A DNA stretch of 64,000 nt, taken from positions 29,952-93,951 of the forward strand of contig CAKOWI010000003.1 of NCBI GenBank assembly GCA_934122275.1, written 5' to 3'. The translations under genes were made by a program, and so were the position numbers. Below are positions 1 to 64,000 of the stretch, piece after piece. The DNA is from an uncultured Bacilli bacterium (lineage in GTDB: Bacteria > Bacillota_I > Bacilli_A > RF39 > UBA660). The notes under the pieces are model-generated. The model did not search any database. It was not told the DNA's origin and saw only the letters and a program-made list of their open reading frames with translations. Positions within the stretch are counted from its first letter, which is position 1, and every line of letters begins with the position of its first letter.

Positions 1-1497
1 AAATTTTAATCCAATTTTATTTAAAATTTTACTAACAATAGTCAAGTTTTTAAGACCTAAAAAGTCCATTTTTAAAAGGCCTAACTCTTCTATGTAATTC
101 ATAGTATATCCAGATAAATATGTACCATCAGAGTTCTTAAATATAGGAATATAGTCACTTAAATTTTTACTTGATATAATTATTCCAGCAGCATGCTGTG
201 AAGTATGTCTTTTAAGCCCTTCTAAATGCATCGCTATATCATACATAACCTTTAGTTTAACATCATCTCTTAAAATGTTTTTAACATAAATATTATTTAG
301 GTTCTCTCTTAAATCTTTTTTATCATCAAAATTCTTAACTAAATAATCTACCTTAGTAATACTAATATCTAATATTCTTGAAACATCTCTTACTACCTGT
401 TTTGCAAGTAAATTAGAAAACGTAATTATTCCTGATACTTTATCTTCTCCGTATTTTTTAACCACATAATTTATAACATCGTCTCTTTTTTCAGCATCAA
501 AATCTATATCAATATCAGGCATTGTTACCCTATCCGGATTTAAAAATCTTTCAAATAACAAATCATATTTAATTGGATCTATATCAGTAATACCTAAAGA
601 ATATGAAACAAGTGATGATGCAGCAGAACCTCTTCCCGGTCCAACCATTATGTTATTTTTCTTTGCATATTTAACATAGTCCCAAACAACCAAAAAATAA
701 TTAGAAAAGCCCATCTTATTTATTGTATTTAACTCATATTTTAGTCTTTCTAAGTACTTAATAGGAACTTTATCATCTAATCTTTTTCTAAGTCCTTTTA
801 TTGCTAAATCAGTTAAATATTTATCTTGATCAAAATGTACATCACTATTATACTTAGGTAATAAATCACTTCTTTTAGGTATTTCTAAATTACATAACTC
901 TGAAATAATATTTGTACTTTTTATATCAAATTCATTTAAACTTATTTCTAAACTAGTTTCTTTTCCATCATACTTTTTATCATCTATTTTATATAAATAT
1001 TCTAAATATTTATTACTTTCTTTATCTAAAGTAAGCGTCTTTTTTACATAGACTTTACTTTCTTTTATGCCACATTTTTGCTCTTCACTAGAATAACCTA
1101 TAAAAACTTCATCAGCATTTAACTTATAGCTACTAATATTTTCCATAAATTCATATGGCACTATAACAACTATATTATCTAAATACCTATTTAATACATC
1201 ATAACTTAATTCTTCTTTACTAATTAATGTATTTATATTACATAAGTTTTGATATCCTTTATAATTTTTAGCATAAAGTAGCATAGTAAACGGTATATTT
1301 ATTTCAATACCTATAATAGGCTTTATAGAGTTATTTTTACACTTATCATAAAATTCCATAGCACCAAATATATTATTATCACATATAGCACATGCTTTAA
1401 TGTTATTTTCTTTTAACTTAATAATAAGATCATCTATCTTTATCATACTAGAAAGTATTGAATAATCTGTTTTAATCCATAAAGGAACAAAGTTCAT
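1..1497 (-). CDS. dnaE: DNA polymerase III alpha subunit DnaE, N-terminal part; the gene runs off the left edge of the window
   Basis: My own minus-strand translation from the ATG at 1497 (AGGAGG RBS just upstream) gives MNFVPLWIKTDYSILSS...GPGRGSAASSLVSYSLGITDIDPIKYDLLFERFLNPDRVTMPDIDIDF. This is the PHP domain plus the start of the palm of DnaE. The frame stays open to base 1; the ORF is absent from the track because it has no stop in the window. Confidence 0.85.
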   Translation of the reverse strand, partial: MNFVPLWIKTDYSILSSMIKIDDLIIKLKENNIKACAICDNNIFGAMEFYDKCKNNSIKPIIGIEINIPFTMLLYAKNYKGYQNLCNINTLISKEELSYDVLNRYLDNIVVIVPYEFMENISSYKLNADEVFIGYSSEEQKCGIKESKVYVKKTLTLDKESNKYLEYLYKIDDKKYDGKETSLEISLNEFDIKSTNIISELCNLEIPKRSDLLPKYNSDVHFDQDKYLTDLAIKGLRKRLDDKVPIKYLERLKYELNTINKMGFSNYFLVVWDYVKYAKKNNIMVGPGRGSAASSLVSYSLGITDIDPIKYDLLFERFLNPDRVTMPDIDIDFDAEKRDDVINYVVKKYGEDKVSGIITFSNLLAKQVVRDVSRILDISITKVDYLVKNFDDKKDLRENLNNIYVKNILRDDVKLKVMYDIAMHLEGLKRHTSQHAAGIIISSKNLSDYIPIFKNSDGTYLSGYTMNYIEELGLLKMDFLGLKNLTIVSKILNKIGLKF

Positions 1498-1620
1498 AAA
1501 TATACCTCCTTCTAAGTAATATTTTACTACAAATAACCATTTTTTAATATTTTAATTTGACTATTTATCAATATTATGTTAAAGTTATTAAGCAAACACG
1601 TATTTAAGGAGGATTTAAAT

Positions 1621-1788
1621 ATGGCTAAGAAAGTATCTAATAGAAAAGGACTTACTGGTAATAACCGTTCACATGCTTTAAATGCTACTAAGAAAGTTCA
1701 AAAAGTTAATATGCAAAAAGTAAGTGTTGATGGAAAAACAGTTATAATGAGTGCTAGAGAAGCTAAAAAATTAAGAGCTAGCGAATAA
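1621..1788 (+). CDS. rpmB: 50S ribosomal protein L28
   Basis: MAKKVSNRKGLTGNNRSHALNATKK... is typical of L28. An AAGGAGG RBS precedes the ATG at 1621. The track ORF start at 1576 is an upstream extension. Confidence 0.9.
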   Translation: MAKKVSNRKGLTGNNRSHALNATKKVQKVNMQKVSVDGKTVIMSAREAKKLRASE

Positions 1789-1808
1789 AAAATACTTAAA
1801 GATTATCT

Positions 1809-2768
1809 TTAAGTATTTTTTAATTTTAAATTTAAATTTTTAAGGTATAGCCAAGTAGAATAACCTTTTTCATTACTTAATTCTTTACCTTGACCATGAG
1901 CAACTTTTATATACAAATTATATTTTAGTGAATTAGAAACACCATTTAAATTTATATTTATTTGTTTATCACGGCAGTATCTATTACTGTATACAGTAGT
2001 ATTATAATACTTTGCATTTCTTTCGTAACCATCGAATGTATCTGTAGTCACTCCAACTTTTTTACTACCATTTTCACTAATGTAGAACTCATAAACACTA
2101 GTTATACGCCTATTACCAGTTTTCGCGTTGTTACATTCTGTCACTTCAAGAACAAGTGCTTCATAATTTTTAAGGTTAATATTATTTAAACGCACTTTAG
2201 ATTCTGAATAACTTCCAACCTGTTCTACAAGTATTTTTTGATACTTAATTCCTTCACCTAAATCATCAACTGTTATATGTACATTCTTTGAATTATTACC
2301 TGAGCTATCACTTGAATCTGTCGATTCAAAATTATTTACTATCTCTTTATAATCAAAAATAGTATTACATTCTCCATCTATAGAATAACAATATCCATTA
2401 AAAGTGTAAACATTTCCATTTAAATCGTAACTTGACTGTTCTTTAGCTTCCGGAGATTTGCAAACATACTGATTGTTCATTTCAGACCTATTACTTATGT
2501 TTTTAGCATTTTCATCAGCTGGATTAGTAACATCATCATTCAAGTAATCTTCACCAATAAGCTCTGATACCTCTACACAGTTTTTATTTTTTGTATCTAA
2601 ATAAGCACTTGCTATTGCAGTAATATCTTTTGCAGCTATATATCTGGATCTTATTTTAGACTGTTTTATGCTTTTTAAAACGTTAGTTGTTGCTATAGTC
2701 ATTATAATGCCAAGTATAACTATAACAGCAAGTAATTCTATTAAAGTAAATCCCTTTTTATTTTTCAT
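1809..2768 (-). CDS. Protein with a prepilin-type N-terminal cleavage/methylation domain (pseudopilin-like) and an unknown C-terminal domain
   Basis: The N-terminus MKNKKGFTLIELLAVIVILGIIMTI is a class III (type IV pilin / ComG-like) signal. The remainder has no recognisable motif. Confidence 0.7.
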   Translation of the reverse strand: MKNKKGFTLIELLAVIVILGIIMTIATTNVLKSIKQSKIRSRYIAAKDITAIASAYLDTKNKNCVEVSELIGEDYLNDDVTNPADENAKNISNRSEMNNQYVCKSPEAKEQSSYDLNGNVYTFNGYCYSIDGECNTIFDYKEIVNNFESTDSSDSSGNNSKNVHITVDDLGEGIKYQKILVEQVGSYSESKVRLNNINLKNYEALVLEVTECNNAKTGNRRITSVYEFYISENGSKKVGVTTDTFDGYERNAKYYNTTVYSNRYCRDKQININLNGVSNSLKYNLYIKVAHGQGKELSNEKGYSTWLYLKNLNLKLKNT

Positions 2769-2846
2769 CTATCATCACCTATTTTAATATTAACATTATA
2801 ATTAATTTTAGTCAATTTAACACTTAAAAAATAGACAAATTAATGT

Positions 2847-3305
2847 CTATTTATCGGTAGAACCAAATCCTCCAGTTCTTATCCCATCAGCTTTATCATT
2901 ATCTGCAATTAAATATTTCATAAATATCGCTTGTCCAATTGCTTCACCTTTTTTTATTACTGTAGGTTCATCTTTATAATTATAAAAAGCAAACATAAAT
3001 GCACCATCATTATCAGAATTACCATAATAATCAGCATCTATTATACCTACACTATTAGCCATAATAAGACCTTTTTTCTTAGGATTAGAACTTCTATTAC
3101 AAAGCATTAAAAATTCATCATCTGGCATATATGCCTTAATTCCTGTTGGAACAAGAGTTGGATTCATACCAGGTTTAAATGGTTCAATAGTTATATCTTC
3201 TGCTGCTTCTATATCATATCCTGCTGCACCTTTTGTTTTCCTAACTGGTAAATTAATGTCTTTATCTTCAAATCCTTTAGCAATTTCAAATCCTCTAGTT
3301 TTCAT
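2847..3305 (-). CDS. dut: dUTP diphosphatase
   Basis: Contains GAAGYDI, NSVGIIDADY and RTGGFGSTD dUTPase motifs. Confidence 0.85.
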   Translation of the reverse strand: MKTRGFEIAKGFEDKDINLPVRKTKGAAGYDIEAAEDITIEPFKPGMNPTLVPTGIKAYMPDDEFLMLCNRSSNPKKKGLIMANSVGIIDADYYGNSDNDGAFMFAFYNYKDEPTVIKKGEAIGQAIFMKYLIADNDKADGIRTGGFGSTDK

Positions 3306-3823
3306 TATACTCCCACCAATTCCTTTTCTTCAAATAATACAATCTTATCTTTTTTTAGTGATTTTTTTACATCTATCACTCTTTGATTAGATGAACCTCT
3401 CCATTTTAACTTAAAATCATGTAATTCATCTTCATACCTACCATCTATTAAAACATCTATATAATTAATAACATCATTATCCTTTATATAATCATATAAG
3501 AAACCAGACCATACCCATATAGTTTTTTTAGGATATTTTTCTTTAAAAGCTTTAGCAAGTTTAGTTGTTGCCTTTATATTATTTGGATGCATAGGTTCAC
3601 CACCTAATATAGATAATCCAACAATATAATCATGACTAGCTAAAGCTAATACTTTTTCTATTGTATCAGTTGTAAACTCACTGCCACCTTTAAAGTCCCA
3701 AGTTTCTTTATTAAAACAGTTTTTACAATGAAATGAACAACCTTGCATAAATATAGAAACCCTAACACCTGGACCATTTGATATATCCATTTTTCTTATT
3801 TTATTATATCTCATACTAAGCAT
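3305..3823 (-). CDS. nrdG: Anaerobic ribonucleoside-triphosphate reductase activating protein (radical SAM)
   Basis: SNGPGVRVSIFMQGCSFHCKNCFN matches the radical-SAM cluster motif, and the gene lies immediately downstream of nrdD. An alternative ATG at 3814 has better RBS spacing. Confidence 0.85.
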   Translation of the reverse strand: MLSMRYNKIRKMDISNGPGVRVSIFMQGCSFHCKNCFNKETWDFKGGSEFTTDTIEKVLALASHDYIVGLSILGGEPMHPNNIKATTKLAKAFKEKYPKKTIWVWSGFLYDYIKDNDVINYIDVLIDGRYEDELHDFKLKWRGSSNQRVIDVKKSLKKDKIVLFEEKELVGV

Positions 3824-6005
3824 CCTTGTTATCTACATGAATAACTCTTTCTTTTATTTCTTGTGTTCTTCCTTTATTCCAAAAGTTAGTTCCTATATAT
3901 CCGCATGTTCTTCTTGCAACATTTAATTTATCATGATCTCTATTTCCACAATTTGGACAATACCATTCTAAATTATCATCTAGTAATATTTCTCCATCAT
4001 AACCACATTCTTGACAATAATCTGATTTAGTATTTAATTCTGCATACATAATATTATCATATATAAACTTAATTATTTCCATAACTGCATCTAAATTATC
4101 AGTTAAATTAGGAGTTTCTATATAACTTATTGCACCACCTGGTGAAAGTTTTTGAAATTCACTTTCTAATTTTAACTTAGTAAACGCATCAATTTCCTCA
4201 AATACAGGAACATGATATGAATTAGTTATATAATCTCTATCTGTAATACCTTTAATTTTACCAAAACGTTCTCTTAAACATTTAGCAAACTTATAAGTAG
4301 TAGATTCTATTGGAGTACCATATACACTATAATCTATATCTTCTTTTTCTTTCCATTCCTTACATTTATCATTTAATCTTTGCATTACTTTTAATCCAAA
4401 TTCTTTACCCTTACCACCATCTGTATGAGAATTTCCAGTCATATATTTAACACACTCATAAAGACCAGCATAACCAAGTGATATAGTTGAATATCCATGG
4501 TGCAATAATTCATGAATACCTTCTCCCTTATCTAGTCTTGCAAGTGCTCCATGTTGCCATAATATAGGTGCAACATCACTAGTTACTTTAGATAGTCTTT
4601 TATGTCTTATTTTAAGTGCTCTATGACATAATTCTAATCTATCATCTAATATACTCCAGAATAAATCCATATCTTTATCTGCTGATAATGCAACATCAGG
4701 TAAATTAATGGTTACAACACCTTGGTTAAATCTTCCATAATATTTACCCTTATTTGGAACATAATTTTTAGCTTTAGCAATATTTCCTAGACTAATCATT
4801 CTATCTGGTGTTAGGAAAGAACGACATCCCATACAAGGATAACAATCTCCATCACCATTTTCATTTTTCTTAAGTTCTTTCATTATTTTTTCAGAAATAT
4901 AATCTGGAACCATACGTTTTGCGGTACATTTTGCAGCAAGTTTAGTTAAGTAGTAATATTTACTCTTTTCATGAATATTATCTTCTTCAAGAACATACAA
5001 AAGTTTAGGAAATGCTGGTGTAATATATACTCCCTTTTCGTTTTTCATACCCATAATTCTTTGATTTAAAACCTCTTCAATTATCATTGCAAGTTCTTCT
5101 TTATATTCTTCTGTTTCACCTAAATACATACAAACTGATAAGAAAGGAGCTTGTCCATTAGTAGTTGTCATAGAATTTATTTGATATTGGAAAGTTTGTA
5201 CACCATCAGTTATTTCTTTTGCTAAATCTTCTTTAGCATATTTTTCACATTCTTCTTTAGTGAATTTTCTTTTCTTATATTTTTCCAAATATTTTTTATA
5301 ACTATCTCTTACGAATGGTGCTAAATGAGTAAGAGTTATAGTACATCCACCATACTGACTTGATGATACTGCAGTAATTAGCTGAGTTGCTATAGTCATT
5401 GCAGTTAAAAATCTATGAGGTTTTTCAATCATAACACCATTTATATTAGTACCATTTTGAAGCATATCTTCAAGGTTAATTAAATCACAATTATGAAGTG
5501 CATTTTGTGCAAAATAATCTGCATCATGAAAGTGAATTATACCCTCATCATGAGCTTTTACTATGTCTTCTGGAAGTAAAAATCTTCTTGTTATATCAGT
5601 AGACGTAATACCTGCTAAATAGTCTCTTTGTGTAGTAACAATTCTAGCATTTTTATTAGAGTTTTCGGTATTCCAATATTCTGATTCTCCGTCAATTAAC
5701 TCTTTAATTGAAAGGTCAGTAGTATTGCTTCTTCTAACTAATTCTCTTGTATATCTATATGTAATATACTCTTTAGCTAAATTATATTTACCAAGCGACA
5801 TAAGACGCATTTCAATAATATCTTGTATATCTTCTACTAGCATTCTTTTCTTTTTTAAGCTTTCAATATACTTAATAATATTTTTTATTTGAATATCACT
5901 TACTCTGTCTTCTTCTGTCACTTCATTATTAGCCTTTTTAACGGCATTTTCAATTTTTTCTGGACAATAATCTACTATATGTCCATCTCTTTTTACTATT
6001 TTCAT
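3816..6005 (-). CDS. nrdD: Anaerobic ribonucleoside-triphosphate reductase (class III)
   Basis: 729 aa with an N-terminal ATP-cone, a C-terminal Zn ribbon (CQECGYDG...CPNCG) and the glycyl-radical tail RRTCGYIG. Confidence 0.9.
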   Translation of the reverse strand: MKIVKRDGHIVDYCPEKIENAVKKANNEVTEEDRVSDIQIKNIIKYIESLKKKRMLVEDIQDIIEMRLMSLGKYNLAKEYITYRYTRELVRRSNTTDLSIKELIDGESEYWNTENSNKNARIVTTQRDYLAGITSTDITRRFLLPEDIVKAHDEGIIHFHDADYFAQNALHNCDLINLEDMLQNGTNINGVMIEKPHRFLTAMTIATQLITAVSSSQYGGCTITLTHLAPFVRDSYKKYLEKYKKRKFTKEECEKYAKEDLAKEITDGVQTFQYQINSMTTTNGQAPFLSVCMYLGETEEYKEELAMIIEEVLNQRIMGMKNEKGVYITPAFPKLLYVLEEDNIHEKSKYYYLTKLAAKCTAKRMVPDYISEKIMKELKKNENGDGDCYPCMGCRSFLTPDRMISLGNIAKAKNYVPNKGKYYGRFNQGVVTINLPDVALSADKDMDLFWSILDDRLELCHRALKIRHKRLSKVTSDVAPILWQHGALARLDKGEGIHELLHHGYSTISLGYAGLYECVKYMTGNSHTDGGKGKEFGLKVMQRLNDKCKEWKEKEDIDYSVYGTPIESTTYKFAKCLRERFGKIKGITDRDYITNSYHVPVFEEIDAFTKLKLESEFQKLSPGGAISYIETPNLTDNLDAVMEIIKFIYDNIMYAELNTKSDYCQECGYDGEILLDDNLEWYCPNCGNRDHDKLNVARRTCGYIGTNFWNKGRTQEIKERVIHVDNKDA

Positions 6006-6063
6006 ATAACTACCTCTTCTATTATTTTATAATTAAAGTATAACACAATAAAAAATAAGTTAC

Positions 6064-6079
6064 TGTTGCAATTGCAACA
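6064..6079. promoter_or_regulatory. Perfect 16-bp palindrome TGTTGCAATTGCAACA (TGTTG-N6-CAACA) between divergent nrdD and the Crp/Fnr-family gene; candidate operator
   Basis: Read directly from the sequence. The centre lies about 41.5 nt upstream of a transcription start inferred from the extended -10 TGTTATACT on the nrdD strand. Confidence 0.4.
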
Positions 6080-6119
6080 AGTTTAAAAAAATGTTATTAT
6101 TTTATTAGGTGAATGTAAA

Positions 6120-6749
6120 ATGCTTAGATTATTTAACAAAATAAGTGTAAACGAACAAAAAAAACTACTAAAACTATTAGAAACTAGTATATTAAGCTAC
6201 AAAAAAAATACCACAATTTTATCTACAATAGAAGGAAATATTATTGGTATTGTACTAGAAGGAAACATACAAATAATAAGAACTGATTATAACGGAAATA
6301 GAACCATTATAGAAGATTTAAAGGAAGAATCTATATTTGGTACAATAATATCCTCACTATCTAGCAACGAATATGAAGTAATAACAAAAGAGGATAGTAA
6401 AATATTAGTTATTGACTATGATTTTATTATTAAATCAAATAATAACAAATACTTATATTATAACCAGTTTATTAAAAATTTACTTGATATAACAACAAGT
6501 GAAATTGATAAAAAAAATGATAGAATAGAAATATTGACTCAAAAAAGTATTAGAGATAAATTACTTAAATACTTTGAAATATATTCTAGAAAAAGAAAAA
6601 CAAGTATAATCTATCTTCCATTTACCTTTACTGATTTAGCAGATTTTCTAGCAGTTGATAGAAGTGCAATGTCAAGAGAATTAAAAAATTTAAAAGAAGA
6701 AGGTTTTATTAATACTAAAGGAAGAAAAATAACACTTCTATATAGATAA
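6120..6749 (+). CDS. Crp/Fnr family transcriptional regulator
   Basis: cNMP-binding-like N-terminal half and a C-terminal HTH (TFTDLADFLAVDRSAMSRELKNLKEEGFI). Confidence 0.7.
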   Translation: MLRLFNKISVNEQKKLLKLLETSILSYKKNTTILSTIEGNIIGIVLEGNIQIIRTDYNGNRTIIEDLKEESIFGTIISSLSSNEYEVITKEDSKILVIDYDFIIKSNNNKYLYYNQFIKNLLDITTSEIDKKNDRIEILTQKSIRDKLLKYFEIYSRKRKTSIIYLPFTFTDLADFLAVDRSAMSRELKNLKEEGFINTKGRKITLLYR

Positions 6750-6776
6750 AAAGGAAAGCTAAAGCTTTCCCTTTTT

Positions 6777-7970
6777 TCACTCTTTAAAATTTATACTTTC
6801 TATTATTTTATCAGTTTTCTCTTCATCTAATGAACTATAACCATCTCTTTTTACATATATGTATATTTCTAACAATCTATTATTTTGTAATGGTACAAAA
6901 TACGAATTTACTATTCTAGTTTCGTCCGCATTATTTAATTTAAAATATAAAACCTTATTTTGATTAATTATTTTATCTTTTGTTAATAAAATATCATATT
7001 TACTTAACGAGTCTGTTAGTAATTCTTTAAATTCTTCATACTTAAAATCATAATCATATTTTGGGTAATAGCTAATTTCTACTACTTCAATATTAGATTT
7101 ATTAACGTTTTGTGATAAATAACTATAATAATAAGTGTCTATATCATTATTAGTATGATTTTCTTCATCTAATTTCATGCAATCAGGCATTTTAATGGTA
7201 ATATTATTATTAACTTTATACTCTACTATTTTACTATCTTCTTTTATAATAGGAGACATTATAGCATTCCAAATTACCGTTATTACTATTAAAGTATACA
7301 TAGCAAGTGCTAAACCAATTTTCGGATTTTTTTTATCCTTATGTTCAAAATACCATTTACCTTTTATACTTTTTATATAGCTAGGCTTTAAAATGTCTGT
7401 GTAAAATAATTTTTTAAATTTACTAAATTTAAGATTTGAAATATCACTTTTAATAATCTTTTTATCTACAGCACTTTCTTTTGATCTAGCATTATATTTA
7501 TCAAATATTTTTTCTAATTCATCTATATATGTTTGAATATCTGATTTACCTGTTTCTTTATTTTTAAAGTCTAATGAAAAGAATATAGAAGGTGGTAAAA
7601 CCATTAATAAAGCTAAAGTAGCATCAATCCATATTAAAGATAGAAATTCTTTATTTGTATATATTTCTTTAAATAAGTTTAATGTAACACCCGAACCATT
7701 TCTTATCATAGTTACTACTGGCATTAACACAAAAACATTTAAAAGTGCAATTAAACAAGATGATACAATAAGATATATTCTTGTTTTCTTATCATTATAT
7801 ATATCTTTATTTACTAATTTATATCCTAAAACAATCCCAAAAACTATTAAGCAATCTAAATAGCCAGACGATAGGTTAAAAAATACATAAACTAATAACC
7901 AAGGAATAGAAAATAATATACCTCCTAGTATTCCAAAAAAGTACTTTAACGTATTTTTCATATTATTCAC
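6777..7970 (-). CDS. Hypothetical multi-pass membrane protein
   Basis: Long ORF with several hydrophobic segments and no recognised motif. Confidence 0.5.
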   Translation of the reverse strand: MNNMKNTLKYFFGILGGILFSIPWLLVYVFFNLSSGYLDCLIVFGIVLGYKLVNKDIYNDKKTRIYLIVSSCLIALLNVFVLMPVVTMIRNGSGVTLNLFKEIYTNKEFLSLIWIDATLALLMVLPPSIFFSLDFKNKETGKSDIQTYIDELEKIFDKYNARSKESAVDKKIIKSDISNLKFSKFKKLFYTDILKPSYIKSIKGKWYFEHKDKKNPKIGLALAMYTLIVITVIWNAIMSPIIKEDSKIVEYKVNNNITIKMPDCMKLDEENHTNNDIDTYYYSYLSQNVNKSNIEVVEISYYPKYDYDFKYEEFKELLTDSLSKYDILLTKDKIINQNKVLYFKLNNADETRIVNSYFVPLQNNRLLEIYIYVKRDGYSSLDEEKTDKIIESINFKE

Positions 7971-9729
7971 TCTTACTCTTCTTTTCTTTTATTTCATTAA
8001 GTAATAATTCTACAAATATATCTTTTGCAGCTGAATAAGTTTTATCAGAACCATGTCTTCTATAACTTATTAATCCTTCACTTTTTTCTTTATCACCTAG
8101 TATGATATTAATAGGTATCTTCTTAACTTGTGCTTCTCTCATTTTATATCCAAGTTTTTCTTCTCTATCATCTAATTCTGCTCTTACATTTACATCTTTT
8201 AACATTTTATAAATTTCTTTTGCATAATCTAAATGATAATTATTATTAACTGGAATAATATTTACTTGTACAGGTGCAAGCCATGTTGGTAAATCACCTT
8301 TTGTTTCTTCTAAAATGTAAGCCATAAATCTATCTAATGAACCTAGTATTGCTCTATGAAGTACAACTGGTGTTTTTTTATTTCCATCTTTATCAACGTA
8401 TTTTAAGTCAAATTTAGCTGGTAAGCAAAAATCTAACTGGCAAGTTGATAAAGTATATTCAGCACCTACAGCCGGTTTAACATTAACATCTAATTTAGGT
8501 CCATAAAATGCTGCTTCTCCAATTTCTTCAGTGTAAGCTATACCTAAATCATTTAAAACCTTTCTAAGTTCACTTTCTGCTTTATTCCACATTTCATCAT
8601 CTGGATAATATTTTTCTCTATCTTCTGGATCTCTTAATGATAAAACACATCTATAATTAGTTATATTAAAGTCTTTATAAACATCAAAGATTAAATCAAC
8701 AACGTTTTTAAATTCAGACTCTATTTGCTCTGGAGTAACAAATAAATGTGCATCATTTTGACAGAAATGTCTTCCTCTTTCAATACCCTTTAAAGCTCCT
8801 GATGATTCAAATCTAAAGTCATGAGCTATTTCCCCTATTCTAATTGGTAAGTCTTTATATGAATGTAATTTATTTGAATAAATCATCATATGATGTGGAC
8901 AGTTCATAGGACGAAGTACAAACTCTTCATCTTCAACCTTCATCATAGGAAACATATTTTCTTTATAATGATCCCAATGTCCTGAAGTTTTATATAAATC
9001 AACAGTTCCAACACATGGAGTCATAACATGCATATATCCTAAATTTATTTCTTTATTTCTAATATAATTTTCAAGTTCTTGCCATATTATATAACCATTA
9101 GGTAAAAACATAGGCATTCCTTTACCAACTAAATCATGAGTCATAAATATTTCTAAATCCTTACCTAGTTTTCTATGATCTCTTTCTTTAGCATCTTCTA
9201 ATTCTTTTATGTAAGAATCTAATTCTTCTTCTGTTTCAAAGCATACTCCGTATATTCTTTGAAGCATTTTATTTTTTGAATCACCTTTAAAATATGCACC
9301 AGAGTGTTTAATTAATTTAAAGTACTTCATTTTCTTAGTAGTCTCAACGTGAGGACCACGGCAAAGATCAGTAAAGTCCCCTTGTGTATAACAAGAAATA
9401 ACAGTACTATTTTCATCCATACGACTTATTAAATCTATCTTATATGGATCATCTTTAAATCTTTCTAAAGCCTCTTCCTTAGATATTTCTTCTCTATAAA
9501 TTCTCTTATCAGCTTTAGCACATTTCTTCATTTCTTTTTCTATTTTAGGTAAGTCTTCATCAGTTAAAGTTTTATCTCCTAAATCTATATCATAATAAAA
9601 TCCATCTTCTATTACTGGTCCTACCCAAAATTTAGCTTCTGGATATAAATGTTTTACAGCTTGTGCAAGTAAATGTGCACAAGAGTGATTAAGTATATTT
9701 AATTTTTCATTTTCCTTTATATTTATCAT
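7963..9729 (-). CDS. thrS: Threonine--tRNA ligase, a short form without the N-terminal TGS domain
   Basis: HSCAHLLAQAV (second additional domain) appears about 15 aa from the start. Class II motifs are present (FRFESSGALKGIERGRHFCQNDAH, GPKLD). A Thr T-box lies upstream of the operon. Confidence 0.9.
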   Translation of the reverse strand: MINIKENEKLNILNHSCAHLLAQAVKHLYPEAKFWVGPVIEDGFYYDIDLGDKTLTDEDLPKIEKEMKKCAKADKRIYREEISKEEALERFKDDPYKIDLISRMDENSTVISCYTQGDFTDLCRGPHVETTKKMKYFKLIKHSGAYFKGDSKNKMLQRIYGVCFETEEELDSYIKELEDAKERDHRKLGKDLEIFMTHDLVGKGMPMFLPNGYIIWQELENYIRNKEINLGYMHVMTPCVGTVDLYKTSGHWDHYKENMFPMMKVEDEEFVLRPMNCPHHMMIYSNKLHSYKDLPIRIGEIAHDFRFESSGALKGIERGRHFCQNDAHLFVTPEQIESEFKNVVDLIFDVYKDFNITNYRCVLSLRDPEDREKYYPDDEMWNKAESELRKVLNDLGIAYTEEIGEAAFYGPKLDVNVKPAVGAEYTLSTCQLDFCLPAKFDLKYVDKDGNKKTPVVLHRAILGSLDRFMAYILEETKGDLPTWLAPVQVNIIPVNNNYHLDYAKEIYKMLKDVNVRAELDDREEKLGYKMREAQVKKIPINIILGDKEKSEGLISYRRHGSDKTYSAAKDIFVELLLNEIKEKKSKSE

Positions 9730-9744
9730 TTTTCTTATCTCCCT

Positions 9745-10521
9745 TTAATTATTTTTTATTTCAATTTCAAATGTTCTTATATTAAATCCACCTTGTTTTT
9801 TATAATAATAATTTATTAAACTTTCTATATTTTTATACATATTAGCTGGTTTATCAATCTCAAAACACTTTATATATAATTTAATAAACTCATCTTCTGG
9901 TAATTTAAATACATGATATTTTCTTCTATACTCCTTATCGGTGAGTATCTTATATACCTTTACTTTAGGTAATTTTGGAAGTGCTAAAAACTCAGCATAC
10001 ATATCATAAATACTATCAAGTAAAGAATAATATATTAAGTTAAACTGTGGATTATTTTCTTTTAAAGCAACCTTTAGTTTATCTAAATAATTCCATAAAT
10101 AATAATTATTTTTATCTAATCCATATGATCCTATCTCATTAAAAGGTTTATCTATATATTCTAAAGCCTTATCTTGAAGATACTTTACCGTACCATCAGT
10201 ATCATATATTATTTTCCCGTATGCAAATATCATTGCAGTAAACTGTTTATTTTCCTTAAATTCATATTCCATACAGTTAATTATTTTATATTTAGTATTC
10301 ATAAAGTACTCTACTAAATAACTATTAGAATCTATATCTCCCATTTTAGAATAATTACATCCATCTTTTAATACAAGATAAACATTTATGCTAGAAGAAT
10401 CATCATAATCATCTAATGCATAAGATCCATATAATACTGCTCCAATAATATCATCGTCTTCTTCGTACTTTTTTAAAAATTCCTTAAGTGCTAGTTTCCA
10501 CTTTTCAACCAATGTAATCAC
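9745..10521 (-). CDS. Nucleotidyltransferase-domain protein
   Basis: GAVLYGSYALDDYDDSSSINVYLVL resembles the minimal NTase GS...D.D motif. Confidence 0.45.
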   Translation of the reverse strand: MITLVEKWKLALKEFLKKYEEDDDIIGAVLYGSYALDDYDDSSSINVYLVLKDGCNYSKMGDIDSNSYLVEYFMNTKYKIINCMEYEFKENKQFTAMIFAYGKIIYDTDGTVKYLQDKALEYIDKPFNEIGSYGLDKNNYYLWNYLDKLKVALKENNPQFNLIYYSLLDSIYDMYAEFLALPKLPKVKVYKILTDKEYRRKYHVFKLPEDEFIKLYIKCFEIDKPANMYKNIESLINYYYKKQGGFNIRTFEIEIKNN

Positions 10522-11080
10522 TCCTTTCTATGATTTTTCTTATTTTATTTAAGCAATCTTTATCATTTTCGTAACTGTATGTTGTTTCATCAGTCTCTTT
10601 AATCATATAAATAAAGTCATTAAATTTTACATATTTTAAACTTTCCACTTCTTCATCTTGCTTCTTAAATTCATTAATATTTTTTCTTGTTAATACAAAG
10701 AAATTATTCTTAAAGCAATTATTATTTGGCTGATTTTGTTTAACTCTATTTATGAACCTAATATTTTTCTCTGAAATATTTAATCCAATTTCCTCCTCTA
10801 GTTCATTTTTTGCAGCACATAAAGGTGTCACCCCAGAAGAAACATGACCACCTGGCACACATAGTTTTCCTGGATTACTATCTTTGCTTAAACTTCTTCT
10901 TTCTAATAATATTTCATCACCTTTTATAACAAAAATTCTAACCTCTTCATGATATAATAAATGTTTATGCACATAATCTCTTGTTTCTACTCGATTAGTT
11001 AAATTGCCATCTTCATCTAATACTTGCAATAATTCATCACAACTTTTATAAATACAAATCACCTCCAAAATAAAAAGCAC
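10505..11080 (-). CDS. NUDIX hydrolase (start codon uncertain)
   Basis: NUDIX box GGHVSSGVTPLCAAKNELEEEIGL. The track start (GTG at 11080) lies inside the T-box terminator stem. A strong GGAGGTG RBS at 11061-11067 has no in-frame ATG, GTG or TTG at normal spacing; an in-frame ATT lies 8 nt downstream. Confidence 0.65.
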   Translation of the reverse strand: MLFILEVICIYKSCDELLQVLDEDGNLTNRVETRDYVHKHLLYHEEVRIFVIKGDEILLERRSLSKDSNPGKLCVPGGHVSSGVTPLCAAKNELEEEIGLNISEKNIRFINRVKQNQPNNNCFKNNFFVLTRKNINEFKKQDEEVESLKYVKFNDFIYMIKETDETTYSYENDKDCLNKIRKIIERSDYIG

Positions 11081-11282
11081 ATCCTATAAAAGGAGTGCTT
11101 AAAACACGGTACCATCCTTACATTTAACTTAATTTGATAACGTGTTACTTCTAACACGGAAAGTCCCATTACAGGCTTCTGCTCAAAAGTAGTAATCTTA
11201 TAATTAGTTTATCTAACTTCCACCACTTGTTAAACTCTCTTTGAAACATCATCATAAAATCTTGTCTTTATCACTGCATTTA
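11072..11282 (-). promoter_or_regulatory. T-box riboswitch leader (Thr specifier ACU) with intrinsic terminator
   Basis: The minus strand shows AGAGAG...GTGGTGGAA (stem I), a specifier-loop ACU followed by A, the T-box sequence AAATGTAAGGATGGTACCGTG, then the terminator AAGCACTCC-TTTTAT-AGGATGTGCTT plus a U-run. Confidence 0.8.
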
Positions 11283-11289
11283 TACCAAA

Positions 11290-11318
11290 ATAATACTACA
11301 AAAAAATACAGAAGTCAA
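11290..11318 (-). promoter_or_regulatory. SigA-type promoter for the T-box leader (TTGACT-17-TATTAT)
   Basis: Read on the minus strand directly upstream of the leader. Confidence 0.5.
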
Positions 11319-11449
11319 TTACCTTATATGTAATAGTATAAGCTAATAAAGGCAACACTTTTAATAAATATAATTTCAAGTCTTTTTGGCACTATTAAAG
11401 TTTGATTGAATAATTAGATCATTAATAGTATAATATTTATGGTGATTAT

Positions 11450-12340
11450 ATGAATTCTAATAACAATTATACTTTATGGATTATTTTTATAGGATACTAT
11501 ATATCCTATTTAGTTTTTGGAGGATTAGTATCTTTCCTTATAGGATTTTCCGTTTTAGCTGTAACTATTTTAATGGTTACCATAAGAAATAGAATAAGAG
11601 AGAAAAAAGCATTTCAAAAGTTAAATTTTAATTTTGAATATATAAGAGAAATCCCAAATTATATAGACGTTAATGATATTATGTTTTTAACTCATACAAG
11701 TTTTTGGAGTAGCAAAAACATTAAACTAATAATAATGCAACTATATCTTAAGGGTGTAATAGAAATTAAAAATGAAAATGATAGAACAACTATAACAAAA
11801 TCAGATAAAAAATTTATGGTTTCTTATGCAGAAAAATATATATGTGATTATATAACCAGTGAAAATAAAGATAGCTTTAATTATGCTACTTATACCAATA
11901 TGGTAAAAAAGGATATATTAAATAAAGATCTTTCATATGATGAAAATGATTTAAGCCTTTTTAAATTTTACTTCTTCTTTAGTTCATTAATATTTATAGT
12001 CTTTGCCATTTTATATTGCTGGGTATATAGGTGGGATTTAAATGTCTCGGTAATGGTAGGATTTATATTACTTAACTTTCCAAGTGTATTCTTATCACAA
12101 ATAGATAAGATAACAAAAACATTAAATTTAAAATTTTCTGATAAAGGATGGGCATATAAATATATAATAAATGCTTATAAAAAATTTCTAAAAGATTTTA
12201 CACGAATGAATGAGTTAAAAAATACTGACTATCATTTATGGCAAAAACATCTTTTGTTTGCACAAGCCCTAAACATTAACTTAGACTATAGCAATTTACC
12301 TGATATTAATATGAATATCTTTGATGATAAAGGAAAATAG
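11450..12340 (+). CDS. Hypothetical membrane protein
   Basis: Transmembrane segments at the N-terminus and in the middle; no motif recognised. Confidence 0.45.
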   Translation: MNSNNNYTLWIIFIGYYISYLVFGGLVSFLIGFSVLAVTILMVTIRNRIREKKAFQKLNFNFEYIREIPNYIDVNDIMFLTHTSFWSSKNIKLIIMQLYLKGVIEIKNENDRTTITKSDKKFMVSYAEKYICDYITSENKDSFNYATYTNMVKKDILNKDLSYDENDLSLFKFYFFFSSLIFIVFAILYCWVYRWDLNVSVMVGFILLNFPSVFLSQIDKITKTLNLKFSDKGWAYKYIINAYKKFLKDFTRMNELKNTDYHLWQKHLLFAQALNINLDYSNLPDINMNIFDDKGK

Positions 12341-12356
12341 AGACTTTCTTAAGCCT

Positions 12357-13283
12357 CTATTTTCTATTATTTTCACCAATCATTTTAGTATCTACTGTTA
12401 ATTGTTTTATTCTTTCTATTATTCTAACTGCTTTTACTCTTTCTGATTTATTATTAGTTGTAATACTTAAGTGTTCTTCTAACTCTTTTAAATCTAAATT
12501 AGATGTTATAAAAGTAGGAAGACCTTCTTGCATTCTATATTGAAGTATTGTACCAAGTATCTCATCCCTACTCCAAGAAGTAACTCCTTCTGCACCCAAA
12601 TCATCAATTAAAAGAAGTTTTGCGTATTTAACCTCATTATACTTATCTTTAAATTCATCATTACTATTAGACTGAAAACTAGCTTTTAAACTTCTTAAAT
12701 ATTCTGGCCAATATATTATTACACTTTTATAACCATTTTTAGCAAGTTCATTAAACATTGCCGCTAGAAGATAAGTTTTCCCGCATCCGAAGTTACCATG
12801 CAAATATAATCCTTTACCAAAATTTCCTTTTTTATATTCTTTTATGTAATTTAAAATCCATTTAATTACTTTTTCTCTTTGCTTATCATCAGTATAAATA
12901 TCTTTTATTCTAGCTTCCTTTATTTCTCTTGGAATATCTATACTAGTAACGTTTTTTTGATATTTAGTTTCATCTATAAGCTTATTCTTATATCTACAAG
13001 CGACATAAGAAAAACTTAGTTTTCCATCCCTTAATATAGGAAAATAACAAAAACCATTCATACTATTTTTGCAAGTAAGAAGTCCTTTACAATTTTTACA
13101 ATTTTTATATTCTTTAACACTATCTTCTATGGATGATGTATATTTCATTAATTCATCATCACTTAAATTAATACTGTTTACTATCTTTTTAAATACTTCA
13201 TCTTTTAAAGCTTCATTATATGATACTTTTAACTTATAATTTAAGTCAGATACTTCTTTAATACTTTTAGATGCTCTTTCCAA
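12357..13283 (-). CDS. dnaI: Primosomal helicase loader DnaI
   Basis: N-terminal Cys cluster (CKNCKGLLTC), Walker A GNFGCGKTYLL and Walker B LLLIDDLG. Lies downstream of a dnaB/dnaD-type gene, as in Bacillus. Confidence 0.8.
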   Translation of the reverse strand: MERASKSIKEVSDLNYKLKVSYNEALKDEVFKKIVNSINLSDDELMKYTSSIEDSVKEYKNCKNCKGLLTCKNSMNGFCYFPILRDGKLSFSYVACRYKNKLIDETKYQKNVTSIDIPREIKEARIKDIYTDDKQREKVIKWILNYIKEYKKGNFGKGLYLHGNFGCGKTYLLAAMFNELAKNGYKSVIIYWPEYLRSLKASFQSNSNDEFKDKYNEVKYAKLLLIDDLGAEGVTSWSRDEILGTILQYRMQEGLPTFITSNLDLKELEEHLSITTNNKSERVKAVRIIERIKQLTVDTKMIGENNRK

Positions 13284-13297
13284 TTTTTACACCTTCT

Positions 13298-14596
13298 TTA
13301 CGAAAATTCTTTTAACATATCCTTAAGTGATTTTTCATCATCATAACTAATTTGTTCTTTTTTTATGTTCTGATTAAACCAATCTGGTAATATATCTTCT
13401 TTTGTAGATTTACTATTTCGAACCTGATTTTCTTGTTTTATCGATTTTTTATATTCTTTTTCTGCAGCTTTCATAGCTTCTAAAACAGTTTCTATTCCAA
13501 GCCTTTTCCACTGTGATGCTATAGTTTCTATATAACTCCTAGTTAATTTTTTATTATTTATTTTAAGTACATAATCAATTAATACATTAACTACACCTGG
13601 ATTAAGTTTAAAATCAGTTAGTAAAGATTCTAATAACGATAAATCCCTACTAGATGGTTTAGCACCATTACTTCTTCCTTTTAAGAAATTATATGGAGTT
13701 GTATTTTCAAATACGTATATCATTTTAGCTCTTTTATCATCCGAGCTAATTGGATTCTTTAAGTATTCAGGTTGATTTTTATATATCAAAGATGGAAGCT
13801 TATTTTCATTTTGATATTTATAATAATTCCTAACATTTCTTCTAAGCAAATTTTTATCTATTAAACCATTTTCTTTTATAGAGTTTAATATAGAAGATTT
13901 CATCTCTAAAGCATCCATATTATATACAAATGATAATTCATTTATTAATCTTTTAACTTCTCTACTAAACGTTTTTTGAGTAATAATGCCAGATGGAACA
14001 GATGAAATTAATAAATCAAAATCAAATGACTCATCAATACTTATAATACCCGTCTTGTTTACCCTCAAGTCCTCATTTAAATTATCATATCCAGTAGCTG
14101 GAACACTTTCAAATACATCACTAAATTTACATGTTATTTCTTCATATGAAGATAAATTAATTCTTGGAACTTTAAAGTACGATAATAAATCTTCATACTC
14201 TTTTTTTCCTATATTATTATACAAAACTATATTTAATATTGGGTGATTAAAAAATTCAGATGCTGATATTGGAGAGTATAATTCATAAACATAAGAATTT
14301 GATTCACCTTTTTTTATAAATGTCTTAACTAGTCCAATTGCTTCTAACTTCTTTCTAGCTGTTATTATTGCATCCATTTTTATCCTTAAGCTTGTCATTA
14401 GATGATGATGAGTATATTCATTAGATAAAAGTTCTGACTTATTTAAATCAGCCCATAAAGTATAATATAAACTAGTAGCTATACTGCCCATTATAGGTTG
14501 ATATAACATACTTATAATTTTTCTATCGTTATCGCTTAAAATAGTTCTATTAACTACTACAAAAGTATCAGCTGGTAAAATATTAATTTCTCTCAT
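13298..14596 (-). CDS. dnaB: Replication initiation and membrane attachment protein (Bacillus-type DnaB, DnaD-domain family)
   Basis: Position upstream of dnaI plus a DnaD-like C-terminal repeat (TRSYIETIASQWKRLGIETVLEAMKA). The ATG at 14596 follows a GAGGTGA RBS; the track start is a GTG inside that RBS. Confidence 0.65.
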   Translation of the reverse strand: MREINILPADTFVVVNRTILSDNDRKIISMLYQPIMGSIATSLYYTLWADLNKSELLSNEYTHHHLMTSLRIKMDAIITARKKLEAIGLVKTFIKKGESNSYVYELYSPISASEFFNHPILNIVLYNNIGKKEYEDLLSYFKVPRINLSSYEEITCKFSDVFESVPATGYDNLNEDLRVNKTGIISIDESFDFDLLISSVPSGIITQKTFSREVKRLINELSFVYNMDALEMKSSILNSIKENGLIDKNLLRRNVRNYYKYQNENKLPSLIYKNQPEYLKNPISSDDKRAKMIYVFENTTPYNFLKGRSNGAKPSSRDLSLLESLLTDFKLNPGVVNVLIDYVLKINNKKLTRSYIETIASQWKRLGIETVLEAMKAAEKEYKKSIKQENQVRNSKSTKEDILPDWFNQNIKKEQISYDDEKSLKDMLKEFS

Positions 14597-14678
14597 AGTA
14601 GTCACCTCTTAAATATATTTTAATCTATTTATGTTATTATTTCAAGAAAAAAGACTTGAATTCATCCATCAAGTCTAG

Positions 14679-15281
14679 TTATTTTAAATCATTAATTGCT
14701 TTTCTTAAGAAACCCTTTTTTGTTTTTTTACTTTCTATTATATAAAGTATAGATACAATTATGCTACCTAAAAATGCAACTAACATATCTTCCATTGTAT
14801 CTGATACACCAGTTTCTATAGAATGCTGAACATTCATCTTTAAAAATGTATCAGCTCCATACTCTAAAAACTCCCATAAAGATGCTATCATAAGGGTAAA
14901 CGATATTATAAAAATTACGTTAAATAACTTGTTCTTATCATTATAAACCTTAAGAAAATTCATTATTACAAGAGATAATATAGCTGTTAATATACCCGAT
15001 AAAAAATGTGCGAATAAATCATACCACCAAACTTTATTGTATAAATTAACAACACTTCCAACAAAATGAGCTAATATAATAAATATTACATAAACAAACT
15101 CCATATTATCAGTTATTTTAAATTTAAATATTTTGCCAAAAATTCTAGGTAGTAGAAAAACAAGTGGAACAGTAATATCAGAAAGAAGTCTATCATTGGC
15201 ACCTATGTTTAAATCCCTAACAAAGAAACATATTGATGCTAATGAAAATATGAATATTAAAGTATTATTTATCTTTTTCAT
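14679..15281 (-). CDS. Hypothetical integral membrane protein
   Basis: Six hydrophobic segments; no confident family. Confidence 0.45.
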   Translation of the reverse strand: MKKINNTLIFIFSLASICFFVRDLNIGANDRLLSDITVPLVFLLPRIFGKIFKFKITDNMEFVYVIFIILAHFVGSVVNLYNKVWWYDLFAHFLSGILTAILSLVIMNFLKVYNDKNKLFNVIFIISFTLMIASLWEFLEYGADTFLKMNVQHSIETGVSDTMEDMLVAFLGSIIVSILYIIESKKTKKGFLRKAINDLK

Positions 15282-15293
15282 AACAAATCATCT

Positions 15294-16292
15294 CTATTTA
15301 TTATTTTTAACATAGTTATAGGCATCAAGACACATCTCTTCAATACCTTTTTTAGCCTTCCAACCTAATTTTTCATATGCATATGAAGGATCAGAATAGC
15401 AAGCATCTATATCACCTGGTCTTCTTTCTTTTATCTCATAATTTACCTTTATATCATTTACCCTCATAAACGTATTAACTAAATCTAAAACACTATATCC
15501 ATTACCAGTACCTAAATTATATGCATCACATCCACTTTCATTTAATACCTTTTTTATGGCCTTTACGTGTCCTTCTGCTAAATCAACAACATGTATATAA
15601 TCTCTTACACCAGTACCATCATGTGTATCATAATCATTTCCAAATATTCCTAAACTCTTTAATTCACCAGTTGCAACCTTTATTATGTATGGCATCAAAT
15701 TATTAGGTATACCATTTGGATTTTCTCCTATTAATCCAGATTTATGAGCTCCTATAGGATTAAAATATCTAAGTATCGCAATACTCCATTCATTATCAGA
15801 TTTATATAAATCCCTTAAAATACCCTCTATAATCAACTTAGTTGCACCATAAGGATTTGTAGTTGATAGTGGAAAATCCTCCTTTATAGGAAGCTTATGT
15901 GGCTTTCCATACACAGTAGCACTTGATGAAAATACTATTTTTTTAACATTATGTTCACCAGCAACTTCTAATAAACTTAATGTAGAATCAATATTATTTC
16001 TATAATACATTAATGGTTTCATAACAGACTCACCAACAGCCTTATATCCAGCAAAATGAATTATAGCATCTATTTTATGTTCATCAAAAATCTTATTTAA
16101 TAGATCCTTATCTCTAACATCTCCTTCATAAAAAGTTACTTTCTTACTTGTGATTTTTTCAATCATATCCACAACTTCTCTTTTGGAATTAGATAAATTA
16201 TCTATTATAACTATATCATATCCACTTTCTATTAAAGATACACAAGTATGACTACCAATATAACCAGTACCACCAGTTACTAATATTTTCAT
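15294..16292 (-). CDS. galE: UDP-glucose 4-epimerase
   Basis: MKILVTGGTGYIGSH Rossmann motif, YGATK catalytic motif, 332 aa. Confidence 0.9.
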   Translation of the reverse strand: MKILVTGGTGYIGSHTCVSLIESGYDIVIIDNLSNSKREVVDMIEKITSKKVTFYEGDVRDKDLLNKIFDEHKIDAIIHFAGYKAVGESVMKPLMYYRNNIDSTLSLLEVAGEHNVKKIVFSSSATVYGKPHKLPIKEDFPLSTTNPYGATKLIIEGILRDLYKSDNEWSIAILRYFNPIGAHKSGLIGENPNGIPNNLMPYIIKVATGELKSLGIFGNDYDTHDGTGVRDYIHVVDLAEGHVKAIKKVLNESGCDAYNLGTGNGYSVLDLVNTFMRVNDIKVNYEIKERRPGDIDACYSDPSYAYEKLGWKAKKGIEEMCLDAYNYVKNNK

Positions 16293-16362
16293 TTATTATC
16301 ACCTCTATAATAATTATATCATGAAAAAAAGATTCTTTGAGAATCTTTTTAGTTAATTTTAC

Positions 16363-18135
16363 TTATTTTATCTGATTATTTATTATATCCTGTATTTCTT
16401 TTTTGCATCCTTGTGTTATTTGTTTATAATAGCTTTCAGTTATTACCTTTTTATTTTCTGTATATGTATAGGTTTTATCCTTAATAATATTAAATTTATC
16501 TTTATTTATATTCAACTTATCCAAACTTATATTACCTTCGAACATATGTCTTATATCAATTATACTTGAGGTATCAAAATTTCTTATATCAAGTTTTTTT
16601 AATTTAGGACAGCTACTAAACATGTGTACCATGGTAGTTACTTTTGGTGTACTAAAATAATTAGGATTTAAATCACTGCCTAAATCAAGTTCTTCTAATT
16701 GGCCACAGTTATAAAACATATGTTGCATGGTAGTTACTTTTGATGTATCAAATCTTAATTTTAATGCTTTTACAGAACTAGACGAAAACATAAATCCCAT
16801 AGTTATTACATTTGACGTATCCCATCCACTTAAATCAAGCACATCATAATCAGTTAAACGCGTATCAAAAAACATTCTTCCCATACTAGTTACGTTTGAT
16901 GTATTCCAACTTTCAATGCCACTTATCTTTTTAAGATTTTTACATTCGCCAAATACATATGTCATATTAGTAACTTTTTCTGTATTAAAACTGCTTACAT
17001 CTAACTCCGTTAAGTTTGTACAAGCCCAAAACATATGTGAAATACTATTAACATTTTTTGTAATAAACTTTGTCACATCGATATTAGTTATCGTTGAACA
17101 GCCAGCAAACATTTGCACCATTCCACCTACTTTTTCTGTATTAAAAGACGTTAATCCATTTATACTTTCCACTTTACTGCAGCCATGAAACATATAACTC
17201 ATAGTTGTTACATTATTAGTTTTAAAACCGCTTACGTCTAACGACTTTATTTTAGAACAACTATCAAACATACTTTGCATAGTTATTACATTATCAGTTT
17301 TAAAATGACTTACATCAAGTGATTCTAAAACTAAATTTCCCATAAACATATACGACATATCTGTTACATTTGATGTATCTAGTGTCTCTATACGTGTAAT
17401 TTTTTTTAGACTACTGTTGTTATTTTTATTAAATGAAAATAATTTACTTGAATTAGGATTAGCATATACTTTTTTTCTATTAAATGTTATATGAAATATA
17501 TACTTTCCTCTATTATTTGGATCATCTCTCAATATTCCCCATACAGTTCCATTTCCATTTGCACTTATGTCTTCCTTAAGCACCCAATCACCGTCAGTAG
17601 GTTCTGCTGTTTCTTTATAAAATACAACCTCTGTTATATCTCCCGTATAGCCTGATAGCTTATTTTGTAAATCTGGTCCAGTTGTTAAAACTGCTATTCC
17701 AGACTTAATATATAATTTATAAGTTAATTCTTTTCCTAAATATTTACCATCTTTTAACCCGAATACTGTTGAATCACGATCTTTATATTTAAAAGTTAAT
17801 ACTGAGTACATTTCACTACCTATAGTTTGAGTGTCTTTAACTACTTTTGATACTGTAAGATTGCTTCCTATCTTCCTTAGAAAAGAATTATTAAGACTAT
17901 TTGTAGAATCTTTTTCTATACAGTTATTTAAATTTTCTTCTATTGAACAATAATCTTTAACTAACCTTAATGTATATGTGCTTTCTGTAAATTGATTAGT
18001 TTGTATTTTTGCTCTTTTATATAATTTACTTACTGTGCTTACCGTTTGATAAAAATATAACATTGCAACACTAACTAGTGCAAAACTTACTATTAATTCT
18101 ACTAACGTTAATCCCTTTTCATTTAGTTTTTTCAT
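16363..18135 (-). CDS. Surface protein with a prepilin-type N-terminal methylation leader fused to BspA/DUF285-type leucine-rich repeats
   Basis: N-terminus MKKLNEKGLTLVELIVSFALVSVAMLYF. The C-terminal half carries about 10 repeats of the pattern LD(V/T)S.F.T..VT.M..MF..C..L typical of DUF285/BspA LRRs. Confidence 0.75.
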   Translation of the reverse strand: MKKLNEKGLTLVELIVSFALVSVAMLYFYQTVSTVSKLYKRAKIQTNQFTESTYTLRLVKDYCSIEENLNNCIEKDSTNSLNNSFLRKIGSNLTVSKVVKDTQTIGSEMYSVLTFKYKDRDSTVFGLKDGKYLGKELTYKLYIKSGIAVLTTGPDLQNKLSGYTGDITEVVFYKETAEPTDGDWVLKEDISANGNGTVWGILRDDPNNRGKYIFHITFNRKKVYANPNSSKLFSFNKNNNSSLKKITRIETLDTSNVTDMSYMFMGNLVLESLDVSHFKTDNVITMQSMFDSCSKIKSLDVSGFKTNNVTTMSYMFHGCSKVESINGLTSFNTEKVGGMVQMFAGCSTITNIDVTKFITKNVNSISHMFWACTNLTELDVSSFNTEKVTNMTYVFGECKNLKKISGIESWNTSNVTSMGRMFFDTRLTDYDVLDLSGWDTSNVITMGFMFSSSSVKALKLRFDTSKVTTMQHMFYNCGQLEELDLGSDLNPNYFSTPKVTTMVHMFSSCPKLKKLDIRNFDTSSIIDIRHMFEGNISLDKLNINKDKFNIIKDKTYTYTENKKVITESYYKQITQGCKKEIQDIINNQIK

Positions 18136-18180
18136 TAATTATCACTTCCTGTTGATAACTATATTTTTTACTACTTTACT

Positions 18181-18215
18181 TGTTTATAATATCATATTAC
18201 CCCCCCCCCGGTCAA
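18181..18215 (-). promoter_or_regulatory. Candidate promoter of the pilin-LRR gene: TTGACC, an 18-nt spacer containing G10, then TGATATTAT (extended -10)
   Basis: The minus strand reads TTGACCGGGGGGGGGGTAATATGATATTATAAACA, about 45-80 nt upstream of the ATG at 18135. Confidence 0.5.
18200..18209. repeat. Homopolymeric C10 (G10 on the gene strand) tract
   Basis: Counted directly from ...attac cccccccccg.... I noticed no other long G/C homopolymer in this AT-rich window. Confidence 0.95.
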
Positions 18216-18273
18216 TGATTTTGAAAAGCTGTGGATAACTTGGTGTGAATTTTTTGCCACATGTTTATTTTGC

Positions 18274-18299
18274 AAGAAAAAAAGAGTGAATCACTCTTT
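18274..18299 (-). terminator. Intrinsic terminator after the GNAT gene
   Basis: AAAGAGTG-ATT-CACTCTTT hairpin followed by a U-run on the minus strand. Confidence 0.65.
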
Positions 18300-18889
18300 T
18301 AGTATGTAACAATTTTACTTATTTTATTAGTTCTAGATAAAAAGTCTTCTTTTGTTAGAATTGTTTTATATTCATCTAACTTATTTCCTTGTTCACTAAT
18401 ATATGAATCCTTTATGATTTTGTATGGTTTAAAACCTAGTTTATTCATAACTCTTTTAGCTTTAATGTTTCCCTCTAGATAGCTAGAAATAATATTATCA
18501 TATCCAAGAGAAAATAAATATTCTATAACTTTTAAAGAAGCTTCTGGCATAAATCCATTTCCCCAATAACTAGGATGTATATTACCTGATATTTCTATAG
18601 TTTTATTATTATAATCTTCATATGTTGTTAATATATTTCCTATAGGATTATTATTTATGTATATTATCCAATCAAACATTTTTGCTTTTTTTATCTTATT
18701 ATAGTATGACTTAGAGCCCTTTTTAAATAATTCGTTTATCTTATTGTCATCCTGTTTAACTAACTTACATATATTATCAACGTTTTTTAGTTTATTAAAG
18801 TCATACTCATAAACCTTTAAAAAATCTTCTTTATTCCCCTTTTTAATTATCAAGCGATTTGTTCTTAATTCTAATACTTCATAATTCAT
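18299..18889 (-). CDS. GNAT family N-acetyltransferase (RimJ/RimL-like)
   Basis: RLIIKKG..., WGNGFMPEA and AKRVMNKLGF match the GNAT A/B motif pattern. The ATG at 18889 follows a GGTGGTGA RBS. Confidence 0.65.
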   Translation of the reverse strand: MNYEVLELRTNRLIIKKGNKEDFLKVYEYDFNKLKNVDNICKLVKQDDNKINELFKKGSKSYYNKIKKAKMFDWIIYINNNPIGNILTTYEDYNNKTIEISGNIHPSYWGNGFMPEASLKVIEYLFSLGYDNIISSYLEGNIKAKRVMNKLGFKPYKIIKDSYISEQGNKLDEYKTILTKEDFLSRTNKISKIVTY

Positions 18890-19020
18890 AACTGTCACCA
18901 CCTACTTAATAATTAATTAATCATTGGTTATTTATTATAGCTACTAATTTTTCAATAATCAAGCATTTTTATCAATTGTTAACAAAGTTTCAACTTTTTT
19001 AATTTTTTATCAAAAAAAGC

Positions 19021-19049
19021 TTGATAATGAGAGAATTTCTTGATATTAT
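19021..19049 (+). promoter_or_regulatory. Promoter for tRNA-Met (TTGATA-17-TATTAT)
   Basis: Read directly; the -10 element ends about 17 nt before the tRNA 5' end. Confidence 0.5.
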
Positions 19050-19066
19050 ATTAGTACAAGTTTCAT

Positions 19067-19143
19067 GGCGATGTAGCTCAGCTGGCTAGAGCATCCGGTT
19101 CATACCCGGAAGGTCGTGAGTTCGATCCTCACTGTCGCTACCA
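19067..19143 (+). tRNA. tRNA-Met (anticodon CAU), elongator type
   Basis: GGCGATGTAGCTCAGCTGGCTAGAGCATCCGGTTCATACCCGGAAGGTCGTGAGTTCGATCCTCACTGTCGCTACCA folds as a cloverleaf with D-arm GCTC/GAGC, anticodon stem CCGG/CCGG flanking the loop TTCATAC, T-arm GTGAG/CTCAC and an encoded CCA. It closely resembles the Bacillus elongator tRNA-Met as I recall it. A lysidine-modified tRNA-Ile2 cannot be fully excluded. Confidence 0.85.
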
Positions 19144-19157
19144 ATTGTGAATAACTA
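19138..19157 (+). repeat. Direct repeat copy 1 (attL-like): CTACCAATTGTGAATAACTA, covering the last 6 nt of tRNA-Met and 14 nt downstream
   Basis: Matches 21998-22017 at 19 of 20 positions. Confidence 0.8.
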
Positions 19158-19181
19158 ATTCAGAAATGGATTAGTTTTTTT
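19153..19181 (+). terminator. Intrinsic terminator after tRNA-Met
   Basis: AACTAATTC-AGAAAT-GGATTAGTT hairpin followed by a T-run. Confidence 0.6.
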
Positions 19182-19643
19182 GTTGTTAGAAAATATCCTT
19201 GAAAGAAAGAATGGTATTATGTTAAATATTATTAAAGAGGAATTACCTATTGAAAAATCGTTAAAAAGGAAGTTAGAACTAATGTGTGATTTTTCTAAAA
19301 CAACACATACTATTATAACTTGGAATATTAGAAAGATAGATAAAACAGCTGAAACTCTTACCGAAAATAATAAAGCACTTACTTTAAACAATAATACCAA
19401 AGAATAGAATAATGAAATATCTTTTTTAAAATCTAAAATAAGTGGTTTAAGAAAAACGATTGAGTATCGGAAAGATAAATTTGATAAACTAATATCATTC
19501 TTATATAGTAAATTTCATAATTGACATGATAAAGACGATAAATATATTAATGTAGTTAACGATATGTATTAAAATAACGTTTTAAATGATGATGATATTA
19601 AAGAGTTAAATTTAAATAAGAAACAAGAAGATTTTAAAAGATA
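19180..19643 (+). pseudogene. Gene remnant: one reading frame of about 155 codons interrupted by TAG (19405), TGA (19522) and TAA (19570); coiled-coil-like, possibly the C-terminal part of a plasmid/ICE mobilisation or replication protein
   Basis: My conceptual translation is ...KALTLNNNTKE*NNEISFLKSKISGLRKTIEYRKDKFDKLISFLYSKFHN*HDKDDKYINVVNDMY*NNVLNDDDIKELNLNKKQEDFKR*. There are far fewer stops than random AT-rich sequence would give. The family assignment is a guess. Confidence 0.35.
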
Positions 19644-19709
19644 ATTTAAGAATTATTAATAAAATATTAGATAATGGTGATATAATAAATAATCACAAGG
19701 AGGATTAAT

Positions 19710-20408
19710 ATGGAATACAATGTTTATTGTGACGAAAGCTGTCATTTAGTAAGTAATGATAGCAATTATATGTTAATCGGTGCAATTTCTTGCCCTAAGA
19801 ACAAAGTAAAAAAAGTAAATGAATATATAGAACATTTAAAAGAAAACTATAATATTTCTAATAAAATTGAGCTAAAATGGAACAAGATTGATAAAAAAAC
19901 AGAAAAATTATATTTAGATATTATTAATTATTTCTTTAATAATGATGATTTAAAATTTCGGGTTATCGTTATAGATAAAACAAAATTAACCCACGAAAAA
20001 TATAATCAAACTGAAAACGATTTTTATCATAAAGCATATTACGAAATGCTAAAATACATTATTGTTCCAGGAAATTCATATAATATTTATCCTGATATAA
20101 AAGATACAAACTCATATTATTATCATCAAGTAATGCTTAATTATTTAAGAATTAAAATGGCAGATTATAATAAAAAGACTATTCGTAAAGTTCAACCTAT
20201 TAGATCTTATGAAGCTCCTATATTACAAATAAATGATATATTAATTGGAGCATTATCTTATTATTACAGAAATCTATCAAATAATAGTGTAAAATTAAAC
20301 ATTATATCAGAAATCAAAAAATTGTATCAAAATGACTTGAATACAACATCATATTGTAGTAATACGAAGTTTAATATATTTATGTGGAGATCAAGAAATG
20401 ATATCTAA
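19710..20408 (+). CDS. DUF3800-like protein
   Basis: The N-terminal YCDES motif and C-terminal LQINDILIGAL resemble the conserved Y.DESG and Q.AD motifs I associate with DUF3800. AAGGAGG RBS upstream. Confidence 0.6.
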   Translation: MEYNVYCDESCHLVSNDSNYMLIGAISCPKNKVKKVNEYIEHLKENYNISNKIELKWNKIDKKTEKLYLDIINYFFNNDDLKFRVIVIDKTKLTHEKYNQTENDFYHKAYYEMLKYIIVPGNSYNIYPDIKDTNSYYYHQVMLNYLRIKMADYNKKTIRKVQPIRSYEAPILQINDILIGALSYYYRNLSNNSVKLNIISEIKKLYQNDLNTTSYCSNTKFNIFMWRSRNDI

Positions 20409-20904
20409 TAAATGTGGACTGAACGGTCCATTACCTGAAACAACTACTAATGATGAATTATATGATTACTTTATAAAAAATATATACTATGGTGATTTAA
20501 AAATAAATGGAATGAGAATTAAAGTATTTACAACGCCATTTGAAGATAATAAAATGCAAGGGTTCTTTCATTTAACAACTAAAACGCAAAAAAATTCTGG
20601 AATAAAAATTCGAATGAAAGAACCAAGAGCATATTTTATAAATTATATTGTACCGATGATAAAAAACTATTTAAATTGTCCAACTTGTGATGATTCAAAA
20701 TGTAGTAAAATAAAAATTTGGACTGCTCCATATAAAAATATTAAGAGAACCAAATTATTATACTGTGATGATTTATATAGTTATATAATAATTCTCGAAA
20801 GAAGTAAGAATGATATGTATATAATTAGTTCATATTTAATTGATGAACCAGGATATTTAAAAAATGTATTAAAAGAATACGATAAATACAAAAAATCCTC
20901 TTAA
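20398..20904 (+). CDS. Hypothetical 168-aa protein, translationally coupled to the DUF3800-like gene
   Basis: Overlaps the upstream gene by 11 nt. Contains a CPTCDDSKC cluster and a C-terminal YSYIIILERSKNDMYIISSYLID strand pattern reminiscent of small RelE/barnase-like nuclease folds (weak). Confidence 0.5.
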   Translation: MISNKCGLNGPLPETTTNDELYDYFIKNIYYGDLKINGMRIKVFTTPFEDNKMQGFFHLTTKTQKNSGIKIRMKEPRAYFINYIVPMIKNYLNCPTCDDSKCSKIKIWTAPYKNIKRTKLLYCDDLYSYIIILERSKNDMYIISSYLIDEPGYLKNVLKEYDKYKKSS

Positions 20905-20928
20905 ATTAATTTAAGAAGATTTTAAATT

Positions 20929-21000
20929 AAAAAAAACGGATAACGCAACTAATAAAAGTTGCGTCTCCAGGACTCATATAACCCTTGGTCATTGAGTAAC
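20929..21000 (-). ncRNA. Candidate ~72-nt small RNA, convergent with the DUF3800 operon
   Basis: A consensus promoter (TTGACA-17-TACAAT) lies just upstream. The predicted RNA has a 5' hairpin (ACUCAAUGACC-AAG-GGUUAUAUGAGU) and a terminator hairpin (ACGCAACU-UUUAUU-AGUUGCGU) followed by U8. It contains no ORF. Confidence 0.5.
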
Positions 21001-21003
21001 TAG

Positions 21004-21032
21004 ATTGTAGCACAAATTACATTTAATGTCAA
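21004..21032 (-). promoter_or_regulatory. Near-consensus SigA promoter: TTGACA (21032-21027), 17-nt spacer, TACAAT (21009-21004)
   Basis: Read directly on the minus strand; the spacer ends in TGC. Confidence 0.6.
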
Positions 21033-21277
21033 TCCATGGAAATTTTTGCACCACATTATATATTATTCCTCATATTATATTAATATACATAGATATGAAT
21101 AACATTTATTAGCAATCTGTATAGTAATAATGAACTGTTAATTTCCGTTTCCTAATTCTGTTTTATATTCGTTTTAACCAATTTAACAGAGAACATTGAA
21201 AAAAAACATCATTTAGTATATAATAAATCTCACATTTTTATGAGATATTTTATATTCAAATTTATGGAAGTGGTTTT

Positions 21278-21952
21278 ATGCTATTAAAGGATAAATATTT
21301 TCATAGCATTCACTCATATATTGATACATCCTATAGACACATAATGCTAGATGATATTATTGATAAAATGGAAAAAATATTTCGTTGTGGTTTTATCTTA
21401 CCATATAAAGATATAGTAAGAATTTATGGTAATGTTATATCAAGAAATAATTATGTAACTTTAAATGGATCAGATTATATTTCAATATCACTTCACGAAT
21501 CTAATCCACAAAAAATTGATATTGAATATAAAGAAAAAATATCGAATTGCGAAAATGCTTTTCAAAGTTTTATCATACAAGAACCATCAATTGTTTTAGA
21601 ACCTAATATAGCGAAAGATTTAAAGTTTTTAAATTATAACGGAATATATCTTGAAAGATTAGTGGCTGAACCCGTTTCATTAGAATATATGAGTGCAATT
21701 TCAATATTTGCACCTGGAATGTTAGAACCATTTTTTAACAATATACCCGAAACACAATATTATAATTGTTTTAATGATTCATCGTTTAGAATAATAACTA
21801 TAGAATATTTAGATAAGATTATAGAATTAATTAAAAAATATGGGTATGATATTCCGGTTGTTGATATATGTACAGGTAATTCATATAAAGAAAATGAAAA
21901 ATACAGAGAATATGTAAAAACTTTAAAAAGACACTATATTTCTAGAGATTAG
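21278..21952 (+). CDS. Hypothetical protein (island cargo, no recognisable domain)
   Basis: 224-aa ORF preceded by a long 373-bp intergenic region. Confidence 0.45.
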   Translation: MLLKDKYFHSIHSYIDTSYRHIMLDDIIDKMEKIFRCGFILPYKDIVRIYGNVISRNNYVTLNGSDYISISLHESNPQKIDIEYKEKISNCENAFQSFIIQEPSIVLEPNIAKDLKFLNYNGIYLERLVAEPVSLEYMSAISIFAPGMLEPFFNNIPETQYYNCFNDSSFRIITIEYLDKIIELIKKYGYDIPVVDICTGNSYKENEKYREYVKTLKRHYISRD

Positions 21953-21997
21953 TTATTTATTAACTAATTACTTAGGTTCCGGATATACTATATCCTC

Positions 21998-22017
21998 CTA
22001 CCAATTGTAAATAACTA
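21998..22017 (+). repeat. Direct repeat copy 2 (attR-like): CTACCAATTGTAAATAACTA
   Basis: Matches 19138-19157 at 19 of 20 positions. It is preceded by ATCCTC, which also occurs in the tRNA T-arm. Confidence 0.8.
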
Positions 22018-22040
22018 GATGATTTTCATCTAGTTTTTAT
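22013..22040 (+). terminator. Terminator hairpin homologous in position to the one after tRNA-Met
   Basis: AACTAGATG-ATTTT-CATCTAGTT followed by a T-run. The outer bases are the same as in the 19153 hairpin, and the inner stem differs with compensatory changes. Confidence 0.55.
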
Positions 22041-22151
22041 TTTTTATAGACAGCCTTTCTTATTAATTAGAACAGACTTCTTATATAAATGATCTTAATT
22101 TCATACACTAATTTTAAAAAAAGTATTATAATTTAAACAGAGGTAAATATT

Positions 22152-22514
22152 ATGACTTATGGTGATATTTTAAACAATTTATCAAAATCAAAATTTAGAA
22201 GTAGTTTTCATTTAAGAAAGTATATGATAGATTATATAGACAATAAAGGTTATATAGAAATTAAAAAGCATGCGTATGATTTTATAACAAAAAGACTTGC
22301 TCCGAAAGAAATACCAAACGATGGTAGGCAAACACCTATGAAAGGACATCCCGTTTTTATAGCACAACATGCTTGTGCATGTTGCTGCAGAAATTGCCTT
22401 TATAAGTGGCATAAGATACCAAAAAATAAAGATTTAAGTGAAAAAGAAATAGACTATATAGTAAATCTTTTAATGCTGTGGATAAAAAAAGAATATGAAA
22501 ATGCAAAAAAGTAA
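22152..22514 (+). CDS. DUF4186-like protein
   Basis: HPVFIAQHACACCCRNCLYKWHKIP matches the conserved Cys-rich core I associate with DUF4186. Confidence 0.55.
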   Translation: MTYGDILNNLSKSKFRSSFHLRKYMIDYIDNKGYIEIKKHAYDFITKRLAPKEIPNDGRQTPMKGHPVFIAQHACACCCRNCLYKWHKIPKNKDLSEKEIDYIVNLLMLWIKKEYENAKK

Positions 22515-22529
22515 CAAAAGTTACTTTTT

Positions 22530-23810
22530 TTACGATATCATATTAATAAATTCTTGAAGAGTTATAGATTTTTGAATTGGATACCTAGGAATTTTATATT
22601 TATTAGAACTTCTAGTTGCTTTTCTACTACCACCTACAAATGCTAGTTTAAATCCAGTTTGTTTTAATAGTTCTATAGCATTATCTGAATATGCATAAAA
22701 TGGATAAGCAAATGCTAAATTAGAATTCAAAATTTCCACTGATTTCTTTAAATCTTTTAATACTTCATCATTACTTAAGCAAAGCATTTTAGCACCCCTT
22801 GTAACTCCTTTACAGAAACTTTCAGTATGCATATCATTGGTATGAGACTCAATACCTAAATTTTTTGATACATAGTTTGACTTATCCCACCAACCTGTTA
22901 TTAAAAATAATGTTGCATTAATGTCATACTTTTCCAAAAGCGGAATTAGTTTATTTCCATTATGAAACCCGGTACCAGCTGCTCCATCATCAACTGTTAT
23001 TAATACACTTCTTGCAGGTAAATCAATTTCACCATAAATCCATTGTTTAAACTCCCACATCGTTAATGTTTTATAATTATTATCTTTTAAGTATTTTAAT
23101 TGTTCTTCAAACTTTTTTGTACTTATAAATATGCTTTGATTACCACGTTCTGTGTTCTCATCATAGAAAAAATGATAATTTAAAACAGCAATTTTATTTG
23201 CATGACTTCCAATACTAGGAAGACTCTTAACCTTATCTTTATACTCAACTACTCTTTTTACCTCAGTAAAATTATTGCTAGAATCACTTACTTTATATAC
23301 AACCTCATAAACTCCCTTTTTAGTATTATCTATATTATTAGTTACAGAAACATTTTTAGTTATATCCCCATCATAATTATCTGACGATTTATATCCTGGT
23401 TCTTTATATTCATCACCAACAGTTAAAACTATTTTACTTTCACCTTCTAATGTTATAACTGGTTTTTCATCATCAATAACTTTAACTTTTCTTTCTACAC
23501 ATTTAGATAGTTTGGTTCCGATTCCTTTTTTTATAACCTTATATTTTATATTATATTCTCCTACTTTATTGGTATTAACATTACCACTTATAATTATATT
23601 ATTAATGTTTTTACCTCTAAAGTCTGCTATTGCACCTTCTTCTTTATATACATCTTTATACTTTAATGTAATATTTTTTTCACCCTTAAGCTTAATATTA
23701 AGATTTTTCTTAGTAAAATATACTTCTCTATATAATATATATGAACTTAATATAACAACTATAGTAATTAATAATACCAGTAAAATAATAAACCTTTTTT
23801 TCTTCATCAT
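22530..23810 (-). CDS. Membrane-anchored polysaccharide deacetylase with two Ig-like (DUF5011-type) domains
   Basis: N-terminal transmembrane segment, two repeats of the form DD.KPVITL.G......G..Y.EPG, and a C-terminal NodB-like region (ITVDDGAAGTG...ESHTNDMH). Confidence 0.7.
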   Translation of the reverse strand: MMKKKRFIILLVLLITIVVILSSYILYREVYFTKKNLNIKLKGEKNITLKYKDVYKEEGAIADFRGKNINNIIISGNVNTNKVGEYNIKYKVIKKGIGTKLSKCVERKVKVIDDEKPVITLEGESKIVLTVGDEYKEPGYKSSDNYDGDITKNVSVTNNIDNTKKGVYEVVYKVSDSSNNFTEVKRVVEYKDKVKSLPSIGSHANKIAVLNYHFFYDENTERGNQSIFISTKKFEEQLKYLKDNNYKTLTMWEFKQWIYGEIDLPARSVLITVDDGAAGTGFHNGNKLIPLLEKYDINATLFLITGWWDKSNYVSKNLGIESHTNDMHTESFCKGVTRGAKMLCLSNDEVLKDLKKSVEILNSNLAFAYPFYAYSDNAIELLKQTGFKLAFVGGSRKATRSSNKYKIPRYPIQKSITLQEFINMIS

Positions 23811-23860
23811 GCACTCTCCAATATAAATATATATTTATTTTACTAATTTGTAAAGATTAA

Positions 23861-24196
23861 TCATAAATCATTTTTTATATTATTTATTTCTTGTTCTATT
23901 GCCTTTACCATTTTTTCTAACATATTTATAGTATCTTGTGGATCTCTATTTTTAAACCCACTCATTCCTGAAAAAGTATCAGCATTATTTCTACCCGTTT
24001 CAGTAGAACCGGAAGGTTCTAACCCTCTTTCTTGCATAACAGCTCTATAAAAAGCATTAGTAGATAAAACTTGTGCAACTAACATAAGCCAGTTTCCTAC
24101 CGCATTTTGCTCATTAGCAGTCATATCGTCAATTAATAAATATCCAACTACGATAGCTGATAAAGAAAAAAGTTTAGGAGGAACATTTGGTAACAA
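23861..24196 (-). CDS. Hypothetical small protein
   Basis: A TTG start at 24196 follows a GGAGTGA RBS; no motif recognised. Confidence 0.4.
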   Translation of the reverse strand: MLPNVPPKLFSLSAIVVGYLLIDDMTANEQNAVGNWLMLVAQVLSTNAFYRAVMQERGLEPSGSTETGRNNADTFSGMSGFKNRDPQDTINMLEKMVKAIEQEINNIKNDL

Positions 24197-24247
24197 AAAG
24201 ATCACTCCTTCATATAGAATTATATTCAATATATCATCTTAATTTAA

Positions 24248-24631
24248 CTAATTAAATGCTAGTTCAACATCTAAATTCTCATTTTGAATAGCTATATATA
24301 AAAATATTACACCACTAATTAAAATAAGTAATGAACCTAAAAATGATAGATAAGTTAAGTTTTTCTTTCCATCAGAATCATCTTTATTTAATTCTATAAC
24401 ATCATCAAGTGATGTTTTTGCAAAATACATATATACTATAAGTAATATAGTAAATATAATTATCATTATATTTGTGTATTTTCTTCTACTATCAACATCA
24501 TTATTTATAAAATATTTTCTTTCTAAATTATTAGAATAAAAACTTAAAATGATTATACCTATATAAACTATCCAAACTATCTCTTCTGCTTTAAGTTCTT
24601 TTAATTTCTTATTTAACTCATTAACATTCAT
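24248..24631 (-). CDS. Hypothetical membrane protein
   Basis: Three hydrophobic segments. Confidence 0.4.
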   Translation of the reverse strand: MNVNELNKKLKELKAEEIVWIVYIGIIILSFYSNNLERKYFINNDVDSRRKYTNIMIIIFTILLIVYMYFAKTSLDDVIELNKDDSDGKKNLTYLSFLGSLLILISGVIFLYIAIQNENLDVELAFN

Positions 24632-24648
24632 ACTAAATTATATGCTTA

Positions 24649-25419
24649 TTATTTAAACATACTATATAATTTAACTAACTTAGACTGAATATATGGTGCT
24701 GTATAAATTTTTTTAGGTTTTTCATCTTCTACAGCTCTTACGATCTTTATAACTATAGAGTCCAATTTCTTTACTTCTCCTAGTTTAAGTATAGCATGCT
24801 CTAAATTATATAATTCACCTTTTATATCTTCAAAATATTTTCCATCATTATATTTACTATCTATAAAAACATTATTAAATCCAGTATGATATAATCCAGG
24901 TTCTATTATTATTACATTAACGTTTGAACCTTGCAAAAACAATTCTTTTTGAAGACAAGATGCCATACATGAAATACTAGCTTTTGTTGCTGAATATATA
25001 CCAGTAAATGGTAAAGATAAATGTCCTATTAAAGATGACATAACAATAATTCTTCCCTTATCTTTTTCCATCATTTGCTTTAGTACAAGTTTTAATAATC
25101 TAAATGATGAAAAAACGTTTATTTCAAAATTCTTTCTCATATCATCAATATCTGTTTCAATTATGGAACCTCCAACTGCAATTGCTGCATTATTAATTAA
25201 AACATCTATATTTAAATCTAATACCTTTTTTATATCCTGTTTTTTTGTAATATCTATTTTCATGATAATTATATTTTCTAGATCATCTATCTTTTCTTTA
25301 AGATTACTTACTTCTTTATCCGCATGGCATGTTAAATACACAGTATTACCCCTTTTTGCAAGAGTTAATGCAGTTAAATATCCTATACCTGATGCTGCAC
25401 CTGTTATTAAAATATTCAT
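24649..25419 (-). CDS. SDR family oxidoreductase
   Basis: ILITGAASGIGY Rossmann motif, NNAA, and the YSATK catalytic motif. Confidence 0.8.
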   Translation of the reverse strand: MNILITGAASGIGYLTALTLAKRGNTVYLTCHADKEVSNLKEKIDDLENIIIMKIDITKKQDIKKVLDLNIDVLINNAAIAVGGSIIETDIDDMRKNFEINVFSSFRLLKLVLKQMMEKDKGRIIVMSSLIGHLSLPFTGIYSATKASISCMASCLQKELFLQGSNVNVIIIEPGLYHTGFNNVFIDSKYNDGKYFEDIKGELYNLEHAILKLGEVKKLDSIVIKIVRAVEDEKPKKIYTAPYIQSKLVKLYSMFK

Positions 25420-25460
25420 AAAAAAAATCACCATTTATATGATGATCTTTTATAATAAAA

Positions 25461-26765
25461 TTATTCAGATAATAGTTTTTGATAAGCTTCTAATATCTCA
25501 TATATGTTTGTACAACTCATAAAACAAATTGCAGCATTTTTATGTCTTAATAATTTATCTACTGTATCTATAGAGATTTTTTCAGCACCTGGTATGTTTT
25601 TTATTAATTCATCACTTGATACATTAGGATAATCTTCTTTTCTTTCTCTATCACAATGTATATCCATAACATATGCTTTATCAGCTAACTTTAAAACATC
25701 TATAAAATCATTCATTAAAGCTTTTGTTCTAGAATAAGTATTAGGTAAAAAAACTGCTACTATTTCCTTATCTGGATATTTTTGTCTTGCTGACTCTATC
25801 GTAACTTTTATTTCAGTTGGATGATGTGCATAATCATCAATAGTAACTATGTCTTTAAATACTTTTTCTTTAAATCTTCTTTTAGCATTAGTAAACGTAT
25901 GAAATAATCTATGTATTTCCTCTTTATCTATTTTTTGCAAATTACATACAGTAATACATGCTAAAGAATTTAATACCATATGATTACCAAATACAGGTAT
26001 TTCAAAATGACCATAGAATTTTTCATTCATATAAACATCAAATGAACTGCCTTCTTTACTTAGTTTAACGTTTTTTGCAACAACATCATTATTATCATTA
26101 AATCCATAATAAATAACTTTATTATTAAGTTTCATTTTTCTAACATTTAAATCATCACCACATGCAATTACTTCTTTTGCTTTATTTGAAAATTCTTCAA
26201 ACGTTTTAATTATCTCATCAATATCTTTATAACATTCTGTGTGTTCTAATTCAATATTAGTAACTACTGCATAATAAGGACTATACGATAAAAAATGTTT
26301 TTTATATTCACATGATTCTAAAACAAATAATTCATTTTTTTTATTTGCATGACCTGATCCATCACCTATAAAATAATTACATCCAATAGTATTATTTAAT
26401 ATATTAGATATCATCTTACAAGTTGTTGTTTTACCATGCGTTCCGCACACACTAATAGTTTTAAACTCTCTACTTAACATTCCTAATAATTCATTATATT
26501 CAATAAATTTTAGATTCATATTCTTAGCTCTAACTATTTCTGGATGTTCTAAACTAAATGCTTTAGAATAAGTAACTATTGTATCTTTATCTATATCATG
26601 ATTACTATCATAATATATTTTTATATCTCTCTTATCTAATCCATCCTCAGTAAATTTATAGTCTTTATAATCATCATATCCAGAAACTTCATTTCCTAAA
26701 TCGAAAAGTATTTCTGCTAGTGTTGCCATACCAGAACCTTTTATACCTATACAATAATATTTCAT
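25461..26765 (-). CDS. murC: UDP-N-acetylmuramate--L-alanine ligase
   Basis: GIKGSGMATLAEIL and GTHGKTTT motifs of the Mur ligase family, with length and architecture of MurC. The ATG at 26765 follows an AGAGGTGA RBS. Confidence 0.85.
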   Translation of the reverse strand: MKYYCIGIKGSGMATLAEILFDLGNEVSGYDDYKDYKFTEDGLDKRDIKIYYDSNHDIDKDTIVTYSKAFSLEHPEIVRAKNMNLKFIEYNELLGMLSREFKTISVCGTHGKTTTCKMISNILNNTIGCNYFIGDGSGHANKKNELFVLESCEYKKHFLSYSPYYAVVTNIELEHTECYKDIDEIIKTFEEFSNKAKEVIACGDDLNVRKMKLNNKVIYYGFNDNNDVVAKNVKLSKEGSSFDVYMNEKFYGHFEIPVFGNHMVLNSLACITVCNLQKIDKEEIHRLFHTFTNAKRRFKEKVFKDIVTIDDYAHHPTEIKVTIESARQKYPDKEIVAVFLPNTYSRTKALMNDFIDVLKLADKAYVMDIHCDRERKEDYPNVSSDELIKNIPGAEKISIDTVDKLLRHKNAAICFMSCTNIYEILEAYQKLLSE

Positions 26766-26851
26766 GGATCTCACCTCTTTATAATTATATCACTTTTTAA
26801 TAAAAAACTGTATGAAATTATTATCATTTATGTTATAATCTTTTTGTAATT

Positions 26852-26938
26852 GCCGGTATGGCGGAATTGGTAGACGCGCTGGACTCAAAATCCAGTGATA
26901 GCAATATCGTATCGGTTCGACCCCGATTACCGGCACCA
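26852..26938 (+). tRNA. tRNA-Leu (anticodon CAA)
   Basis: GCCGGTATGGCGGAATTGGTAGACGCGCTGGACTCAAAATCCAGTGATAGCAATATCGTATCGGTTCGACCCCGATTACCGGCACCA has a long variable arm, the anticodon loop CTCAAAA and an encoded CCA. Confidence 0.9.
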
Positions 26939-26950
26939 ATATTTAATAAT

Positions 26951-26976
26951 AAATCCTAGTTTAGGATTTTTATTTT
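26951..26976 (+). terminator. Intrinsic terminator after tRNA-Leu
   Basis: AAATCCTA-GTT-TAGGATTT followed by a T-run. Confidence 0.65.
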
Positions 26977-26994
26977 ATATAAAAGGTGATTAAA

Positions 26995-27603
26995 ATGAAC
27001 AATGAAAATCATTTATACAATGATGATGAAAACAAATTAAATAAGAGTTTAGAAGAATTTAATAAACTTAAAAATGATGTATTTCTTATAGTAGAATCAA
27101 AAAGAAAAAGATCGTCAAAAAAACCAATTGATATATTTGAAGAAGTATTTGATGATAAAAAATATAATAAATACACACAAGATGAAATACAAAAAATGTT
27201 GGATTACTTATGTCTTGAATATAGTATAAATTATTTAGATAATAAAGATGATAAGTATAAAAAAATTTTATTAAAAAAGCTACTTAAAGATTTAAAAGAA
27301 TTTGAAAGTAATAGCAAGCAAAAATATACTGATAATTTATATAATACCCAACTTGCTGACCTAACATTTTCAGAAGCAATAATAACCAATCAAAGAAAAA
27401 AATGGTGGAAAGTTTATAACAAATATTATATCTTATTATTAAAGAAGTTATATGAACTAAATCTTGATTCTGATATTATAAGAAATCCTGAGCATTATTT
27501 TTCTACACCAAGAGATATCTATGAAACTTGTAAAAAATATTATAATATGTCCCAAGATGAGATAAAAGATGCTCTTGAAAAATTAGAAAAAATTAAGAAA
27601 TAG
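26995..27603 (+). CDS. Hypothetical protein
   Basis: ATG at 26995 after an AAAGGTGA RBS; Lys/Asp-rich with no motif. Confidence 0.4.
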   Translation: MNNENHLYNDDENKLNKSLEEFNKLKNDVFLIVESKRKRSSKKPIDIFEEVFDDKKYNKYTQDEIQKMLDYLCLEYSINYLDNKDDKYKKILLKKLLKDLKEFESNSKQKYTDNLYNTQLADLTFSEAIITNQRKKWWKVYNKYYILLLKKLYELNLDSDIIRNPEHYFSTPRDIYETCKKYYNMSQDEIKDALEKLEKIKK

Positions 27604-27620
27604 CACTAGCTATTTCTTTT

Positions 27621-28178
27621 TTATTGCTCTTTATATTTAGATTCAAATAAATCCTTTTCTTCGTCTTCTATTTCTATATTTTCCTTTAATTTTGGAAGTT
27701 CATCTAATGATGATAAATTAAAATAATCTAAGAATTTATCAGTAGTTTTATAAAGCATTGGTTTACCTGGCATCTCGCTTCTACCAGCTAAATCAATTAG
27801 TCCTCTATAAAGTAATTTTCTTACTATATCGCGGCTTGACACACCTCTTATTTCATCAATCATACCAACCGATATAGGACCATTATATGCTATTATAGCA
27901 AGTGTTTCTAGTGCTGATTGTGAAAAGGTAGATAATATAGATTTATCTACTAATGATTCATAATATTTTTTATGTTCTTCTTTTGTTGTTAGTTTATATT
28001 TATTTCCTAAATAAACTAACTTTAGTCCTCTTTTTTCATCTTCTAAACTAATTTTATATTCCTCGAGTAAATTTAATGCTTCTTCTTCAGTAATATCTAA
28101 AACCCTAGCTATATCCTCTTTAGATATTCCATCTTCTCCAGTAACAAAAAGCAAACCTTCTAAAACACCAATTTTCAT
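27621..28178 (-). CDS. scpB: Segregation and condensation protein B
   Basis: GLLFVTGEDGIS...ALETLAIIAYNGPISVGMIDEIRGV is typical of ScpB; directly downstream of scpA. Confidence 0.85.
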   Translation of the reverse strand: MKIGVLEGLLFVTGEDGISKEDIARVLDITEEEALNLLEEYKISLEDEKRGLKLVYLGNKYKLTTKEEHKKYYESLVDKSILSTFSQSALETLAIIAYNGPISVGMIDEIRGVSSRDIVRKLLYRGLIDLAGRSEMPGKPMLYKTTDKFLDYFNLSSLDELPKLKENIEIEDEEKDLFESKYKEQ

Positions 28179-28179
28179 A

Positions 28180-28905
28180 CTACTCACCTTCTTTTAATGA
28201 AATTAATATATTGTTAAAATTACTTTCTTGAGTAATTAATATTTCATTTTTTTTAGCTAATTCTAATATAGATAAAAAGTTAACAATTACTTCTTCTTTT
28301 GTTTCTACGTCAAATAGTTCTATAAAAGATACTTTTTTCTTCCTTTTTAATATATTTCTTATATTATTAACTCTTTCAGCAACAGATAATTCTTTTTTAG
28401 TTATTTTAGTTGATAATGGCTTATCTAACTCTTTTCTCTTAATAAGCTCATTAAATGCATTTATTAGATCATTAACACCAAGGTTATTTTCATTTTTCTC
28501 TTCTTTTACAAAGTAATTTAAATTAAATGGTTCTTTTGTAAAAATCATTTTACGTGAAGATTCTAATTCTTTAAACTCAGATGTAACTTCTTTATATCTT
28601 TTATATATAAGTAATTTTTCTATTAAAACTTCTCTTGGATCTTCTTCATATTCATCAGTTTCTTCTAATTGTTTCTTTGGTAGCAATAACTTTGATTTCA
28701 TCTCTATTAATTCAGCTGCCATAACAAGATATTCACTAGCTACTGATAGATTAAGTTCTTTCATACTTTCTATATAATCTAAATATTGTTTCGTAATAGT
28801 TTCTATTTTAATATCATATATGTCTATATTATCTTCTTTTATTAAATGCAATAAAAGGTCTAGTGGACCTTCAAATTTATCAATCATAACTTTATAACTA
28901 TTCAA
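28180..28905 (-). CDS. scpA: Segregation and condensation protein A
   Basis: FEGPLDLLLHLIKEDNIDIYDIKI...YLVMAAELIEMKSKLLLP is typical of the ScpA kleisin. Confidence 0.85.
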   Translation of the reverse strand: MNSYKVMIDKFEGPLDLLLHLIKEDNIDIYDIKIETITKQYLDYIESMKELNLSVASEYLVMAAELIEMKSKLLLPKKQLEETDEYEEDPREVLIEKLLIYKRYKEVTSEFKELESSRKMIFTKEPFNLNYFVKEEKNENNLGVNDLINAFNELIKRKELDKPLSTKITKKELSVAERVNNIRNILKRKKKVSFIELFDVETKEEVIVNFLSILELAKKNEILITQESNFNNILISLKEGE

Positions 28906-28982
28906 AATAAATCACCTATTTCCTAAATTATTATAACATAATAACTTAAAAAAACTAAGAATTATTCTTAGTTTAAATAGTA

Positions 28983-30203
28983 TTATACTGGTTTAACAAC
29001 AATAGAACTATAAATATACGTCTTATTTCTTTTGGATTTATGTTTTTTATATGAGTAATAATACTTATATCCAAAATAAAGATTAGTATTTGAGCAATCC
29101 AAATACTTGCCATTTACTTTTGTATTTTTAGGAAAATCTTCACACTTAACCTTATTATCAAGCACACTTATGTTTATACCATTTTCATCTTTTGAAACTG
29201 TTTCCGCATAAACTTCCATATTATTATTTAATTTAGTCCAAGTAACATAATTTTTTCCTTTATGTCCCACTAATTTCAAATAATTTTTATCATTTACAAT
29301 CATATATTTATCATCTATATAATATATCTTATTGTATTTCTTTCCCACATACACTTCTTTATTTTCAAAATCATATATATGTATTCTATTTCCCTTATTA
29401 ATAGCTAAAAATTTATCATTAACTATATGTGCAGTATATCCTTCATATTCATCAATACTTGATACTTTTCTTAAGTTTTGATCATACACATAATTATTTG
29501 TTATAAAATAACTATTTTTAGTATTACCAATTACATTTAATACACCTGATAGTTTAAATTTCCCACTATTTATATCTAAAATACGTTTTGCATCATTTTC
29601 ATAATTACTATGAAATAAAATATAATTGGTGTTAATTAACTCTTTCGAATAATAAAGGTTATAAATATCATAATCAACAATATACTTTTTTAACTTTAAG
29701 TCATAATATGCACTTTCAATACCACTTTTTAGTATAACTCCTTTAAGTCTATTATTGTTATATACAGGTTCTATATACCAATATTTATTATCATCTATAT
29801 CAAACTCATATATATTTTTATTCTTTTTATAATCATAAAGAAAATATTTATAATTATCATAAACAACTAAATAATCTTCAGTAACATCAAGTCTAAAAAC
29901 GTTACATCCATCATTTTTGCATATATATTTTCCTAACTTTTCTGATTTCAAATCTTTTTCATCTATTATTTTTTTATATACACCATCTATCTTTTTATTA
30001 TAGATATATGTTACATCACCCTTTTTTCCATCATAAACAGTTTCATATTTTTTATTGACATAGTTAGGTTCTATTACTATATTATAATTCTTACTATTAG
30101 AACTCTTCTTGTTAAAAAATGAAATTGACACAGTCGTAATTATTAATAATACTAGTACTAATTTAAACGTATTGTTAAACCTACTTTCTTTAGCTATATC
30201 CAT
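28983..30203 (-). CDS. Hypothetical membrane-anchored protein
   Basis: N-terminal transmembrane segment followed by a Tyr/Asn/Lys-rich, probably beta-rich ectodomain. No family recognised. Confidence 0.4.
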   Translation of the reverse strand: MDIAKESRFNNTFKLVLVLLIITTVSISFFNKKSSNSKNYNIVIEPNYVNKKYETVYDGKKGDVTYIYNKKIDGVYKKIIDEKDLKSEKLGKYICKNDGCNVFRLDVTEDYLVVYDNYKYFLYDYKKNKNIYEFDIDDNKYWYIEPVYNNNRLKGVILKSGIESAYYDLKLKKYIVDYDIYNLYYSKELINTNYILFHSNYENDAKRILDINSGKFKLSGVLNVIGNTKNSYFITNNYVYDQNLRKVSSIDEYEGYTAHIVNDKFLAINKGNRIHIYDFENKEVYVGKKYNKIYYIDDKYMIVNDKNYLKLVGHKGKNYVTWTKLNNNMEVYAETVSKDENGINISVLDNKVKCEDFPKNTKVNGKYLDCSNTNLYFGYKYYYSYKKHKSKRNKTYIYSSIVVKPV

Positions 30204-30313
30204 ATTAATCACCTATCCTAGTTAAATATTAACATGAGAACAAACACTAGTCAATATAAATAAACAGTTGTTAATCTATCTTATATTTGATACAATTTAT
30301 AAAGGTGATTGCT

Positions 30314-30616
30314 TTGAAAAAGTTTACTATGAAAGATGAAGAGTTTATTTGTGAAAATTGTGGAAATAAGGTTGATAAATTAAATTATACTGCTAGAGAT
30401 CATTGTCCATACTGTTTATATTCAAAACACGTAGATATAAATCCTGGAGATAGATTAAATAAATGTAAGGGTCTACTAAAACCAATTGATATAGAAAAAT
30501 TTAAGAATACATATAAAATAATATATAAATGTGAAAAATGCGGGAAATTACATAAAAACATAATGGCAAGTGATGATAATATTGATGCCATAATTGAACT
30601 ATCAAAAAAGAATTAA
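30314..30616 (+). CDS. RNHCP-domain zinc-ribbon protein
   Basis: CENCG...ARDHCPYCLYSKHVD...CEKCG matches the RNHCP pattern. A TTG at 30314 lies 5 nt after AAAGGTGA; an alternative ATG is at 30329. Confidence 0.6.
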   Translation: MKKFTMKDEEFICENCGNKVDKLNYTARDHCPYCLYSKHVDINPGDRLNKCKGLLKPIDIEKFKNTYKIIYKCEKCGKLHKNIMASDDNIDAIIELSKKN

Positions 30617-30636
30617 CGAGTGTTAGTTAATTCTTT

Positions 30637-30894
30637 TTATTTTTTATAGAAAGTTACAGATTCAGTATAGTTTATTCCGTCATCAAAATAATGATTATAT
30701 GTTTCTATTTCTCCATACTTACCACAACCTATAACTAAGTTTTTAATCACATTAAGTTTTGATTTAAGTGTAACATCACTACCCTTATCACTGCCGGATG
30801 CAACTGCGACAAAAAAATCACCATTTGTTAAAGCATTATCTAAATTAACACCAAACATTGGATCACTAACGTGACATAAAAAATCATTTTTCAT
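30637..30894 (-). CDS. Hypothetical small protein
   Basis: 85-aa ORF with no motif. Confidence 0.35.
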   Translation of the reverse strand: MKNDFLCHVSDPMFGVNLDNALTNGDFFVAVASGSDKGSDVTLKSKLNVIKNLVIGCGKYGEIETYNHYFDDGINYTESVTFYKK

Positions 30895-30995
30895 AGTACC
30901 ATCCTTTCATTATATTTTTACAACAGCCCTTTTTAATGCGGGTAATTAAAATGATAGCACTATATATTATGTTTGTCAAACATTTTTATATTAAA

Positions 30996-32066
30996 TTATT
31001 CATCTGTGTTAGTTAGATTTTTTGTATCAACATTATTAATTGCATCAAATCTCTTAGATATTTTATCAGTAGTAATATGAATATCATTAGCATCACGACT
31101 TACTGCATCAATACTTCTAGATAATTTATCCCATCTTTCTTTATATCTTTTAAAGTCAATCGATAATTTATTTAATTCTTCATGAATTACACTAGTATAT
31201 TTATCTTTTTCAATATTCTTAATAATTAATTCTATAGTAGTTAATGTACTCATTAAAGTAGTTGGAGATGCTATCCATACTCTTTTTTTATAAGCATATT
31301 CTATTATATCTGAATGATATGCATTTAGCTCTGCAAATATAGCTTCTGCTGGTAAAAACATTATAGCTTGATTACTTGTTACACCATCTATTATATATTT
31401 ATCTGCTATCGCATCTATGTGTTTTTTAACATCCATTTTAAACATTTTTTCAGCATTTTGTCTTTCTACTATACCAGCTTTTTTATCTATCATTAATCTA
31501 TAATTATCAAGTGGAAATTTTGAATCTATCGCTATAGTACCTAATGGTTCTGGTGCAAACAAAACACAATCAGCAATAACACCAGTATTAAATGTATATT
31601 GTAGTTTGTATATTTTATCATTATTATCACCAAATACACTAACTAAAATATGTTTTAAATTTACTTCACCAAATATACCTCTAGTTTTCTTATCTGTAAG
31701 AATAGATTGTAGTGAAATTATATCAGTAGACAAACTATCTATTTTCTTTTGAGCTTCATCTATTTTTGATAATCTTTCTAATACCGAAGTAAAAGTTTTA
31801 TTAGTTTTTTCAAAATTAACGTCTAATCTTTCATTAACATGATCATTTATTAAGTTTAATTTTTTTTCTATTCTATCATTTAACCTTTCAAAATCAGCAT
31901 TTAAATTATTATTTACGCCTTCTTTAAATTCACCAAGTTCTTTTATCATACTAGTTTCTAATCTTCCTAAACGCTCCGTAATATTGCTTTCATTTATGTT
32001 TTTAGATATAGAAAAGATAACTAATATTACTATCAAGATAAGTAATCCAATTATTATATATTCCAT
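30996..32066 (-). CDS. rmuC: DNA recombination protein RmuC
   Basis: N-terminal transmembrane segment, coiled coil, and a C-terminal nuclease-like core (IAIDSKFPL...MFLPAEAIF...VWIASPTTLM) typical of RmuC. Confidence 0.8.
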   Translation of the reverse strand: MEYIIIGLLILIVILVIFSISKNINESNITERLGRLETSMIKELGEFKEGVNNNLNADFERLNDRIEKKLNLINDHVNERLDVNFEKTNKTFTSVLERLSKIDEAQKKIDSLSTDIISLQSILTDKKTRGIFGEVNLKHILVSVFGDNNDKIYKLQYTFNTGVIADCVLFAPEPLGTIAIDSKFPLDNYRLMIDKKAGIVERQNAEKMFKMDVKKHIDAIADKYIIDGVTSNQAIMFLPAEAIFAELNAYHSDIIEYAYKKRVWIASPTTLMSTLTTIELIIKNIEKDKYTSVIHEELNKLSIDFKRYKERWDKLSRSIDAVSRDANDIHITTDKISKRFDAINNVDTKNLTNTDE

Positions 32067-32131
32067 ACTGTACCTCCTACAAATAATTATACATCATAAC
32101 TAGTTTTATTAGTATATTATAAATTAAAACT

Positions 32132-32407
32132 TTACATATATTTCTTTATTTTTTCTATACCACCATTTATACTGTAGCAACTATAGCCCATAGCATTTAA
32201 AATTTTTGCACAAAATAAGCTAATTTCCCCTTTACTACAAATAAGATAATACGTTTTATTTTTATCTAAATATTTTTCTGGATTTTTAAGTAAAACTAAT
32301 CTTGGTATATTTGTTCCACTATTTAAATTAACTTTTTGATACTCACTTTTTGTTCTTACATCAATTATATTTTCTCTATCTTTAACATCACCAAATTCTA
32401 TTTGCAT
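32132..32407 (-). CDS. Rhodanese-like domain protein
   Basis: IDVRT..EY......G..NIP...YYLICSKGEIS matches the single-domain rhodanese pattern with an active-site Cys loop. Confidence 0.65.
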   Translation of the reverse strand: MQIEFGDVKDRENIIDVRTKSEYQKVNLNSGTNIPRLVLLKNPEKYLDKNKTYYLICSKGEISLFCAKILNAMGYSCYSINGGIEKIKKYM

Positions 32408-32428
32408 ATTATCACCATAATAACTTAT

Positions 32429-32459
32429 GAAAAAAAGTACTTTTTGAAAAGTACTTTTT
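32429..32459 (-). terminator. Terminator at the end of the coupling-protein gene
   Basis: AAAAAGTAC...GTACTTTTT (two copies of the palindrome AAAAGTACTTTT) followed by a U-run. It overlaps the TAA stop. Confidence 0.5.
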
Positions 32460-34803
32460 ACTCAAAGAAATCATCAAAAAGGTCTGAATCATCATCTTTT
32501 TCATTCATGATTTTATTAATCTCTTCTTTATTTGTATATATTTCTTCTTTCTTATTATCCTCTTTAGGAGGTTCCTTAGTTTCTGGTTTATTACTTTTTT
32601 CTTCTTTAGGTTCTATAACATCATCAGCTGATATATCTTCCATGAAATCATCCATCATGTCATAATCGTTAGAAACCGGTTTAACACTTGATTTATCATC
32701 AATTTTTATTTTATTACTAGATAACACAGAACTATTAGAAGATAATTCTTCTTTTGCAAGTTCATCCTTTAATTTATTATCTTCTTTTTCTTCATTTTCA
32801 AGTTCTTGTATTTTAGCATCAATCTTCTTTATTATACTATCTATGTCTAAATCGTCATCATCAGTATCACTAGCTGGTATATTAGAAATTCCACTTGTAC
32901 TTCCGCCAAAGGGATTAGGTGATGGAGCTGCATTTAAAAATGGATTTGAAGACTGATTACTACCACCAAAAGGATTAGATGGTCCAAACGGGTTTGCATT
33001 ATTTACAAACGGATTTCCACCGCCAAACGGGTTATTTCCGTTAAACATTTCATTTCTCTTTTCTTCCTTTTTCTTTTTAACAAATTCTCTTATGTCAAAC
33101 AACTTAATTGATCTTTGTTCATGAGTAGGAAGCTCTGCTTTTGGAATACTACTATTATTCTTTCCATAACCAAAATCGGTATTCCAAAATGGTAAAAATT
33201 TTGTTCTTAATGGTGGAAGACGATGTTTAAGTACCAATACTTCATCTTGCTTAAATCTTTGAAGTTCAGTAACAGTAATAAGCGGCCTTGTTTCTTCTTT
33301 CTTATCTTTACCAACCTTTACAATCTTATCACCACAAAGTTTACTAATTTCTTCAAGTGCTGACAATTCACCAGTAAGTAAATATAAAATGTTTCCACAG
33401 TTACCACGAATAGTTTCGGCATCTTCATTACCATAAACTTGCTTTAACTGTGCAAAGTTTTGAATTATCATGGTCATTCTTATTTGTCTCGAACGAGCTG
33501 CTGTAATCATTGTTGTAATATCTTTGAACTTTGGCATATTTGCAAACTCATCAAGTAAAAAGTTAGTTCTAATTGGAAGCTTACCACCATGTCTTTGTGC
33601 AACTGCAATCAGTGATTCATAACATTGCTTTACAAAGATTGTTGCAAGTGCATGATAAGTAGTTTTTTCATCTTGTATTATCATAAACACAGCAGTTTTT
33701 CTCTCACCTATCGTTTCCATATCAAAATCACTTCTTGATAGCATTTCTGATAAATTCCTTGTAACCGCAAATACCTTTATTTTTTGTTTTAAAACCGAAT
33801 CAATAGAGTTTTTAGTATCTTGTGGTGCATTTACTGTACCCAATGCATTAATTGCAGCAGGGCTTGCAGGATCTTTCATCTTAAAGTACTCTTTCATATA
33901 AGTTGAAGCTCCAACTTTTTCATCACCAACAGTCATCATTAAGTTTACAGTTGAAATACTTATCTCATCTTCTTTTGCATCCTCAAACATTCCAAGTGAA
34001 AGACCTGTTAAAAAGTCTGCAGCAGAATTAGTCCAGAATGGATCATTTGATTTTTCATCAGTTGCAATATTAATTGCCATATCGTTTAAAAGTTCATTTG
34101 CTTTGTCTTGATTACCTTCTTTATAATACTTATAAGGAAGTGTATATGGATTCCAGCAACTACCATTTTTAGGATCACGAAAATTAACAACTATTACATC
34201 ATATCCTAAGTTTTTTAACATTTCTCCATTTTTTTCATAGATTTCACCCTTAGGGTCAGTAATAACCATTGATTCACCCTTTTTAGCTAATAAATTAACT
34301 AATGGATTAATAACCATCTGAGTTTTACCAGAACCAGTAGCACCAATAACAAGTGAGTGTGCTTCACCATTATCTACATATACTAAGTTTTTCTTTTTAT
34401 CATAAACAAGAGGAAATCCAGCTGCTGTTGATTCTTTAGCACTTATTTCAACTGGTTCAACATCTTTAAACTTCTTATATTCATCTTCTTTAGCAAATCT
34501 ACCAAAACCCTCTTCTTTCTTTCCTTCAACAAAACCAATTCCCTTTTCAGTACTAAAAAAGTGACTTGAAACACTAGCAACTAAAGCTATTATTGAAACT
34601 ATCCAAAATAAAAGTGTATATTTTAACATTGGAGGAAAAAATGCCTGTACAAAATTAAAAGTAAACTTAAAATCTGAACCAACTTCATCATAAGTAAAAT
34701 GATAAAAATTATTCACACAAATAGCAATAACTACGAGCAACAAAAGACATGCCCATAAAAAAGCAACAACGTCTTTTTTCTCTGCCCTAAATTTTAATTT
34801 CAT
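32458..34803 (-). CDS. Type IV coupling protein (VirD4/TraG family) with a long NPF-repeat and acidic C-terminal tail
   Basis: N-terminal transmembrane segments, Walker A VIGATGSGKTQ, Walker B-like FLLDEFANM and RSRQIRMTMIIQNFAQL. The tail carries about 8 NPF motifs and then a D/E-rich end. Confidence 0.8.
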   Translation of the reverse strand: MKLKFRAEKKDVVAFLWACLLLLVVIAICVNNFYHFTYDEVGSDFKFTFNFVQAFFPPMLKYTLLFWIVSIIALVASVSSHFFSTEKGIGFVEGKKEEGFGRFAKEDEYKKFKDVEPVEISAKESTAAGFPLVYDKKKNLVYVDNGEAHSLVIGATGSGKTQMVINPLVNLLAKKGESMVITDPKGEIYEKNGEMLKNLGYDVIVVNFRDPKNGSCWNPYTLPYKYYKEGNQDKANELLNDMAINIATDEKSNDPFWTNSAADFLTGLSLGMFEDAKEDEISISTVNLMMTVGDEKVGASTYMKEYFKMKDPASPAAINALGTVNAPQDTKNSIDSVLKQKIKVFAVTRNLSEMLSRSDFDMETIGERKTAVFMIIQDEKTTYHALATIFVKQCYESLIAVAQRHGGKLPIRTNFLLDEFANMPKFKDITTMITAARSRQIRMTMIIQNFAQLKQVYGNEDAETIRGNCGNILYLLTGELSALEEISKLCGDKIVKVGKDKKEETRPLITVTELQRFKQDEVLVLKHRLPPLRTKFLPFWNTDFGYGKNNSSIPKAELPTHEQRSIKLFDIREFVKKKKEEKRNEMFNGNNPFGGGNPFVNNANPFGPSNPFGGSNQSSNPFLNAAPSPNPFGGSTSGISNIPASDTDDDDLDIDSIIKKIDAKIQELENEEKEDNKLKDELAKEELSSNSSVLSSNKIKIDDKSSVKPVSNDYDMMDDFMEDISADDVIEPKEEKSNKPETKEPPKEDNKKEEIYTNKEEINKIMNEKDDDSDLFDDFFE

Positions 34804-34864
34804 ATTAAGTCCTCCCTTTTTAAAGGTCTATTACAAGAGATATTATATCAAATATTTAATGTTT

Positions 34865-35590
34865 TTAATACTCTAATTTATTATTTTTATATTTATCATA
34901 TAAAACCTTGCCAACAATTACTATAACTAATGCCAAAATAACAAATATAAATATGTATGAATTGTTTTTAATCCCACTAATAACCTTGTTTTTATTTTCC
35001 TCTTTTTTTGCATTTTTTTCAAAATCATTTTTATTTATTTTTATATATAATCCCTTATCATCACTAGTTGTAGAATCAAACTTCCAAGTATAAGTTTTTT
35101 TATTAACACTATCTGCATTATTTTCTTCTGCATTTATAGGAAGCGTTAGGTTAAACTCTACCTTATCAAGAACAGGCCAAGTATTACAATCAGAACAGTA
35201 TGCAATATGACCTGTTTCATTTTTTATTTCATAATAATTTTCTGTTTCGGTACAACTAATATGTTTATATATATACTGACTAAAAACTGTTTTATTAATA
35301 AATTCACAAATATTATCAAAACTATTAGTTAGTACCACACTACCGTTTTCTTTTCCATATATTATACTACTTTTATACTTTCTAGTATCTAATGCATCTT
35401 TATAATACTTTAAAGTCATATTATATCTATTATTAAAATCACTTTCTGAAAGTCCAGAAGAAGGTGCTTTAAAAGTTACTTTTTCAGATACTTTTCCATC
35501 ATAATTAACTACAACATCAGATTTAACCGTACATCCAGATAAAATAATTAATAAAACTATAATACTAATTATGCATTTAATCTTTTTCAT
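34865..35590 (-). CDS. Lipoprotein with an additional C-terminal transmembrane anchor (paralogue 1)
   Basis: Lipobox LSGC. The C-terminal transmembrane segment and tail VLYDKYKNNKLEY are paralogous to the next gene, which also shares a TYTWKFD motif. Confidence 0.6.
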   Translation of the reverse strand: MKKIKCIISIIVLLIILSGCTVKSDVVVNYDGKVSEKVTFKAPSSGLSESDFNNRYNMTLKYYKDALDTRKYKSSIIYGKENGSVVLTNSFDNICEFINKTVFSQYIYKHISCTETENYYEIKNETGHIAYCSDCNTWPVLDKVEFNLTLPINAEENNADSVNKKTYTWKFDSTTSDDKGLYIKINKNDFEKNAKKEENKNKVISGIKNNSYIFIFVILALVIVIVGKVLYDKYKNNKLEY

Positions 35591-35601
35591 AGCAACCTCC
35601 T

Positions 35602-36285
35602 TTAATATTCCATCTTATTACTCTTATACTTATCATATAATATTTTACATATGAAAGCTATTACAAGTATTAATAAAACAATTATAGCAATCGATAACTT
35701 TGTATCCTTACTATTCTTATCACCTTTTTGTTTATCGATTGTCTTATTACTATATTTTTTAATCTTTAGTTCTAATTTACTTTCTTTTCCATCATCAAAC
35801 TTCCAAGTATATGTATTTTCATTTACTTCATTAGCATTACTTGAAACAGCTTTATCAGGAAGAGTTATATTTAAACTTAGGCTTTGTAATTCATTTTCAC
35901 CAGAACTTAAATACTTTGAACTAGCTACAACTTCATATGTATTATTTGATTCAGTACACGTTATATCATCAAAATAATCTTTAAATACAGATTCCTTAAA
36001 TAAGATACAAATATTATTATAACTATTAGAATATTTTCTCATTATGTTTTCGTTATCATCTAATATATCAACTTTGTAATTAGGAAGATTATTACTACCT
36101 AACTGAATCTCATATTCATCATTAACATATTTTGAAACACCATATCCTTCTAATTCAGCTATATTTTGTGAAAGTAAAACTTCTTCTGTTACAGAGTTAT
36201 TTTTATCAACATTTATATTTACATTTGCTGTGCATCCTGTAAAAAGGAAACATATAAGTAAAATAATTAAAGTTTTCTTTTTCAT
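35602..36285 (-). CDS. Lipoprotein with an additional C-terminal transmembrane anchor (paralogue 2)
   Basis: Lipobox FTGC; C-terminal transmembrane segment plus ILYDKYKSNKMEY; NTYTWKFDD motif. Confidence 0.6.
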   Translation of the reverse strand: MKKKTLIILLICFLFTGCTANVNINVDKNNSVTEEVLLSQNIAELEGYGVSKYVNDEYEIQLGSNNLPNYKVDILDDNENIMRKYSNSYNNICILFKESVFKDYFDDITCTESNNTYEVVASSKYLSSGENELQSLSLNITLPDKAVSSNANEVNENTYTWKFDDGKESKLELKIKKYSNKTIDKQKGDKNSKDTKLSIAIIVLLILVIAFICKILYDKYKSNKMEY

Positions 36286-36297
36286 AATATTCCCTTT

Positions 36298-39200
36298 CTA
36301 CTGTGTTTGACCAACATAAGATACATTTTTATTTATGTATAGTGTAGCATTCATAAGTCCAGCACCTTTATGTGACTTTGCATAATCTCTTGATGGTTTA
36401 TAAGGAGGATTTTGTAACTCTATATGTAGGTGTGGTCCAGAAGATGAACCGGTATTTCCAACTTTTCCAATTAATTGTCCTTTAGATATCTTATCACCCT
36501 CATTAACAAGTCTCTGACTAAAGTGAGCATAAAGTGTTTTATATCCATTACCATGATCTATTGTAACAAATATCCCGTAAGAATTATATCCCACGTCACA
36601 AATACCCATTCCATAGCAATTTGAAGAATAATCACCTACTTTTGATACTATACCACCATCCATAGCATAAACATTATTACCAGAAACCACATTATCTTTT
36701 TTATTCAAATCTACTGCACCATGATCCTTACCATACTGTCCTCCATTCTTACAGTAAAACGGAAAACAACTTGCATTACCAGAATTTGAAAAGTCTCGAG
36801 TTGTATCACTTGGATCTACTGGATTTCCTAAAAAACCAGTTGCACTTCCATCTCCTACACTACAATAATTTTTAACGATATCAGCTGATTTGTTACTTGT
36901 GAATAAGAAGAAACTTCTGCCATCTGTCATGTAATTTATTATTTCTTCTATATTTAAATAAGTAAAGTCAGGTCTTTCGTTATATTTATTATCCATAGGA
37001 TCTGCTATTATTAATTTACCATCTTGAGTTACTCCTTTTATTACTAAGTAATGGCCACTAGATCCTTTCCATCCAAGTCCAACACTTGCTATAACAAGTC
37101 CTCCAGAATTAAGTGTCTTCTTAACCTTTTCTTCTGCATCTTTAGCTGTTGCTAAAACAGAATCATATGTTAAACCGTGCTTATTTGCTGCATATTTTAA
37201 ATATCCAGGTGCAGTACCAGAAATTCCATCTCCACAGTATCCTGCTTGTCTTGCTTCCTCATTAGTATCAAGTGGTGTTGTACCTTCACCAGTTAAATTT
37301 GCTAAAACCATTGACATAGAAGTTACACCACATCCACTACTAGAAATAGATGAGTTATCACTTCTACCACAAAATGTTTGTTTATAACTTCTTTGTGAAT
37401 AATAAGTAAATTTATCTTCTGGTATTTCACAGCCTCCTACTGAACTTACTCCAACACAAGAACCTGATACTTTAGCTAGTGAACTAGTACTAGCATCATA
37501 TTCAGCAAATCTTGATTCACTATAAGCTCCATTTGTACCATATAAAATAGATTTATAATCCTCTCCTGATGAAGCTAAATTAGCTGCTTTAGTTTGTGAA
37601 AGACAAGAACCAACAGTACATGAACCAATTCCATAATCACTAGCATAACTACCACCAAAAGCTTCATTATCACTATCATAGATATATTCATCTTTTATCT
37701 CATCAAACCATTTTTCATAATTTGCCAATCTTTCTGCAGGTAATTTAGGTTTATTACTACAACCATCATACACATCACAGTAAACTTGATCATTGGTACT
37801 AGATGCCATATGAAAAACTATTTTATCTCCATAATCATCGTATTTTCTACCCATTCCAACAATTCCCGGAACACTACTACCACTTTGAGTTCTACCTAAT
37901 GTAAAACTCTTTGCAGCAATCATTTGTGCTTTTACGTATGCTTCAACATCTGAATCAATTTCTGCATATGTAACACCCATAATATAATCTTTAAAAGACA
38001 ATTCTGATTTGTAAATATCACTAGGAGATAAACTACTGCTATTATACACAGTTACATACATTTCATTTCTTATTAAGTTTCCTCCATCTGAATAGCCTAA
38101 ACTAGTAGATGCAGTAGAACATATTATATTTGTATACACATATTCTAAAAATAAATCCTTTTTCGCATATAATTCTTCTATTATAGCATCTGCAAATTCA
38201 TCTCTTAACTCATTTTTAACAGAGTCAAACATTTCTTTATATCCGTTATATGCTTCAAAAGAATCATCAAATCCAGAATATCCTTTATCTTTTTTAAAGT
38301 AGTTATCTTTAAGATATTCTTTAAATTGTTCTTCAGTAGAACCATTTAGCTCTTTCAAGATTTTTTTCAATTTTCTTCTAATCTTACTTTTTCTAAGTGG
38401 CTGAAGATACATATCATTTTCCTCTTTATCATTTGCATCGTCATCAACATCTTCGGTATCATTATCAGCATCAATCTCTTCAGTATCATCATCAATATCT
38501 ATCGGTGTTTCATCTGTTGCATCCTTTTCTAAATAACTTAAAACATTTCCATCATGTAACGTACCAAAATAAGGATACAAAACCGTTATCATTGCAAGAG
38601 AACCATCAGCATTAGGATACTTTGCAAAAAGTTTTCTCATCTTTTGAAGCGTTTTTTGGTCTGCTTTTGAATAATTGCTTGTATTATCACTATCATTTAC
38701 ATCACCACCAGGACCTGGTTGAAGTGTTACTATAATAAATATTATTACTAATGTAACTATAAGTATAGCTAATACTGCAACAACAATATACCAGTAATTA
38801 ACAACAAATTCAATAATTTTTTGGATTGCTTTAACCGTTTTTTTAGCCTTATCAACTTTATCTTTAACATTATTAACTGCTTGACCTGTCTTTGTTTTAT
38901 TTGCAGCTTGTTTAGCTAAATTTTTTGGATTTGCTTTATTTTTAATCCTATCTTTTAAACTTCCCTTATTATCAGAATTATTATTGTTATTATTTCTATT
39001 TCTATTATTTTCTTGCTTATTTTTAGCTTCTTGCCTTTTTTCATCTGAACTAGATTTTGGTTTTTTGTTATCTTTTTGATTATTTTTATCACTTTTGTTA
39101 TTTTTTTGATTATCATGATTGCTTTTAGGATTTTCTTGTGGTTTATTTTCTTGTGGCTGATTTTTATTTCCATCATTATTTTTTTCTTGATTTTCATTAT

Positions 39201-39798
39201 TTTTGTTAGAATTTTCTCCATTTTTATTCTCATCTTTTTTATCAGAATTTTTCCCATCCTGATTTTCATCTTTTTTATCAAGGTTTTCTTTATCTCGATT
39301 CTCATCTTTTTTATCAGGATTTTTCTCATCCTCATTCTCATCTTTTTTATCAAGGTTTTCTTTATCTTGATTCTCATCTTTTTTATCAGGATTTTCCTCA
39401 TCTTGATTCTCATCTTTTTTATCAGGATTTTCCTCATCTTGATTCTCATCTTTTTTATCAAGGTTTTCTTCACCTTGATTTTCATCATTTTCGTTACTTT
39501 TAGTTTCATTTTTGATGGAATCTGCTATTTCTTGGTCATTATTATCTGACAAATCTTCCATATAATCATCTAGAACACTTTCACTTTCTTCAGTATTTGA
39601 AGATGGTAATTCTTCAAATTTAATATCTGCTTTACCAGATATTTTTACATTTGTTGGTTCAACTTCTATATCTTTTATTTCAAATTCTATTTCATCGTTC
39701 CCACTTTTATTTTCTGCATTAGTATTATTTACATTATTCTTACTAGCATTTTCAACATTACTCTTTTTTTCATTATTGTATCTATCGTTTGTATTCAT
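36298..39798 (-). CDS. Giant T4SS-associated cell-wall hydrolase: acidic repeat region, transmembrane segment, SpoIID/LytB-like domain, C39-like/papain-like cysteine peptidase domain, and M23 metallopeptidase domain
   Basis: Transmembrane segment IVVAVLAILIVTLVIIFIIVTL. YIMGVTYAEIDSDVEAYVKAQMIAAKSFTL is SpoIID-like. SSSGCGVTSMSMVLANL...GHYLVIKG is C39-like. DHGAVDL...GYKTLYAHFS...GNTGSSSGPHLHIELQ matches the M23 HxxxD and HxH motifs. Confidence 0.7.
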   Translation of the reverse strand: MNTNDRYNNEKKSNVENASKNNVNNTNAENKSGNDEIEFEIKDIEVEPTNVKISGKADIKFEELPSSNTEESESVLDDYMEDLSDNNDQEIADSIKNETKSNENDENQGEENLDKKDENQDEENPDKKDENQDEENPDKKDENQDKENLDKKDENEDEKNPDKKDENRDKENLDKKDENQDGKNSDKKDENKNGENSNKNNENQEKNNDGNKNQPQENKPQENPKSNHDNQKNNKSDKNNQKDNKKPKSSSDEKRQEAKNKQENNRNRNNNNNNSDNKGSLKDRIKNKANPKNLAKQAANKTKTGQAVNNVKDKVDKAKKTVKAIQKIIEFVVNYWYIVVAVLAILIVTLVIIFIIVTLQPGPGGDVNDSDNTSNYSKADQKTLQKMRKLFAKYPNADGSLAMITVLYPYFGTLHDGNVLSYLEKDATDETPIDIDDDTEEIDADNDTEDVDDDANDKEENDMYLQPLRKSKIRRKLKKILKELNGSTEEQFKEYLKDNYFKKDKGYSGFDDSFEAYNGYKEMFDSVKNELRDEFADAIIEELYAKKDLFLEYVYTNIICSTASTSLGYSDGGNLIRNEMYVTVYNSSSLSPSDIYKSELSFKDYIMGVTYAEIDSDVEAYVKAQMIAAKSFTLGRTQSGSSVPGIVGMGRKYDDYGDKIVFHMASSTNDQVYCDVYDGCSNKPKLPAERLANYEKWFDEIKDEYIYDSDNEAFGGSYASDYGIGSCTVGSCLSQTKAANLASSGEDYKSILYGTNGAYSESRFAEYDASTSSLAKVSGSCVGVSSVGGCEIPEDKFTYYSQRSYKQTFCGRSDNSSISSSGCGVTSMSMVLANLTGEGTTPLDTNEEARQAGYCGDGISGTAPGYLKYAANKHGLTYDSVLATAKDAEEKVKKTLNSGGLVIASVGLGWKGSSGHYLVIKGVTQDGKLIIADPMDNKYNERPDFTYLNIEEIINYMTDGRSFFLFTSNKSADIVKNYCSVGDGSATGFLGNPVDPSDTTRDFSNSGNASCFPFYCKNGGQYGKDHGAVDLNKKDNVVSGNNVYAMDGGIVSKVGDYSSNCYGMGICDVGYNSYGIFVTIDHGNGYKTLYAHFSQRLVNEGDKISKGQLIGKVGNTGSSSGPHLHIELQNPPYKPSRDYAKSHKGAGLMNATLYINKNVSYVGQTQ
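39211..39489. repeat. In-frame 36-bp tandem repeat, about 8 copies, encoding DKKDENQDEENP-type units
   Basis: The unit ctcatcttttttatcaggattttcctcatcttgatt recurs, with two adjacent perfect copies around 39370-39441. It encodes aa ~104-196 of the hydrolase. Confidence 0.85.
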
Positions 39799-39871
39799 AT
39801 CAGCACCACCAAAACTTTAGTATTAACATAATCATATTGTAACAAATTTTTTAACATTTAACAATATCAGT

Positions 39872-39902
39872 GAAAAATAAAAAGACGGATTTCCCGTCTT
39901 TT
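39872..39902 (-). terminator. Intrinsic terminator between VirB4 and the hydrolase gene
   Basis: AAAGACGG-GAAAT-CCGTCTTT followed by TTTATTTTT on the minus strand. Confidence 0.65.
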
Positions 39903-39905
39903 ATA

Positions 39906-41702
39906 TTATAATCCACCACCAGATCCAAATGAATCTAGTTCTGCTTCTGTAACAGTTACATCAACACGCATTCTTCTACTTCCACAAACTAATAGAGCTT
40001 CACCTTGATTGTACTTTTTAATACTTTCTTTTTCTTGTTCATTAAGGTCTATTAATTTTGCTAAATCTTCAGCACCTTGCTTTTTAAGACCCATAACTAA
40101 GTAATACGAAGCATTATCAAAAATTGCTTTGCCCTGTGTTATTACTGATGGTTCAGCAAAGTCACTTGGCTGTTGTGTAATTATTAAAGTACCACTGTTG
40201 TACTTTCTAGCACGTCTTTGAATTTGTGCTAAAAAGTCAGCACCTATAGTATTATTACCAGAAAGTAAAATATGAGCTTCATCTACCATTAATACTGTAT
40301 TTGTAGAGCGATCTAAGCAATGACTCCATGCATACTTTAATATATTAAAGAATAAAGCATTTCTAATATTTTCATCTGCATTCATCAAATCCCTAATATT
40401 AAATACTATAAATTTAGACATAGGTTTTATAGTTGTATGATTATCAAAATAATACTTTAACTCTTTTGTAAGCGGTCTTATTTTAAGTTCTAGTTTTTCT
40501 AATATATCTCTTTCATGAGTTATTTGATCACCAAATGCCTCAAGTCTTCTAACTAAAGTTTCATAAAGGTCAGAAAATGTTGGATATTCATTAGAACTTA
40601 AATTTGAAAAATCTGTTTCAAAAGATATACCAAAACGTTGATAAGTTAATTGTGCCATTTCACTAAACATAGTTAATACATCTTCGGTAATGGTTGGATC
40701 ATAATATTTCATAAATGCTTTTAAGAACTGTAATGTTTTAGTTAAAACAGTATATCCCAAACCATTTCTTAATTCTTCCTCATCAGCTTCTAATATAACT
40801 TCAAGTGGATTTATCATGCCAAATTCTCCGCCTTTACCAAGGTCAATAAAGTCTCCACCCATTCTAGATGCCATTTCCTCTAATTCACCTTCAGGATCTA
40901 TTACAACTGTCTTATAACCATTTCTTATATAGTTTCTAACAAGTAATTTAGCCGCTGTTGATTTACCACTACCTGTAGTACCAAGTATGATCATATTAGC
41001 ATTATTTCTATTAAACTCTTTTCTTATTTGATATAAGAATTGATTAAATAATATAACACCACCAGAGAAATCTGTTCCAAGAAGACAAGATGGACCTGGA
41101 TCCTTTAAGCTGTCAAAGATAAATGGATACATTGCCGCTATTGTAGGAGATGCAATTGGTGTACCTATTTGATCTTCTATATCTTGCTTTGGAAATAATG
41201 GAATTATAGATTTAAGTACTTTTCTTTGTTCAAATCTTAATGGAATTGCTCTAATTTCCATAGTTGATAAAAAGTTTTTAACTTGTAGTTTCTTTTGATT
41301 TAGTTCCTCTTTACTATCAGCTGAAACAACTAAATGCATTTGAAAATCAAATATTTTAGATTGATTAGTTGTAATCATTTGAATAAAATCATTTAATGAT
41401 TCAGAATCCTGTCTTATCTGTTCTTGAGCTGTTTTATCATTTTCCTTTTCATATTGAGCTTTTAAATCCGCTAATTGTTTATTAAGCATCTTAGTCATTA
41501 CATCAAAAGGAAGAGGAATATGTTTAATAACTACTTTTACACCAGGTGTACTGGTTATATCAGAAAGAAAACCTGGACTTATCCACTTTGGATAAGAAAC
41601 CACAGTTAGTATAGTACACCATTTATCACTAATTATAAACTCTGAAGGCTTAAATTCTAACCCTTTAGGTGCTAATTCTTTTTTTATACTAATATTTCCC
41701 AT
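39906..41702 (-). CDS. VirB4/TraE-family conjugal ATPase, ATPase portion of a split gene
   Basis: Walker A ILGTTGSGKSTAAKLL, Walker B VLMVDEAHILL, and GTLIITQQPSDF. The start ATG shares one nt with the upstream stop (TAATG). Confidence 0.8.
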   Translation of the reverse strand: MGNISIKKELAPKGLEFKPSEFIISDKWCTILTVVSYPKWISPGFLSDITSTPGVKVVIKHIPLPFDVMTKMLNKQLADLKAQYEKENDKTAQEQIRQDSESLNDFIQMITTNQSKIFDFQMHLVVSADSKEELNQKKLQVKNFLSTMEIRAIPLRFEQRKVLKSIIPLFPKQDIEDQIGTPIASPTIAAMYPFIFDSLKDPGPSCLLGTDFSGGVILFNQFLYQIRKEFNRNNANMIILGTTGSGKSTAAKLLVRNYIRNGYKTVVIDPEGELEEMASRMGGDFIDLGKGGEFGMINPLEVILEADEEELRNGLGYTVLTKTLQFLKAFMKYYDPTITEDVLTMFSEMAQLTYQRFGISFETDFSNLSSNEYPTFSDLYETLVRRLEAFGDQITHERDILEKLELKIRPLTKELKYYFDNHTTIKPMSKFIVFNIRDLMNADENIRNALFFNILKYAWSHCLDRSTNTVLMVDEAHILLSGNNTIGADFLAQIQRRARKYNSGTLIITQQPSDFAEPSVITQGKAIFDNASYYLVMGLKKQGAEDLAKLIDLNEQEKESIKKYNQGEALLVCGSRRMRVDVTVTEAELDSFGSGGGL

Positions 41703-42241
41703 TATGATAACACCGTCCCAAATTCAGTTTTTTTACCCCCGTTTAAGAAATTATCTAATATACTTCTTAAATCACCATCATTAGCTTGACTGCCCACCAT
41801 ACCAGCATTAGCAAGCCCACTTATTATAAGTCTTAACTTCTTTTGAATCATATCAACACTTTTGTCCCTAAATAGAAAATAGAATTCTATATCAGATACA
41901 TTATCACTAAAGTCCTCAGCCTTATTTAAATCTTGATTTATTAGTTTTCTTCTTACTGGATCATTTATTTGATTATACATCATCTGCATCTCTGCTATAT
42001 AAACTGATATATCAACTGGTCTGTCTGCAATAACAAGCCAGAATTCAAAAGTAAGCGAGTTATATAAATCCTTAAGTCCATCAATTACTCTAAATTGATC
42101 GTTTTCATCCATAATGAATATATTCTTTGGTGCAACTTTTACTCCTGCAACCTTATATCCATTATCAAGCTCTATCATGCTATTTGCTATATTCCTTATA
42201 GGAACAAAACTTTCTGTTGTTACTCTATTCGTTGTACTCAT
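41702..42241 (-). CDS. VirB4 N-terminal domain encoded as a separate ORF
   Basis: FVPIRNIANSMIELDNGYKVAGVKVAPKNIF...FWLVIADRPVDIS resembles the N-terminal region of Gram-positive VirB4 homologues (Tn916 Orf16, TcpF, PrgJ) as I recall them. The combined length of 777 aa is typical of full-length VirB4. Confidence 0.55.
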   Translation of the reverse strand: MSTTNRVTTESFVPIRNIANSMIELDNGYKVAGVKVAPKNIFIMDENDQFRVIDGLKDLYNSLTFEFWLVIADRPVDISVYIAEMQMMYNQINDPVRRKLINQDLNKAEDFSDNVSDIEFYFLFRDKSVDMIQKKLRLIISGLANAGMVGSQANDGDLRSILDNFLNGGKKTEFGTVLS

Positions 42242-42542
42242 CTTTTACACGCCATCCTTTCCATACTAATTCATTTTTATCCTTCATATAAAAATTATAT
42301 ATATTTTGTAATATGCATAACACATTATGATAATTGGGTATCGGTAAAACAAGAAATGCACTTATTAAGATAGGCAGTAAAACAATTACACCAAGAACCA
42401 TTGAAGATGGTTGAAATATTAAAAATAGTATAAATGTAACTAATGAACCAACCGATAAAATTATTAAATCAATAGGTCTAAAGGCACTAAATATAAGCTG
42501 TCCTTTTTTAGTATTTGCTGCAATTAAATATTGATTATTCAC
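42225..42542 (-). CDS. PrgI/TcpE-like (VirB3-like) small membrane protein
   Basis: 105 aa with two transmembrane helices, immediately upstream of and overlapping VirB4-N. The position and topology match VirB3 analogues. Confidence 0.5.
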   Translation of the reverse strand: MNNQYLIAANTKKGQLIFSAFRPIDLIILSVGSLVTFILFLIFQPSSMVLGVIVLLPILISAFLVLPIPNYHNVLCILQNIYNFYMKDKNELVWKGWRVKDEYNE

Positions 42543-42558
42543 TTATATCATCCCCTTT

Positions 42559-45147
42559 TTATTTTTTTTCTTCTTTTTCTTCTATACTTTTAATTTTATC
42601 ATCAATTTTTTTAGCAGAAATAGCTAATTGATTAACCTTATCAGCTAGAGTGCCTCCTGGAAGCTTATCAATTACTAGTTTCAATTCTTTTTGCGCATCA
42701 TTAATTTCAGTTATAACTTGTATATTTTCCGTCATAGTTGAATAAAATTGTTGTTCTTCATCAGATATTTTTGTAGCTTCATCCTTGTCTAACAATTCTC
42801 CACTTGTACTATCTGCATATTCTTTAGCATTTTTTTCCATTTTTTCTAATTGATCAATTTGTCTTTCTAGTGTTGCTTTTTCTTCGTCACTTGCAATAGC
42901 CATTCTTTTTGTCGCATCTGAAATAGCATTTTCAATATTCTTTATATTTTGAGATATGCTATCACCTATCGATAAATTAACAAGTGCAGAACCAAAATCA
43001 AATCCACTCATAGCTTGCATCAAACCGTTTCTAATATTTAACGAACTCAAACTTTCATCACTAATATTTTGTTTTGCAGCATTATATGCTGACACAGCTT
43101 GCTGCATAGTATCATTATTTTGACTATAATTATTAATTGCAGTTGTTTGGTAAGAGTTAATAAGTTTTTCTTGATTTTGCATAGCAGAAGAATCTCTGTT
43201 AAATATTCCACCGCAATCTTTTGATATGCTCTCACCAGTAACAGTTTTTCCGTTATCAAACTTTACATTTTCTATTTTACCATCGCTTGTAAGAGAAATC
43301 CCACTCGCAGATAGTCCAGAAATTTTTCCATTTTCTAACTTTATCATTCCCTGATTTAATCCGTACTGAACAGCACCAAAAGTATCGTTATTTATATCTA
43401 TTTTAGATTTAGTCATAGCATCCATTATCTTATTTGCATCGCCTTGTCCAGCAACAACCTTTCCTTGCCCTATTCCGACTTCTTGAATTCCATAATTTCC
43501 GCCTTTGGTCCAACTTTCAACCTTTTTCTGCTTATTAATTGCATCCCTCTTATCGGCCAAAGAAGATGGTGTACCATATACATTTTCCATTGCTCCGGGC
43601 AATCTCATTATTTTTGCTAGTGCTCTATCATAAATACCATTTTTATTATTCATTCCTACTCTGCCAGCAAAATTATCAGTAGCAGTTTTTGCCGCGTTTA
43701 AGGCTCCTTTTATATTATCCGCTTTAAAGCCTAAACTAGCTGAGTTTATAATACCGGAAGCCGTGGACGCAAGCAATCTTTTAGCATTTGAACGATTTGA
43801 TATACCAGCATCACCATATGCTTCTTTTCTCGCTTCATTCAAATGTTTTCTCTGATTAAAATAGCCCTTGATACCACTAGCACCGTCGGTACTATATGAT
43901 TGTCTTGCTTTACGAGTATGCTGAAGATTTTCATTTTTATCTCTTACTGCCTTTTTCTCAGCACGTCTATTCTTATTCTCGTTGATGAATCCTCGAACCC
44001 CACCAGCTCCAGCAGCTGCGGCTGTATTTGCCACCTTATGTCCAACTTTTGTTAAGGCTCCTCCTATTAAGGCAGCAGAACCTAATTTCTTACCAATTCC
44101 TAAGCCACCTAAACCAGCATCAATTCCTATTAATTTTCCAATCCACTCTGGTGCTTTTTTTGCGAAAATAAGAATAGATATTAATACAGTTAACTTTCCT
44201 ATACCTTTTTCATACCATTCGGAGAAATTAATTTTAGGTATAAGACTAATGAGCAAAAGGGTTAAGGAAATGATTGCTAATTTTATAAATAAACTAGCAT
44301 AAGTTTTTAAGGTTGTAGTTACCCAGTTTTTAAATGGTCCAGATTTAGCTGATTTTGGATCTACATATGTTGCAATAAATAATGGTGCTACAATTTGAAG
44401 AACTGCTAGCTCAACAGTTCTAATACCTATATCAATCGCAAAACTAAATAATATATACGTTAAGAAAATTCCAACCACAAACGTAAGCATCGCTTTATAA
44501 ATATACACAAATTCTTTTTCGCCATTTACCGTTTCTTGTACAGAGGCATATTTTGCAAGAGAAGTCATCTTAAATCCGCCATTTTCAGGGTCATCTTCAC
44601 CAGTCATTGTTTTTCCAGCCGCCATGTTTTCATAAGCGGTTTTTGCATCTTGACATTTACCAGAACAAGATGTTATATTTTCATTCCAAGTAATTAAAGC
44701 TCCTATTGCAATGCTTTGCATGGCTCTACCCGGATTAGTCTTTTCTAAAGTTTCAGTATTCAAAAATAGCCTATCCACGACATGATTTTTTACTATAAGT
44801 GCTTGAATGTCATAAGCTTTTTCAAACACTTTTGGAACTGCTATTAGCATAGCAAACATAATTAATATATTTATTCCGACGTTTGCTATTCCATTTCCTT
44901 TTTCTGTTAACTTATCCGGATTAATCATAGCATTGACCAAAATAATGGCAACCCTAAAAAACGCAAATAATCCCATGACAACATATAAATTTTTCATAAC
45001 TGTCTCTATAGTATCTGTACTAAACAACGGATTTTTTGCCATATCATTAATTAAATTGTATGCATTATCAACTAAACCAAAAACTACAGAATCTAAGGCC
45101 ATCCCAATCGTTCTTAATATACCAATAAAATTTATTAATATTTCCAT
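42559..45147 (-). CDS. VirB6-like polytopic membrane protein with a long C-terminal Gly/Ala-rich and coiled-coil extension
   Basis: About 6-7 transmembrane segments in the first ~380 aa, then GAALIGGALTKVGHKVANTAAAAGAGGV and a soluble ~450-aa tail. The position equals Tn916 Orf15, TcpH or PrgH. Confidence 0.55.
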   Translation of the reverse strand: MEILINFIGILRTIGMALDSVVFGLVDNAYNLINDMAKNPLFSTDTIETVMKNLYVVMGLFAFFRVAIILVNAMINPDKLTEKGNGIANVGINILIMFAMLIAVPKVFEKAYDIQALIVKNHVVDRLFLNTETLEKTNPGRAMQSIAIGALITWNENITSCSGKCQDAKTAYENMAAGKTMTGEDDPENGGFKMTSLAKYASVQETVNGEKEFVYIYKAMLTFVVGIFLTYILFSFAIDIGIRTVELAVLQIVAPLFIATYVDPKSAKSGPFKNWVTTTLKTYASLFIKLAIISLTLLLISLIPKINFSEWYEKGIGKLTVLISILIFAKKAPEWIGKLIGIDAGLGGLGIGKKLGSAALIGGALTKVGHKVANTAAAAGAGGVRGFINENKNRRAEKKAVRDKNENLQHTRKARQSYSTDGASGIKGYFNQRKHLNEARKEAYGDAGISNRSNAKRLLASTASGIINSASLGFKADNIKGALNAAKTATDNFAGRVGMNNKNGIYDRALAKIMRLPGAMENVYGTPSSLADKRDAINKQKKVESWTKGGNYGIQEVGIGQGKVVAGQGDANKIMDAMTKSKIDINNDTFGAVQYGLNQGMIKLENGKISGLSASGISLTSDGKIENVKFDNGKTVTGESISKDCGGIFNRDSSAMQNQEKLINSYQTTAINNYSQNNDTMQQAVSAYNAAKQNISDESLSSLNIRNGLMQAMSGFDFGSALVNLSIGDSISQNIKNIENAISDATKRMAIASDEEKATLERQIDQLEKMEKNAKEYADSTSGELLDKDEATKISDEEQQFYSTMTENIQVITEINDAQKELKLVIDKLPGGTLADKVNQLAISAKKIDDKIKSIEEKEEKK

Positions 45148-45156
45148 ATAATCCTC

Positions 45157-45930
45157 CTAAAAACAAAGTGAATCTTCTAGACCAAACCATGTAAAGATTA
45201 TTCTTATAAGTAGTGGTAAATACATTAGTATGCAAAGTGCTATTACTCTTTTAATAAAATTTACACTGCTTTTCTTAATAGCATCACTATCATTGTTTCC
45301 TACTGCTTTTACAAAATCAATAGTTCCCATAACCATTACTAATATTGGTGTTAATAATATAAGATATCCCCATAATTCTTTTACTATTTCTCTAATTGAA
45401 TCATCACATGCAAGATTCTTGGTAGGTGTAAGATTTCCCATAGAACTAGTATTTCCACCAGAAGAACTAGAAGAATTTGATGATTTTACATTAGCCGCGT
45501 CAGTTTGAACATCTATTATTTCCGGAGTTATATCATCAATCTTAGTTTTCTTTATATCAGATGCATTAACGGTTATACTTTTAGTATTATTTCTGTCAAC
45601 TTCTAATTCAAAAATCACATTTCCATAGGTTCCAAAATCAGAACTACTTAAACTTTTACTGCACGTTGTACCATCATTATTAGTAATTAAATAATCTATT
45701 GTATGAACAGTACTAGTTTTTCTTGCTCTAACATCAATTTTATAAATTAAAGTGCTATCAGTACTTTTTTCCTTATCAACTTTCTGTTCTATATTACCAC
45801 CAAAATCTGTATTATTACCGTGATCAGATAAAGTATATTTTCCACACTCATCAGCTTTAACACCTGCTATTCCAACCAAAAAAGGAATAATAAGTAAAAG
45901 CATAAACAATAATTTTTTAACTTTTCTCAT
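45157..45930 (-). CDS. Secreted protein with a C-terminal VirB2/pilin-like two-helix domain (large paralogue)
   Basis: Signal peptide, beta-rich domain, Ser-rich linker, then PILVMVMGTIDFVKAVGNNDSDAIKKSSVNFIKRVIALCILMYLPLL, which aligns with the 108-aa protein. ATG at 45930 after an AAAGGATGA RBS. Confidence 0.55.
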   Translation of the reverse strand: MRKVKKLLFMLLLIIPFLVGIAGVKADECGKYTLSDHGNNTDFGGNIEQKVDKEKSTDSTLIYKIDVRARKTSTVHTIDYLITNNDGTTCSKSLSSSDFGTYGNVIFELEVDRNNTKSITVNASDIKKTKIDDITPEIIDVQTDAANVKSSNSSSSSGGNTSSMGNLTPTKNLACDDSIREIVKELWGYLILLTPILVMVMGTIDFVKAVGNNDSDAIKKSSVNFIKRVIALCILMYLPLLIRIIFTWFGLEDSLCF

Positions 45931-46013
45931 AATAAATATCATCCTTTAAACAAATTTTAACTATTATCATAATAAGAATAACATTTTTTTGTAAAAATTA
46001 AAACCCTTTTTAT

Positions 46014-46044
46014 CAAATAAAAAAAGAAACTAATCTTAGTTTCT
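46014..46044 (-). terminator. Intrinsic terminator directly after the small pilin-like gene
   Basis: AGAAACTAA-GA-TTAGTTTCT followed by TTTTTTT on the minus strand. Confidence 0.6.
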
Positions 46045-46049
46045 ATTTA

Positions 46050-46376
46050 CTATTGAAGTTTGCTACTAAAAATATTACTTATATCAGATGATGTACTATT
46101 CCAACATTCTTTCCATTCATCATTACCAATCCATCCCATTACTATTGAAACTATAAGTGGAACGGCAAAAACTATAACAGCAGCTATTACTCTTTTTATT
46201 AAAACTTTCTGATTTTTCTTTATATCTTCTTCTTTACCAGCAATGACAGCTTTAACCAAGTCAATTGTTCCTAATACTATAAGAATAATTGGAACAACCC
46301 ATTGAATTATTTTAAGTATAAATTTTACTATAGCAACAACATCGCCTAACCCTTCACAATCAGCAAGTACGAACAT
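46050..46376 (-). CDS. Small VirB2/TrbC-like (pilin-like) two-helix membrane protein
   Basis: PIILIVLGTIDLVKAVIAGKEEDIKKNQKVLIKRVIAAVIVFAVPLIV forms a hydrophobic helix, a charged loop and a second hydrophobic helix. GGAGGAG RBS, first gene of the cluster. Confidence 0.55.
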   Translation of the reverse strand: MFVLADCEGLGDVVAIVKFILKIIQWVVPIILIVLGTIDLVKAVIAGKEEDIKKNQKVLIKRVIAAVIVFAVPLIVSIVMGWIGNDEWKECWNSTSSDISNIFSSKLQ

Positions 46377-46402
46377 ATTATCTCCTCCAATCTTATATTA
46401 GT

Positions 46403-46431
46403 ATTCTAAAACATTTTTACGTCTTTGTCAA
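46403..46431 (-). promoter_or_regulatory. Near-consensus promoter for the small pilin-like gene (TTGACA-17-TAGAAT)
   Basis: Read on the minus strand: TTGACAaagacgtaaaaatgtttTAGAAT. Confidence 0.55.
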
Positions 46432-46514
46432 TTTGTATTTATAAATAATTTATTTTTTTACATTTTATTTGTATTAATTAATAATAAGTGATAGAATTAT
46501 TTTGGGTGATATAT

Positions 46515-46931
46515 ATGAAAAAAGGATTAAAAATATTAGTTTCAGTATTAATTATGTGTTTTATACTTTCAGGATGTTCTGAAAGTAAAAACATAAAAAG
46601 TATTAGTTTAAATGAATTTAAACAAAAAATAGAAAATAAAGAAACATTTGTAGTATACGTTGGTAATAAAGACTGTGTTCATTGTAATAATTATATGCCT
46701 ACATTAAAAAAAGTACTAAAAAATTATAACATTACAATATATCAAATTGATAACAGTAAATTAACTGAAGAAGAATATGGTAATTTTAAAACTTATGTAA
46801 GTATTTCTGGAACTCCAACTATAGCATTCATAAAAAACGGTGAAGAAGAATCAACTTTAGATAGAATAGTTGGTGAAACAGATGAAGAAACTACAATAAA
46901 AAAATTTAAGTCTAACGGTTATATTAAATAA
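46515..46931 (+). CDS. Thioredoxin-fold lipoprotein (CxxC = CVHC)
   Basis: Lipobox LSGC and VVYVGNKDCVHCNNYMPTL...ISGTPT (cis-Pro loop) indicate an extracytoplasmic thioredoxin-like protein. Confidence 0.7.
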   Translation: MKKGLKILVSVLIMCFILSGCSESKNIKSISLNEFKQKIENKETFVVYVGNKDCVHCNNYMPTLKKVLKNYNITIYQIDNSKLTEEEYGNFKTYVSISGTPTIAFIKNGEEESTLDRIVGETDEETTIKKFKSNGYIK

Positions 46932-46940
46932 CCTTTAGAC

Positions 46941-47648
46941 TTATTTTTTTACATTTCCAAATCTTCTATCCCTTTTATTAAATGATTCAAGTGCTTTATC
47001 AAATTCTTTTTCATCAAAATCTGGCCATAAAGTATCAGTAAAATATAATTCAGCATAAGCCATTTGCCATAACATAAAATTACTTACTCTATACTCTCCA
47101 CTTGTTCTTATCATTAAATCTATAGGTGGTAAATCATTAAACAAATATTTACTATACATATTAGAATTAATGTCTTCTATGTTTAATTCTCCATTTTTTA
47201 CCTCGTTACATATTTTTTTAGTAGCTTCTACTATTTCATCTTGACCACCATAATTTAAACATATATTAAATATACCATTTTGATTATTTTCCGTTTCTAA
47301 AGTCATTTCATTCATTTGCTTTATTACTTTATCACTTAATCTATCTTTAACTCCAGAAAAAATAACTTTAACTCCTTTTTTCTTTACTAGCTCAAAATTT
47401 TCTTTAAAAGCTTTTATGAAAAGATCCATTAAGTAGTCAACTTCTTCTTTATCCCTTTTCCAATTTTCAGTTGAAAATGCAAATACACTCAAAACCTTAA
47501 CATTTTTATCATAAACATACTCAGATATCTTTTTTAATGCTTGAGCTCCCTTTTGATGTCCTTTTGTACGTTTTAATCCTCTTTTAGTAGCCCATCTACC
47601 ATTACCATCCATTATGATAGCTACATGATTTGGTACTTTATAATCCAT
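46941..47648 (-). CDS. uppS: Undecaprenyl diphosphate synthase
   Basis: HVAIIMDGNGRWA...AFSTENW...RTSGEYRVSNFMLWQ motifs. The ATG at 47648 follows a GGAGGTAA RBS; the track ORF is over-extended. Confidence 0.9.
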   Translation of the reverse strand: MDYKVPNHVAIIMDGNGRWATKRGLKRTKGHQKGAQALKKISEYVYDKNVKVLSVFAFSTENWKRDKEEVDYLMDLFIKAFKENFELVKKKGVKVIFSGVKDRLSDKVIKQMNEMTLETENNQNGIFNICLNYGGQDEIVEATKKICNEVKNGELNIEDINSNMYSKYLFNDLPPIDLMIRTSGEYRVSNFMLWQMAYAELYFTDTLWPDFDEKEFDKALESFNKRDRRFGNVKK

Positions 47649-47767
47649 ATTTACCTCCAAACAACTAAAACGAGTATAACATAAATATTTGTATAAACAC
47701 AACACATAGTAATATATTATTGTCAAAATTAACTTTATATCATCTAATTTAGTAGGAGTGATAATGT

Positions 47768-47890
47768 ATGTGGTGTATACTTTTATTTTTATTTATATTA
47801 CTAGTACCAATATTTGTAATATTCTTTGTTATACTATTTCCTATATTTATAATATTCTGGATACTAAATAACTGTTTCTGTAAAAAATAA
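47768..47890 (+). CDS. Possible 40-aa hydrophobic micropeptide (MWCILLFLFILLVPIFVIFFVILFPIFIIFWILNNCFCKK)
   Basis: My own translation. An AGGAG sequence lies about 10 nt upstream. AT-rich DNA readily produces such Phe/Ile/Leu ORFs, so support is weak. Confidence 0.2.
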   Translation: MWCILLFLFILLVPIFVIFFVILFPIFIIFWILNNCFCKK

Positions 47891-47899
47891 AACATTCTA

Positions 47900-48910
47900 T
47901 TAATTAGAATGTTCTAAACTTTCATATATACTTTTTAATTCTTTACCAATTATTTTAAGATCTCTTTCTTTAGCCACTTTATATGCTTCCTTAGTTACAT
48001 CTTTTAACTTTCCATCAAAAAATAATTTTATCTTTTCTTCAAACTCATCTAAATCTTTAGCCTTATACACATTCTTACCATCAGTAAGCCATCCATCAAA
48101 TATTGGAATATCTCTTATAATTGCATTTTGCATACATGCACAAGCTTCTATTATAGGAATTCCTTCTGTTTCTTCTAATGTAGGAAATAAATATAAATCT
48201 GCTCCATTCATAGCACCTTTAATTATATCTTGTTCTACATAACCTGCAAATACTAAATTATCCAACTTAGTATTTACTGCATCTCTAACCTTTTTAGTAG
48301 TTGCAGATAAAGGACTATAACCAAACCATATAAATTTATACTGTGGAAATCTTTTTGCCAGTGAAACAAAATCCACAATTCCCTTTCTTTCTATATAAAG
48401 ACCAACACCAAATATAACTTTGTCATCATCTTTATAGCCATAATCTTTTCTAAACTTTTTGCCTAATTTTTCATCCTTTTTAAAAAAATCAAGTTCAATA
48501 CCATTTGATACTGCATATATTTTTTTATTTTCTAATCCCTTATAATTTTCTAATAATTTTTTAGAATATAAAGTTGGAGTTACTATAACATCTCCTAAAC
48601 TATAACATTTTATAAGCCATTTTTTAAATAGCTTAGATGTTTGTTTAGATAAAATAAATCCATTTTTATAATCTTCTTCTGTAGAATGTGCATGGTATAC
48701 TATCTTTTTACCCTTCTTTTTAGCTCTTTTAGCCATTAAATAGGACTTAGGAAAATATGTATTTATATGTAAAATATCATAATCATCTTTTGGATTTAAT
48801 GTATATGGTACATTAGCATAAGTAAGAGCTTTCATTTGATGCTTTATAGCTTTTCCAAGTCCTGATTTACCAACTAACTTTTCATTTTCAGTATATAATA
48901 ATACTTTCAT
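47900..48910 (-). CDS. Glycosyltransferase family 4 (GT-B)
   Basis: The GT4 C-terminal motif EETEGIPIIEACACMQ (E-x7-E). Confidence 0.7.
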   Translation of the reverse strand: MKVLLYTENEKLVGKSGLGKAIKHQMKALTYANVPYTLNPKDDYDILHINTYFPKSYLMAKRAKKKGKKIVYHAHSTEEDYKNGFILSKQTSKLFKKWLIKCYSLGDVIVTPTLYSKKLLENYKGLENKKIYAVSNGIELDFFKKDEKLGKKFRKDYGYKDDDKVIFGVGLYIERKGIVDFVSLAKRFPQYKFIWFGYSPLSATTKKVRDAVNTKLDNLVFAGYVEQDIIKGAMNGADLYLFPTLEETEGIPIIEACACMQNAIIRDIPIFDGWLTDGKNVYKAKDLDEFEEKIKLFFDGKLKDVTKEAYKVAKERDLKIIGKELKSIYESLEHSN

Positions 48911-48925
48911 TTTTCACCTCTATAA

Positions 48926-49453
48926 TTACTCTTTATTCATATAAAAACTTATTGTTCTTTCTAAAGGATCTTCTTCTTTTTCTTCCTTCTTTTCTTCAGT
49001 ATCATAAAGGTCTTCTGTTTCTTCTATATTATTATTTCTTTTTTTTAACATTTCATATTCAGTTTTAACAGAATTAATGTTATCTTGATATCTATTAAGT
49101 TCTTCTATTACTTCATCATAAGTTTTTATTTTTTCTTTCTTTTCTCTTTTATTAGAAGTAAATATACCTATTTTAATGCTTGCTTTTTCCATAATTAAAT
49201 CATTTATTTTATCCGCAATTAAATTTATTAATTCATCAATGTTTTGAACACCATATTTTTTATCTAAAGAAAATACAATTCCACATTTACTAAAACTAGT
49301 AATAATATTTAAAATTATTTTATTTATTTTTTCATCTAATGCTCTAACATCTTTTTCTAAGACTGTTTTTAATGCATCATCAAATTCTTTATTTAAAGTA
49401 TCGTTATCTTCTGTATTATTATCATTTATACTATAAAATTTAATATCTTGCAT
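48926..49453 (-). CDS. Hypothetical coiled-coil protein
   Basis: ATG at 49453 after a GGAGG RBS; acidic C-terminus; no family recognised. Confidence 0.4.
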   Translation of the reverse strand: MQDIKFYSINDNNTEDNDTLNKEFDDALKTVLEKDVRALDEKINKIILNIITSFSKCGIVFSLDKKYGVQNIDELINLIADKINDLIMEKASIKIGIFTSNKREKKEKIKTYDEVIEELNRYQDNINSVKTEYEMLKKRNNNIEETEDLYDTEEKKEEKEEDPLERTISFYMNKE

Positions 49454-49521
49454 GTATATACCTCCCATATATATCTTATTATCATTAATACAATAATAAC
49501 ACAAAAGACAAATAAATCAAA

Positions 49522-50598
49522 CTATTTGTCTTTTTTCTTATTTGTTTTATCAAATGGTTTTATAAGATTTCTTGCCTTATCTGTTAATATGTCAGTAGTT
49601 AATATTACCCAAATAATAAGTATCATTAATATTATATAAATTATCATACCTAGTTTTTGATCTTTTAAAACAAACAAAATTGATGCTATTGAAAATAAAA
49701 TACTAACACAATATATTATTAAAACAGTACTTCTTTGACTGAATTTTTTATTTAATAACTGATGATGTAAGTGCTGTTTATCAGCTTCGTATATAGGTTT
49801 ATGATGTATTATTCTTCTTAATATTGCAAATAAAGTATCAAGTATAGGTATACCTAAAATAAGCATTGGAACAACAAGAGAAGTTAATGTTACAGCTTTA
49901 AAGCCTAATAAACATACAACTGCTATCATATATCCTAAAAACATAGAACCTATCTCACCCATAAATATTTTAGCAGGATTAAAATTAAATATTAAAAATC
50001 CAAGACAAGCTCCAAGCATTATAAAAGTAAGAGTTATCTCTAAACTACCTATATTATGCATTATAAAGGCAATAATACCTATAGTTGCAAAAAATATACT
50101 TGAAATACCTGCAGCTAATCCATCTAATCCATCTATAAAATTAATACAGTTCATTAATGACACTATAAATATTATTGTAAGTGGATATGAAAGCCATCCA
50201 AAGTTAAAGTAAAAACCAAAAGCTGTAATATCATTAAGTAAAATCTTACCATAAAAAGTTATTACAAGTGCTGCTGCTACTTGACCAACCATTTTTTCTT
50301 TAGCTTTAAGAGGCTCTATTACATCTAATATACCAGTTAATACAACAATAAAACCACCTATTAATATTGCAAGCATTTGAGTACTTTGTGGTGCAAAAAG
50401 CATATACCCAAATAAAAAACCTAAGAAAATCATAAGTCCACCCATTACTGGCATTGGTTTTTTATGAATCTTTCTTTCGTTTGGATAATCAAGTGCACCA
50501 ACATGAAATGATATCCACCTTACTATTGGAAAAAGTGCTGCAGTAAATACCATTACAAATATAACTATTTTTAAAACTGCTATAATTTTTTCATTCAT
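49522..50598 (-). CDS. MraY/WecA/TagO-family polyprenyl-phosphate N-acetylhexosamine-1-phosphate transferase
   Basis: About 10-11 transmembrane segments, NCINFIDGLDGLA and NPAKIFMGEIGS motifs. Confidence 0.75.
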   Translation of the reverse strand: MNEKIIAVLKIVIFVMVFTAALFPIVRWISFHVGALDYPNERKIHKKPMPVMGGLMIFLGFLFGYMLFAPQSTQMLAILIGGFIVVLTGILDVIEPLKAKEKMVGQVAAALVITFYGKILLNDITAFGFYFNFGWLSYPLTIIFIVSLMNCINFIDGLDGLAAGISSIFFATIGIIAFIMHNIGSLEITLTFIMLGACLGFLIFNFNPAKIFMGEIGSMFLGYMIAVVCLLGFKAVTLTSLVVPMLILGIPILDTLFAILRRIIHHKPIYEADKQHLHHQLLNKKFSQRSTVLIIYCVSILFSIASILFVLKDQKLGMIIYIILMILIIWVILTTDILTDKARNLIKPFDKTNKKKDK

Positions 50599-50614
50599 AT
50601 TAAATCACTCTCTT

Positions 50615-51511
50615 CTACTTACTAAATCCTATTTTTTCTCTTATTATATAACAAGGTCTAGCCAAACTATTTTTATACATTTTGCAAACATATAAAGCTA
50701 TTATTCCAACTGATAACATTATAAAAGAGATAAATAATATAATTGTTCTAAAAGATAAATTTCCCATTAACAAAAAGTTAATAAGTCCTATTAAAAATAT
50801 TATTATACCAACTATAAATATAAATGTAAGTGGCATAGTCGAAAATGATATAATACCATCTAATGAATATTTAGTTAATTTAATTAAACTCCATTTAGAT
50901 GTTCCATACTTTCTTTTTTCTGGTATATATGGAACATAAATTGTATTAAATCCTACAAAACTAAACATTCCCTTTAAAAACCTTGTTTTTTCCTTCATAG
51001 AGACAATTGCATCTCTAACGCTTCTTTTAAATACCCTAAAGTCTCCAGCACCTGGTAATAATTTTATTTCAGAAACATTATTAATAACTTTATAAAATAA
51101 AGCCGTTAAAGTTCTTTTAATTGTTCCTTCATCTTTTCTATTTTCTCTATATGCACATACAACATCATAATTTTTATTATCAAGTAATTTTTTGTACATT
51201 TCAATTAAAGTACTAGGATTATGTTGCATATCTGCATCCATTATAGAAATATACTTACCAGAACTATTTTCTAATCCCGCAAGCATCGCTGCTTCTTTAC
51301 CAAAATTTCTAGAAAAACTAATTACTTTAACGTTTTTATCCTTACCATTTAATTCTTTTAATCTCTCCAAAGTATCATCACTACTACCATCATCTACCAT
51401 GATTAGTTCATAGCTTATCTTATTTAAACTAAGAAGAGAAGAAATAGAATCATAAAACTCATTTACAGATTTAGACTCATTATAGCAAGGAACAACAATT
51501 GATAATTCCAT
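50615..51511 (-). CDS. Glycosyltransferase family 2 (GtrB/CsbB-like, two C-terminal transmembrane segments)
   Basis: LSIVVPCYNE, VDDGSSD and MDADMQH motifs. Confidence 0.8.
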   Translation of the reverse strand: MELSIVVPCYNESKSVNEFYDSISSLLSLNKISYELIMVDDGSSDDTLERLKELNGKDKNVKVISFSRNFGKEAAMLAGLENSSGKYISIMDADMQHNPSTLIEMYKKLLDNKNYDVVCAYRENRKDEGTIKRTLTALFYKVINNVSEIKLLPGAGDFRVFKRSVRDAIVSMKEKTRFLKGMFSFVGFNTIYVPYIPEKRKYGTSKWSLIKLTKYSLDGIISFSTMPLTFIFIVGIIIFLIGLINFLLMGNLSFRTIILFISFIMLSVGIIALYVCKMYKNSLARPCYIIREKIGFSK

Positions 51512-51520
51512 ATAAATATC

Positions 51521-52651
51521 CTACTTTCTTTTCTTTATTAATTTATTCCACTTTTCTAAAACAATATCTCCACTATATTCTTTAGATTTAGTCTTAGCAT
51601 TTTTACCTAATGATTTTCTTAGATTTTCATCATTTATTAAATCACTTATTTTCTCTATCATTTCATCTTCATTTCTATCTTTTATTAAATAACCATCTAC
51701 ACCATCACTAATTATTTCATTAGCACCTTGAGCAGAAGTATATGCTAAACATGGAACTCCAGCACTCATTGCTTCTATTAAAACCAATCCAAAACTTTCT
51801 GTATGTGATGTCATAACATAAATAGAACTATCACATAATAACTCATTAATACTTTCTTTATCTTGATATCCATGAAAAATAACTTTATCACCTAATTTTA
51901 GCTCTTTAGCTAAATCTAAAAGGTTATTTCTCTCCATTCCATCACCAATTATATTAAGACGCCATTCTGGATATTTAAAGGTTAATTTTTTAAATAATCT
52001 AAGTAAATCATCAAATCCTTTTTCTTTTGATAATCTACCAACAGAAATAATATTAGTCATATCTAATTTAGAAGTCTTTTTTGGAGCACTATCCAAACAA
52101 TTAGGAATATATACAGCCTTTTTATCTAAATATGATTGATAAAAATCTTTTAATTCTTTAGATACCAATACTAAATAATCCATATTCTCACAAGATTTTA
52201 CTAAATTATTAATGTATTTTTGATCATTATTATGATGATTATGTTCCCAAGCTATTTTTTTACAATTCTTATTAGCATATTTTGAAACCCAATTGTTATG
52301 CAAAGTTCTTGTAGAGATAAGTACATCTGTATCTAATTTTTTTATTGAATCAATCATTAACTTTCTTCTTAAATGTAATACCTTTATACTTTTAAAGCAC
52401 TCTTTAATAAACATAGAATAATTCTTATTCTTTTTGTAATAATCTAATTCTTTTTTATTAGGCTTTATATTTTCCATTAAGTAAGTTATTTTAACATTAT
52501 CATTTATTTTAAATACAGGCTCACTATATAATTTATAAGTTGATATTATTTCAACCTCATAATCTTTAGATAAAAGATTTGCTAGTGTTGCTATAGCATT
52601 TTCTATTCCACCATAACCTAAATGCAATGCTAGTATTGTTATTTTCTTCAT
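51521..52651 (-). CDS. Glycosyltransferase family 4
   Basis: HTESFGLVLIEAMSAGVPCLAY motif. Confidence 0.75.
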   Translation of the reverse strand: MKKITILALHLGYGGIENAIATLANLLSKDYEVEIISTYKLYSEPVFKINDNVKITYLMENIKPNKKELDYYKKNKNYSMFIKECFKSIKVLHLRRKLMIDSIKKLDTDVLISTRTLHNNWVSKYANKNCKKIAWEHNHHNNDQKYINNLVKSCENMDYLVLVSKELKDFYQSYLDKKAVYIPNCLDSAPKKTSKLDMTNIISVGRLSKEKGFDDLLRLFKKLTFKYPEWRLNIIGDGMERNNLLDLAKELKLGDKVIFHGYQDKESINELLCDSSIYVMTSHTESFGLVLIEAMSAGVPCLAYTSAQGANEIISDGVDGYLIKDRNEDEMIEKISDLINDENLRKSLGKNAKTKSKEYSGDIVLEKWNKLIKKRK

Positions 52652-52741
52652 ATTATTTCCTTCTTTTTTATAATTACTATCAAAACAATTATACTAAAAT
52701 TTAAAAAACTCGTCAAATAAACGAGTCTTACATGTAAAGTA

Positions 52742-53218
52742 TTATGAATTAATGTATTTTCTTATACTTTCTTTAAAGTTTTCACTATTAGATTCATACT
52801 TTTTTGGTTTAAACTTTTTAATATCTTCTAGTGCTTTACCTAGTTTTTTTATATCATAAACTGGTAATATATATTCTTTAGCAGCAAATTCTTTAGTTAT
52901 TTGAACTTGATGATCATTTGCATGCTCTTTATATTTCTTTAGTCTTGGAATAACTATTACCTTTTTTCCGTTTTCTATACATTCAGTAATCGTTCCAACT
53001 CCAGCATGTGATATAACTATTCTAGCTTTATTTATATAGTTTTGTATCTCATCTTTAGAACAAAAATCAAACATCTCTATCTTATCATCTGTATATTTTG
53101 TACATCCAACTTGTGCTACTACCTTTTCTTTTATTACTTTATTTTTTATTAATTTAGAAGTTTCTTTTAAAACCCTTTCAAATGGTTGATCTTGAGTTCC
53201 TAACAATATAAGTATCAT
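52742..53218 (-). CDS. Alg13-like glycosyltransferase subunit (GT28 C-terminal domain; PssE/EpsF-like)
   Basis: ILLGTQDQPFERV...ISHAGVGTI motif. The ATG at 53218 shares one nt with the upstream stop. Confidence 0.65.
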   Translation of the reverse strand: MILILLGTQDQPFERVLKETSKLIKNKVIKEKVVAQVGCTKYTDDKIEMFDFCSKDEIQNYINKARIVISHAGVGTITECIENGKKVIVIPRLKKYKEHANDHQVQITKEFAAKEYILPVYDIKKLGKALEDIKKFKPKKYESNSENFKESIRKYINS

Positions 53219-53688
53219 TAAAATATCCACCCTTCATATTTAGCTTTTGGATAAAGTTTAAGCATAGATTTCCATTGCACAATAAATACATCTGCAATAG
53301 GATATACTAGCCTACCAGTTAACGTTTTAGTTTCTATATTAGCAAAGGATTCTATATATATAACCTTCTTCTTAAAAATCTTTGCAATATAGCACATAGC
53401 AACACACGTATGTGCACCAGTTGTTACTATAACATCAGGTTTAAACTTTAAAAATATGACTAAACTCTTAATTACATTATATGGAATAACAAAAATATAT
53501 TTAAGCAAATGCTTTCTATTTCCAGTTAATAAATAATCTATTTTACTTTTATATATGTTTTTAAGCTTTGATGTTGATTTATGTTTTTCTGTTACTATTT
53601 TATAATCAAATTCTTTAAACATACTCTTTAATTGCATCATTTCGGTTAGATGCCCACCCATACTAGATATAAAAATTACTTTCTTCAT
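53218..53688 (-). CDS. Alg14-like glycosyltransferase membrane subunit (PssD/EpsE-like)
   Basis: SSMGGHLTEM...VVTTGAHTCV pattern, paired with the Alg13-like gene. Confidence 0.6.
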   Translation of the reverse strand: MKKVIFISSMGGHLTEMMQLKSMFKEFDYKIVTEKHKSTSKLKNIYKSKIDYLLTGNRKHLLKYIFVIPYNVIKSLVIFLKFKPDVIVTTGAHTCVAMCYIAKIFKKKVIYIESFANIETKTLTGRLVYPIADVFIVQWKSMLKLYPKAKYEGWIF

Positions 53689-53758
53689 AACTATCTCCTA
53701 AACAGATTATAACAAATTAAAAATAAATTGTATACAAATTTTAGTTATAGTTAAATGT

Positions 53759-53809
53759 AACTATTACCAAATATTTTGTCAAAAAAGAAAAACAGCACTA
53801 TGCTATTTA
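53759..53809. repeat. 51-bp direct repeat, copy 1 (terminator hairpin plus a TTGACA element)
   Basis: aactattaccaaatattttgtcaaaaaagaaaaacagcactatgctAttta matches 55111-55161 at 50 of 51 positions. Confidence 0.9.
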
Positions 53810-53982
53810 CCTTTTCCCACTATGTTAAACTTAGCTTTTTAAATTTTTCGATATTTGTTCACTTGGCTGCACTCGGTTAAACTTTTGGCAAAATGTATTC
53901 AAATCAGTATCTAAGTTGCATTTCTTTAAATATCTAAAATTATATTTAATTTCATAAATAGTCAAATTGACTTTTACAATCA

Positions 53983-54861
53983 CTATAATAAATATTTTTC
54001 ATTATTCATTTGTTCTTGTAGCTTTTCTAATTCATGTAAATTTTTATTATTTTGCAACGATTTCATTTGTCTTCTAGCAGAATTATTTAATCTAATCAAT
54101 CTTTCACTTTGTGGAACATTGTTTTCAATCAACTCTGCATTTGTGTTTTGCAAATTGTTTAAAATGACTAGATGAAGCAAATCTGTATAATCTCTAATGT
54201 TACCTTTTTGGGAAAGTTCTGGATTGTTATCTCTCCATTCTTTAGCAGTCATTCCAAATAATGCAACATTTAAAACCTCTGCTTCTTCTGCATAAATAAA
54301 TTTAATTTGTCTTTCGGTTAATGTTGGTACTATATATTCTTTTATTGCATCAGTATGAACAATATAATTTACTTTAGATAAAAGTCTAGTCGCACTCCAC
54401 TCTATTTTTTGTTGATATGCTTCATTATATTTTAGTCTTTCAAATTCTTTTATTAAATACAATTTAAATTCTGGTGAAAGCCAACTAGCAAATTCAAATG
54501 CTATGTCTGGATGTGCAAAAGTTCCACTATTATATCTACCTTGTTTTGAAATTATTCCAATTGCATTAGTTGCTTTAATCCACTTTTTAGGAGTCATAAT
54601 AAAAGCATTAGTTCCAGATTCATTTTTAAACCCATCGAATTCGATGGAATTAAAATTTTCATTATTTAGATACTCCCATGTACCCAAAAACAACAAGCTG
54701 TTAGTTGTTCTCATCCAGTTTTGAATAATATAATCTGTTCTATTTTTATCTTTATAATGTGCTAAATCCGTGATTGATATATAATCAACATTTCCTACTC
54801 GCATTATTCCAATTTTGTTATTTATTACATTCAATTCAGTTTTTATTAACTCTTGTTTCAA
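53983..54861 (-). CDS. KilA-N domain protein
   Basis: GNVDYISITDLAHYK...WMRTTNSLLFLGTWE...AFEFASWLSPEFKLYLIKEF is typical of KilA-N-type DNA-binding proteins. TTG start after an AAGGAGGAA RBS. Confidence 0.65.
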   Translation of the reverse strand: MKQELIKTELNVINNKIGIMRVGNVDYISITDLAHYKDKNRTDYIIQNWMRTTNSLLFLGTWEYLNNENFNSIEFDGFKNESGTNAFIMTPKKWIKATNAIGIISKQGRYNSGTFAHPDIAFEFASWLSPEFKLYLIKEFERLKYNEAYQQKIEWSATRLLSKVNYIVHTDAIKEYIVPTLTERQIKFIYAEEAEVLNVALFGMTAKEWRDNNPELSQKGNIRDYTDLLHLVILNNLQNTNAELIENNVPQSERLIRLNNSARRQMKSLQNNKNLHELEKLQEQMNNEKYLL

Positions 54862-54884
54862 AGATATTCCTCCTTATAAAAATA

Positions 54885-54989
54885 CTACCATTCCAAATAA
54901 TTTACTTTTTTACCTATATTTTTTGTATACTCTATTTCTGATTTTGTTGATTTACAAAAAGTTATTATCTTATAATTTTTAATCATCAT
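54885..54989 (-). CDS. Possible 34-aa ORF upstream of the KilA-N gene (MMIKNYKIITFCKSTKSEIEYTKNIGKKVNYLEW)
   Basis: My own translation, with a GAGGAGAAA RBS directly upstream. It ends 23 nt before the KilA-N start. No homology is known to me. Confidence 0.25.
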   Translation of the reverse strand: MMIKNYKIITFCKSTKSEIEYTKNIGKKVNYLEW

Positions 54990-55110
54990 TTTCTCCTCTC
55001 AATCATCATTTTTTATACTTAGGAAGACATTACCCATAGCAATCTGTGATACAGTGCTATTTTACAAAATAGTTCATATATTATCTCCTCCTTAGAAAAG
55101 ATATTATACA

Positions 55111-55161
55111 AACTATTACCAAATATTTTGTCAAAAAAGAAAAACAGCACTATGCTGTTTA
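55111..55161. repeat. 51-bp direct repeat, copy 2; it contains the stop codon and terminator of the cohesin-like gene
   Basis: See copy 1. On the minus strand the hairpin AAACAGCA-TAG-TGCTGTTT is followed by TTTCTTTTTT. Confidence 0.9.
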
Positions 55162-56664
55162 ATCATCTTCATCTAAAGATACCCTTTTTATTTTTTCCTT
55201 GTCATTATCAAGAATTTCTTTAGCTTTTCTTAGTTCTTCTTTCTTTTGTCTTCTTGATTTTTTTGGAACAGAAATATCTTCATCTTCTATTTTATTTATT
55301 TCTGGTTTTTCATCTATATCATCTAATTCATAATAGTAATCAGACTTTTCTTCTTTTCTTAGTTTAGATATTTTTCTTTCTAATCTCTTAATTTTCCTTT
55401 CCTTTGAAGCAAAAGACTTTATTATTTTTACTATTATAATTAGCATGCAAAGTGATAAAAATCCTAGTATTATATAGTTTCTTATTTTTATTTCTTTTTG
55501 TCTTACATTATCTAATTCATCAAAATACTTTTGAAAACTAGAATCTTTTGTGTCATATAGATAATATCCTTTATTACCATTTTCCAAGTTTTGAGCATAA
55601 ACCAAATAATAATTATAGTCACTACTATCCTTTACTTTATAACCATTAATGGTTTTATTCTCATACTTAAATGATGCTTTTTCAAAACCGTCTGGAACTT
55701 TTTCGCCATTTAATATAATTAGATTTATAGAATTACCTTTAAGTTCATTAAATTCTTCAAATGACTTATTACTTTCATTATATATGTATAATTCAATTAA
55801 TCCATCTTTATCTTTAAGTGCTAATAACGTTATTTTAGTTATTTCACTTTTGTATGCAACTACATCTTGGTCTTCATATTTTAACGTAGTTTCAGAAAAT
55901 CCTTCTGGAATATTTTCAACTTGTCCTTTTTTTCTAACAATAAAATATTCACCCTTACCAACTTTTACCTTAATAGGATCAAGTTCTTGGACCGTTAGAT
56001 TAATGGTATACGTCTTTTTTTCACCGTGTTGTGCAGTTACAACTATTTCAACTTTATTAAGACCATCTACAACGTCTATTTCACCTGCACCTGATATCTG
56101 CGCTGTTTTATCTTCTGCAGTTGCTGTGACCACAGCCTTAGTAGTATCAACTGGTAATGTTGCAGAGTACTCAGTTACATCAGGATTAAATGCTGGTGAA
56201 AGTTCAGCATTAGCTACTTGAAGACCTGATAAATTATTATTTCTACTATAACTTGCTTCTATTTCAGCTTGTGTTTTCATAATAACAGATGCAGAGCCTG
56301 ATGATGCAGAGCAAGCTTTATTTGTACTATTACTAGCTAAAGCAGTATTAACAACACTAAAATTAGCAGTTCCTGATCTTAAAGCTTTAAAGGTATAGGT
56401 ATTTGTTTTTCCATCACCTATTACACCTACTACTTTTGGATTACCACTTATTAATTGAACCTTTGAAGAATCATAGCTTAATACATAATACCATGAACCT
56501 ACATCAGATGAAACAGTTGTTGATACTTTAAATGTATTACCTACAATTACATTCCTTGTTGTTGATACACTAACAGAACATGCAGCAGATACTTTATCCA
56601 CATTTACTAATAACGTTATAAATAACAAAGAAAATCCTAGTAATATTTTTTTGATATTTTTCAT
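55159..56664 (-). CDS. Membrane-anchored surface protein: signal peptide, cohesin-like domain, cadherin-like beta-sandwich domain, C-terminal transmembrane segment and charged tail
   Basis: WYYVLSYDSSKVQLISG resembles the cohesin core. LSGLQVANAELSPAFNPDVTEYSATLP...KKTYTINL matches the cadherin-like beta-sandwich repeat. Transmembrane segment ILGFLSLCMLIIIVKII. Confidence 0.55.
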   Translation of the reverse strand: MKNIKKILLGFSLLFITLLVNVDKVSAACSVSVSTTRNVIVGNTFKVSTTVSSDVGSWYYVLSYDSSKVQLISGNPKVVGVIGDGKTNTYTFKALRSGTANFSVVNTALASNSTNKACSASSGSASVIMKTQAEIEASYSRNNNLSGLQVANAELSPAFNPDVTEYSATLPVDTTKAVVTATAEDKTAQISGAGEIDVVDGLNKVEIVVTAQHGEKKTYTINLTVQELDPIKVKVGKGEYFIVRKKGQVENIPEGFSETTLKYEDQDVVAYKSEITKITLLALKDKDGLIELYIYNESNKSFEEFNELKGNSINLIILNGEKVPDGFEKASFKYENKTINGYKVKDSSDYNYYLVYAQNLENGNKGYYLYDTKDSSFQKYFDELDNVRQKEIKIRNYIILGFLSLCMLIIIVKIIKSFASKERKIKRLERKISKLRKEEKSDYYYELDDIDEKPEINKIEDEDISVPKKSRRQKKEELRKAKEILDNDKEKIKRVSLDEDD

Positions 56665-56673
56665 TTCTACCTC

Positions 56674-58431
56674 CTACTGAGTTATACTATATTCTTGCAA
56701 TAAATATTTCTTTAATAATAATAAATCTACAACATCTACTCTTCCGTCTTTATTAATATCAGCAGCTTCCTTATTAGCACCACTTAAGGATATATCTCCT
56801 AAAATACTCTTTTTAATGTATAACAAATCCACAACCGATATATTAGAGTCACCATCTATATCACCATATATAACTGTTGAATATCTTTCTTTAGAATCTA
56901 TTTCTATTATGTCTCCTGTTGCAATTGCTCCTGATGTTTTAGAACTCCATGCACTATTTAATGATGCAACTACAGCTCCGGCATTAGTTAGTTTATCTCT
57001 TAACGTACTCATATCAGTTCCAAGGGCAATATTAGTTAAATATCCAGATGTAATTTTATATCCTGATTTTGCAATCTTTTCTTGTACAGAAACTACTGTT
57101 TCTCCCTTATTATCATCACTTTTATTTTCTGTATTATCACCATTATCAGTTTCATTACCACCTACAGTATCAGTTCTAGATACCTTATATGCATTTTTCG
57201 TCATAGAATTATATACTGGAATTTTAAATGAAAAGGCATCATTTAGTCTTCCTTTATTTAAATATGAATTATATATACTAACAGATTCTGAGGATGGAGC
57301 CATAATATTAGTCATATATTCATAAGTATAAGGTGCTGTTTTTCTACTAGACGAAACGTTAAATTTTTGGAAATATAACGTATCTTTACCATTATTAACA
57401 TAATTAGAACTTATAAACTTTGCACCACCGGTTATTGCTTTTTGTCTTGTGTTCCAGCCTTCCTTAACAGCTCTTTGTAATCCTAATATGTAGTTATTCT
57501 CACCAGAATAAGCTCCTATATTATAAAAATTATAGTATCCTTCATAGCCTGGAACTGTTCCAGATGCTGCTGATGACATTTTATATCCCATTTCTTGAAG
57601 TGCTCTTGATGCTAAATGTGTTGATGAAACACCTGATTCTTTTGCGGCTTCTATAAAGGCATTCGAATATGTCTTTGTATATCCGTCTTCAGTAAATGTA
57701 GAATCCATAAAACTACCCTTTAATATTCCATTAACAAGTGCATCTTGGTTAGCATTATATATTAAGCTTTCAAACATAAATATGTTTTTCTCAGTTAAAA
57801 AGTTTCTAGGATCAAGATAATATGCAACTGCATCAAAGCATGGTGCATACCAACTTTTTCCATCAACTATTATGCCGTTAGGATTATCCTTGTCCCTATA
57901 AAATAAAGATGGATACAAATATGATATTGCACTTTGATATTTTTGACTTTCTGCTGAAATTGAAGCATAAAAATCTAAATTAGTAAAATCTGGTTTGAAA
58001 TTCCAGTTTGGATGAATAGCATGAAGTCTTCTTAAAAAAGGTTTATAGCTATCTGGGAAACTTTTTACAGACTCTTCAAATGAACTATCATCATTATATG
58101 AATAAGTTTTTTTATTAAAACATGCAGATACAACGTAACCCGTATACTCTCTTGCAGCATAATCAAACTTAATGGCATACCAAGTAGTTTTCTTACCATT
58201 ATTATATCCTTCTTTAGAGCCTAAATAATCTACTGTTTGATTAGCATATACATAAACCTTATCATTACCATTTAATATGATGTTATTATCTGTTCCAGCA
58301 CCACTTCTTACCGGACAATCTTTCTTTGCCATACTGCTTTTTACCGTATAAATATCAAATGAAGCAGCTTTAATCTTTGGTACAAACAATACACATAAAA
58401 TAATTAATAATATAATAACCCTTTTTTTCAT
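56674..58431 (-). CDS. Secreted peptidoglycan hydrolase (GH73-like N-acetylglucosaminidase) with an N-terminal SH3-like domain and a C-terminal type I dockerin
   Basis: Signal peptide; a central region ending ...HLASRALQEMGYKMS...YNFYNIGAY (glucosaminidase-like); and C-terminal GDIDGDSNISVVDLLYIKKSIL...ADINKDGRVDVVDLLLLKKYLL, which are two dockerin Ca-binding repeats. Confidence 0.6.
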   Translation of the reverse strand: MKKRVIILLIILCVLFVPKIKAASFDIYTVKSSMAKKDCPVRSGAGTDNNIILNGNDKVYVYANQTVDYLGSKEGYNNGKKTTWYAIKFDYAAREYTGYVVSACFNKKTYSYNDDSSFEESVKSFPDSYKPFLRRLHAIHPNWNFKPDFTNLDFYASISAESQKYQSAISYLYPSLFYRDKDNPNGIIVDGKSWYAPCFDAVAYYLDPRNFLTEKNIFMFESLIYNANQDALVNGILKGSFMDSTFTEDGYTKTYSNAFIEAAKESGVSSTHLASRALQEMGYKMSSAASGTVPGYEGYYNFYNIGAYSGENNYILGLQRAVKEGWNTRQKAITGGAKFISSNYVNNGKDTLYFQKFNVSSSRKTAPYTYEYMTNIMAPSSESVSIYNSYLNKGRLNDAFSFKIPVYNSMTKNAYKVSRTDTVGGNETDNGDNTENKSDDNKGETVVSVQEKIAKSGYKITSGYLTNIALGTDMSTLRDKLTNAGAVVASLNSAWSSKTSGAIATGDIIEIDSKERYSTVIYGDIDGDSNISVVDLLYIKKSILGDISLSGANKEAADINKDGRVDVVDLLLLKKYLLQEYSITQ

Positions 58432-58599
58432 ATGCTCACCTACTATAAAGATTATATCATAAATAATAGATTTTTGTATATATTAATGTTATTTTGTCAA
58501 TATATGTAAATACTATAAAATAAGAAATAGTAGTTTTATCACATAATTTGTATTTTATTACTATTTATTGTATAATTTAGGAAGTTATGAGGTGATTAT

Positions 58600-60225
58600 T
58601 TGAAAAATAAGAACAAAAAGAAAATAAAAAAAGGAGCATTATTTTTACTTCCTCTATTAATTATATATTACATTTCAAGTATATATTTTTCATGCGAAAT
58701 ATTTTATTACAATTCTACCTTAAGTGTAGTTACTTATTTAGTATATGGTGCATTATTCTTAACTTGCTTACTGATGGTTATTTTTACCGTTAGTGTATTT
58801 AAAAGCATAAAGAAAAATAAGACCAAAAAATACGTAATATTATCAATAATATTAATAGTTATAATATGTATCCAAGTGTTTGTTACTTTTAATTTAAACA
58901 AAGTAAGTAGTTCAATAAAAAAAGTCACAAATAATTTTGATACATATGAAACAAGCCTAATAGTTATGAATAGCTCTAATTATAATAGCACTAATGATTT
59001 AAATCAGGAAAAAATTGGAATAATAAGTGATACAGAGAATATTGAAGGATATGTAATTGCAAAAGAAATTGTTGATGATGAAAAAATAAATACAAAAAAC
59101 TTAGAATATTATGATGACTTTCCTACTATGTTAAGTGATTTATATAATGGTAATATAAAAGCTGCCTTTGTAAGTAGTAACTATGCATCTATGTTTTCAA
59201 ATTTAAATGATTTTGAAGATATAAATAGTAAAGTAAAATCTATAAAAAAGAAAACTAAAGTAGTAAAAAAGAAAAAGAATACTACAAAAAAAACATTAAC
59301 AGAACCATTTACAGTACTTATATTAGGAGTTGATAGTGAATCTGGCTCGCTTTCTAAATCATCTTCTTTAAATGGTGATACTATAATGCTAATAACTTTT
59401 AATCCTAAAACATCTAATGCAACTATATTAAGTATTCCAAGAGATACTTATACACAAATAACTTGTAATAAGAATAGATTAAATAAAATAAATTCTGCAG
59501 CTTATAGTGGAACAGACTGTATGATTAATACTGTAAAAAAACTAACTGGTATTGATATAGACTATTGGGTAAAAATAAACTTTGCAGGTGCTGTCTCATT
59601 AGTTGATGCACTAGGTGGTGTTGATATAGATGTTCCTTATTCATTCTGTGAACAAGATAGTAAAAGAAGATTTGGAAAATACACTATATATATAGAAAAA
59701 GGAAGACAAACTTTAAATGGTGAACAAGCTTTAGCTTTTGCTAGAAATAGACACACCTGGCCACAATACTGTGGAAAAAAATATTCTAATTATGTAAGTA
59801 ATGATTTTATAAGAGGTCAAAACCAGCAACAAATAGTTAATGCTTGCTTAAATAAATTAAAGAACATCAATAAGTTTTCACAAGTATATAGTTTACTTGA
59901 TGTAGTTGGAGATAATATTGATACTAATATTGAAAAAGATACTATGATAACTGGATTTGATACTTTTACTACCCTACTTAAAAATTCAAAAAATATAAAC
60001 AGTGAAGACTTTATTGGAACACAAAGATTATATTTAAGTGGTTACGATAGCTATATAAATAAGATTTATTATTTTAAATATTCAGAACAAAGTTTAAAAG
60101 AAATAACTGATGCTATGAAAATAAACTTAGGAATTAAAGAACCAAAACTATATAAAGATTTTGAATTTTCAATTAACAGTCCTTATGAGGATAAACAAAT
60201 TGGTAAAGGAACATATAAATACTAA
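58600..60225 (+). CDS. LytR-CpsA-Psr (LCP) family protein
   Basis: N-terminal transmembrane segments and the LCP core FTVLILGVDS...GDTIMLITFNP...ILSIPRDTY...ALAFARNRH. TTG start after a GAGGTGA RBS. Confidence 0.8.
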   Translation: MKNKNKKKIKKGALFLLPLLIIYYISSIYFSCEIFYYNSTLSVVTYLVYGALFLTCLLMVIFTVSVFKSIKKNKTKKYVILSIILIVIICIQVFVTFNLNKVSSSIKKVTNNFDTYETSLIVMNSSNYNSTNDLNQEKIGIISDTENIEGYVIAKEIVDDEKINTKNLEYYDDFPTMLSDLYNGNIKAAFVSSNYASMFSNLNDFEDINSKVKSIKKKTKVVKKKKNTTKKTLTEPFTVLILGVDSESGSLSKSSSLNGDTIMLITFNPKTSNATILSIPRDTYTQITCNKNRLNKINSAAYSGTDCMINTVKKLTGIDIDYWVKINFAGAVSLVDALGGVDIDVPYSFCEQDSKRRFGKYTIYIEKGRQTLNGEQALAFARNRHTWPQYCGKKYSNYVSNDFIRGQNQQQIVNACLNKLKNINKFSQVYSLLDVVGDNIDTNIEKDTMITGFDTFTTLLKNSKNINSEDFIGTQRLYLSGYDSYINKIYYFKYSEQSLKEITDAMKINLGIKEPKLYKDFEFSINSPYEDKQIGKGTYKY

Positions 60226-60256
60226 CAAAAAAATAGGTTTTTGATAAACCTATTTT

Positions 60257-60919
60257 TTAATCCATTTCTACTATATAAAGTTTATTTTCTTTTTCTATAA
60301 TTATTATGTTAGCTTCTTTTTCATATCCTAAATCTTCACTATAATCCCAAGTAATATTAACTTTATATGCATCTATTGTAGTACCCTTTTTAGATGTTAT
60401 TGTTTTATATCTTTTAGTAGTTGTTGTAGTCGTTTTATCATATATAGTAAAAGTAGTATTCTCTATGGTTACATCCTTAATCTCACTAACAGTTGGTAGC
60501 GATTGTGTTCTTTTTTCAACATCACTTTCTATATATTTATATATTGTACTTCTTGCCTTTTCAATAAAATTATCTTTTATTTCAGGATATACAAACTCTG
60601 ATCCACCAACATCATTTTTGCTTTTTTTATTACTTAATGTATAAAAATCTATTATAAACAACTTAGAAATACACTTAGCATAATCTTCTTTAGAAACATC
60701 TTTTTCATTTAAAATATTTACTAACTCATCAAAGTTTTCTTTATATAATTTAGTTTCATTTTCCTTTAAGGTATATCCATAATTATCAATACTTTTAATT
60801 ACTTTAACTTCAGTATCATCTTTCTTATCATATAAATAGTTATACATAACAAATGCTACAATCCCAATTATTATTAATATAAGTAGTACTATTAATATTC
60901 TTTTTAATATCTTATTCAT
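60257..60919 (-). CDS. Hypothetical membrane-anchored protein
   Basis: ATG at 60919 after a GGAGAG RBS; a single N-terminal transmembrane segment. Confidence 0.4.
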   Translation of the reverse strand: MNKILKRILIVLLILIIIGIVAFVMYNYLYDKKDDTEVKVIKSIDNYGYTLKENETKLYKENFDELVNILNEKDVSKEDYAKCISKLFIIDFYTLSNKKSKNDVGGSEFVYPEIKDNFIEKARSTIYKYIESDVEKRTQSLPTVSEIKDVTIENTTFTIYDKTTTTTTKRYKTITSKKGTTIDAYKVNITWDYSEDLGYEKEANIIIIEKENKLYIVEMD

Positions 60920-62957
60920 TAATACTCTCCTTACTATTTTCATTTAGTAAATTATATATTATAAGCGAATCAGATACATCTAATAATTTATTGGCATACT
61001 TTTTATTCTCGTCTATCTCTCCTTCGGTTACAACACTATCTTTAATTAATAGATATTCTTCTTTTTGTGCATTGTAATACATTTTATCAGTTAACCAGTT
61101 TCCATTTGGAAATACAACTATATTTTGATCTATACTAAATATATCATGTCCTAAAGCATACTTAGTATCAAAATTAAACATATTACCAAGTGTTGGCATA
61201 ACATCATACATACCCATTACTTTGTTTATTTTCTTATTAAGTAATTTATTATTTTTACTATCTTTTGTCCAAATAATTAAAGGTACCCTTCTATTTAATT
61301 CATAATCATAATAGTCTACATTTCTATAATTTGGTGAACTACTATCTAATTGCTCACCAGTTGCTAAATCATAATTATAAAAGTATGAATACTCTTTTTT
61401 AGAAAGTTTAGCATCATGATCACCATATATTACTACAACCGTATTTTCTAGTAAACCTGCTTCATCAAGTTCAGCAAAGAATTCACCAATGGCTTGATCT
61501 GCATAATGTACAGACTTAAAGTATTTTCCTAGTTTTGTACCTTCCATATAGTCTCTTGTCTTTTCGGTAGTATTACCATTTTCATCCGTTTCTGTATACT
61601 TATAATCAACAGTATAATCATCAAATAATTCTGACTCATCAAAAGGAGTATGATTAGACAACATCAAAAGTGTTACATAAAAGTTCTGATTTTTTTGACT
61701 TATATTTTTAAGTTTCTCAGTAGATTGTTTGAAAAATGATTTATCAGATAATCCTAATCCTATTACTTCATCTATGTTATAAGAATCTTTGGCATAAAAC
61801 TTTTTATATCCTAGTGTTTTATGCATTACATTTCTATTCCAAAATGATGCATTATTAGCATGCATACTAGCAGTATAATAACCCTTATTTTGTAATATAG
61901 ATGGTATTGCATCATATGTTCTGTTCCAATAATTTACAAATACAGTACCACTAGATACTGGAAGAAGAGATGTATTAAATGTAAATTCTGAATCACTACT
62001 AGTACCCACACTAACTTGTGAATAAAAATTAGTAAAATATAATCCTTCACTGGCTATTCTATTTAAATTTGGTGTTAATTCTTGATTATTAAATGATAAA
62101 GTCATATTCTGCTGCATCATACTTTCAGCATGAATAACAATAACGTTTTTTCCTTCAAAAATGTTTGTATACCCATTACTTACTTTTGTTTCTCTTTCCT
62201 TTTCTGAATAAAAATCTCTAAACGTTTTAGATGCTTTATCATATCCAAATAAATTATTAAATTTAGGTTCTAGGCTCCTTATTAAATCATTAACTTGATA
62301 TACATATATACCAAATCTATTAACTAAGTATTCTCTATTCCATTGCTTTTTTAACCTACTATAATCAGATGGAACCATAAGTATTAAAGTAAAAATAAGA
62401 AGAGAAAATCCAAGAACTATAGTATTTAAAAATCTTTTCTTCCCCCTCTCTATTTTTTCCACATACTTATAATAATTCTTTTTTTTCAAAACACTGTGGA
62501 CAATTAATAAAACAAATGGTGGAAAGATTAAAATAACATCTTTAATGTGGATAAGTGTAGTTACAACAGAACCATCCATATCACCTAAAAATGATGCTGT
62601 GGATAACAATGAAAATGATGCAAAAGATACATAGTTTTCATAATATATTGCATTTATTACACATATAAGAGTCATAAGTAAAGTTAATCCAAATAAAGTT
62701 CTAATCTGATTTTTAGGCTTAAGTAAATATGCTAAAGAACCAAATAAAAGTATAAATACTAAATCAGATATAATAGCTTTTACGGAAAAATATGATCCCA
62801 TTGTAACTATTCTAAGTAACATCGAATTAATTAAATTTATAATTACATATGTTATAAATAGTATATTAGTTTTTATGTATAACTTTATACTAATTTCTTT
62901 TAATCTACTTTTTAATTTATTTATATATTGTAAAAAGTTTTTCTTACATTTATTCAT
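60912..62957 (-). CDS. ltaS: Lipoteichoic acid synthase family (LtaS-type sulfatase-fold) protein
   Basis: Five N-terminal transmembrane segments plus an extracellular sulfatase-like domain (VIVIHAESM...GTSSDSEF...LSNHTPF...IYGDHD). Confidence 0.75.
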   Translation of the reverse strand: MNKCKKNFLQYINKLKSRLKEISIKLYIKTNILFITYVIINLINSMLLRIVTMGSYFSVKAIISDLVFILLFGSLAYLLKPKNQIRTLFGLTLLMTLICVINAIYYENYVSFASFSLLSTASFLGDMDGSVVTTLIHIKDVILIFPPFVLLIVHSVLKKKNYYKYVEKIERGKKRFLNTIVLGFSLLIFTLILMVPSDYSRLKKQWNREYLVNRFGIYVYQVNDLIRSLEPKFNNLFGYDKASKTFRDFYSEKERETKVSNGYTNIFEGKNVIVIHAESMMQQNMTLSFNNQELTPNLNRIASEGLYFTNFYSQVSVGTSSDSEFTFNTSLLPVSSGTVFVNYWNRTYDAIPSILQNKGYYTASMHANNASFWNRNVMHKTLGYKKFYAKDSYNIDEVIGLGLSDKSFFKQSTEKLKNISQKNQNFYVTLLMLSNHTPFDESELFDDYTVDYKYTETDENGNTTEKTRDYMEGTKLGKYFKSVHYADQAIGEFFAELDEAGLLENTVVVIYGDHDAKLSKKEYSYFYNYDLATGEQLDSSSPNYRNVDYYDYELNRRVPLIIWTKDSKNNKLLNKKINKVMGMYDVMPTLGNMFNFDTKYALGHDIFSIDQNIVVFPNGNWLTDKMYYNAQKEEYLLIKDSVVTEGEIDENKKYANKLLDVSDSLIIYNLLNENSKESINE

Positions 62958-63048
62958 ATCAACACCTCTTTAAGTATTTTTTAATACTAGTAGTAGTATA
63001 ACATATATTTTATTAAACATAAAGTTTTTTATAAGTTAAAAAAGAATC

Positions 63049-63882
63049 CTAAACGGATTCTTTATTACCTTTATTTGTTAAATTATATTCATTAAATGTC
63101 ATTCCAAATACAAACACATAACATAACCAGTATATCCAAATCATAACTATTATAAGATTTGATAAATTACCATAAAACTTAGAATAATTAGCTATATTAG
63201 TTACATAAAATGAAAACATAAACGTTGAAACAACCCAAATTACAGTAGTTAACAATGCACCTTTATTTACACTTTTACTTGGAATAGCAACATTTGGTGA
63301 TATAGTGTATACAACCTTTACTACAAAAAATATCATAAAGAATACTAATGGATATTTAAGTATTTCATATATATGTACCCAAATTGGTATCATATTATCA
63401 TTTACTTTACCTAAATAATTTACTATTCTACCACCAACTGTTAATATACCAATTAATGAAATAACCAATATAACAAGTATTATAAGCATTATAATTGCCT
63501 TTACTCTTGTTCTAATAAAGTCAGTTTGTTTTCCATTATAAATTGTAGTTGATGCAACTATTATAGAATGTGTTGCTTTAGATGCTAAATAAAATGCTGT
63601 AATTATAAAGAATATATCCGCTGCTCCAACTCTTTGTTGTTCAAATATAGAAAATACGATACTAGATATACCAGTTGGCAAACAACTATCTATAACATAA
63701 CCTACCATTTCAAAACTAAATGATAATTTAGAAATTATCATAGCTAAAATACTTAAAAGCGGAACAACAGATAATATAACAAAGAATGATATTTGACCTG
63801 GTAATATAGACATAAGTGGGATATGCATTATGTCTAAGTTTTTTCTTATCATCGTCATTAACTTATTTTTTTGTTTTTCCAT
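63049..63882 (-). CDS. YihY/BrkB family membrane protein
   Basis: Six transmembrane segments and the family-typical C-terminal pattern YGNLSNLIIVMIWIYW. Confidence 0.6.
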   Translation of the reverse strand: MEKQKNKLMTMIRKNLDIMHIPLMSILPGQISFFVILSVVPLLSILAMIISKLSFSFEMVGYVIDSCLPTGISSIVFSIFEQQRVGAADIFFIITAFYLASKATHSIIVASTTIYNGKQTDFIRTRVKAIIMLIILVILVISLIGILTVGGRIVNYLGKVNDNMIPIWVHIYEILKYPLVFFMIFFVVKVVYTISPNVAIPSKSVNKGALLTTVIWVVSTFMFSFYVTNIANYSKFYGNLSNLIIVMIWIYWLCYVFVFGMTFNEYNLTNKGNKESV

Positions 63883-63889
63883 ATATACC

Positions 63890-64000
63890 CTACTTACTCT
63901 TATTTTTCATTTCCTTATTAGCTCTTATTTCAAGTACTGCTTCATTAATAGCATCATCAATTGACTTTATATCATCCAAAATCATACTATATCCTAAAGT
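63890..64000 (-). CDS. C-terminal 36 codons of an unidentified gene that runs off the right edge
   Basis: My own translation is ...TLGYSMILDDIKSIDDAINEAVLEIRANKEMKNKSK*, open to the window end. Confidence 0.3.
   Translation of the reverse strand, partial: TLGYSMILDDIKSIDDAINEAVLEIRANKEMKNKSK

Follow-up and report, generated by a model that had tools for sequence, protein, structure and literature searches.

Gene content and organisation of the locus

The window analysed here, a 64,000-nt stretch of DNA from an uncultured small-genome human gut bacterium of the order RF39, contained ten co-oriented genes running from 46376 to 32458 on the minus strand and encoding a monoderm type IV secretion system (T4SS). 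All ten open reading frames (ORFs) proposed in an earlier note were present at their positions and intact, and its description of a complete Gram-positive-type T4SS was confirmed by HMM matches for VirB4, VirD4 and VirB6. Its products are two pilin-like proteins (one VirB2-like pilin and one pilin fusion), an extended VirB6, a small PrgI/VirB3-like protein, a VirB4 that is naturally split in two, a wall hydrolase with several domains, a pair of lipoproteins and the VirD4 coupling protein; a VirB8-like component was not found among them. Housekeeping neighbours were seen on both sides, with rhodanese, RmuC and ScpAB on one flank and thioredoxin, UppS and glycosyltransferases on the other, all core genes in the same orientation as the cluster. 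All features below lie on the minus strand.

The C-terminal part of VirB4 (39906–41702, 598 aa) has intact Walker A (GTTGSGKST) and Walker B (MVDEAH) motifs and matched PDB 4AG5 (E = 9e-58), as well as the Pfam families AAA_10 and P-loop_TraG; its top NCBIfam match was the Mbov_0397 VirB4 of mycoplasma integrative and conjugative elements (ICEs), at 365 bits against a cut-off of 590. The N-terminal domain of VirB4 is encoded as a separate gene (41702–42241), whose 179-aa TrsD/TraC-like product aligned to positions 100–280 of the same VirB4 model (NF045975, E = 3e-14) and belongs to the TraC-like family PF26593 by precomputed assignment; TrsD has been described as homologous to the N-terminal part of VirB4 (PMC12102498). 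VirB4 had been described beforehand as lying in two ORFs, which is correct, and the division is a natural one: a frameshift is ruled out by the one-base overlap of stop and start codons (TAATG) and by the same split in 79/79 related loci carrying both parts. The VirD4-type coupling protein (32458–34803, 781 aa) scored 320 bits against NF045973 (CD1115-family T4CP, cut-off 250) and also matched T4SS-DNA_transf, TrwB_AAD_bind and TraG-D_C (PF02534, PF10412 and PF12696). It has two N-terminal transmembrane (TM) helices, Walker A (GATGSGKTQ) and Walker B (LLDEFAN) motifs, an all-alpha domain and an acidic C-terminal tail with NPF repeats.

Both pilin-like genes proposed earlier were borne out. The small VirB2-like pilin (46050–46376, 108 aa) has two long hydrophobic helices and two near-invariant cysteines; its own score against PF18895 (T4SS_pilin) was 25.4 bits, just below the cut-off of 26.6, while 48 of 75 members of its family matched (best E = 1.7e-8). 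An AF2 model predicted a helical hairpin (pLDDT 81), for which Foldseek was uninformative. The pilin-fusion protein, or ‘large pilin’ (45157–45942, 261 aa), was recognised from TM prediction and from its C-terminal 58–60 residues, which share 45% identity with the small pilin (E = 5e-14); it consists of a signal/TM segment, an N-terminal domain of ~165 aa without any family match and the C-terminal VirB2-like hairpin. Between species this protein is just 21–38% identical, and compared with the one free and one fused pilin in this window, other RF39 loci carry two to four pilins.

The extended VirB6/TrbL-like polytopic membrane protein (42559–45147, 862 aa) matched TrbL_4 (38 bits, cut-off 27) and, weakly, Mbov_0396 and MMCAP2_0566. 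Its C-terminal hydrophilic domain of ~490 aa (42570–44049) is hypervariable: in a conspecific strain with flanks 98.5% identical, this domain was unrelated, i.e. it had been swapped. The next gene (42225–42542) overlaps the one following it by 17 nt and encodes a 105-aa protein present in 56/56 loci. Its position and two TM helices agree with the PrgI/VirB3-like identity proposed earlier, and weak matches to PF12666 (PrgI) in 5 of ~46 homologues suggest that it may indeed be of this type.

The 1166-aa cell-wall hydrolase (36298–39798) has a low-complexity N-terminus with 12-aa repeats, corresponding to 36-nt tandem repeats at 39085–39552, and one TM helix (residues 338–356). Of the three domains attributed to it beforehand, Peptidase_M23 (with HxxxD and HxH motifs) and a C39-like cysteine peptidase were clear, whereas the third gave just a weak SpoIID/LytB match (E = 0.006). 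The two lipoproteins were upheld, each with a lipobox cysteine and a C-terminal TM helix, and are paralogous, with DNA repeats common to both genes. Lipoprotein 1 (35602–36285, 227 aa) gave a weak LppM match, and lipoprotein 2 (34865–35590, 241 aa) was modelled by AF2 (pLDDT 84) with a predicted LppM-like fold (top Foldseek match M. tuberculosis LppM 2nc8, E = 1e-6); a VirB8/NTF2 fold was considered for it and rejected.

Mobility functions and conservation among relatives

Pfam scans were run on 59 ORFs, chosen from a list with a 90-aa minimum; one 85-aa ORF was added, and ORFs nested on the opposite strand were excluded. In agreement with the earlier note, none of these 59 window ORFs matched a relaxase, a recombinase, a transposase, an SSB or a partition protein, and no direct repeats bracketed the cluster. 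The 10 kb beyond either window end likewise contained no mobility genes. The mobility-gene search as a whole covered ~84 kb of this genome and ~20 kb per relative: relaxase, oriT-like repeat, SSB and primase were all absent from the former, and relaxase, SSB and primase from the flank families listed for 80 related loci.

Among species-representative genomes, a relative was encoded in at least 543 stretches. The best 80 of these, all from representatives of uncultured gut Bacilli species, had identical gene order throughout (pilin(s), VirB6, VirB3-like, TrsD-like, VirB4, hydrolase, lipoprotein(s), VirD4), followed in most by rhodanese and then RmuC, and their VirB4 proteins were 70–91% identical. 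These 80 genomes include two RF39 families, CAG-433, in which Ca. Aphodocola has been placed (PMC8035907), and probably UBA660 (PMC13155120). VirD4, which was part of the operon in 54 of the 57 loci with sufficient sequence, diverged together with VirB4 (Mantel r = 0.94). The single-domain rhodanese (32132–32407, 91 aa, identified by Pfam) followed directly after VirD4 in 38/43 loci. RmuC (30996–32066, 356 aa, likewise identified by Pfam, with an N-terminal TM helix) lay downstream in 34/43, in some of them behind variable genes inserted between it and the rhodanese. Both neighbours are thus kept in relatives, and a functional link of either to the cluster is putative.

The cluster is fixed on the chromosome and has diverged together with core genes. 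Mantel r for VirB4 was 0.83 versus RmuC, 0.65 versus UppS and 0.80 versus the DUF2238 protein (p = 0.001 in each case), with RmuC, the ‘core’ comparator, being itself linked to the cluster and with UppS (n = 15) and the glycosyltransferase GT4a (n = 11) representing smaller samples. VirB4 evolved more slowly than RmuC, UppS and the DUF2238 protein. The motors are under purifying selection (dN/dS of 0.06–0.09 for VirB4 and 0.11–0.15 for VirD4, compared with 0.04–0.07 for RmuC and 0.09–0.16 for UppS), while the surface parts, at only ~25–45% identity between species, are hypervariable and under relaxed or diversifying selection. At the sequence level, the RF39-type VirB4 forms an isolated clade: one 50%-identity cluster representative reached 71% to the VirB4 query, the next relatives had no more than 44%, the best plasmid match ~31% and the best phage match ~26%.

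These data bear directly on whether the cluster could be an ordinary ICE, or the recently decayed remnant of one, with integrase, relaxase and att sites outside the region examined. Its genes have homologues in the conjugation modules of ICEs, and its GC content (29–34%) exceeds that of the flanks (24–25%). However, cluster GC rises and falls with that of each host genome, position and order stay constant across dozens of species that are 10–30% apart in their core proteins, and the co-oriented core genes on both flanks, the lack of mobility genes and bracketing repeats noted above and the intact ORFs with dN/dS of 0.06–0.15 on the ATPases, which also speak against decay, all point the other way. 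The pattern of a recent insertion was not seen in relatives. An ICE or ICE remnant is therefore extremely improbable and already contradicted by observation; the cluster is a machine of the conjugation type (MPF-FATA-like) that belongs to no mobile element. The earlier suggestion of a possible domesticated ICE core agrees with its fixed place in at least 80 species-level genomes and the strong purifying selection.

Comparison with known secretion systems

By analogy, the closest counterparts are the T4SS of Patescibacteria (CPR), which is likewise chromosomal, bears pilins and lacks a relaxase, and the rvh system of Rickettsiales. The former is an MPF-FATA-like system with TrsD, PrgI, VirB6 and arrays of VirB2-like pilins, and is indispensable for growth as an epibiont (PMC12102498, PMC12857230). 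Like that of RF39, it is chromosomal, lineage-wide and without a linked relaxase (PMC12102498, PMC12857230). Patescibacteria, e.g. Ca. Southlakia epibionticum, and RF39 are both monoderm, genome-reduced and largely uncultured, and in both the system combines a TrsD-like protein with VirB4, a PrgI/VirB3-like protein and VirB6, PF18895-matching VirB2-like pilins, often in arrays of divergent paralogues, and a peptidase or lysozyme 3′ of virB4. The RF39 host differs in being a true member of the Bacillota with a wall and LCP/LtaS genes, and its VirD4 lies within the operon; CPR genomes mostly encode VirD4 at another place, and in the one strain tested it was non-essential. The likeness drawn here is one of shared features.

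The rvh system is likewise fixed on the chromosome of a genome-reduced, host-dependent order, lacks a relaxase, keeps VirD4 and has extended VirB6 proteins, whose hydrophilic domains are large and variable, alongside several divergent VirB2 paralogues; its effectors are known or presumed to be delivered to eukaryotic host cells. Unlike the RF39 cluster, it is of the diderm MPF-T type with VirB7–B10 and is scattered over several gene islands, and we know of no sequence kinship between the two beyond the universal ATPases.

The earlier note had also pointed to the mycoplasma ICE module (ICEA/ICEB, with CDS5 as VirD4, CDS17 as VirB4, CDS16 as VirB6-like protein and CDS14 as lipoprotein). This likeness held in so far as Mbov_0397 was the best curated VirB4 family, accompanied by weak matches to Mbov_0396 and MAG4940, but all were below family cut-offs and the nearest sequences came from Erysipelotrichales ICEs. 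Surface lipoproteins, a minimal monoderm channel and the lack of a recognised relaxase are common to both, whereas VirB4 is fused in the mycoplasma elements, the wall hydrolase and pilins are found only in RF39 and a DDE transposase (CDS22) only in the mycoplasma ICEs, which are mobile, multi-copy and randomly inserted.

The nearest named relative of VirB4 (34%) belongs to a Thomasclavelia ramosa-type Erysipelotrichales ICE. Its core order is the same as in RF39 (704-aa membrane protein, 121-aa protein, 225-aa TrsD-like protein overlapping a 606-aa VirB4, wall hydrolase). The SSB, Toprim primase, large serine recombinase and sortase-dependent SpaA pili also present there, all lacking from the RF39 cluster, mark it as a normal ICE and thus a positive control; in place of the SpaA pili, RF39 has VirB2-like pilins. 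The MPF-FATA plasmid systems of pGO1/pIP501 likewise encode a separate TrsD, a homologue of the N-terminal part of VirB4, ahead of TrsE/VirB4, and they share the T4CP, the VirB6-like protein and a hydrolase of VirB1 type with several domains, but are plasmid-borne, with relaxase, topoisomerase and VirB8-like proteins and no pilins, and the best plasmid VirB4 had only ~30% identity.

Possible roles of the system

The earlier note had listed several possible functions with no preference among them. We favour, with a probability of roughly 45%, a vertically inherited RF39 chromosomal T4SS that has lost its mobility functions and become a core organelle, most likely serving, by analogy, to pass protein or another macromolecule, on contact, to a bacterial or host partner cell. 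We infer from the parts how the machine is assembled, in which direction it transports and what kind of substrate it takes: the wall hydrolase would open the peptidoglycan, VirB6, the VirB3-like protein and the TrsD/VirB4 ATPase pair would form the membrane channel, and the VirB2-like pilins, one with its extra N-terminal domain, would form a surface fibre that together with the lipoproteins touches another cell. VirD4 would pick a cytoplasmic substrate and feed it outward; its retention in the operon and co-evolution with VirB4 argue for export of such a substrate. Cargo delivery could then support a dependent lifestyle, as in other T4SSs that are fixed in a lineage, lack a relaxase and retain VirD4. 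The analysis picked out no substrate, effector or recognition signal.

DNA is an equally natural cargo for a coupling protein of a conjugative family (CD1115) with a DNA-binding all-alpha domain. A host-owned conjugation apparatus is accordingly a possible, if rather less likely, role: it would pass mobilisable elements or DNA of the chromosome from one RF39 cell to another, either with the help of a relaxase encoded elsewhere or with none linked to it, as happens when mycoplasmas transfer chromosomal DNA. VirD4 exceeds the cut-off of a family for conjugal transfer and retains both the all-alpha DNA-binding domain of TrwB and the TraG-D_C domain, the best curated VirB4 model and the nearest sequence relatives belong to ICE conjugation systems, and the usual downstream neighbour, RmuC, is a recombination protein, although the variable genes between it and the rhodanese argue against a tight operon. 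Order-wide retention at housekeeping-level constraint is nevertheless unusual for conjugation genes, and the mobility functions listed above were missing both from the ~84 kb searched here and from the flank families listed for the 80 loci. Mycoplasma ICE channels, on the other hand, carry chromosomal DNA with a relaxase never having been identified (PMC12857230, PMC6030558), and the surface lipoproteins are reminiscent of CDS14, which is essential for mycoplasma mating (PMC6030558).

A DNA-uptake or nucleotide-scavenging device like ComB or Ced, feeding a lineage unable to make nucleotides, seems improbable. VirD4 is inside the operon in nearly all loci, while ComB-type uptake systems lack this coupling protein, and Ced matches were far under cut-offs (CedB at the P-loop only, CedD 49 bits versus 600). 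RmuC and PD-(D/E)XK nucleases do adjoin the cluster, RF39 has been reported to lack de novo nucleotide and nucleic-acid synthesis (PMC13155120), and T4SS loci of the patescibacterial class ABY1 adjoin comF, recG and radA (PMC12102498). Saccharibacteria, however, remained viable after ComEC loss (PMC12857230), so that whatever makes the T4SS essential there, it is not a supply of nucleotides through ComEC-dependent natural transformation.

The same chromosomal place in dozens of species and conservation above that of housekeeping genes suggest that this T4SS probably does something central to how these RF39 bacteria live. As to its expression, a promoter-like site (TTGACA-17-TAGAAT, an 11/12 match to the consensus) lies just 5′ of the first pilin gene (46403–46431), such sites being no commoner in the region than in shuffled sequence, and a terminator-like hairpin found by pattern match between the VirB4 and hydrolase genes (39880–39902) may act as an attenuator.

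Gene content and genomic setting of the cluster

The contig on which the window lies is 148.9 kb long and was assembled from a Hadza human-gut metagenome; the window has a GC content of ~ 25%. Ten ORFs lie head to tail on its minus strand between positions 46376 and 32458. Profile searches placed the 781 aa protein encoded at 32458–34803 (minus strand, as are all cluster genes discussed here) among VirD4 coupling proteins (NF045973 CD1115 family, score 320 bits, cut-off 250; PF02534 T4SS-DNA_transf, E = 4e-58), with TrwB_AAD_bind and TraG-D_C domains also recognised. The 598 aa product of 39906–41702 was identified as a VirB4 ATPase by the Pfam AAA_10 and P-loop_TraG models, by NCBIfam VirB4 models and by alignment to PDB entry 4AG5 (E = 9e-58); its NTP-binding motifs are intact, with Walker A and B legible in the sequence. 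The N-terminal domain of VirB4 is encoded as a protein of its own, the TrsD-like 179 aa product of 41702–42241 (NF045975 positions 100–280; PF26593 TraC-like). An 862 aa VirB6/TrbL-like polytopic protein (42559–45147) scored 38 bits with PF19597 TrbL_4 (cut-off 27) and has at least six predicted TM helices. HMM searches thereby upheld the identities of VirB4, VirD4 and VirB6 as T4SS components, which an earlier note had proposed from the sequence alone.

That note also described VirB4 as lying in two ORFs. The two ORFs are real, but they represent a natural arrangement and not damage: the stop codon of the first overlaps the start of the second by one base (TAATG), and the same 179 + 598 aa split was found in 79/79 relatives' loci with both parts and in the ICE outgroup, which rules out a frameshifted VirB4. 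The neighbouring 105 aa protein is a candidate VirB3/PrgI-like component, to which its size, two TM helices and place beside virB4 would fit; the window protein itself had no profile match, and the PrgI profile was matched weakly by five of its ~ 46 homologues (best E = 8e-4).

Cell wall and surface functions are represented by a membrane-anchored hydrolase of 1166 aa (36298–39798), in which a TM anchor precedes a C39-like cysteine peptidase domain (E = 1.5e-11) and an M23 metallopeptidase domain (E = 6e-22), which makes it a VirB1-type peptidoglycan hydrolase. Of the three domains originally attributed to it, these two are clear, while the third amounts to a weak SpoIID-like or lytic-transglycosylase-like hint in profile searches; a PDB sequence search with the ectodomain returned M23 relatives only, with no match for the third domain. 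At least nine 36-nt tandem repeats at 39085–39552 encode KKDENQDEENPD-type 12-aa repeats in the N-terminal, presumably cytoplasmic region of this protein. Two lipoproteins of 227 aa (35602–36285) and 241 aa (34865–35590) are paralogues, each with a C-terminal membrane anchor. The search for a VirB8-like component (NTF2 fold; PrgL, TraM or TcpC type) found none, with the 241 aa lipoprotein as the sole candidate modelled; its confidently predicted structure (pLDDT 84) adopts the LppM fold known from mycobacteria and not the NTF2 fold, and it was rejected as a VirB8-like protein.

The small pilin-like protein (108 aa) falls just below the Pfam T4SS_pilin cut-off, and 48 of its 75 homologues match that family. 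Foldseek with its model gave no significant match, as expected for a helical hairpin and uninformative either way. The 261 aa protein ends in 60 residues that share 45% identity with the 108 aa pilin, so that what had been called a large pilin proves to be a pilin hairpin fused to an additional N-terminal domain. As far as can be judged from sequence, this parts list matches that of a monoderm (MPF-FATA-like) T4SS. A promoter-like site (46403–46431) and a terminator-like hairpin (39880–39902) were seen as pattern matches only.

The analysis covered ~ 84 kb of the source genome and ~ 20 kb per relative. Pfam scans of 59 window ORFs, selected from those 90 aa or longer, detected no relaxase, tyrosine or serine recombinase, DDE transposase, SSB, primase or partition gene, and the 10 kb past each window end contained no MOB relaxase, integrase, recombinase or DDE transposase. 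The same scan method does pick up the recombinase of the Thomasclavelia ramosa ICE, which served as a positive control. No direct repeats bracket the cluster, only AT-rich chance matches. Core genes surround it: NrdDG, dUTPase, ThrRS, DnaB/DnaI-like replication proteins, a Mur ligase, ScpA/ScpB, RmuC and a rhodanese on one side; thioredoxin, UppS, wall glycosyltransferases, an LCP protein and LtaS on the other. Further out, past the window ends, RecA, LigA and PGM follow on one side and DnaE, RNase III, SMC and FtsW on the other. The claim of a T4SS cluster without mobility genes, embedded among core genes, was thus confirmed, and no relaxase, integrase or att repeats turned up in the 10 kb beyond either end. 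The cluster is not an ICE, since all four defining features of one (a linked relaxase, a terminal integrase, recombinase or DDE transposase, att repeats or target-gene insertion, and variable presence and position) were looked for and none was found. RmuC was considered as a relaxase stand-in and set aside, being a widespread core gene which, in several species, is separated from the cluster by variable inserts.

Between an RNHCP gene and scpA lies a gene (28983–30212) for a 409-aa protein that is rich in Tyr, Asn and Lys, has a single hydrophobic segment at its N-terminus and matched no family. It may be a variable surface protein, because in two relatives' loci (L011 and L016) scpA follows RNHCP and no homologue of it was detectable between the two. 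Among the wall-glycosylation genes there is a KilA-N domain protein (53983–54861), next to two large secreted proteins (55159–58431), one with a cadherin-like and one with a dockerin domain.

Conservation and descent of the locus in RF39

More than 7000 VirB4 homologues were found in the protein collection, the best 120 being nearly all 598 aa long and 84–100% identical. A genome scan with one genome per species yielded at least 543 stretches encoding a VirB4 relative, of which the best 80 loci were analysed. All 80 belong to MAGs of uncultured gut 'Bacilli', 'Mollicutes' or 'Tenericutes', including Ca. Aphodocola as well as 'Bacillales bacterium UBA660' and 'Acholeplasma sp. CAG:878', two records which, judging by their titles, probably belong to the RF39 family UBA660. 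Ca. Aphodocola is placed in family CAG-433 of the GTDB order RF39 (PMC8035907), and UBA660 is likewise a family within RF39 (PMC13155120).

Across these best 80 loci the co-oriented order was constant: pilin(s), pilin-fusion, VirB6, VirB3-like, TrsD-like, VirB4, hydrolase, lipoprotein(s) and VirD4. VirD4 was present in 54 of the 57 loci whose downstream sequence reached far enough, the VirB3-like and TrsD-like genes in 56/56 and a pilin in 54/56. The downstream flank was also the same across the species-representative loci, with a rhodanese after VirD4 in 38 of 43 and RmuC in 34 of 43, at times past a variable inserted gene (e.g. YhcG nuclease). In a closer group (VirB4 83–91% identical) the upstream thioredoxin, UppS and glycosyltransferase were shared as well; outside this group the flanks consist of other core genes (RNase R, acetate kinase, pyruvate kinase, SRP54, GyrB, IF-2 and similar). 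When 125 cluster representatives of the non-conserved flank ORFs were scanned, almost all of the 25 families listed (of 144) were housekeeping.

Variable inserts that separate rhodanese from RmuC, or lie close to the cluster (L039:20034–20927, L007:1161–2171, L023:17907–18863 and L031:17187–17774, numbered by relatives' loci) encode a YhcG/DUF1016 PD-(D/E)XK nuclease in two cases, and the rhodanese–RmuC site may be permissive for small inserts. The window's rhodanese (32132–32407) is a 91-aa single-domain protein with an apparent active-site Cys; it shows 33–63% identity and evolves much faster than RmuC. In UBA660-type RF39 genomes (loci L031–L085; e.g. L039:1–4580, L060:2–1393, L066:397–1299), a conserved co-oriented gene set directly upstream of the T4SS pilin genes includes a T2SSE-family ATPase, an RcpC/CpaB-like protein and five Pfam-less families (~ 300, 261 and 335 aa, and two of ~ 149 aa). 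This set, which looks like a Tad/Flp-type pilus locus, is missing from the corresponding position in the window.

VirB4 distances correlated with those of RmuC (Mantel r = 0.83, p = 0.001), the DUF2238 protein (r = 0.80, p = 0.001), UppS (r = 0.65, p = 0.001) and GT4a (r = 0.49, p = 0.002), and most strongly with those of VirD4 (r = 0.94, p = 0.001). VirB4 diverged the slowest of these six proteins (mean distance 0.11 vs 0.21 for UppS), being more conserved than the neighbouring core genes compared. Between-species dN/dS ratios, approximate because dS is saturated, were 0.06–0.09 for VirB4 and 0.11–0.15 for VirD4, next to 0.04–0.07 for RmuC and 0.09–0.16 for UppS. The GC content of the cluster exceeds that of its surroundings by 2–4 points, an excess that recurs in nearly all species and follows each host genome's GC; it is thus no mark of recent import. 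Clustering at 50% left one full-length representative of RF39 VirB4s, 71% identical to the query, beyond which the next relatives were 44%, 42% and then at most 34% identical. No plasmid VirB4 exceeded ~ 31% identity and no phage protein ~ 26%. The conserved locus, co-divergence, selection, GC pattern and isolated clade together show the predicted machine to be a long-standing part of the RF39 chromosome. An ordinary ICE or a decaying remnant is ruled out by these same observations and by the ICE control.

Relation to known secretion and conjugation systems

By sequence similarity, the systems nearest to the cluster are the conjugation modules of Erysipelotrichales and mycoplasma ICEs. Named VirB4 relatives closest to the query came from Erysipelotrichales (Thomasclavelia, Solobacterium, Erysipelotrichaceae) and from a Mycoplasmatota plasmid. 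The mycoplasma ICE family Mbov_0397 (NF045975), with 365 bits for the C part of the window's VirB4 and 52 bits for the N part, remained below its cut-off of 590 and was still the top-scoring family; Mbov_0396 reached 32.8 bits in the window's cluster (cut-off 70), and ORF scans of the window revealed no CDS22 DDE transposase of the kind that these elements carry. In the T. ramosa locus the core order is the same (membrane protein, small protein, TrsD-like protein, VirB4, hydrolase), whereas an SSB, a Toprim primase, a large serine recombinase and sortase pili are additional to it. These additions make it a normal ICE next to core genes. The RF39 cluster may represent a natural case of an ICE conjugation module having become a core organelle, with a still-mobile cousin at hand for comparison.

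Two VirB4 proteins, P0164 (44% identical) and P0313 (GCA_016648615.1; ~ 42% identical), are the nearest full-length relatives outside RF39. A separate gene for the TraC-like N-domain accompanies P0313, followed directly by RelA/SpoT, UvrD and NUDIX genes; a chromosomal form of the T4SS may be present in this lineage as well.

Judged by analogy of architecture, and of genomic status as well, the closest counterpart of the cluster is the T4SS of Patescibacteria. Both are chromosomal, lineage-wide and without a linked relaxase, and both combine TrsD with VirB4, VirB6, arrays of PF18895 VirB2-like pilin genes near virB4 and a peptidase after virB4; the PrgI of the Patescibacteria system has a candidate counterpart in the RF39 cluster. 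They differ in host phylum, and the RF39 cluster retains VirD4 within the operon; since the RF39 host belongs to the Bacilli, membership of the Patescibacteria group is excluded taxonomically. What is found here is a Patescibacteria-like, relaxase-less chromosomal architecture (TrsD-like protein plus VirB4, putative PrgI-like protein, VirB6, PF18895 pilins) fixed in RF39 across 80 species-representative loci. According to a 2025 review, two properties set the T4SSs of Patescibacteria apart from all other monoderm ones: they possess VirB2-like pilins, and the bacterium requires them to grow (PMC12857230). Full-text literature searches, with subscription journals outside their coverage, returned no paper linking RF39 with a T4SS.

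Variable surface parts and possible function

Pilin-fusion, VirB6, hydrolase and lipoproteins were only ~ 25–45% identical between species whose VirB4 proteins are 84–91% identical, and other RF39 loci carry two to four divergent pilin paralogues. Variation was also evident within the species. The conspecific strain (locus L002) shares 98.5% nucleotide identity with the window over 12.7 kb and has an identical VirB4, whereas for the C-terminal ~ 490 aa of VirB6 (window 42570–44049 vs L002:1900–3375) similarity was undetectable at both the nucleotide and the protein level (BLASTP E = 0.09). Genes flanking this region are 98.5–100% identical, and the segment 44049–45957, covering the pilin-fusion and the N-terminal part of VirB6, is 88% identical at the nucleotide level. 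The C-terminal region of VirB6 thus looks like a swapped hypervariable cassette. Such rapid diversification of pilins, VirB6 C-domain, hydrolase and lipoproteins could mark strain-level partner or host specificity. The C-terminal ~ 220 aa of VirD4 (32458–33150) make up a low-complexity tail, in which NPF(G) motifs recur ahead of a strongly acidic stretch; among relatives VirD4 is between 709 and 843 aa long, mostly through variation in this tail, which could be a substrate- or partner-docking region.

In a working apparatus, the hydrolase would open the wall, VirB6, the VirB3-like protein and the TrsD/VirB4 pair would form the membrane channel, and VirD4 would recruit the substrate, with pilins and lipoproteins as the presumed outward-facing parts. 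VirD4 has stayed in the operon and evolves together with VirB4, which favours export of a cytoplasmic substrate over a pilus-only or uptake-only function. DNA uptake by the T4SS seems very unlikely, as uptake systems of the ComB type, which work with ComEC, are devoid of VirD4, whereas the RF39 operon has it.

Our leading, still tentative reading, to which we assign a probability of roughly 45%, is that the T4SS delivers protein or other cargo to a partner cell on contact. It is favoured by analogy with other lineage-fixed, relaxase-less T4SSs that keep VirD4, which are effector translocators (for example Rickettsiales rvh, Bartonella VirB/D4, Dot/Icm and the killing system of Xanthomonadales). 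It is also favoured by the Patescibacteria T4SS, the closest architectural analogue, which is essential for epibiotic growth, its role there not being nucleotide supply through ComEC-dependent natural transformation (PMC12102498, PMC12857230). A serious rival, which we consider somewhat unlikely, is relaxase-independent or trans-relaxase transfer of chromosomal DNA, as in mycoplasma chromosomal transfer: the coupling protein belongs to a conjugative family and has a DNA-binding domain, and the nearest relatives of the cluster are conjugation systems.

The cluster bears on the biology of RF39, a prevalent and uncultured order of gut Bacilli with reduced genomes and high abundance in the guts of humans and animals. 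It offers a tractable hypothesis for why these bacteria resist cultivation: they may depend on a partner that they reach through the T4SS. In a more far-reaching version, which we hold to be improbable, the T4SS would be an indispensable RF39 organelle for living off other cells, a second Patescibacteria-like strategy (independent or homologous) inside Bacillota, in which VirB2-like pili and the hypervariable VirB6 domain set partner specificity. Were this true, the cluster would point to a co-culture partner needed for growing RF39, and the RF39 system or its ancestor may link the conjugation modules of Erysipelotrichales and mycoplasma ICEs with the CPR T4SS.

Elsewhere in the window, the proteins encoded at 1809–2768 and 16363–18135 carry at their N-terminus the methylation motif of type IV pilins; one of the two also has DUF285/LRR repeats, which are typical of Mollicutes-related surface proteins. 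The product of 60257–60943 had a sub-threshold match to an archaeal type IV pilin N-terminal domain. These putative signals suggest that the source genome also encodes type IV pilus or pseudopilus substrates.

Follow-up and report, generated by a model that had tools for sequence, protein, structure and literature searches.

A pair of genes for pilin-like proteins heads a chromosomal T4SS cluster in the genome of an RF39-like member of the Bacilli, a small-genome gut bacterium. Here, we describe the pair and its surroundings in a 64,000-nucleotide stretch of this genome (the window). The smaller gene, pilS (46050..46376, minus strand), encodes a 108-aa helical hairpin of the T4SS_pilin family (PF18895, AlphaFold). 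The larger, pilL (45157..45942, minus strand), is an open reading frame (ORF) of 261 aa, identified by BLASTP to PilS, AlphaFold, and PF18895 matches in its orthologues; its true start is probably the ATG at 45930, which gives 257 aa and matches the homologues. The RF39-like Bacilli form an abundant, as yet uncultured group in the gut, and their genomes measure about 0.6 to 1.6 Mb.

Locus and genome context

A gap of 9 nt separates pilL from the gene for an extended VirB6/TrbL-like membrane protein (862 aa; 42559..45147, minus strand; PF19597 TrbL_4, E 1.6e-9; NCBIfam Mbov_0396/MMCAP2_0566). Three further ORFs (39906..42542, minus strand), compared with NCBIfam VirB4_plasma, encode a VirB3-like protein (105 aa), the N-terminal part of VirB4 (179 aa), and the VirB4 ATPase (598 aa). 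The ATPase matched profile positions 293-891 (364.7 bits; E 7.7e-109) and the N-terminal ORF positions 100-280 (E 3.2e-14); the VirB3-like ORF aligned to positions 4-73 at a nonsignificant E of 0.3. This three-way split is common to 53 related loci. The remainder of the cluster (32458..39798, minus strand; Pfam) comprises a 1166-aa wall hydrolase with C39-like and M23 domains, two paralogous lipoproteins, and a 781-aa VirD4 coupling protein; no VirB5 was identified. Judging from its genes for a Mur ligase and a wall hydrolase, the host appears walled. On the other side of pilS, a divergent gene (46488..46931, plus strand) encodes a thioredoxin-fold lipoprotein (PedC/BrcD-like; PF00085, E 3.4e-10; TIGR01295, E 7.3e-16), whose best match is a bacteriocin-maturation family.

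The makeup of the cluster (VirB6, VirB3, split VirB4, wall hydrolase, and VirD4) is conserved, with housekeeping genes on its flanks. In relatives, the flanking uppS, glycosyltransferase, and thioredoxin genes keep their synteny with the cluster, and the housekeeping flanks are 75-84% identical. Matches to the relaxase families PF03432, PF02486, PF03389, and PF01076 numbered zero in the 95%-complete genome, neither a DDE recombinase nor a relaxase was seen at the locus, and tblastn with PilS returned zero matches among 72,556 plasmids. A reading of the locus as a conjugative element (ICE or plasmid) was rejected on the missing relaxase (four families), the syntenic flanks, and the occurrence of the pilin profile in 193 of the 201 genomes of the order.

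The two proteins and their family

PilS has two membrane segments (TM1, about residues 19-43; TM2, about residues 59-83) joined by a basic loop (residues 44-58), with Cys7 preceding TM1 and Cys91 following TM2. In the sequence, the loop AGKEEDIKKNQKVLIKR carries a net positive charge between acidic flanks. AlphaFold models helices at residues 11-46 and 49-82 (pLDDT 80). No signal peptide was found in PilS, in which about 6 to 18 residues precede the hairpin. PilL carries a predicted signal peptide (aa 1-31; AlphaFold helix 5-23; site ...VKA/DE), an Ig-like beta-sandwich (aa 32-156; 45475..45849, minus strand; eight AlphaFold strands within 35-144), a Ser-rich linker (aa 157-178; 45409..45474, minus strand; modeled as disordered at 157-177), and a pilin hairpin (aa 179-261; 45160..45408, minus strand; AlphaFold helices 181-215 and 219-253). 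The original prediction had named this order of signal peptide, beta-rich domain, Ser-rich linker, and module, and had described the module as two helices around a charged loop in VirB2/TrbC topology; the AlphaFold models agree with the first and show hairpins with a basic loop in both proteins. Because of the positive-inside rule, the hairpin would have the VirB2-superfamily topology with both ends outside.

By Foldseek, the PilL ectodomain is a generic ApaG/Ig/FN3-like sandwich (E 5e-5). Cys33, Cys94, Cys179, and Cys260 of PilL are invariant alignment columns. Judged by sequence identity, the Ig-like domain diverges much faster than the hairpin: in relatives with VirB4 85-90% identical, the ectodomain is at 15-24% vs 32-63% for the hairpin. 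Such a fast-evolving domain is a natural candidate for partner specificity. In P0125 and P0126, the hairpin is 80-82% identical, yet about half of the ectodomain is absent.

The C-terminal module that the 108-aa and 257/261-aa proteins had been predicted to share was recovered by BLASTP (26/58 identities, 45%; E 5e-14) between PilS residues 27-84 and PilL residues 197-254. A profile built from PilS homologues recovers PilL at E 2e-14, and the two are the only such modules in the 1.08-Mb genome; a further PF18895 match on another contig, in a 256-aa multi-pass membrane-protein ORF, was rejected as a false positive. Against PF18895, PilS scores 25.4 bits (E 1.5e-5), 1.2 bits short of the 26.6 cut-off. 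Of 39 PilS homologues tested, 38 reach E<=0.01 (best E 6.9e-8), and many homologues also carry a precomputed PF18895 match. PilL alone scores only 11 bits, below the cut-off, and 8 of its 20 orthologues match. The profile comparisons support assigning both proteins to PF18895 (T4SS_pilin). The location that goes with this family, within or next to a T4SS cluster, was found in the window and in most related loci. PF18895 is itself a predicted pilin family.

A comparison with VirB2/TrbC/TraA had been put forward as a check on the original prediction; no direct match to PF04956 (TrbC/VirB2) or to solved pilins appeared for the PilS family. Among 39 family members, PF04956 had zero matches; the PilS-homologue profile searched against PDB sequences gave noise only (rhodopsin, designed repeats) and no solved pilin, and Foldseek of the PilS model against the PDB gave a best E of 2.0 and no pilins. 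Neither search is informative for a bare helical hairpin, and because hairpins of two helices are so widespread, the fold by itself is no proof of a pilin. The only link is an indirect one, through a protein from a T4SS locus in a different Bacilli genome that exceeds the cut-offs of both PF04956 (36.7 bits) and PF18895 (30.4 bits). This protein comes from a Mollicutes genome, is named "TrbC/VirB2 family protein" by NCBI, and has only 2 homologues; hhalign of the PilS profile against it alone gave no relationship.

Expression signals

Upstream of pilS lies a sigma-70-type promoter, TTGACA-17-TAGAAT (46403..46431, minus strand; 11/12 consensus match), and a Shine-Dalgarno sequence, GGAGGAG (46382..46388, minus strand), was read 5 nt ahead of the ATG. 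Both had been predicted, and both recur: a promoter of at least 10/12 stands at equal distance before the first pilin genes in 58 of 78 related loci (vs 26 of 96 later pilin genes), and GGAGGA/AGGAGG-type sites are common ahead of relatives' first pilin genes. After pilS, folding and comparison point to a terminator-like, AT-rich 8-bp hairpin, AGAAACUA-AGAU-UAGUUUCU, followed by a U-run (46014..46044, minus strand). Taken alone it is weak (surrounding 71 nt, minimum free energy [MFE] of -10.3 kcal/mol, z -1.2; 20-nt stem-loop by itself, -6.3 kcal/mol), and a GC-demanding consensus terminator scanner made no call at 46014-46044. In relatives, a hairpin plus T-run follows 57 of 86 short pilin genes vs 14 of 91 long ones, with differing stem sequences. 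The hairpin, an intrinsic terminator in the original prediction, is probably a leaky terminator or attenuator. A second, weaker promoter-like site, TTTACA-18-TATGAT (45966..45995, minus strand; 10/12, consensus match only), precedes pilL and the remaining genes of the cluster.

Promoter and terminator-like hairpin are position-conserved across genera, and this comparison backs the predicted design of a small gene with signals of its own. A dedicated strong promoter and terminator suggest a large molar excess of PilS, as for a polymer subunit.

Distribution and the cysteine pair

The pilin pair is near-universal and vertically inherited in the order, with the pilin profile matching in 94 of 98 genera. 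Each genome carries an array of 1-13 modules, which are variable. Among 80 related loci, virB6 is syntenic with the pilin genes in 63 and virB4 in 54, and the commonest architecture is the short-long order (45/80); placement of the pilin genes directly upstream of VirB6/VirB3/VirB4 is conserved in >50 loci. In a tree of the modules, the PilL hairpin belongs to a well-defined clade (support, 100/99) in which 54 modules are long and 2 are short, and the tree needs 15 changes of short/long label vs 57.5 in shuffles. On this phylogenetic evidence, the pilS/pilL duplication appears old and maintained, the long lineage being kept across genera alongside the short one.

In 175 of 177 modules, the hairpin has a cysteine next to each of its two ends, on the predicted outer side; the background cysteine frequency is 1.1%. 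In the PilS-family alignment, Cys91 is invariant and the cysteine before TM1 (Cys7) is conserved in most rows. Of 80 related loci, 30 encode a homologue of the thioredoxin-fold lipoprotein upstream of their pilin genes, and this lipoprotein is a candidate oxidase for the pilin cysteine pairs. Taken together, the pair appears to have a major/minor design and a putative cysteine staple specific to the family, with a gene for a thiol-disulfide oxidoreductase beside it. The original prediction called conjugative pilus-like polymers poorly documented in monoderm T4SSs, which is true of the literature; databases already name such proteins (PF18895; NCBI "TrbC/VirB2 family protein"), and what appears new here, as read from the alignments, is the cysteine pair flanking the hairpin.

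Proposed function and alternatives

We favor the reading, at a probability of about 0.62, that PilS and PilL are two VirB2-family subunits of a chromosomally fixed, relaxase-less monoderm T4SS that is core to RF39-like reduced-genome gut Bacilli. Both would sit in the membrane so that their ends face outward and the K/R-rich loop faces inward, and a disulfide, probably formed by the neighboring thioredoxin-like lipoprotein, would staple the outer ends (Cys7-Cys91 in PilS, Cys179-Cys260 in PilL). TrbC and VirB2 undergo head-to-tail cyclization, to which the disulfide would be a functional parallel as a covalent closure. PilS would be the major subunit, its excess arising from a transcript that is monocistronic or attenuated, and would be extracted by the VirB4/VirB6 machine into a stalk or short pilus through a wall opened by the 1166-aa hydrolase. 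PilL would join through the same hairpin as a low-copy subunit and present its variable Ig-like domain outside as an adhesin or target-recognition module.

We think it rather unlikely, though well worth weighing, that these VirB2-superfamily T4SS parts stay in a membrane channel or assembly platform and build no filament, PilL being a surface protein anchored in the membrane whose hairpin is only an anchor and docking element. To our knowledge, no monoderm T4SS pilus has been seen so far, and hairpin modules are fused elsewhere to big proteins (an 897-aa protein; up to 540 aa) that would be awkward in a filament. VirB2 is also required in many pilus-less diderm systems (PMC12857230), and the mycoplasma ICE gene at the same position (CDS15) is read in the literature as VirB3-like; here, however, a separate VirB3-like gene already lies beside VirB4, the dedicated promoter and terminator of pilS suggest molar excess, and the arrays of variable modules in each genome resemble variable pilin arrays.

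Two other readings abandon the adhesin or pilus subunit for one or both proteins. PilL could act in surface or entry exclusion or in self-recognition, keeping cells with the same system from making redundant contacts; exclusion proteins are typically encoded inside transfer clusters, and the domain is hypervariable, with replacement or deletion at the strain level (P0125, P0126). We consider this improbable, as PilL shares with PilS a polymerization-type hairpin and cysteine pair, sits directly between pilS and the VirB6 gene, and belongs to a long lineage kept across genera together with the short one. Least credible of all is that both are unrelated small membrane proteins (holin-like, or else bacteriocin or immunity proteins that the PedC-like thioredoxin would service) lying beside a T4SS by chance: the slot directly upstream of VirB6 is kept in most loci and about 100 genera, homologues from outside RF39 likewise lie in T4SS loci, and PF18895 is the top and consistent family, against which stand the bacteriocin-maturation match of the thioredoxin and holin-type matches at noise level (Pfam Phage_holin_3_6, E 0.18; PHROG, E 0.049). 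An outcome that would have spoken against the original prediction, a holin-like protein with neither HMM nor structural similarity to VirB2-like pilins, is not what emerged from the profile searches and models, and the original interpretation is supported. Holin identity itself was rejected, with no significant holin-family match and no endolysin or lysis cassette or phage context around the pilin genes.

Returning to two VirB2-family subunits as the preferred reading, we suggest more tentatively that this relaxase-less T4SS, present across the order, may serve RF39-like Bacilli as an organelle of cell-to-cell contact. Its VirB2-like pilins, stapled by disulfides and including one with a hypervariable Ig domain, would act in attachment to, and exchange of material with, other bacteria or the host. 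If true, the system would parallel the essential T4SS of Patescibacteria, through convergence or as a shared trait, and would suggest that RF39 depends on partners; it would also be the first T4SS of the Bacillota to form a pilus, and a disulfide would take the place of pilin cyclization. The pair is a lead on how RF39, a prevalent, uncultured, reduced-genome gut clade, deals with its neighbors, and offers a second, independent lineage for asking whether monoderm T4SSs build pilus-like conduits. According to a 2025 T4SS review (PMC12857230), Gram-positive systems lack VirB2 and VirB5; it names Patescibacteria as the sole exception and sees in no other monoderms the "potential to elaborate conjugative pili." A VirB2-family pair across a Bacillota order contrasts with that statement of absence.

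Comparison with known systems

PilS shares with the diderm pilins VirB2, TrbC, and TraA (PF04956 and relatives) its small size, its two helices joined by a basic loop, and a gene that comes first, ahead of VirB3, VirB4, and VirB6, as in the mating-pair-formation operon. Unlike them, it shows no long leader before the hairpin, its host is a monoderm, and a disulfide would replace peptide-bond cyclization. PilL does have a typical signal peptide, but an ectodomain follows it.

The order of small hairpin, VirB6-like gene (CDS16/Mbov_0396), and VirB4 (CDS17/Mbov_0397) is that of mycoplasma ICEs, and for the VirB4 described here the mycoplasma model fits best (365 bits). A comparison with the mycoplasma ICE pilin-like families, suggested with the original prediction, gave PilS 11.3 bits against Mbov_0395 (E 0.21; cut-off, 40 bits). 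Among 39 PilS homologues, 17 touch the MAG4940 model (286 aa) at its C terminus and 2 match Mbov_0395 at E<=0.01, with all scores far under the curated cut-offs; the PilS family is therefore no member of CDS15, NF045849 Mbov_0395, or MAG4940, and differs further in that its locus is not an ICE and its host is apparently walled. In pCF10 of Enterococcus (MPF-FATA), two small genes, prgF and prgG, similarly lie directly upstream of prgH (VirB6), prgI (VirB3), prgJ (VirB4), and prgK (hydrolase), with pcfC (VirD4) later. PrgF weakly matches Maff2, not PF18895, and PrgF and PrgG were rejected as relatives of PilS (hhalign probability, 1.4% and 0.2%, respectively), leaving them as positional analogues only.

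Several divergent pilin genes per T4SS locus are also found in Bartonella Trw, where they are proposed to vary surface binding (PMC12857230); Trw, however, is a diderm pathogen system without VirD4 and varies by whole-gene copies, not by fusion to an Ig-like domain. In Patescibacteria, VirB2-like pilin arrays are essential in relaxase-less T4SSs (PMC12102498, PMC12857230). Our locus resembles those of Southlakia epibionticum and Nanosynbacter lyticus in its PF18895 pilins near virB4 and virB6 of an MPF-FATA-type monoderm T4SS, its tandem divergent copies, usually without a relaxase, its reduced-genome host, and its chromosomal, vertically kept position (PMC12102498, PMC12857230). It differs in its host phylum, Bacillota, in its usual array of a fixed short and long pair, the long one with a secreted Ig-like domain, and possibly in the near-universal cysteine pair and adjacent thioredoxin lipoprotein. 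The RF39-like cluster also holds the wall hydrolase and VirD4 within it.

The paired genes pilS (46376-46050, minus strand; 108 amino acids [aa]) and pilL (45942-45157, minus strand; 261 aa) adjoin each other and lead a co-oriented type IV secretion system (T4SS) gene cluster. Homologues of pilL begin at its fifth codon, and the true product is therefore probably 257 aa. pilS residues 27 to 84 aligned without gaps to pilL residues 197 to 254 (BLASTP; 45% identity; E = 5e-14), and an HMM made from 39 pilS homologues recovered pilL at E = 2e-14; the paralogy is thus genuine rather than an artefact of hydrophobic composition, in agreement with the original prediction that the small and large proteins share an alignable C-terminal module. 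No third copy was found by tblastn of the entire 1.08-Mb genome, and a weak Pfam match elsewhere was rejected as a false positive (it sits in a 256-aa multi-pass membrane-protein open reading frame [ORF]). One 9.2-kb contig of this genome (C18) has a GC content of 36.5%, versus 25 to 28% in all others, and could be an rRNA operon, foreign DNA, or a contaminant.

AlphaFold, given the homologue alignment as input, modelled pilS as a hairpin of two helices (residues 11-46 and 49-82; mean pLDDT, 80). Its loop (AGKEEDIKKNQKVLIKR) carries a net positive charge between acidic tails, which by the positive-inside rule would place both ends on the outside. The pilL model opens with a helix for the signal peptide (5-23) and continues through a beta-sandwich of eight strands (35-144; pLDDT, 80 to 87), a short helix, and a Ser-rich disordered linker (157-177) to a hairpin as in pilS (181-215 and 219-253). 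Both proposed architectures, namely two hydrophobic helices around a charged loop and, in pilL, a signal peptide, beta-rich domain, and Ser-rich linker ahead of them, were therefore recovered. The sandwich resembled generic Ig/FN3/ApaG-like folds (Foldseek; best E = 5e-5; TM, about 0.5), giving it the shape of a surface module.

pilS scored 25.4 bits against PF18895 (Pfam T4SS_pilin), 1.2 bits below the cut-off, and pilL scored only 11 bits. The same model matched 38 of 39 pilS homologues (best E = 6.9e-8; other families nowhere near) and 8 of 20 pilL orthologues, making membership clear for the family taken whole. NCBIfam gave a sub-threshold match to a mycoplasma integrative and conjugative element (ICE) "pilin-like" model, and 17 of the 39 homologues touched the C terminus of MAG4940 (286 aa), again sub-threshold. 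Neither pilS nor its 39 homologues directly matched PF04956 (TrbC/VirB2), and no solved structure was matched by sequence profile or Foldseek, a plain helical hairpin being beyond the discrimination of such searches. The expected similarity to VirB2-like pilins thus held for PF18895 but not for PF04956 or solved structures. A holin identity, which would have replaced the pilin assignment, was rejected, as holin matches were at noise level and PF18895 was dominant.

The tie to classical pilins is indirect but concrete. A 99-aa protein from another genome of the class (L090:9738-10037, plus strand) scored 36.7 bits against PF04956 and 30.4 bits against PF18895, above the cut-off in each case; it is encoded between VirD4 and a set of VirB6-like, VirB4, and lysozyme/M23 proteins and is named "TrbC/VirB2 family protein [Mollicutes bacterium ...]" by NCBI. 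In a T4SS locus of other Bacilli (L091:3277-5970, minus strand), an 897-aa protein ends in a PF18895 hairpin. Together, these two proteins show that VirB2-family genes are commoner in monoderm Bacilli than reviews say; a recent review describes such pilin subunits as absent from Gram-positive systems, Patescibacteria excepted (PMC12857230).

A Cys pair, one residue immediately ahead of helix 1 and the other immediately past helix 2, was present in 175 of 177 modules of either length class, the two exceptions being N-terminally truncated ORFs; at the background Cys frequency of 1.1%, chance alone would place both residues in roughly 7% of modules. The pair is Cys7/Cys91 in pilS and Cys179/Cys260 in pilL, whose ectodomain carries two additional conserved Cys. 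PF18895 proteins of other Bacilli T4SS loci have no such pair. Both members lie at the hairpin's outer end, and a disulfide between them would tie its two ends together. TrbC and VirB2 are cyclised through a peptide bond, to which this putative disulfide would be functionally comparable. A candidate oxidase for these pairs is a thioredoxin-fold lipoprotein (46488-46931, plus strand; PedC/BrcD-like, with CxxC) divergent from the pilS promoter; 30 of 80 loci have a homologue upstream of their pilin genes.

As originally claimed, pilS has a near-consensus promoter (TTGACA-17-TAGAAT; 46431-46403, minus strand; 11/12 match, the top promoter score of the region) and, by sequence reading, a GGAGGAG ribosome binding site 5 nt before its ATG. 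The proposed intrinsic terminator (46044-46014, minus strand) lies 5 nt past the pilS stop and consists of an AT-rich hairpin of 8 bp with a trailing U-run; a weaker promoter-like site (45995-45966, minus strand) lies between it and pilL. Taken singly, the hairpin was unimpressive (-6.3 kcal/mol for the 20-nt stem-loop by itself; -10.3 kcal/mol for the enclosing 71 nt; z, -1.2) and was uncalled by a consensus terminator scanner, which requires three G-C pairs. Across 80 related loci drawn from species-representative genomes, a hairpin plus T-run (threshold dG <= -6) followed 57/86 short pilin genes versus 14/91 long ones, with stem sequences varying between loci. Promoters of at least 10/12 preceded 58/78 first pilin genes versus 26/96 later ones, those of first genes being mostly TTGACA-17-TAnnAT at a fixed distance. 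The cross-locus comparison upholds both signals, and the layout of strong promoter, short gene, probably leaky terminator, and remaining cluster is thus conserved.

The 177 modules comprise 101 with a short N terminus and 76 long forms (60 to 466 residues ahead of the hairpin). Short-then-long, the order seen here, was the commonest array (45/80 loci). On a maximum-likelihood tree of hairpins, the clade holding pilL comprised 54 long modules and 2 short ones (support, 100/99), and the short/long label required 15 changes versus 57.5 when shuffled, indicating separate, old lineages. Nearly all short pilins open with a conserved hydrophobic tetrapeptide, M-F/Y-I/V/L-L (pilS homologue alignment A1), and a variable-length segment precedes the conserved Cys; this N terminus may serve for processing or dip briefly into the membrane. 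The pilL ectodomain was 15 to 24% identical in relatives in which the pilL hairpin was 32 to 63%, pilS 58 to 71%, and VirB4 85 to 90% identical. Two near-strain pilL variants (P0125 and P0126) kept the signal peptide (89 to 93%) and hairpin (80 to 82%), with about half of the sandwich missing or replaced, which indicates cassette-like ectodomain turnover inside a species-level group. This pattern is that of an exposed, diversifying surface module upon a conserved assembly element.

After the pilin pair, the cluster encodes, in order, an 862-aa extended VirB6/TrbL-like protein, VirB3-like, VirB4 N-domain, and VirB4 ATPase proteins from three distinct ORFs (39906-42542, minus strand), a 1,166-aa wall hydrolase (C39-like and M23 domains), two lipoproteins, and VirD4. 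VirB4 is divided into 179-aa and 598-aa ORFs, the latter best matching mycoplasma ICE VirB4 (365 bits); the stop of the first and start of the second overlap by one base (41702). Separate matches to the three parts recurred in 53/80 loci, so the split is a conserved natural arrangement and not a pseudogene. Two tandem paralogous lipoproteins between hydrolase and VirD4 (34865-36285; 227 and 241 aa) matched no family and may stand in place of VirB8-like parts; each C-terminal transmembrane anchor closes with ...YDKYK(S/N)NK(M/L)EY. Pilin genes were followed by virB6 in 63/80 loci and by virB4 in 54/80.

The pilS profile matched 193 of 201 genomes and 94 of 98 genera of order RF39 (all matched genomes 0.6 to 1.6 Mb, with 1 to 13 modules each) and, in a library of 1.8 billion proteins, 9,203 cluster representatives. 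G017 and G140 were module rich (13 and 11, respectively), and orphan modules exist whose fetched flanks had no virB6 or virB4 match (e.g., L023, L033, L063, and L079). Relatives were gut MAGs labelled Bacilli, Mollicutes, or Tenericutes, with Clostridium sp. CAG:594, "Ca. Aphodocola" (GTDB genus CAG-594, order RF39; PMC8035907), and "Ca. Onthousia." RF39-like contigs deposited as "uncultured Muribaculaceae bacterium" (L010, L014, L016, L030, L037, and others) shared synteny with the window and 85 to 90% VirB4 identity and are probably mislabelled MAG records. The cluster is flanked by undecaprenyl-diphosphate synthase and glycosyltransferases on one side and rhodanese, RmuC, ScpA/B, and Mur ligase on the other; these housekeeping flanks were syntenic in the closest relatives (75 to 84% identity). 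Pfam models for MOBP, MOBT, MOBQ, and MOBV relaxases matched nothing in the 95%-complete genome. Synteny, order-wide presence, and this null result therefore make this a core chromosomal system rather than a resident ICE.

We propose that pilS is the VirB2-family subunit made in abundance, with pilL as a minor subunit showing a variable Ig-like domain. Both would be membrane inserted with ends out and loop in, oxidised outside, and pulled by the VirB4/VirB6 machine into a stalk or short pilus traversing the wall where the hydrolase had opened it. With VirD4 present and no relaxase matched, the system might carry protein, some other substrate, or DNA, the last along a path not yet recognised, as happens when mycoplasma ICEs mediate transfer. 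The chief alternative holds that pilS and pilL are genuine T4SS components that stay membrane bound throughout; no pilus has so far been seen for any monoderm T4SS, and certain hairpin fusions are very large, both of which favour it.

The bare family assignment is already known, since PF18895 exists in Pfam and NCBI names relatives TrbC/VirB2-like. A literature search found no paper on T4SS pilins of RF39 or other Bacillota. Four features appear undescribed: the standing of the system as core across the order, the fixed pairing of a short and a long pilin with an expression design of its own, the fusion of an Ig domain to a pilin hairpin, and the putative cysteine staple with linked oxidoreductase. 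PrgF and PrgG of pCF10 are positional analogues of the pair, yet unrelated. The nearest precedent is the Patescibacteria T4SS, which, like the present system, is chromosomal, is relaxase-less, and has PF18895 pilins. Epibiotic growth of those bacteria requires the pilin arrays (PMC12102498, PMC12857230).
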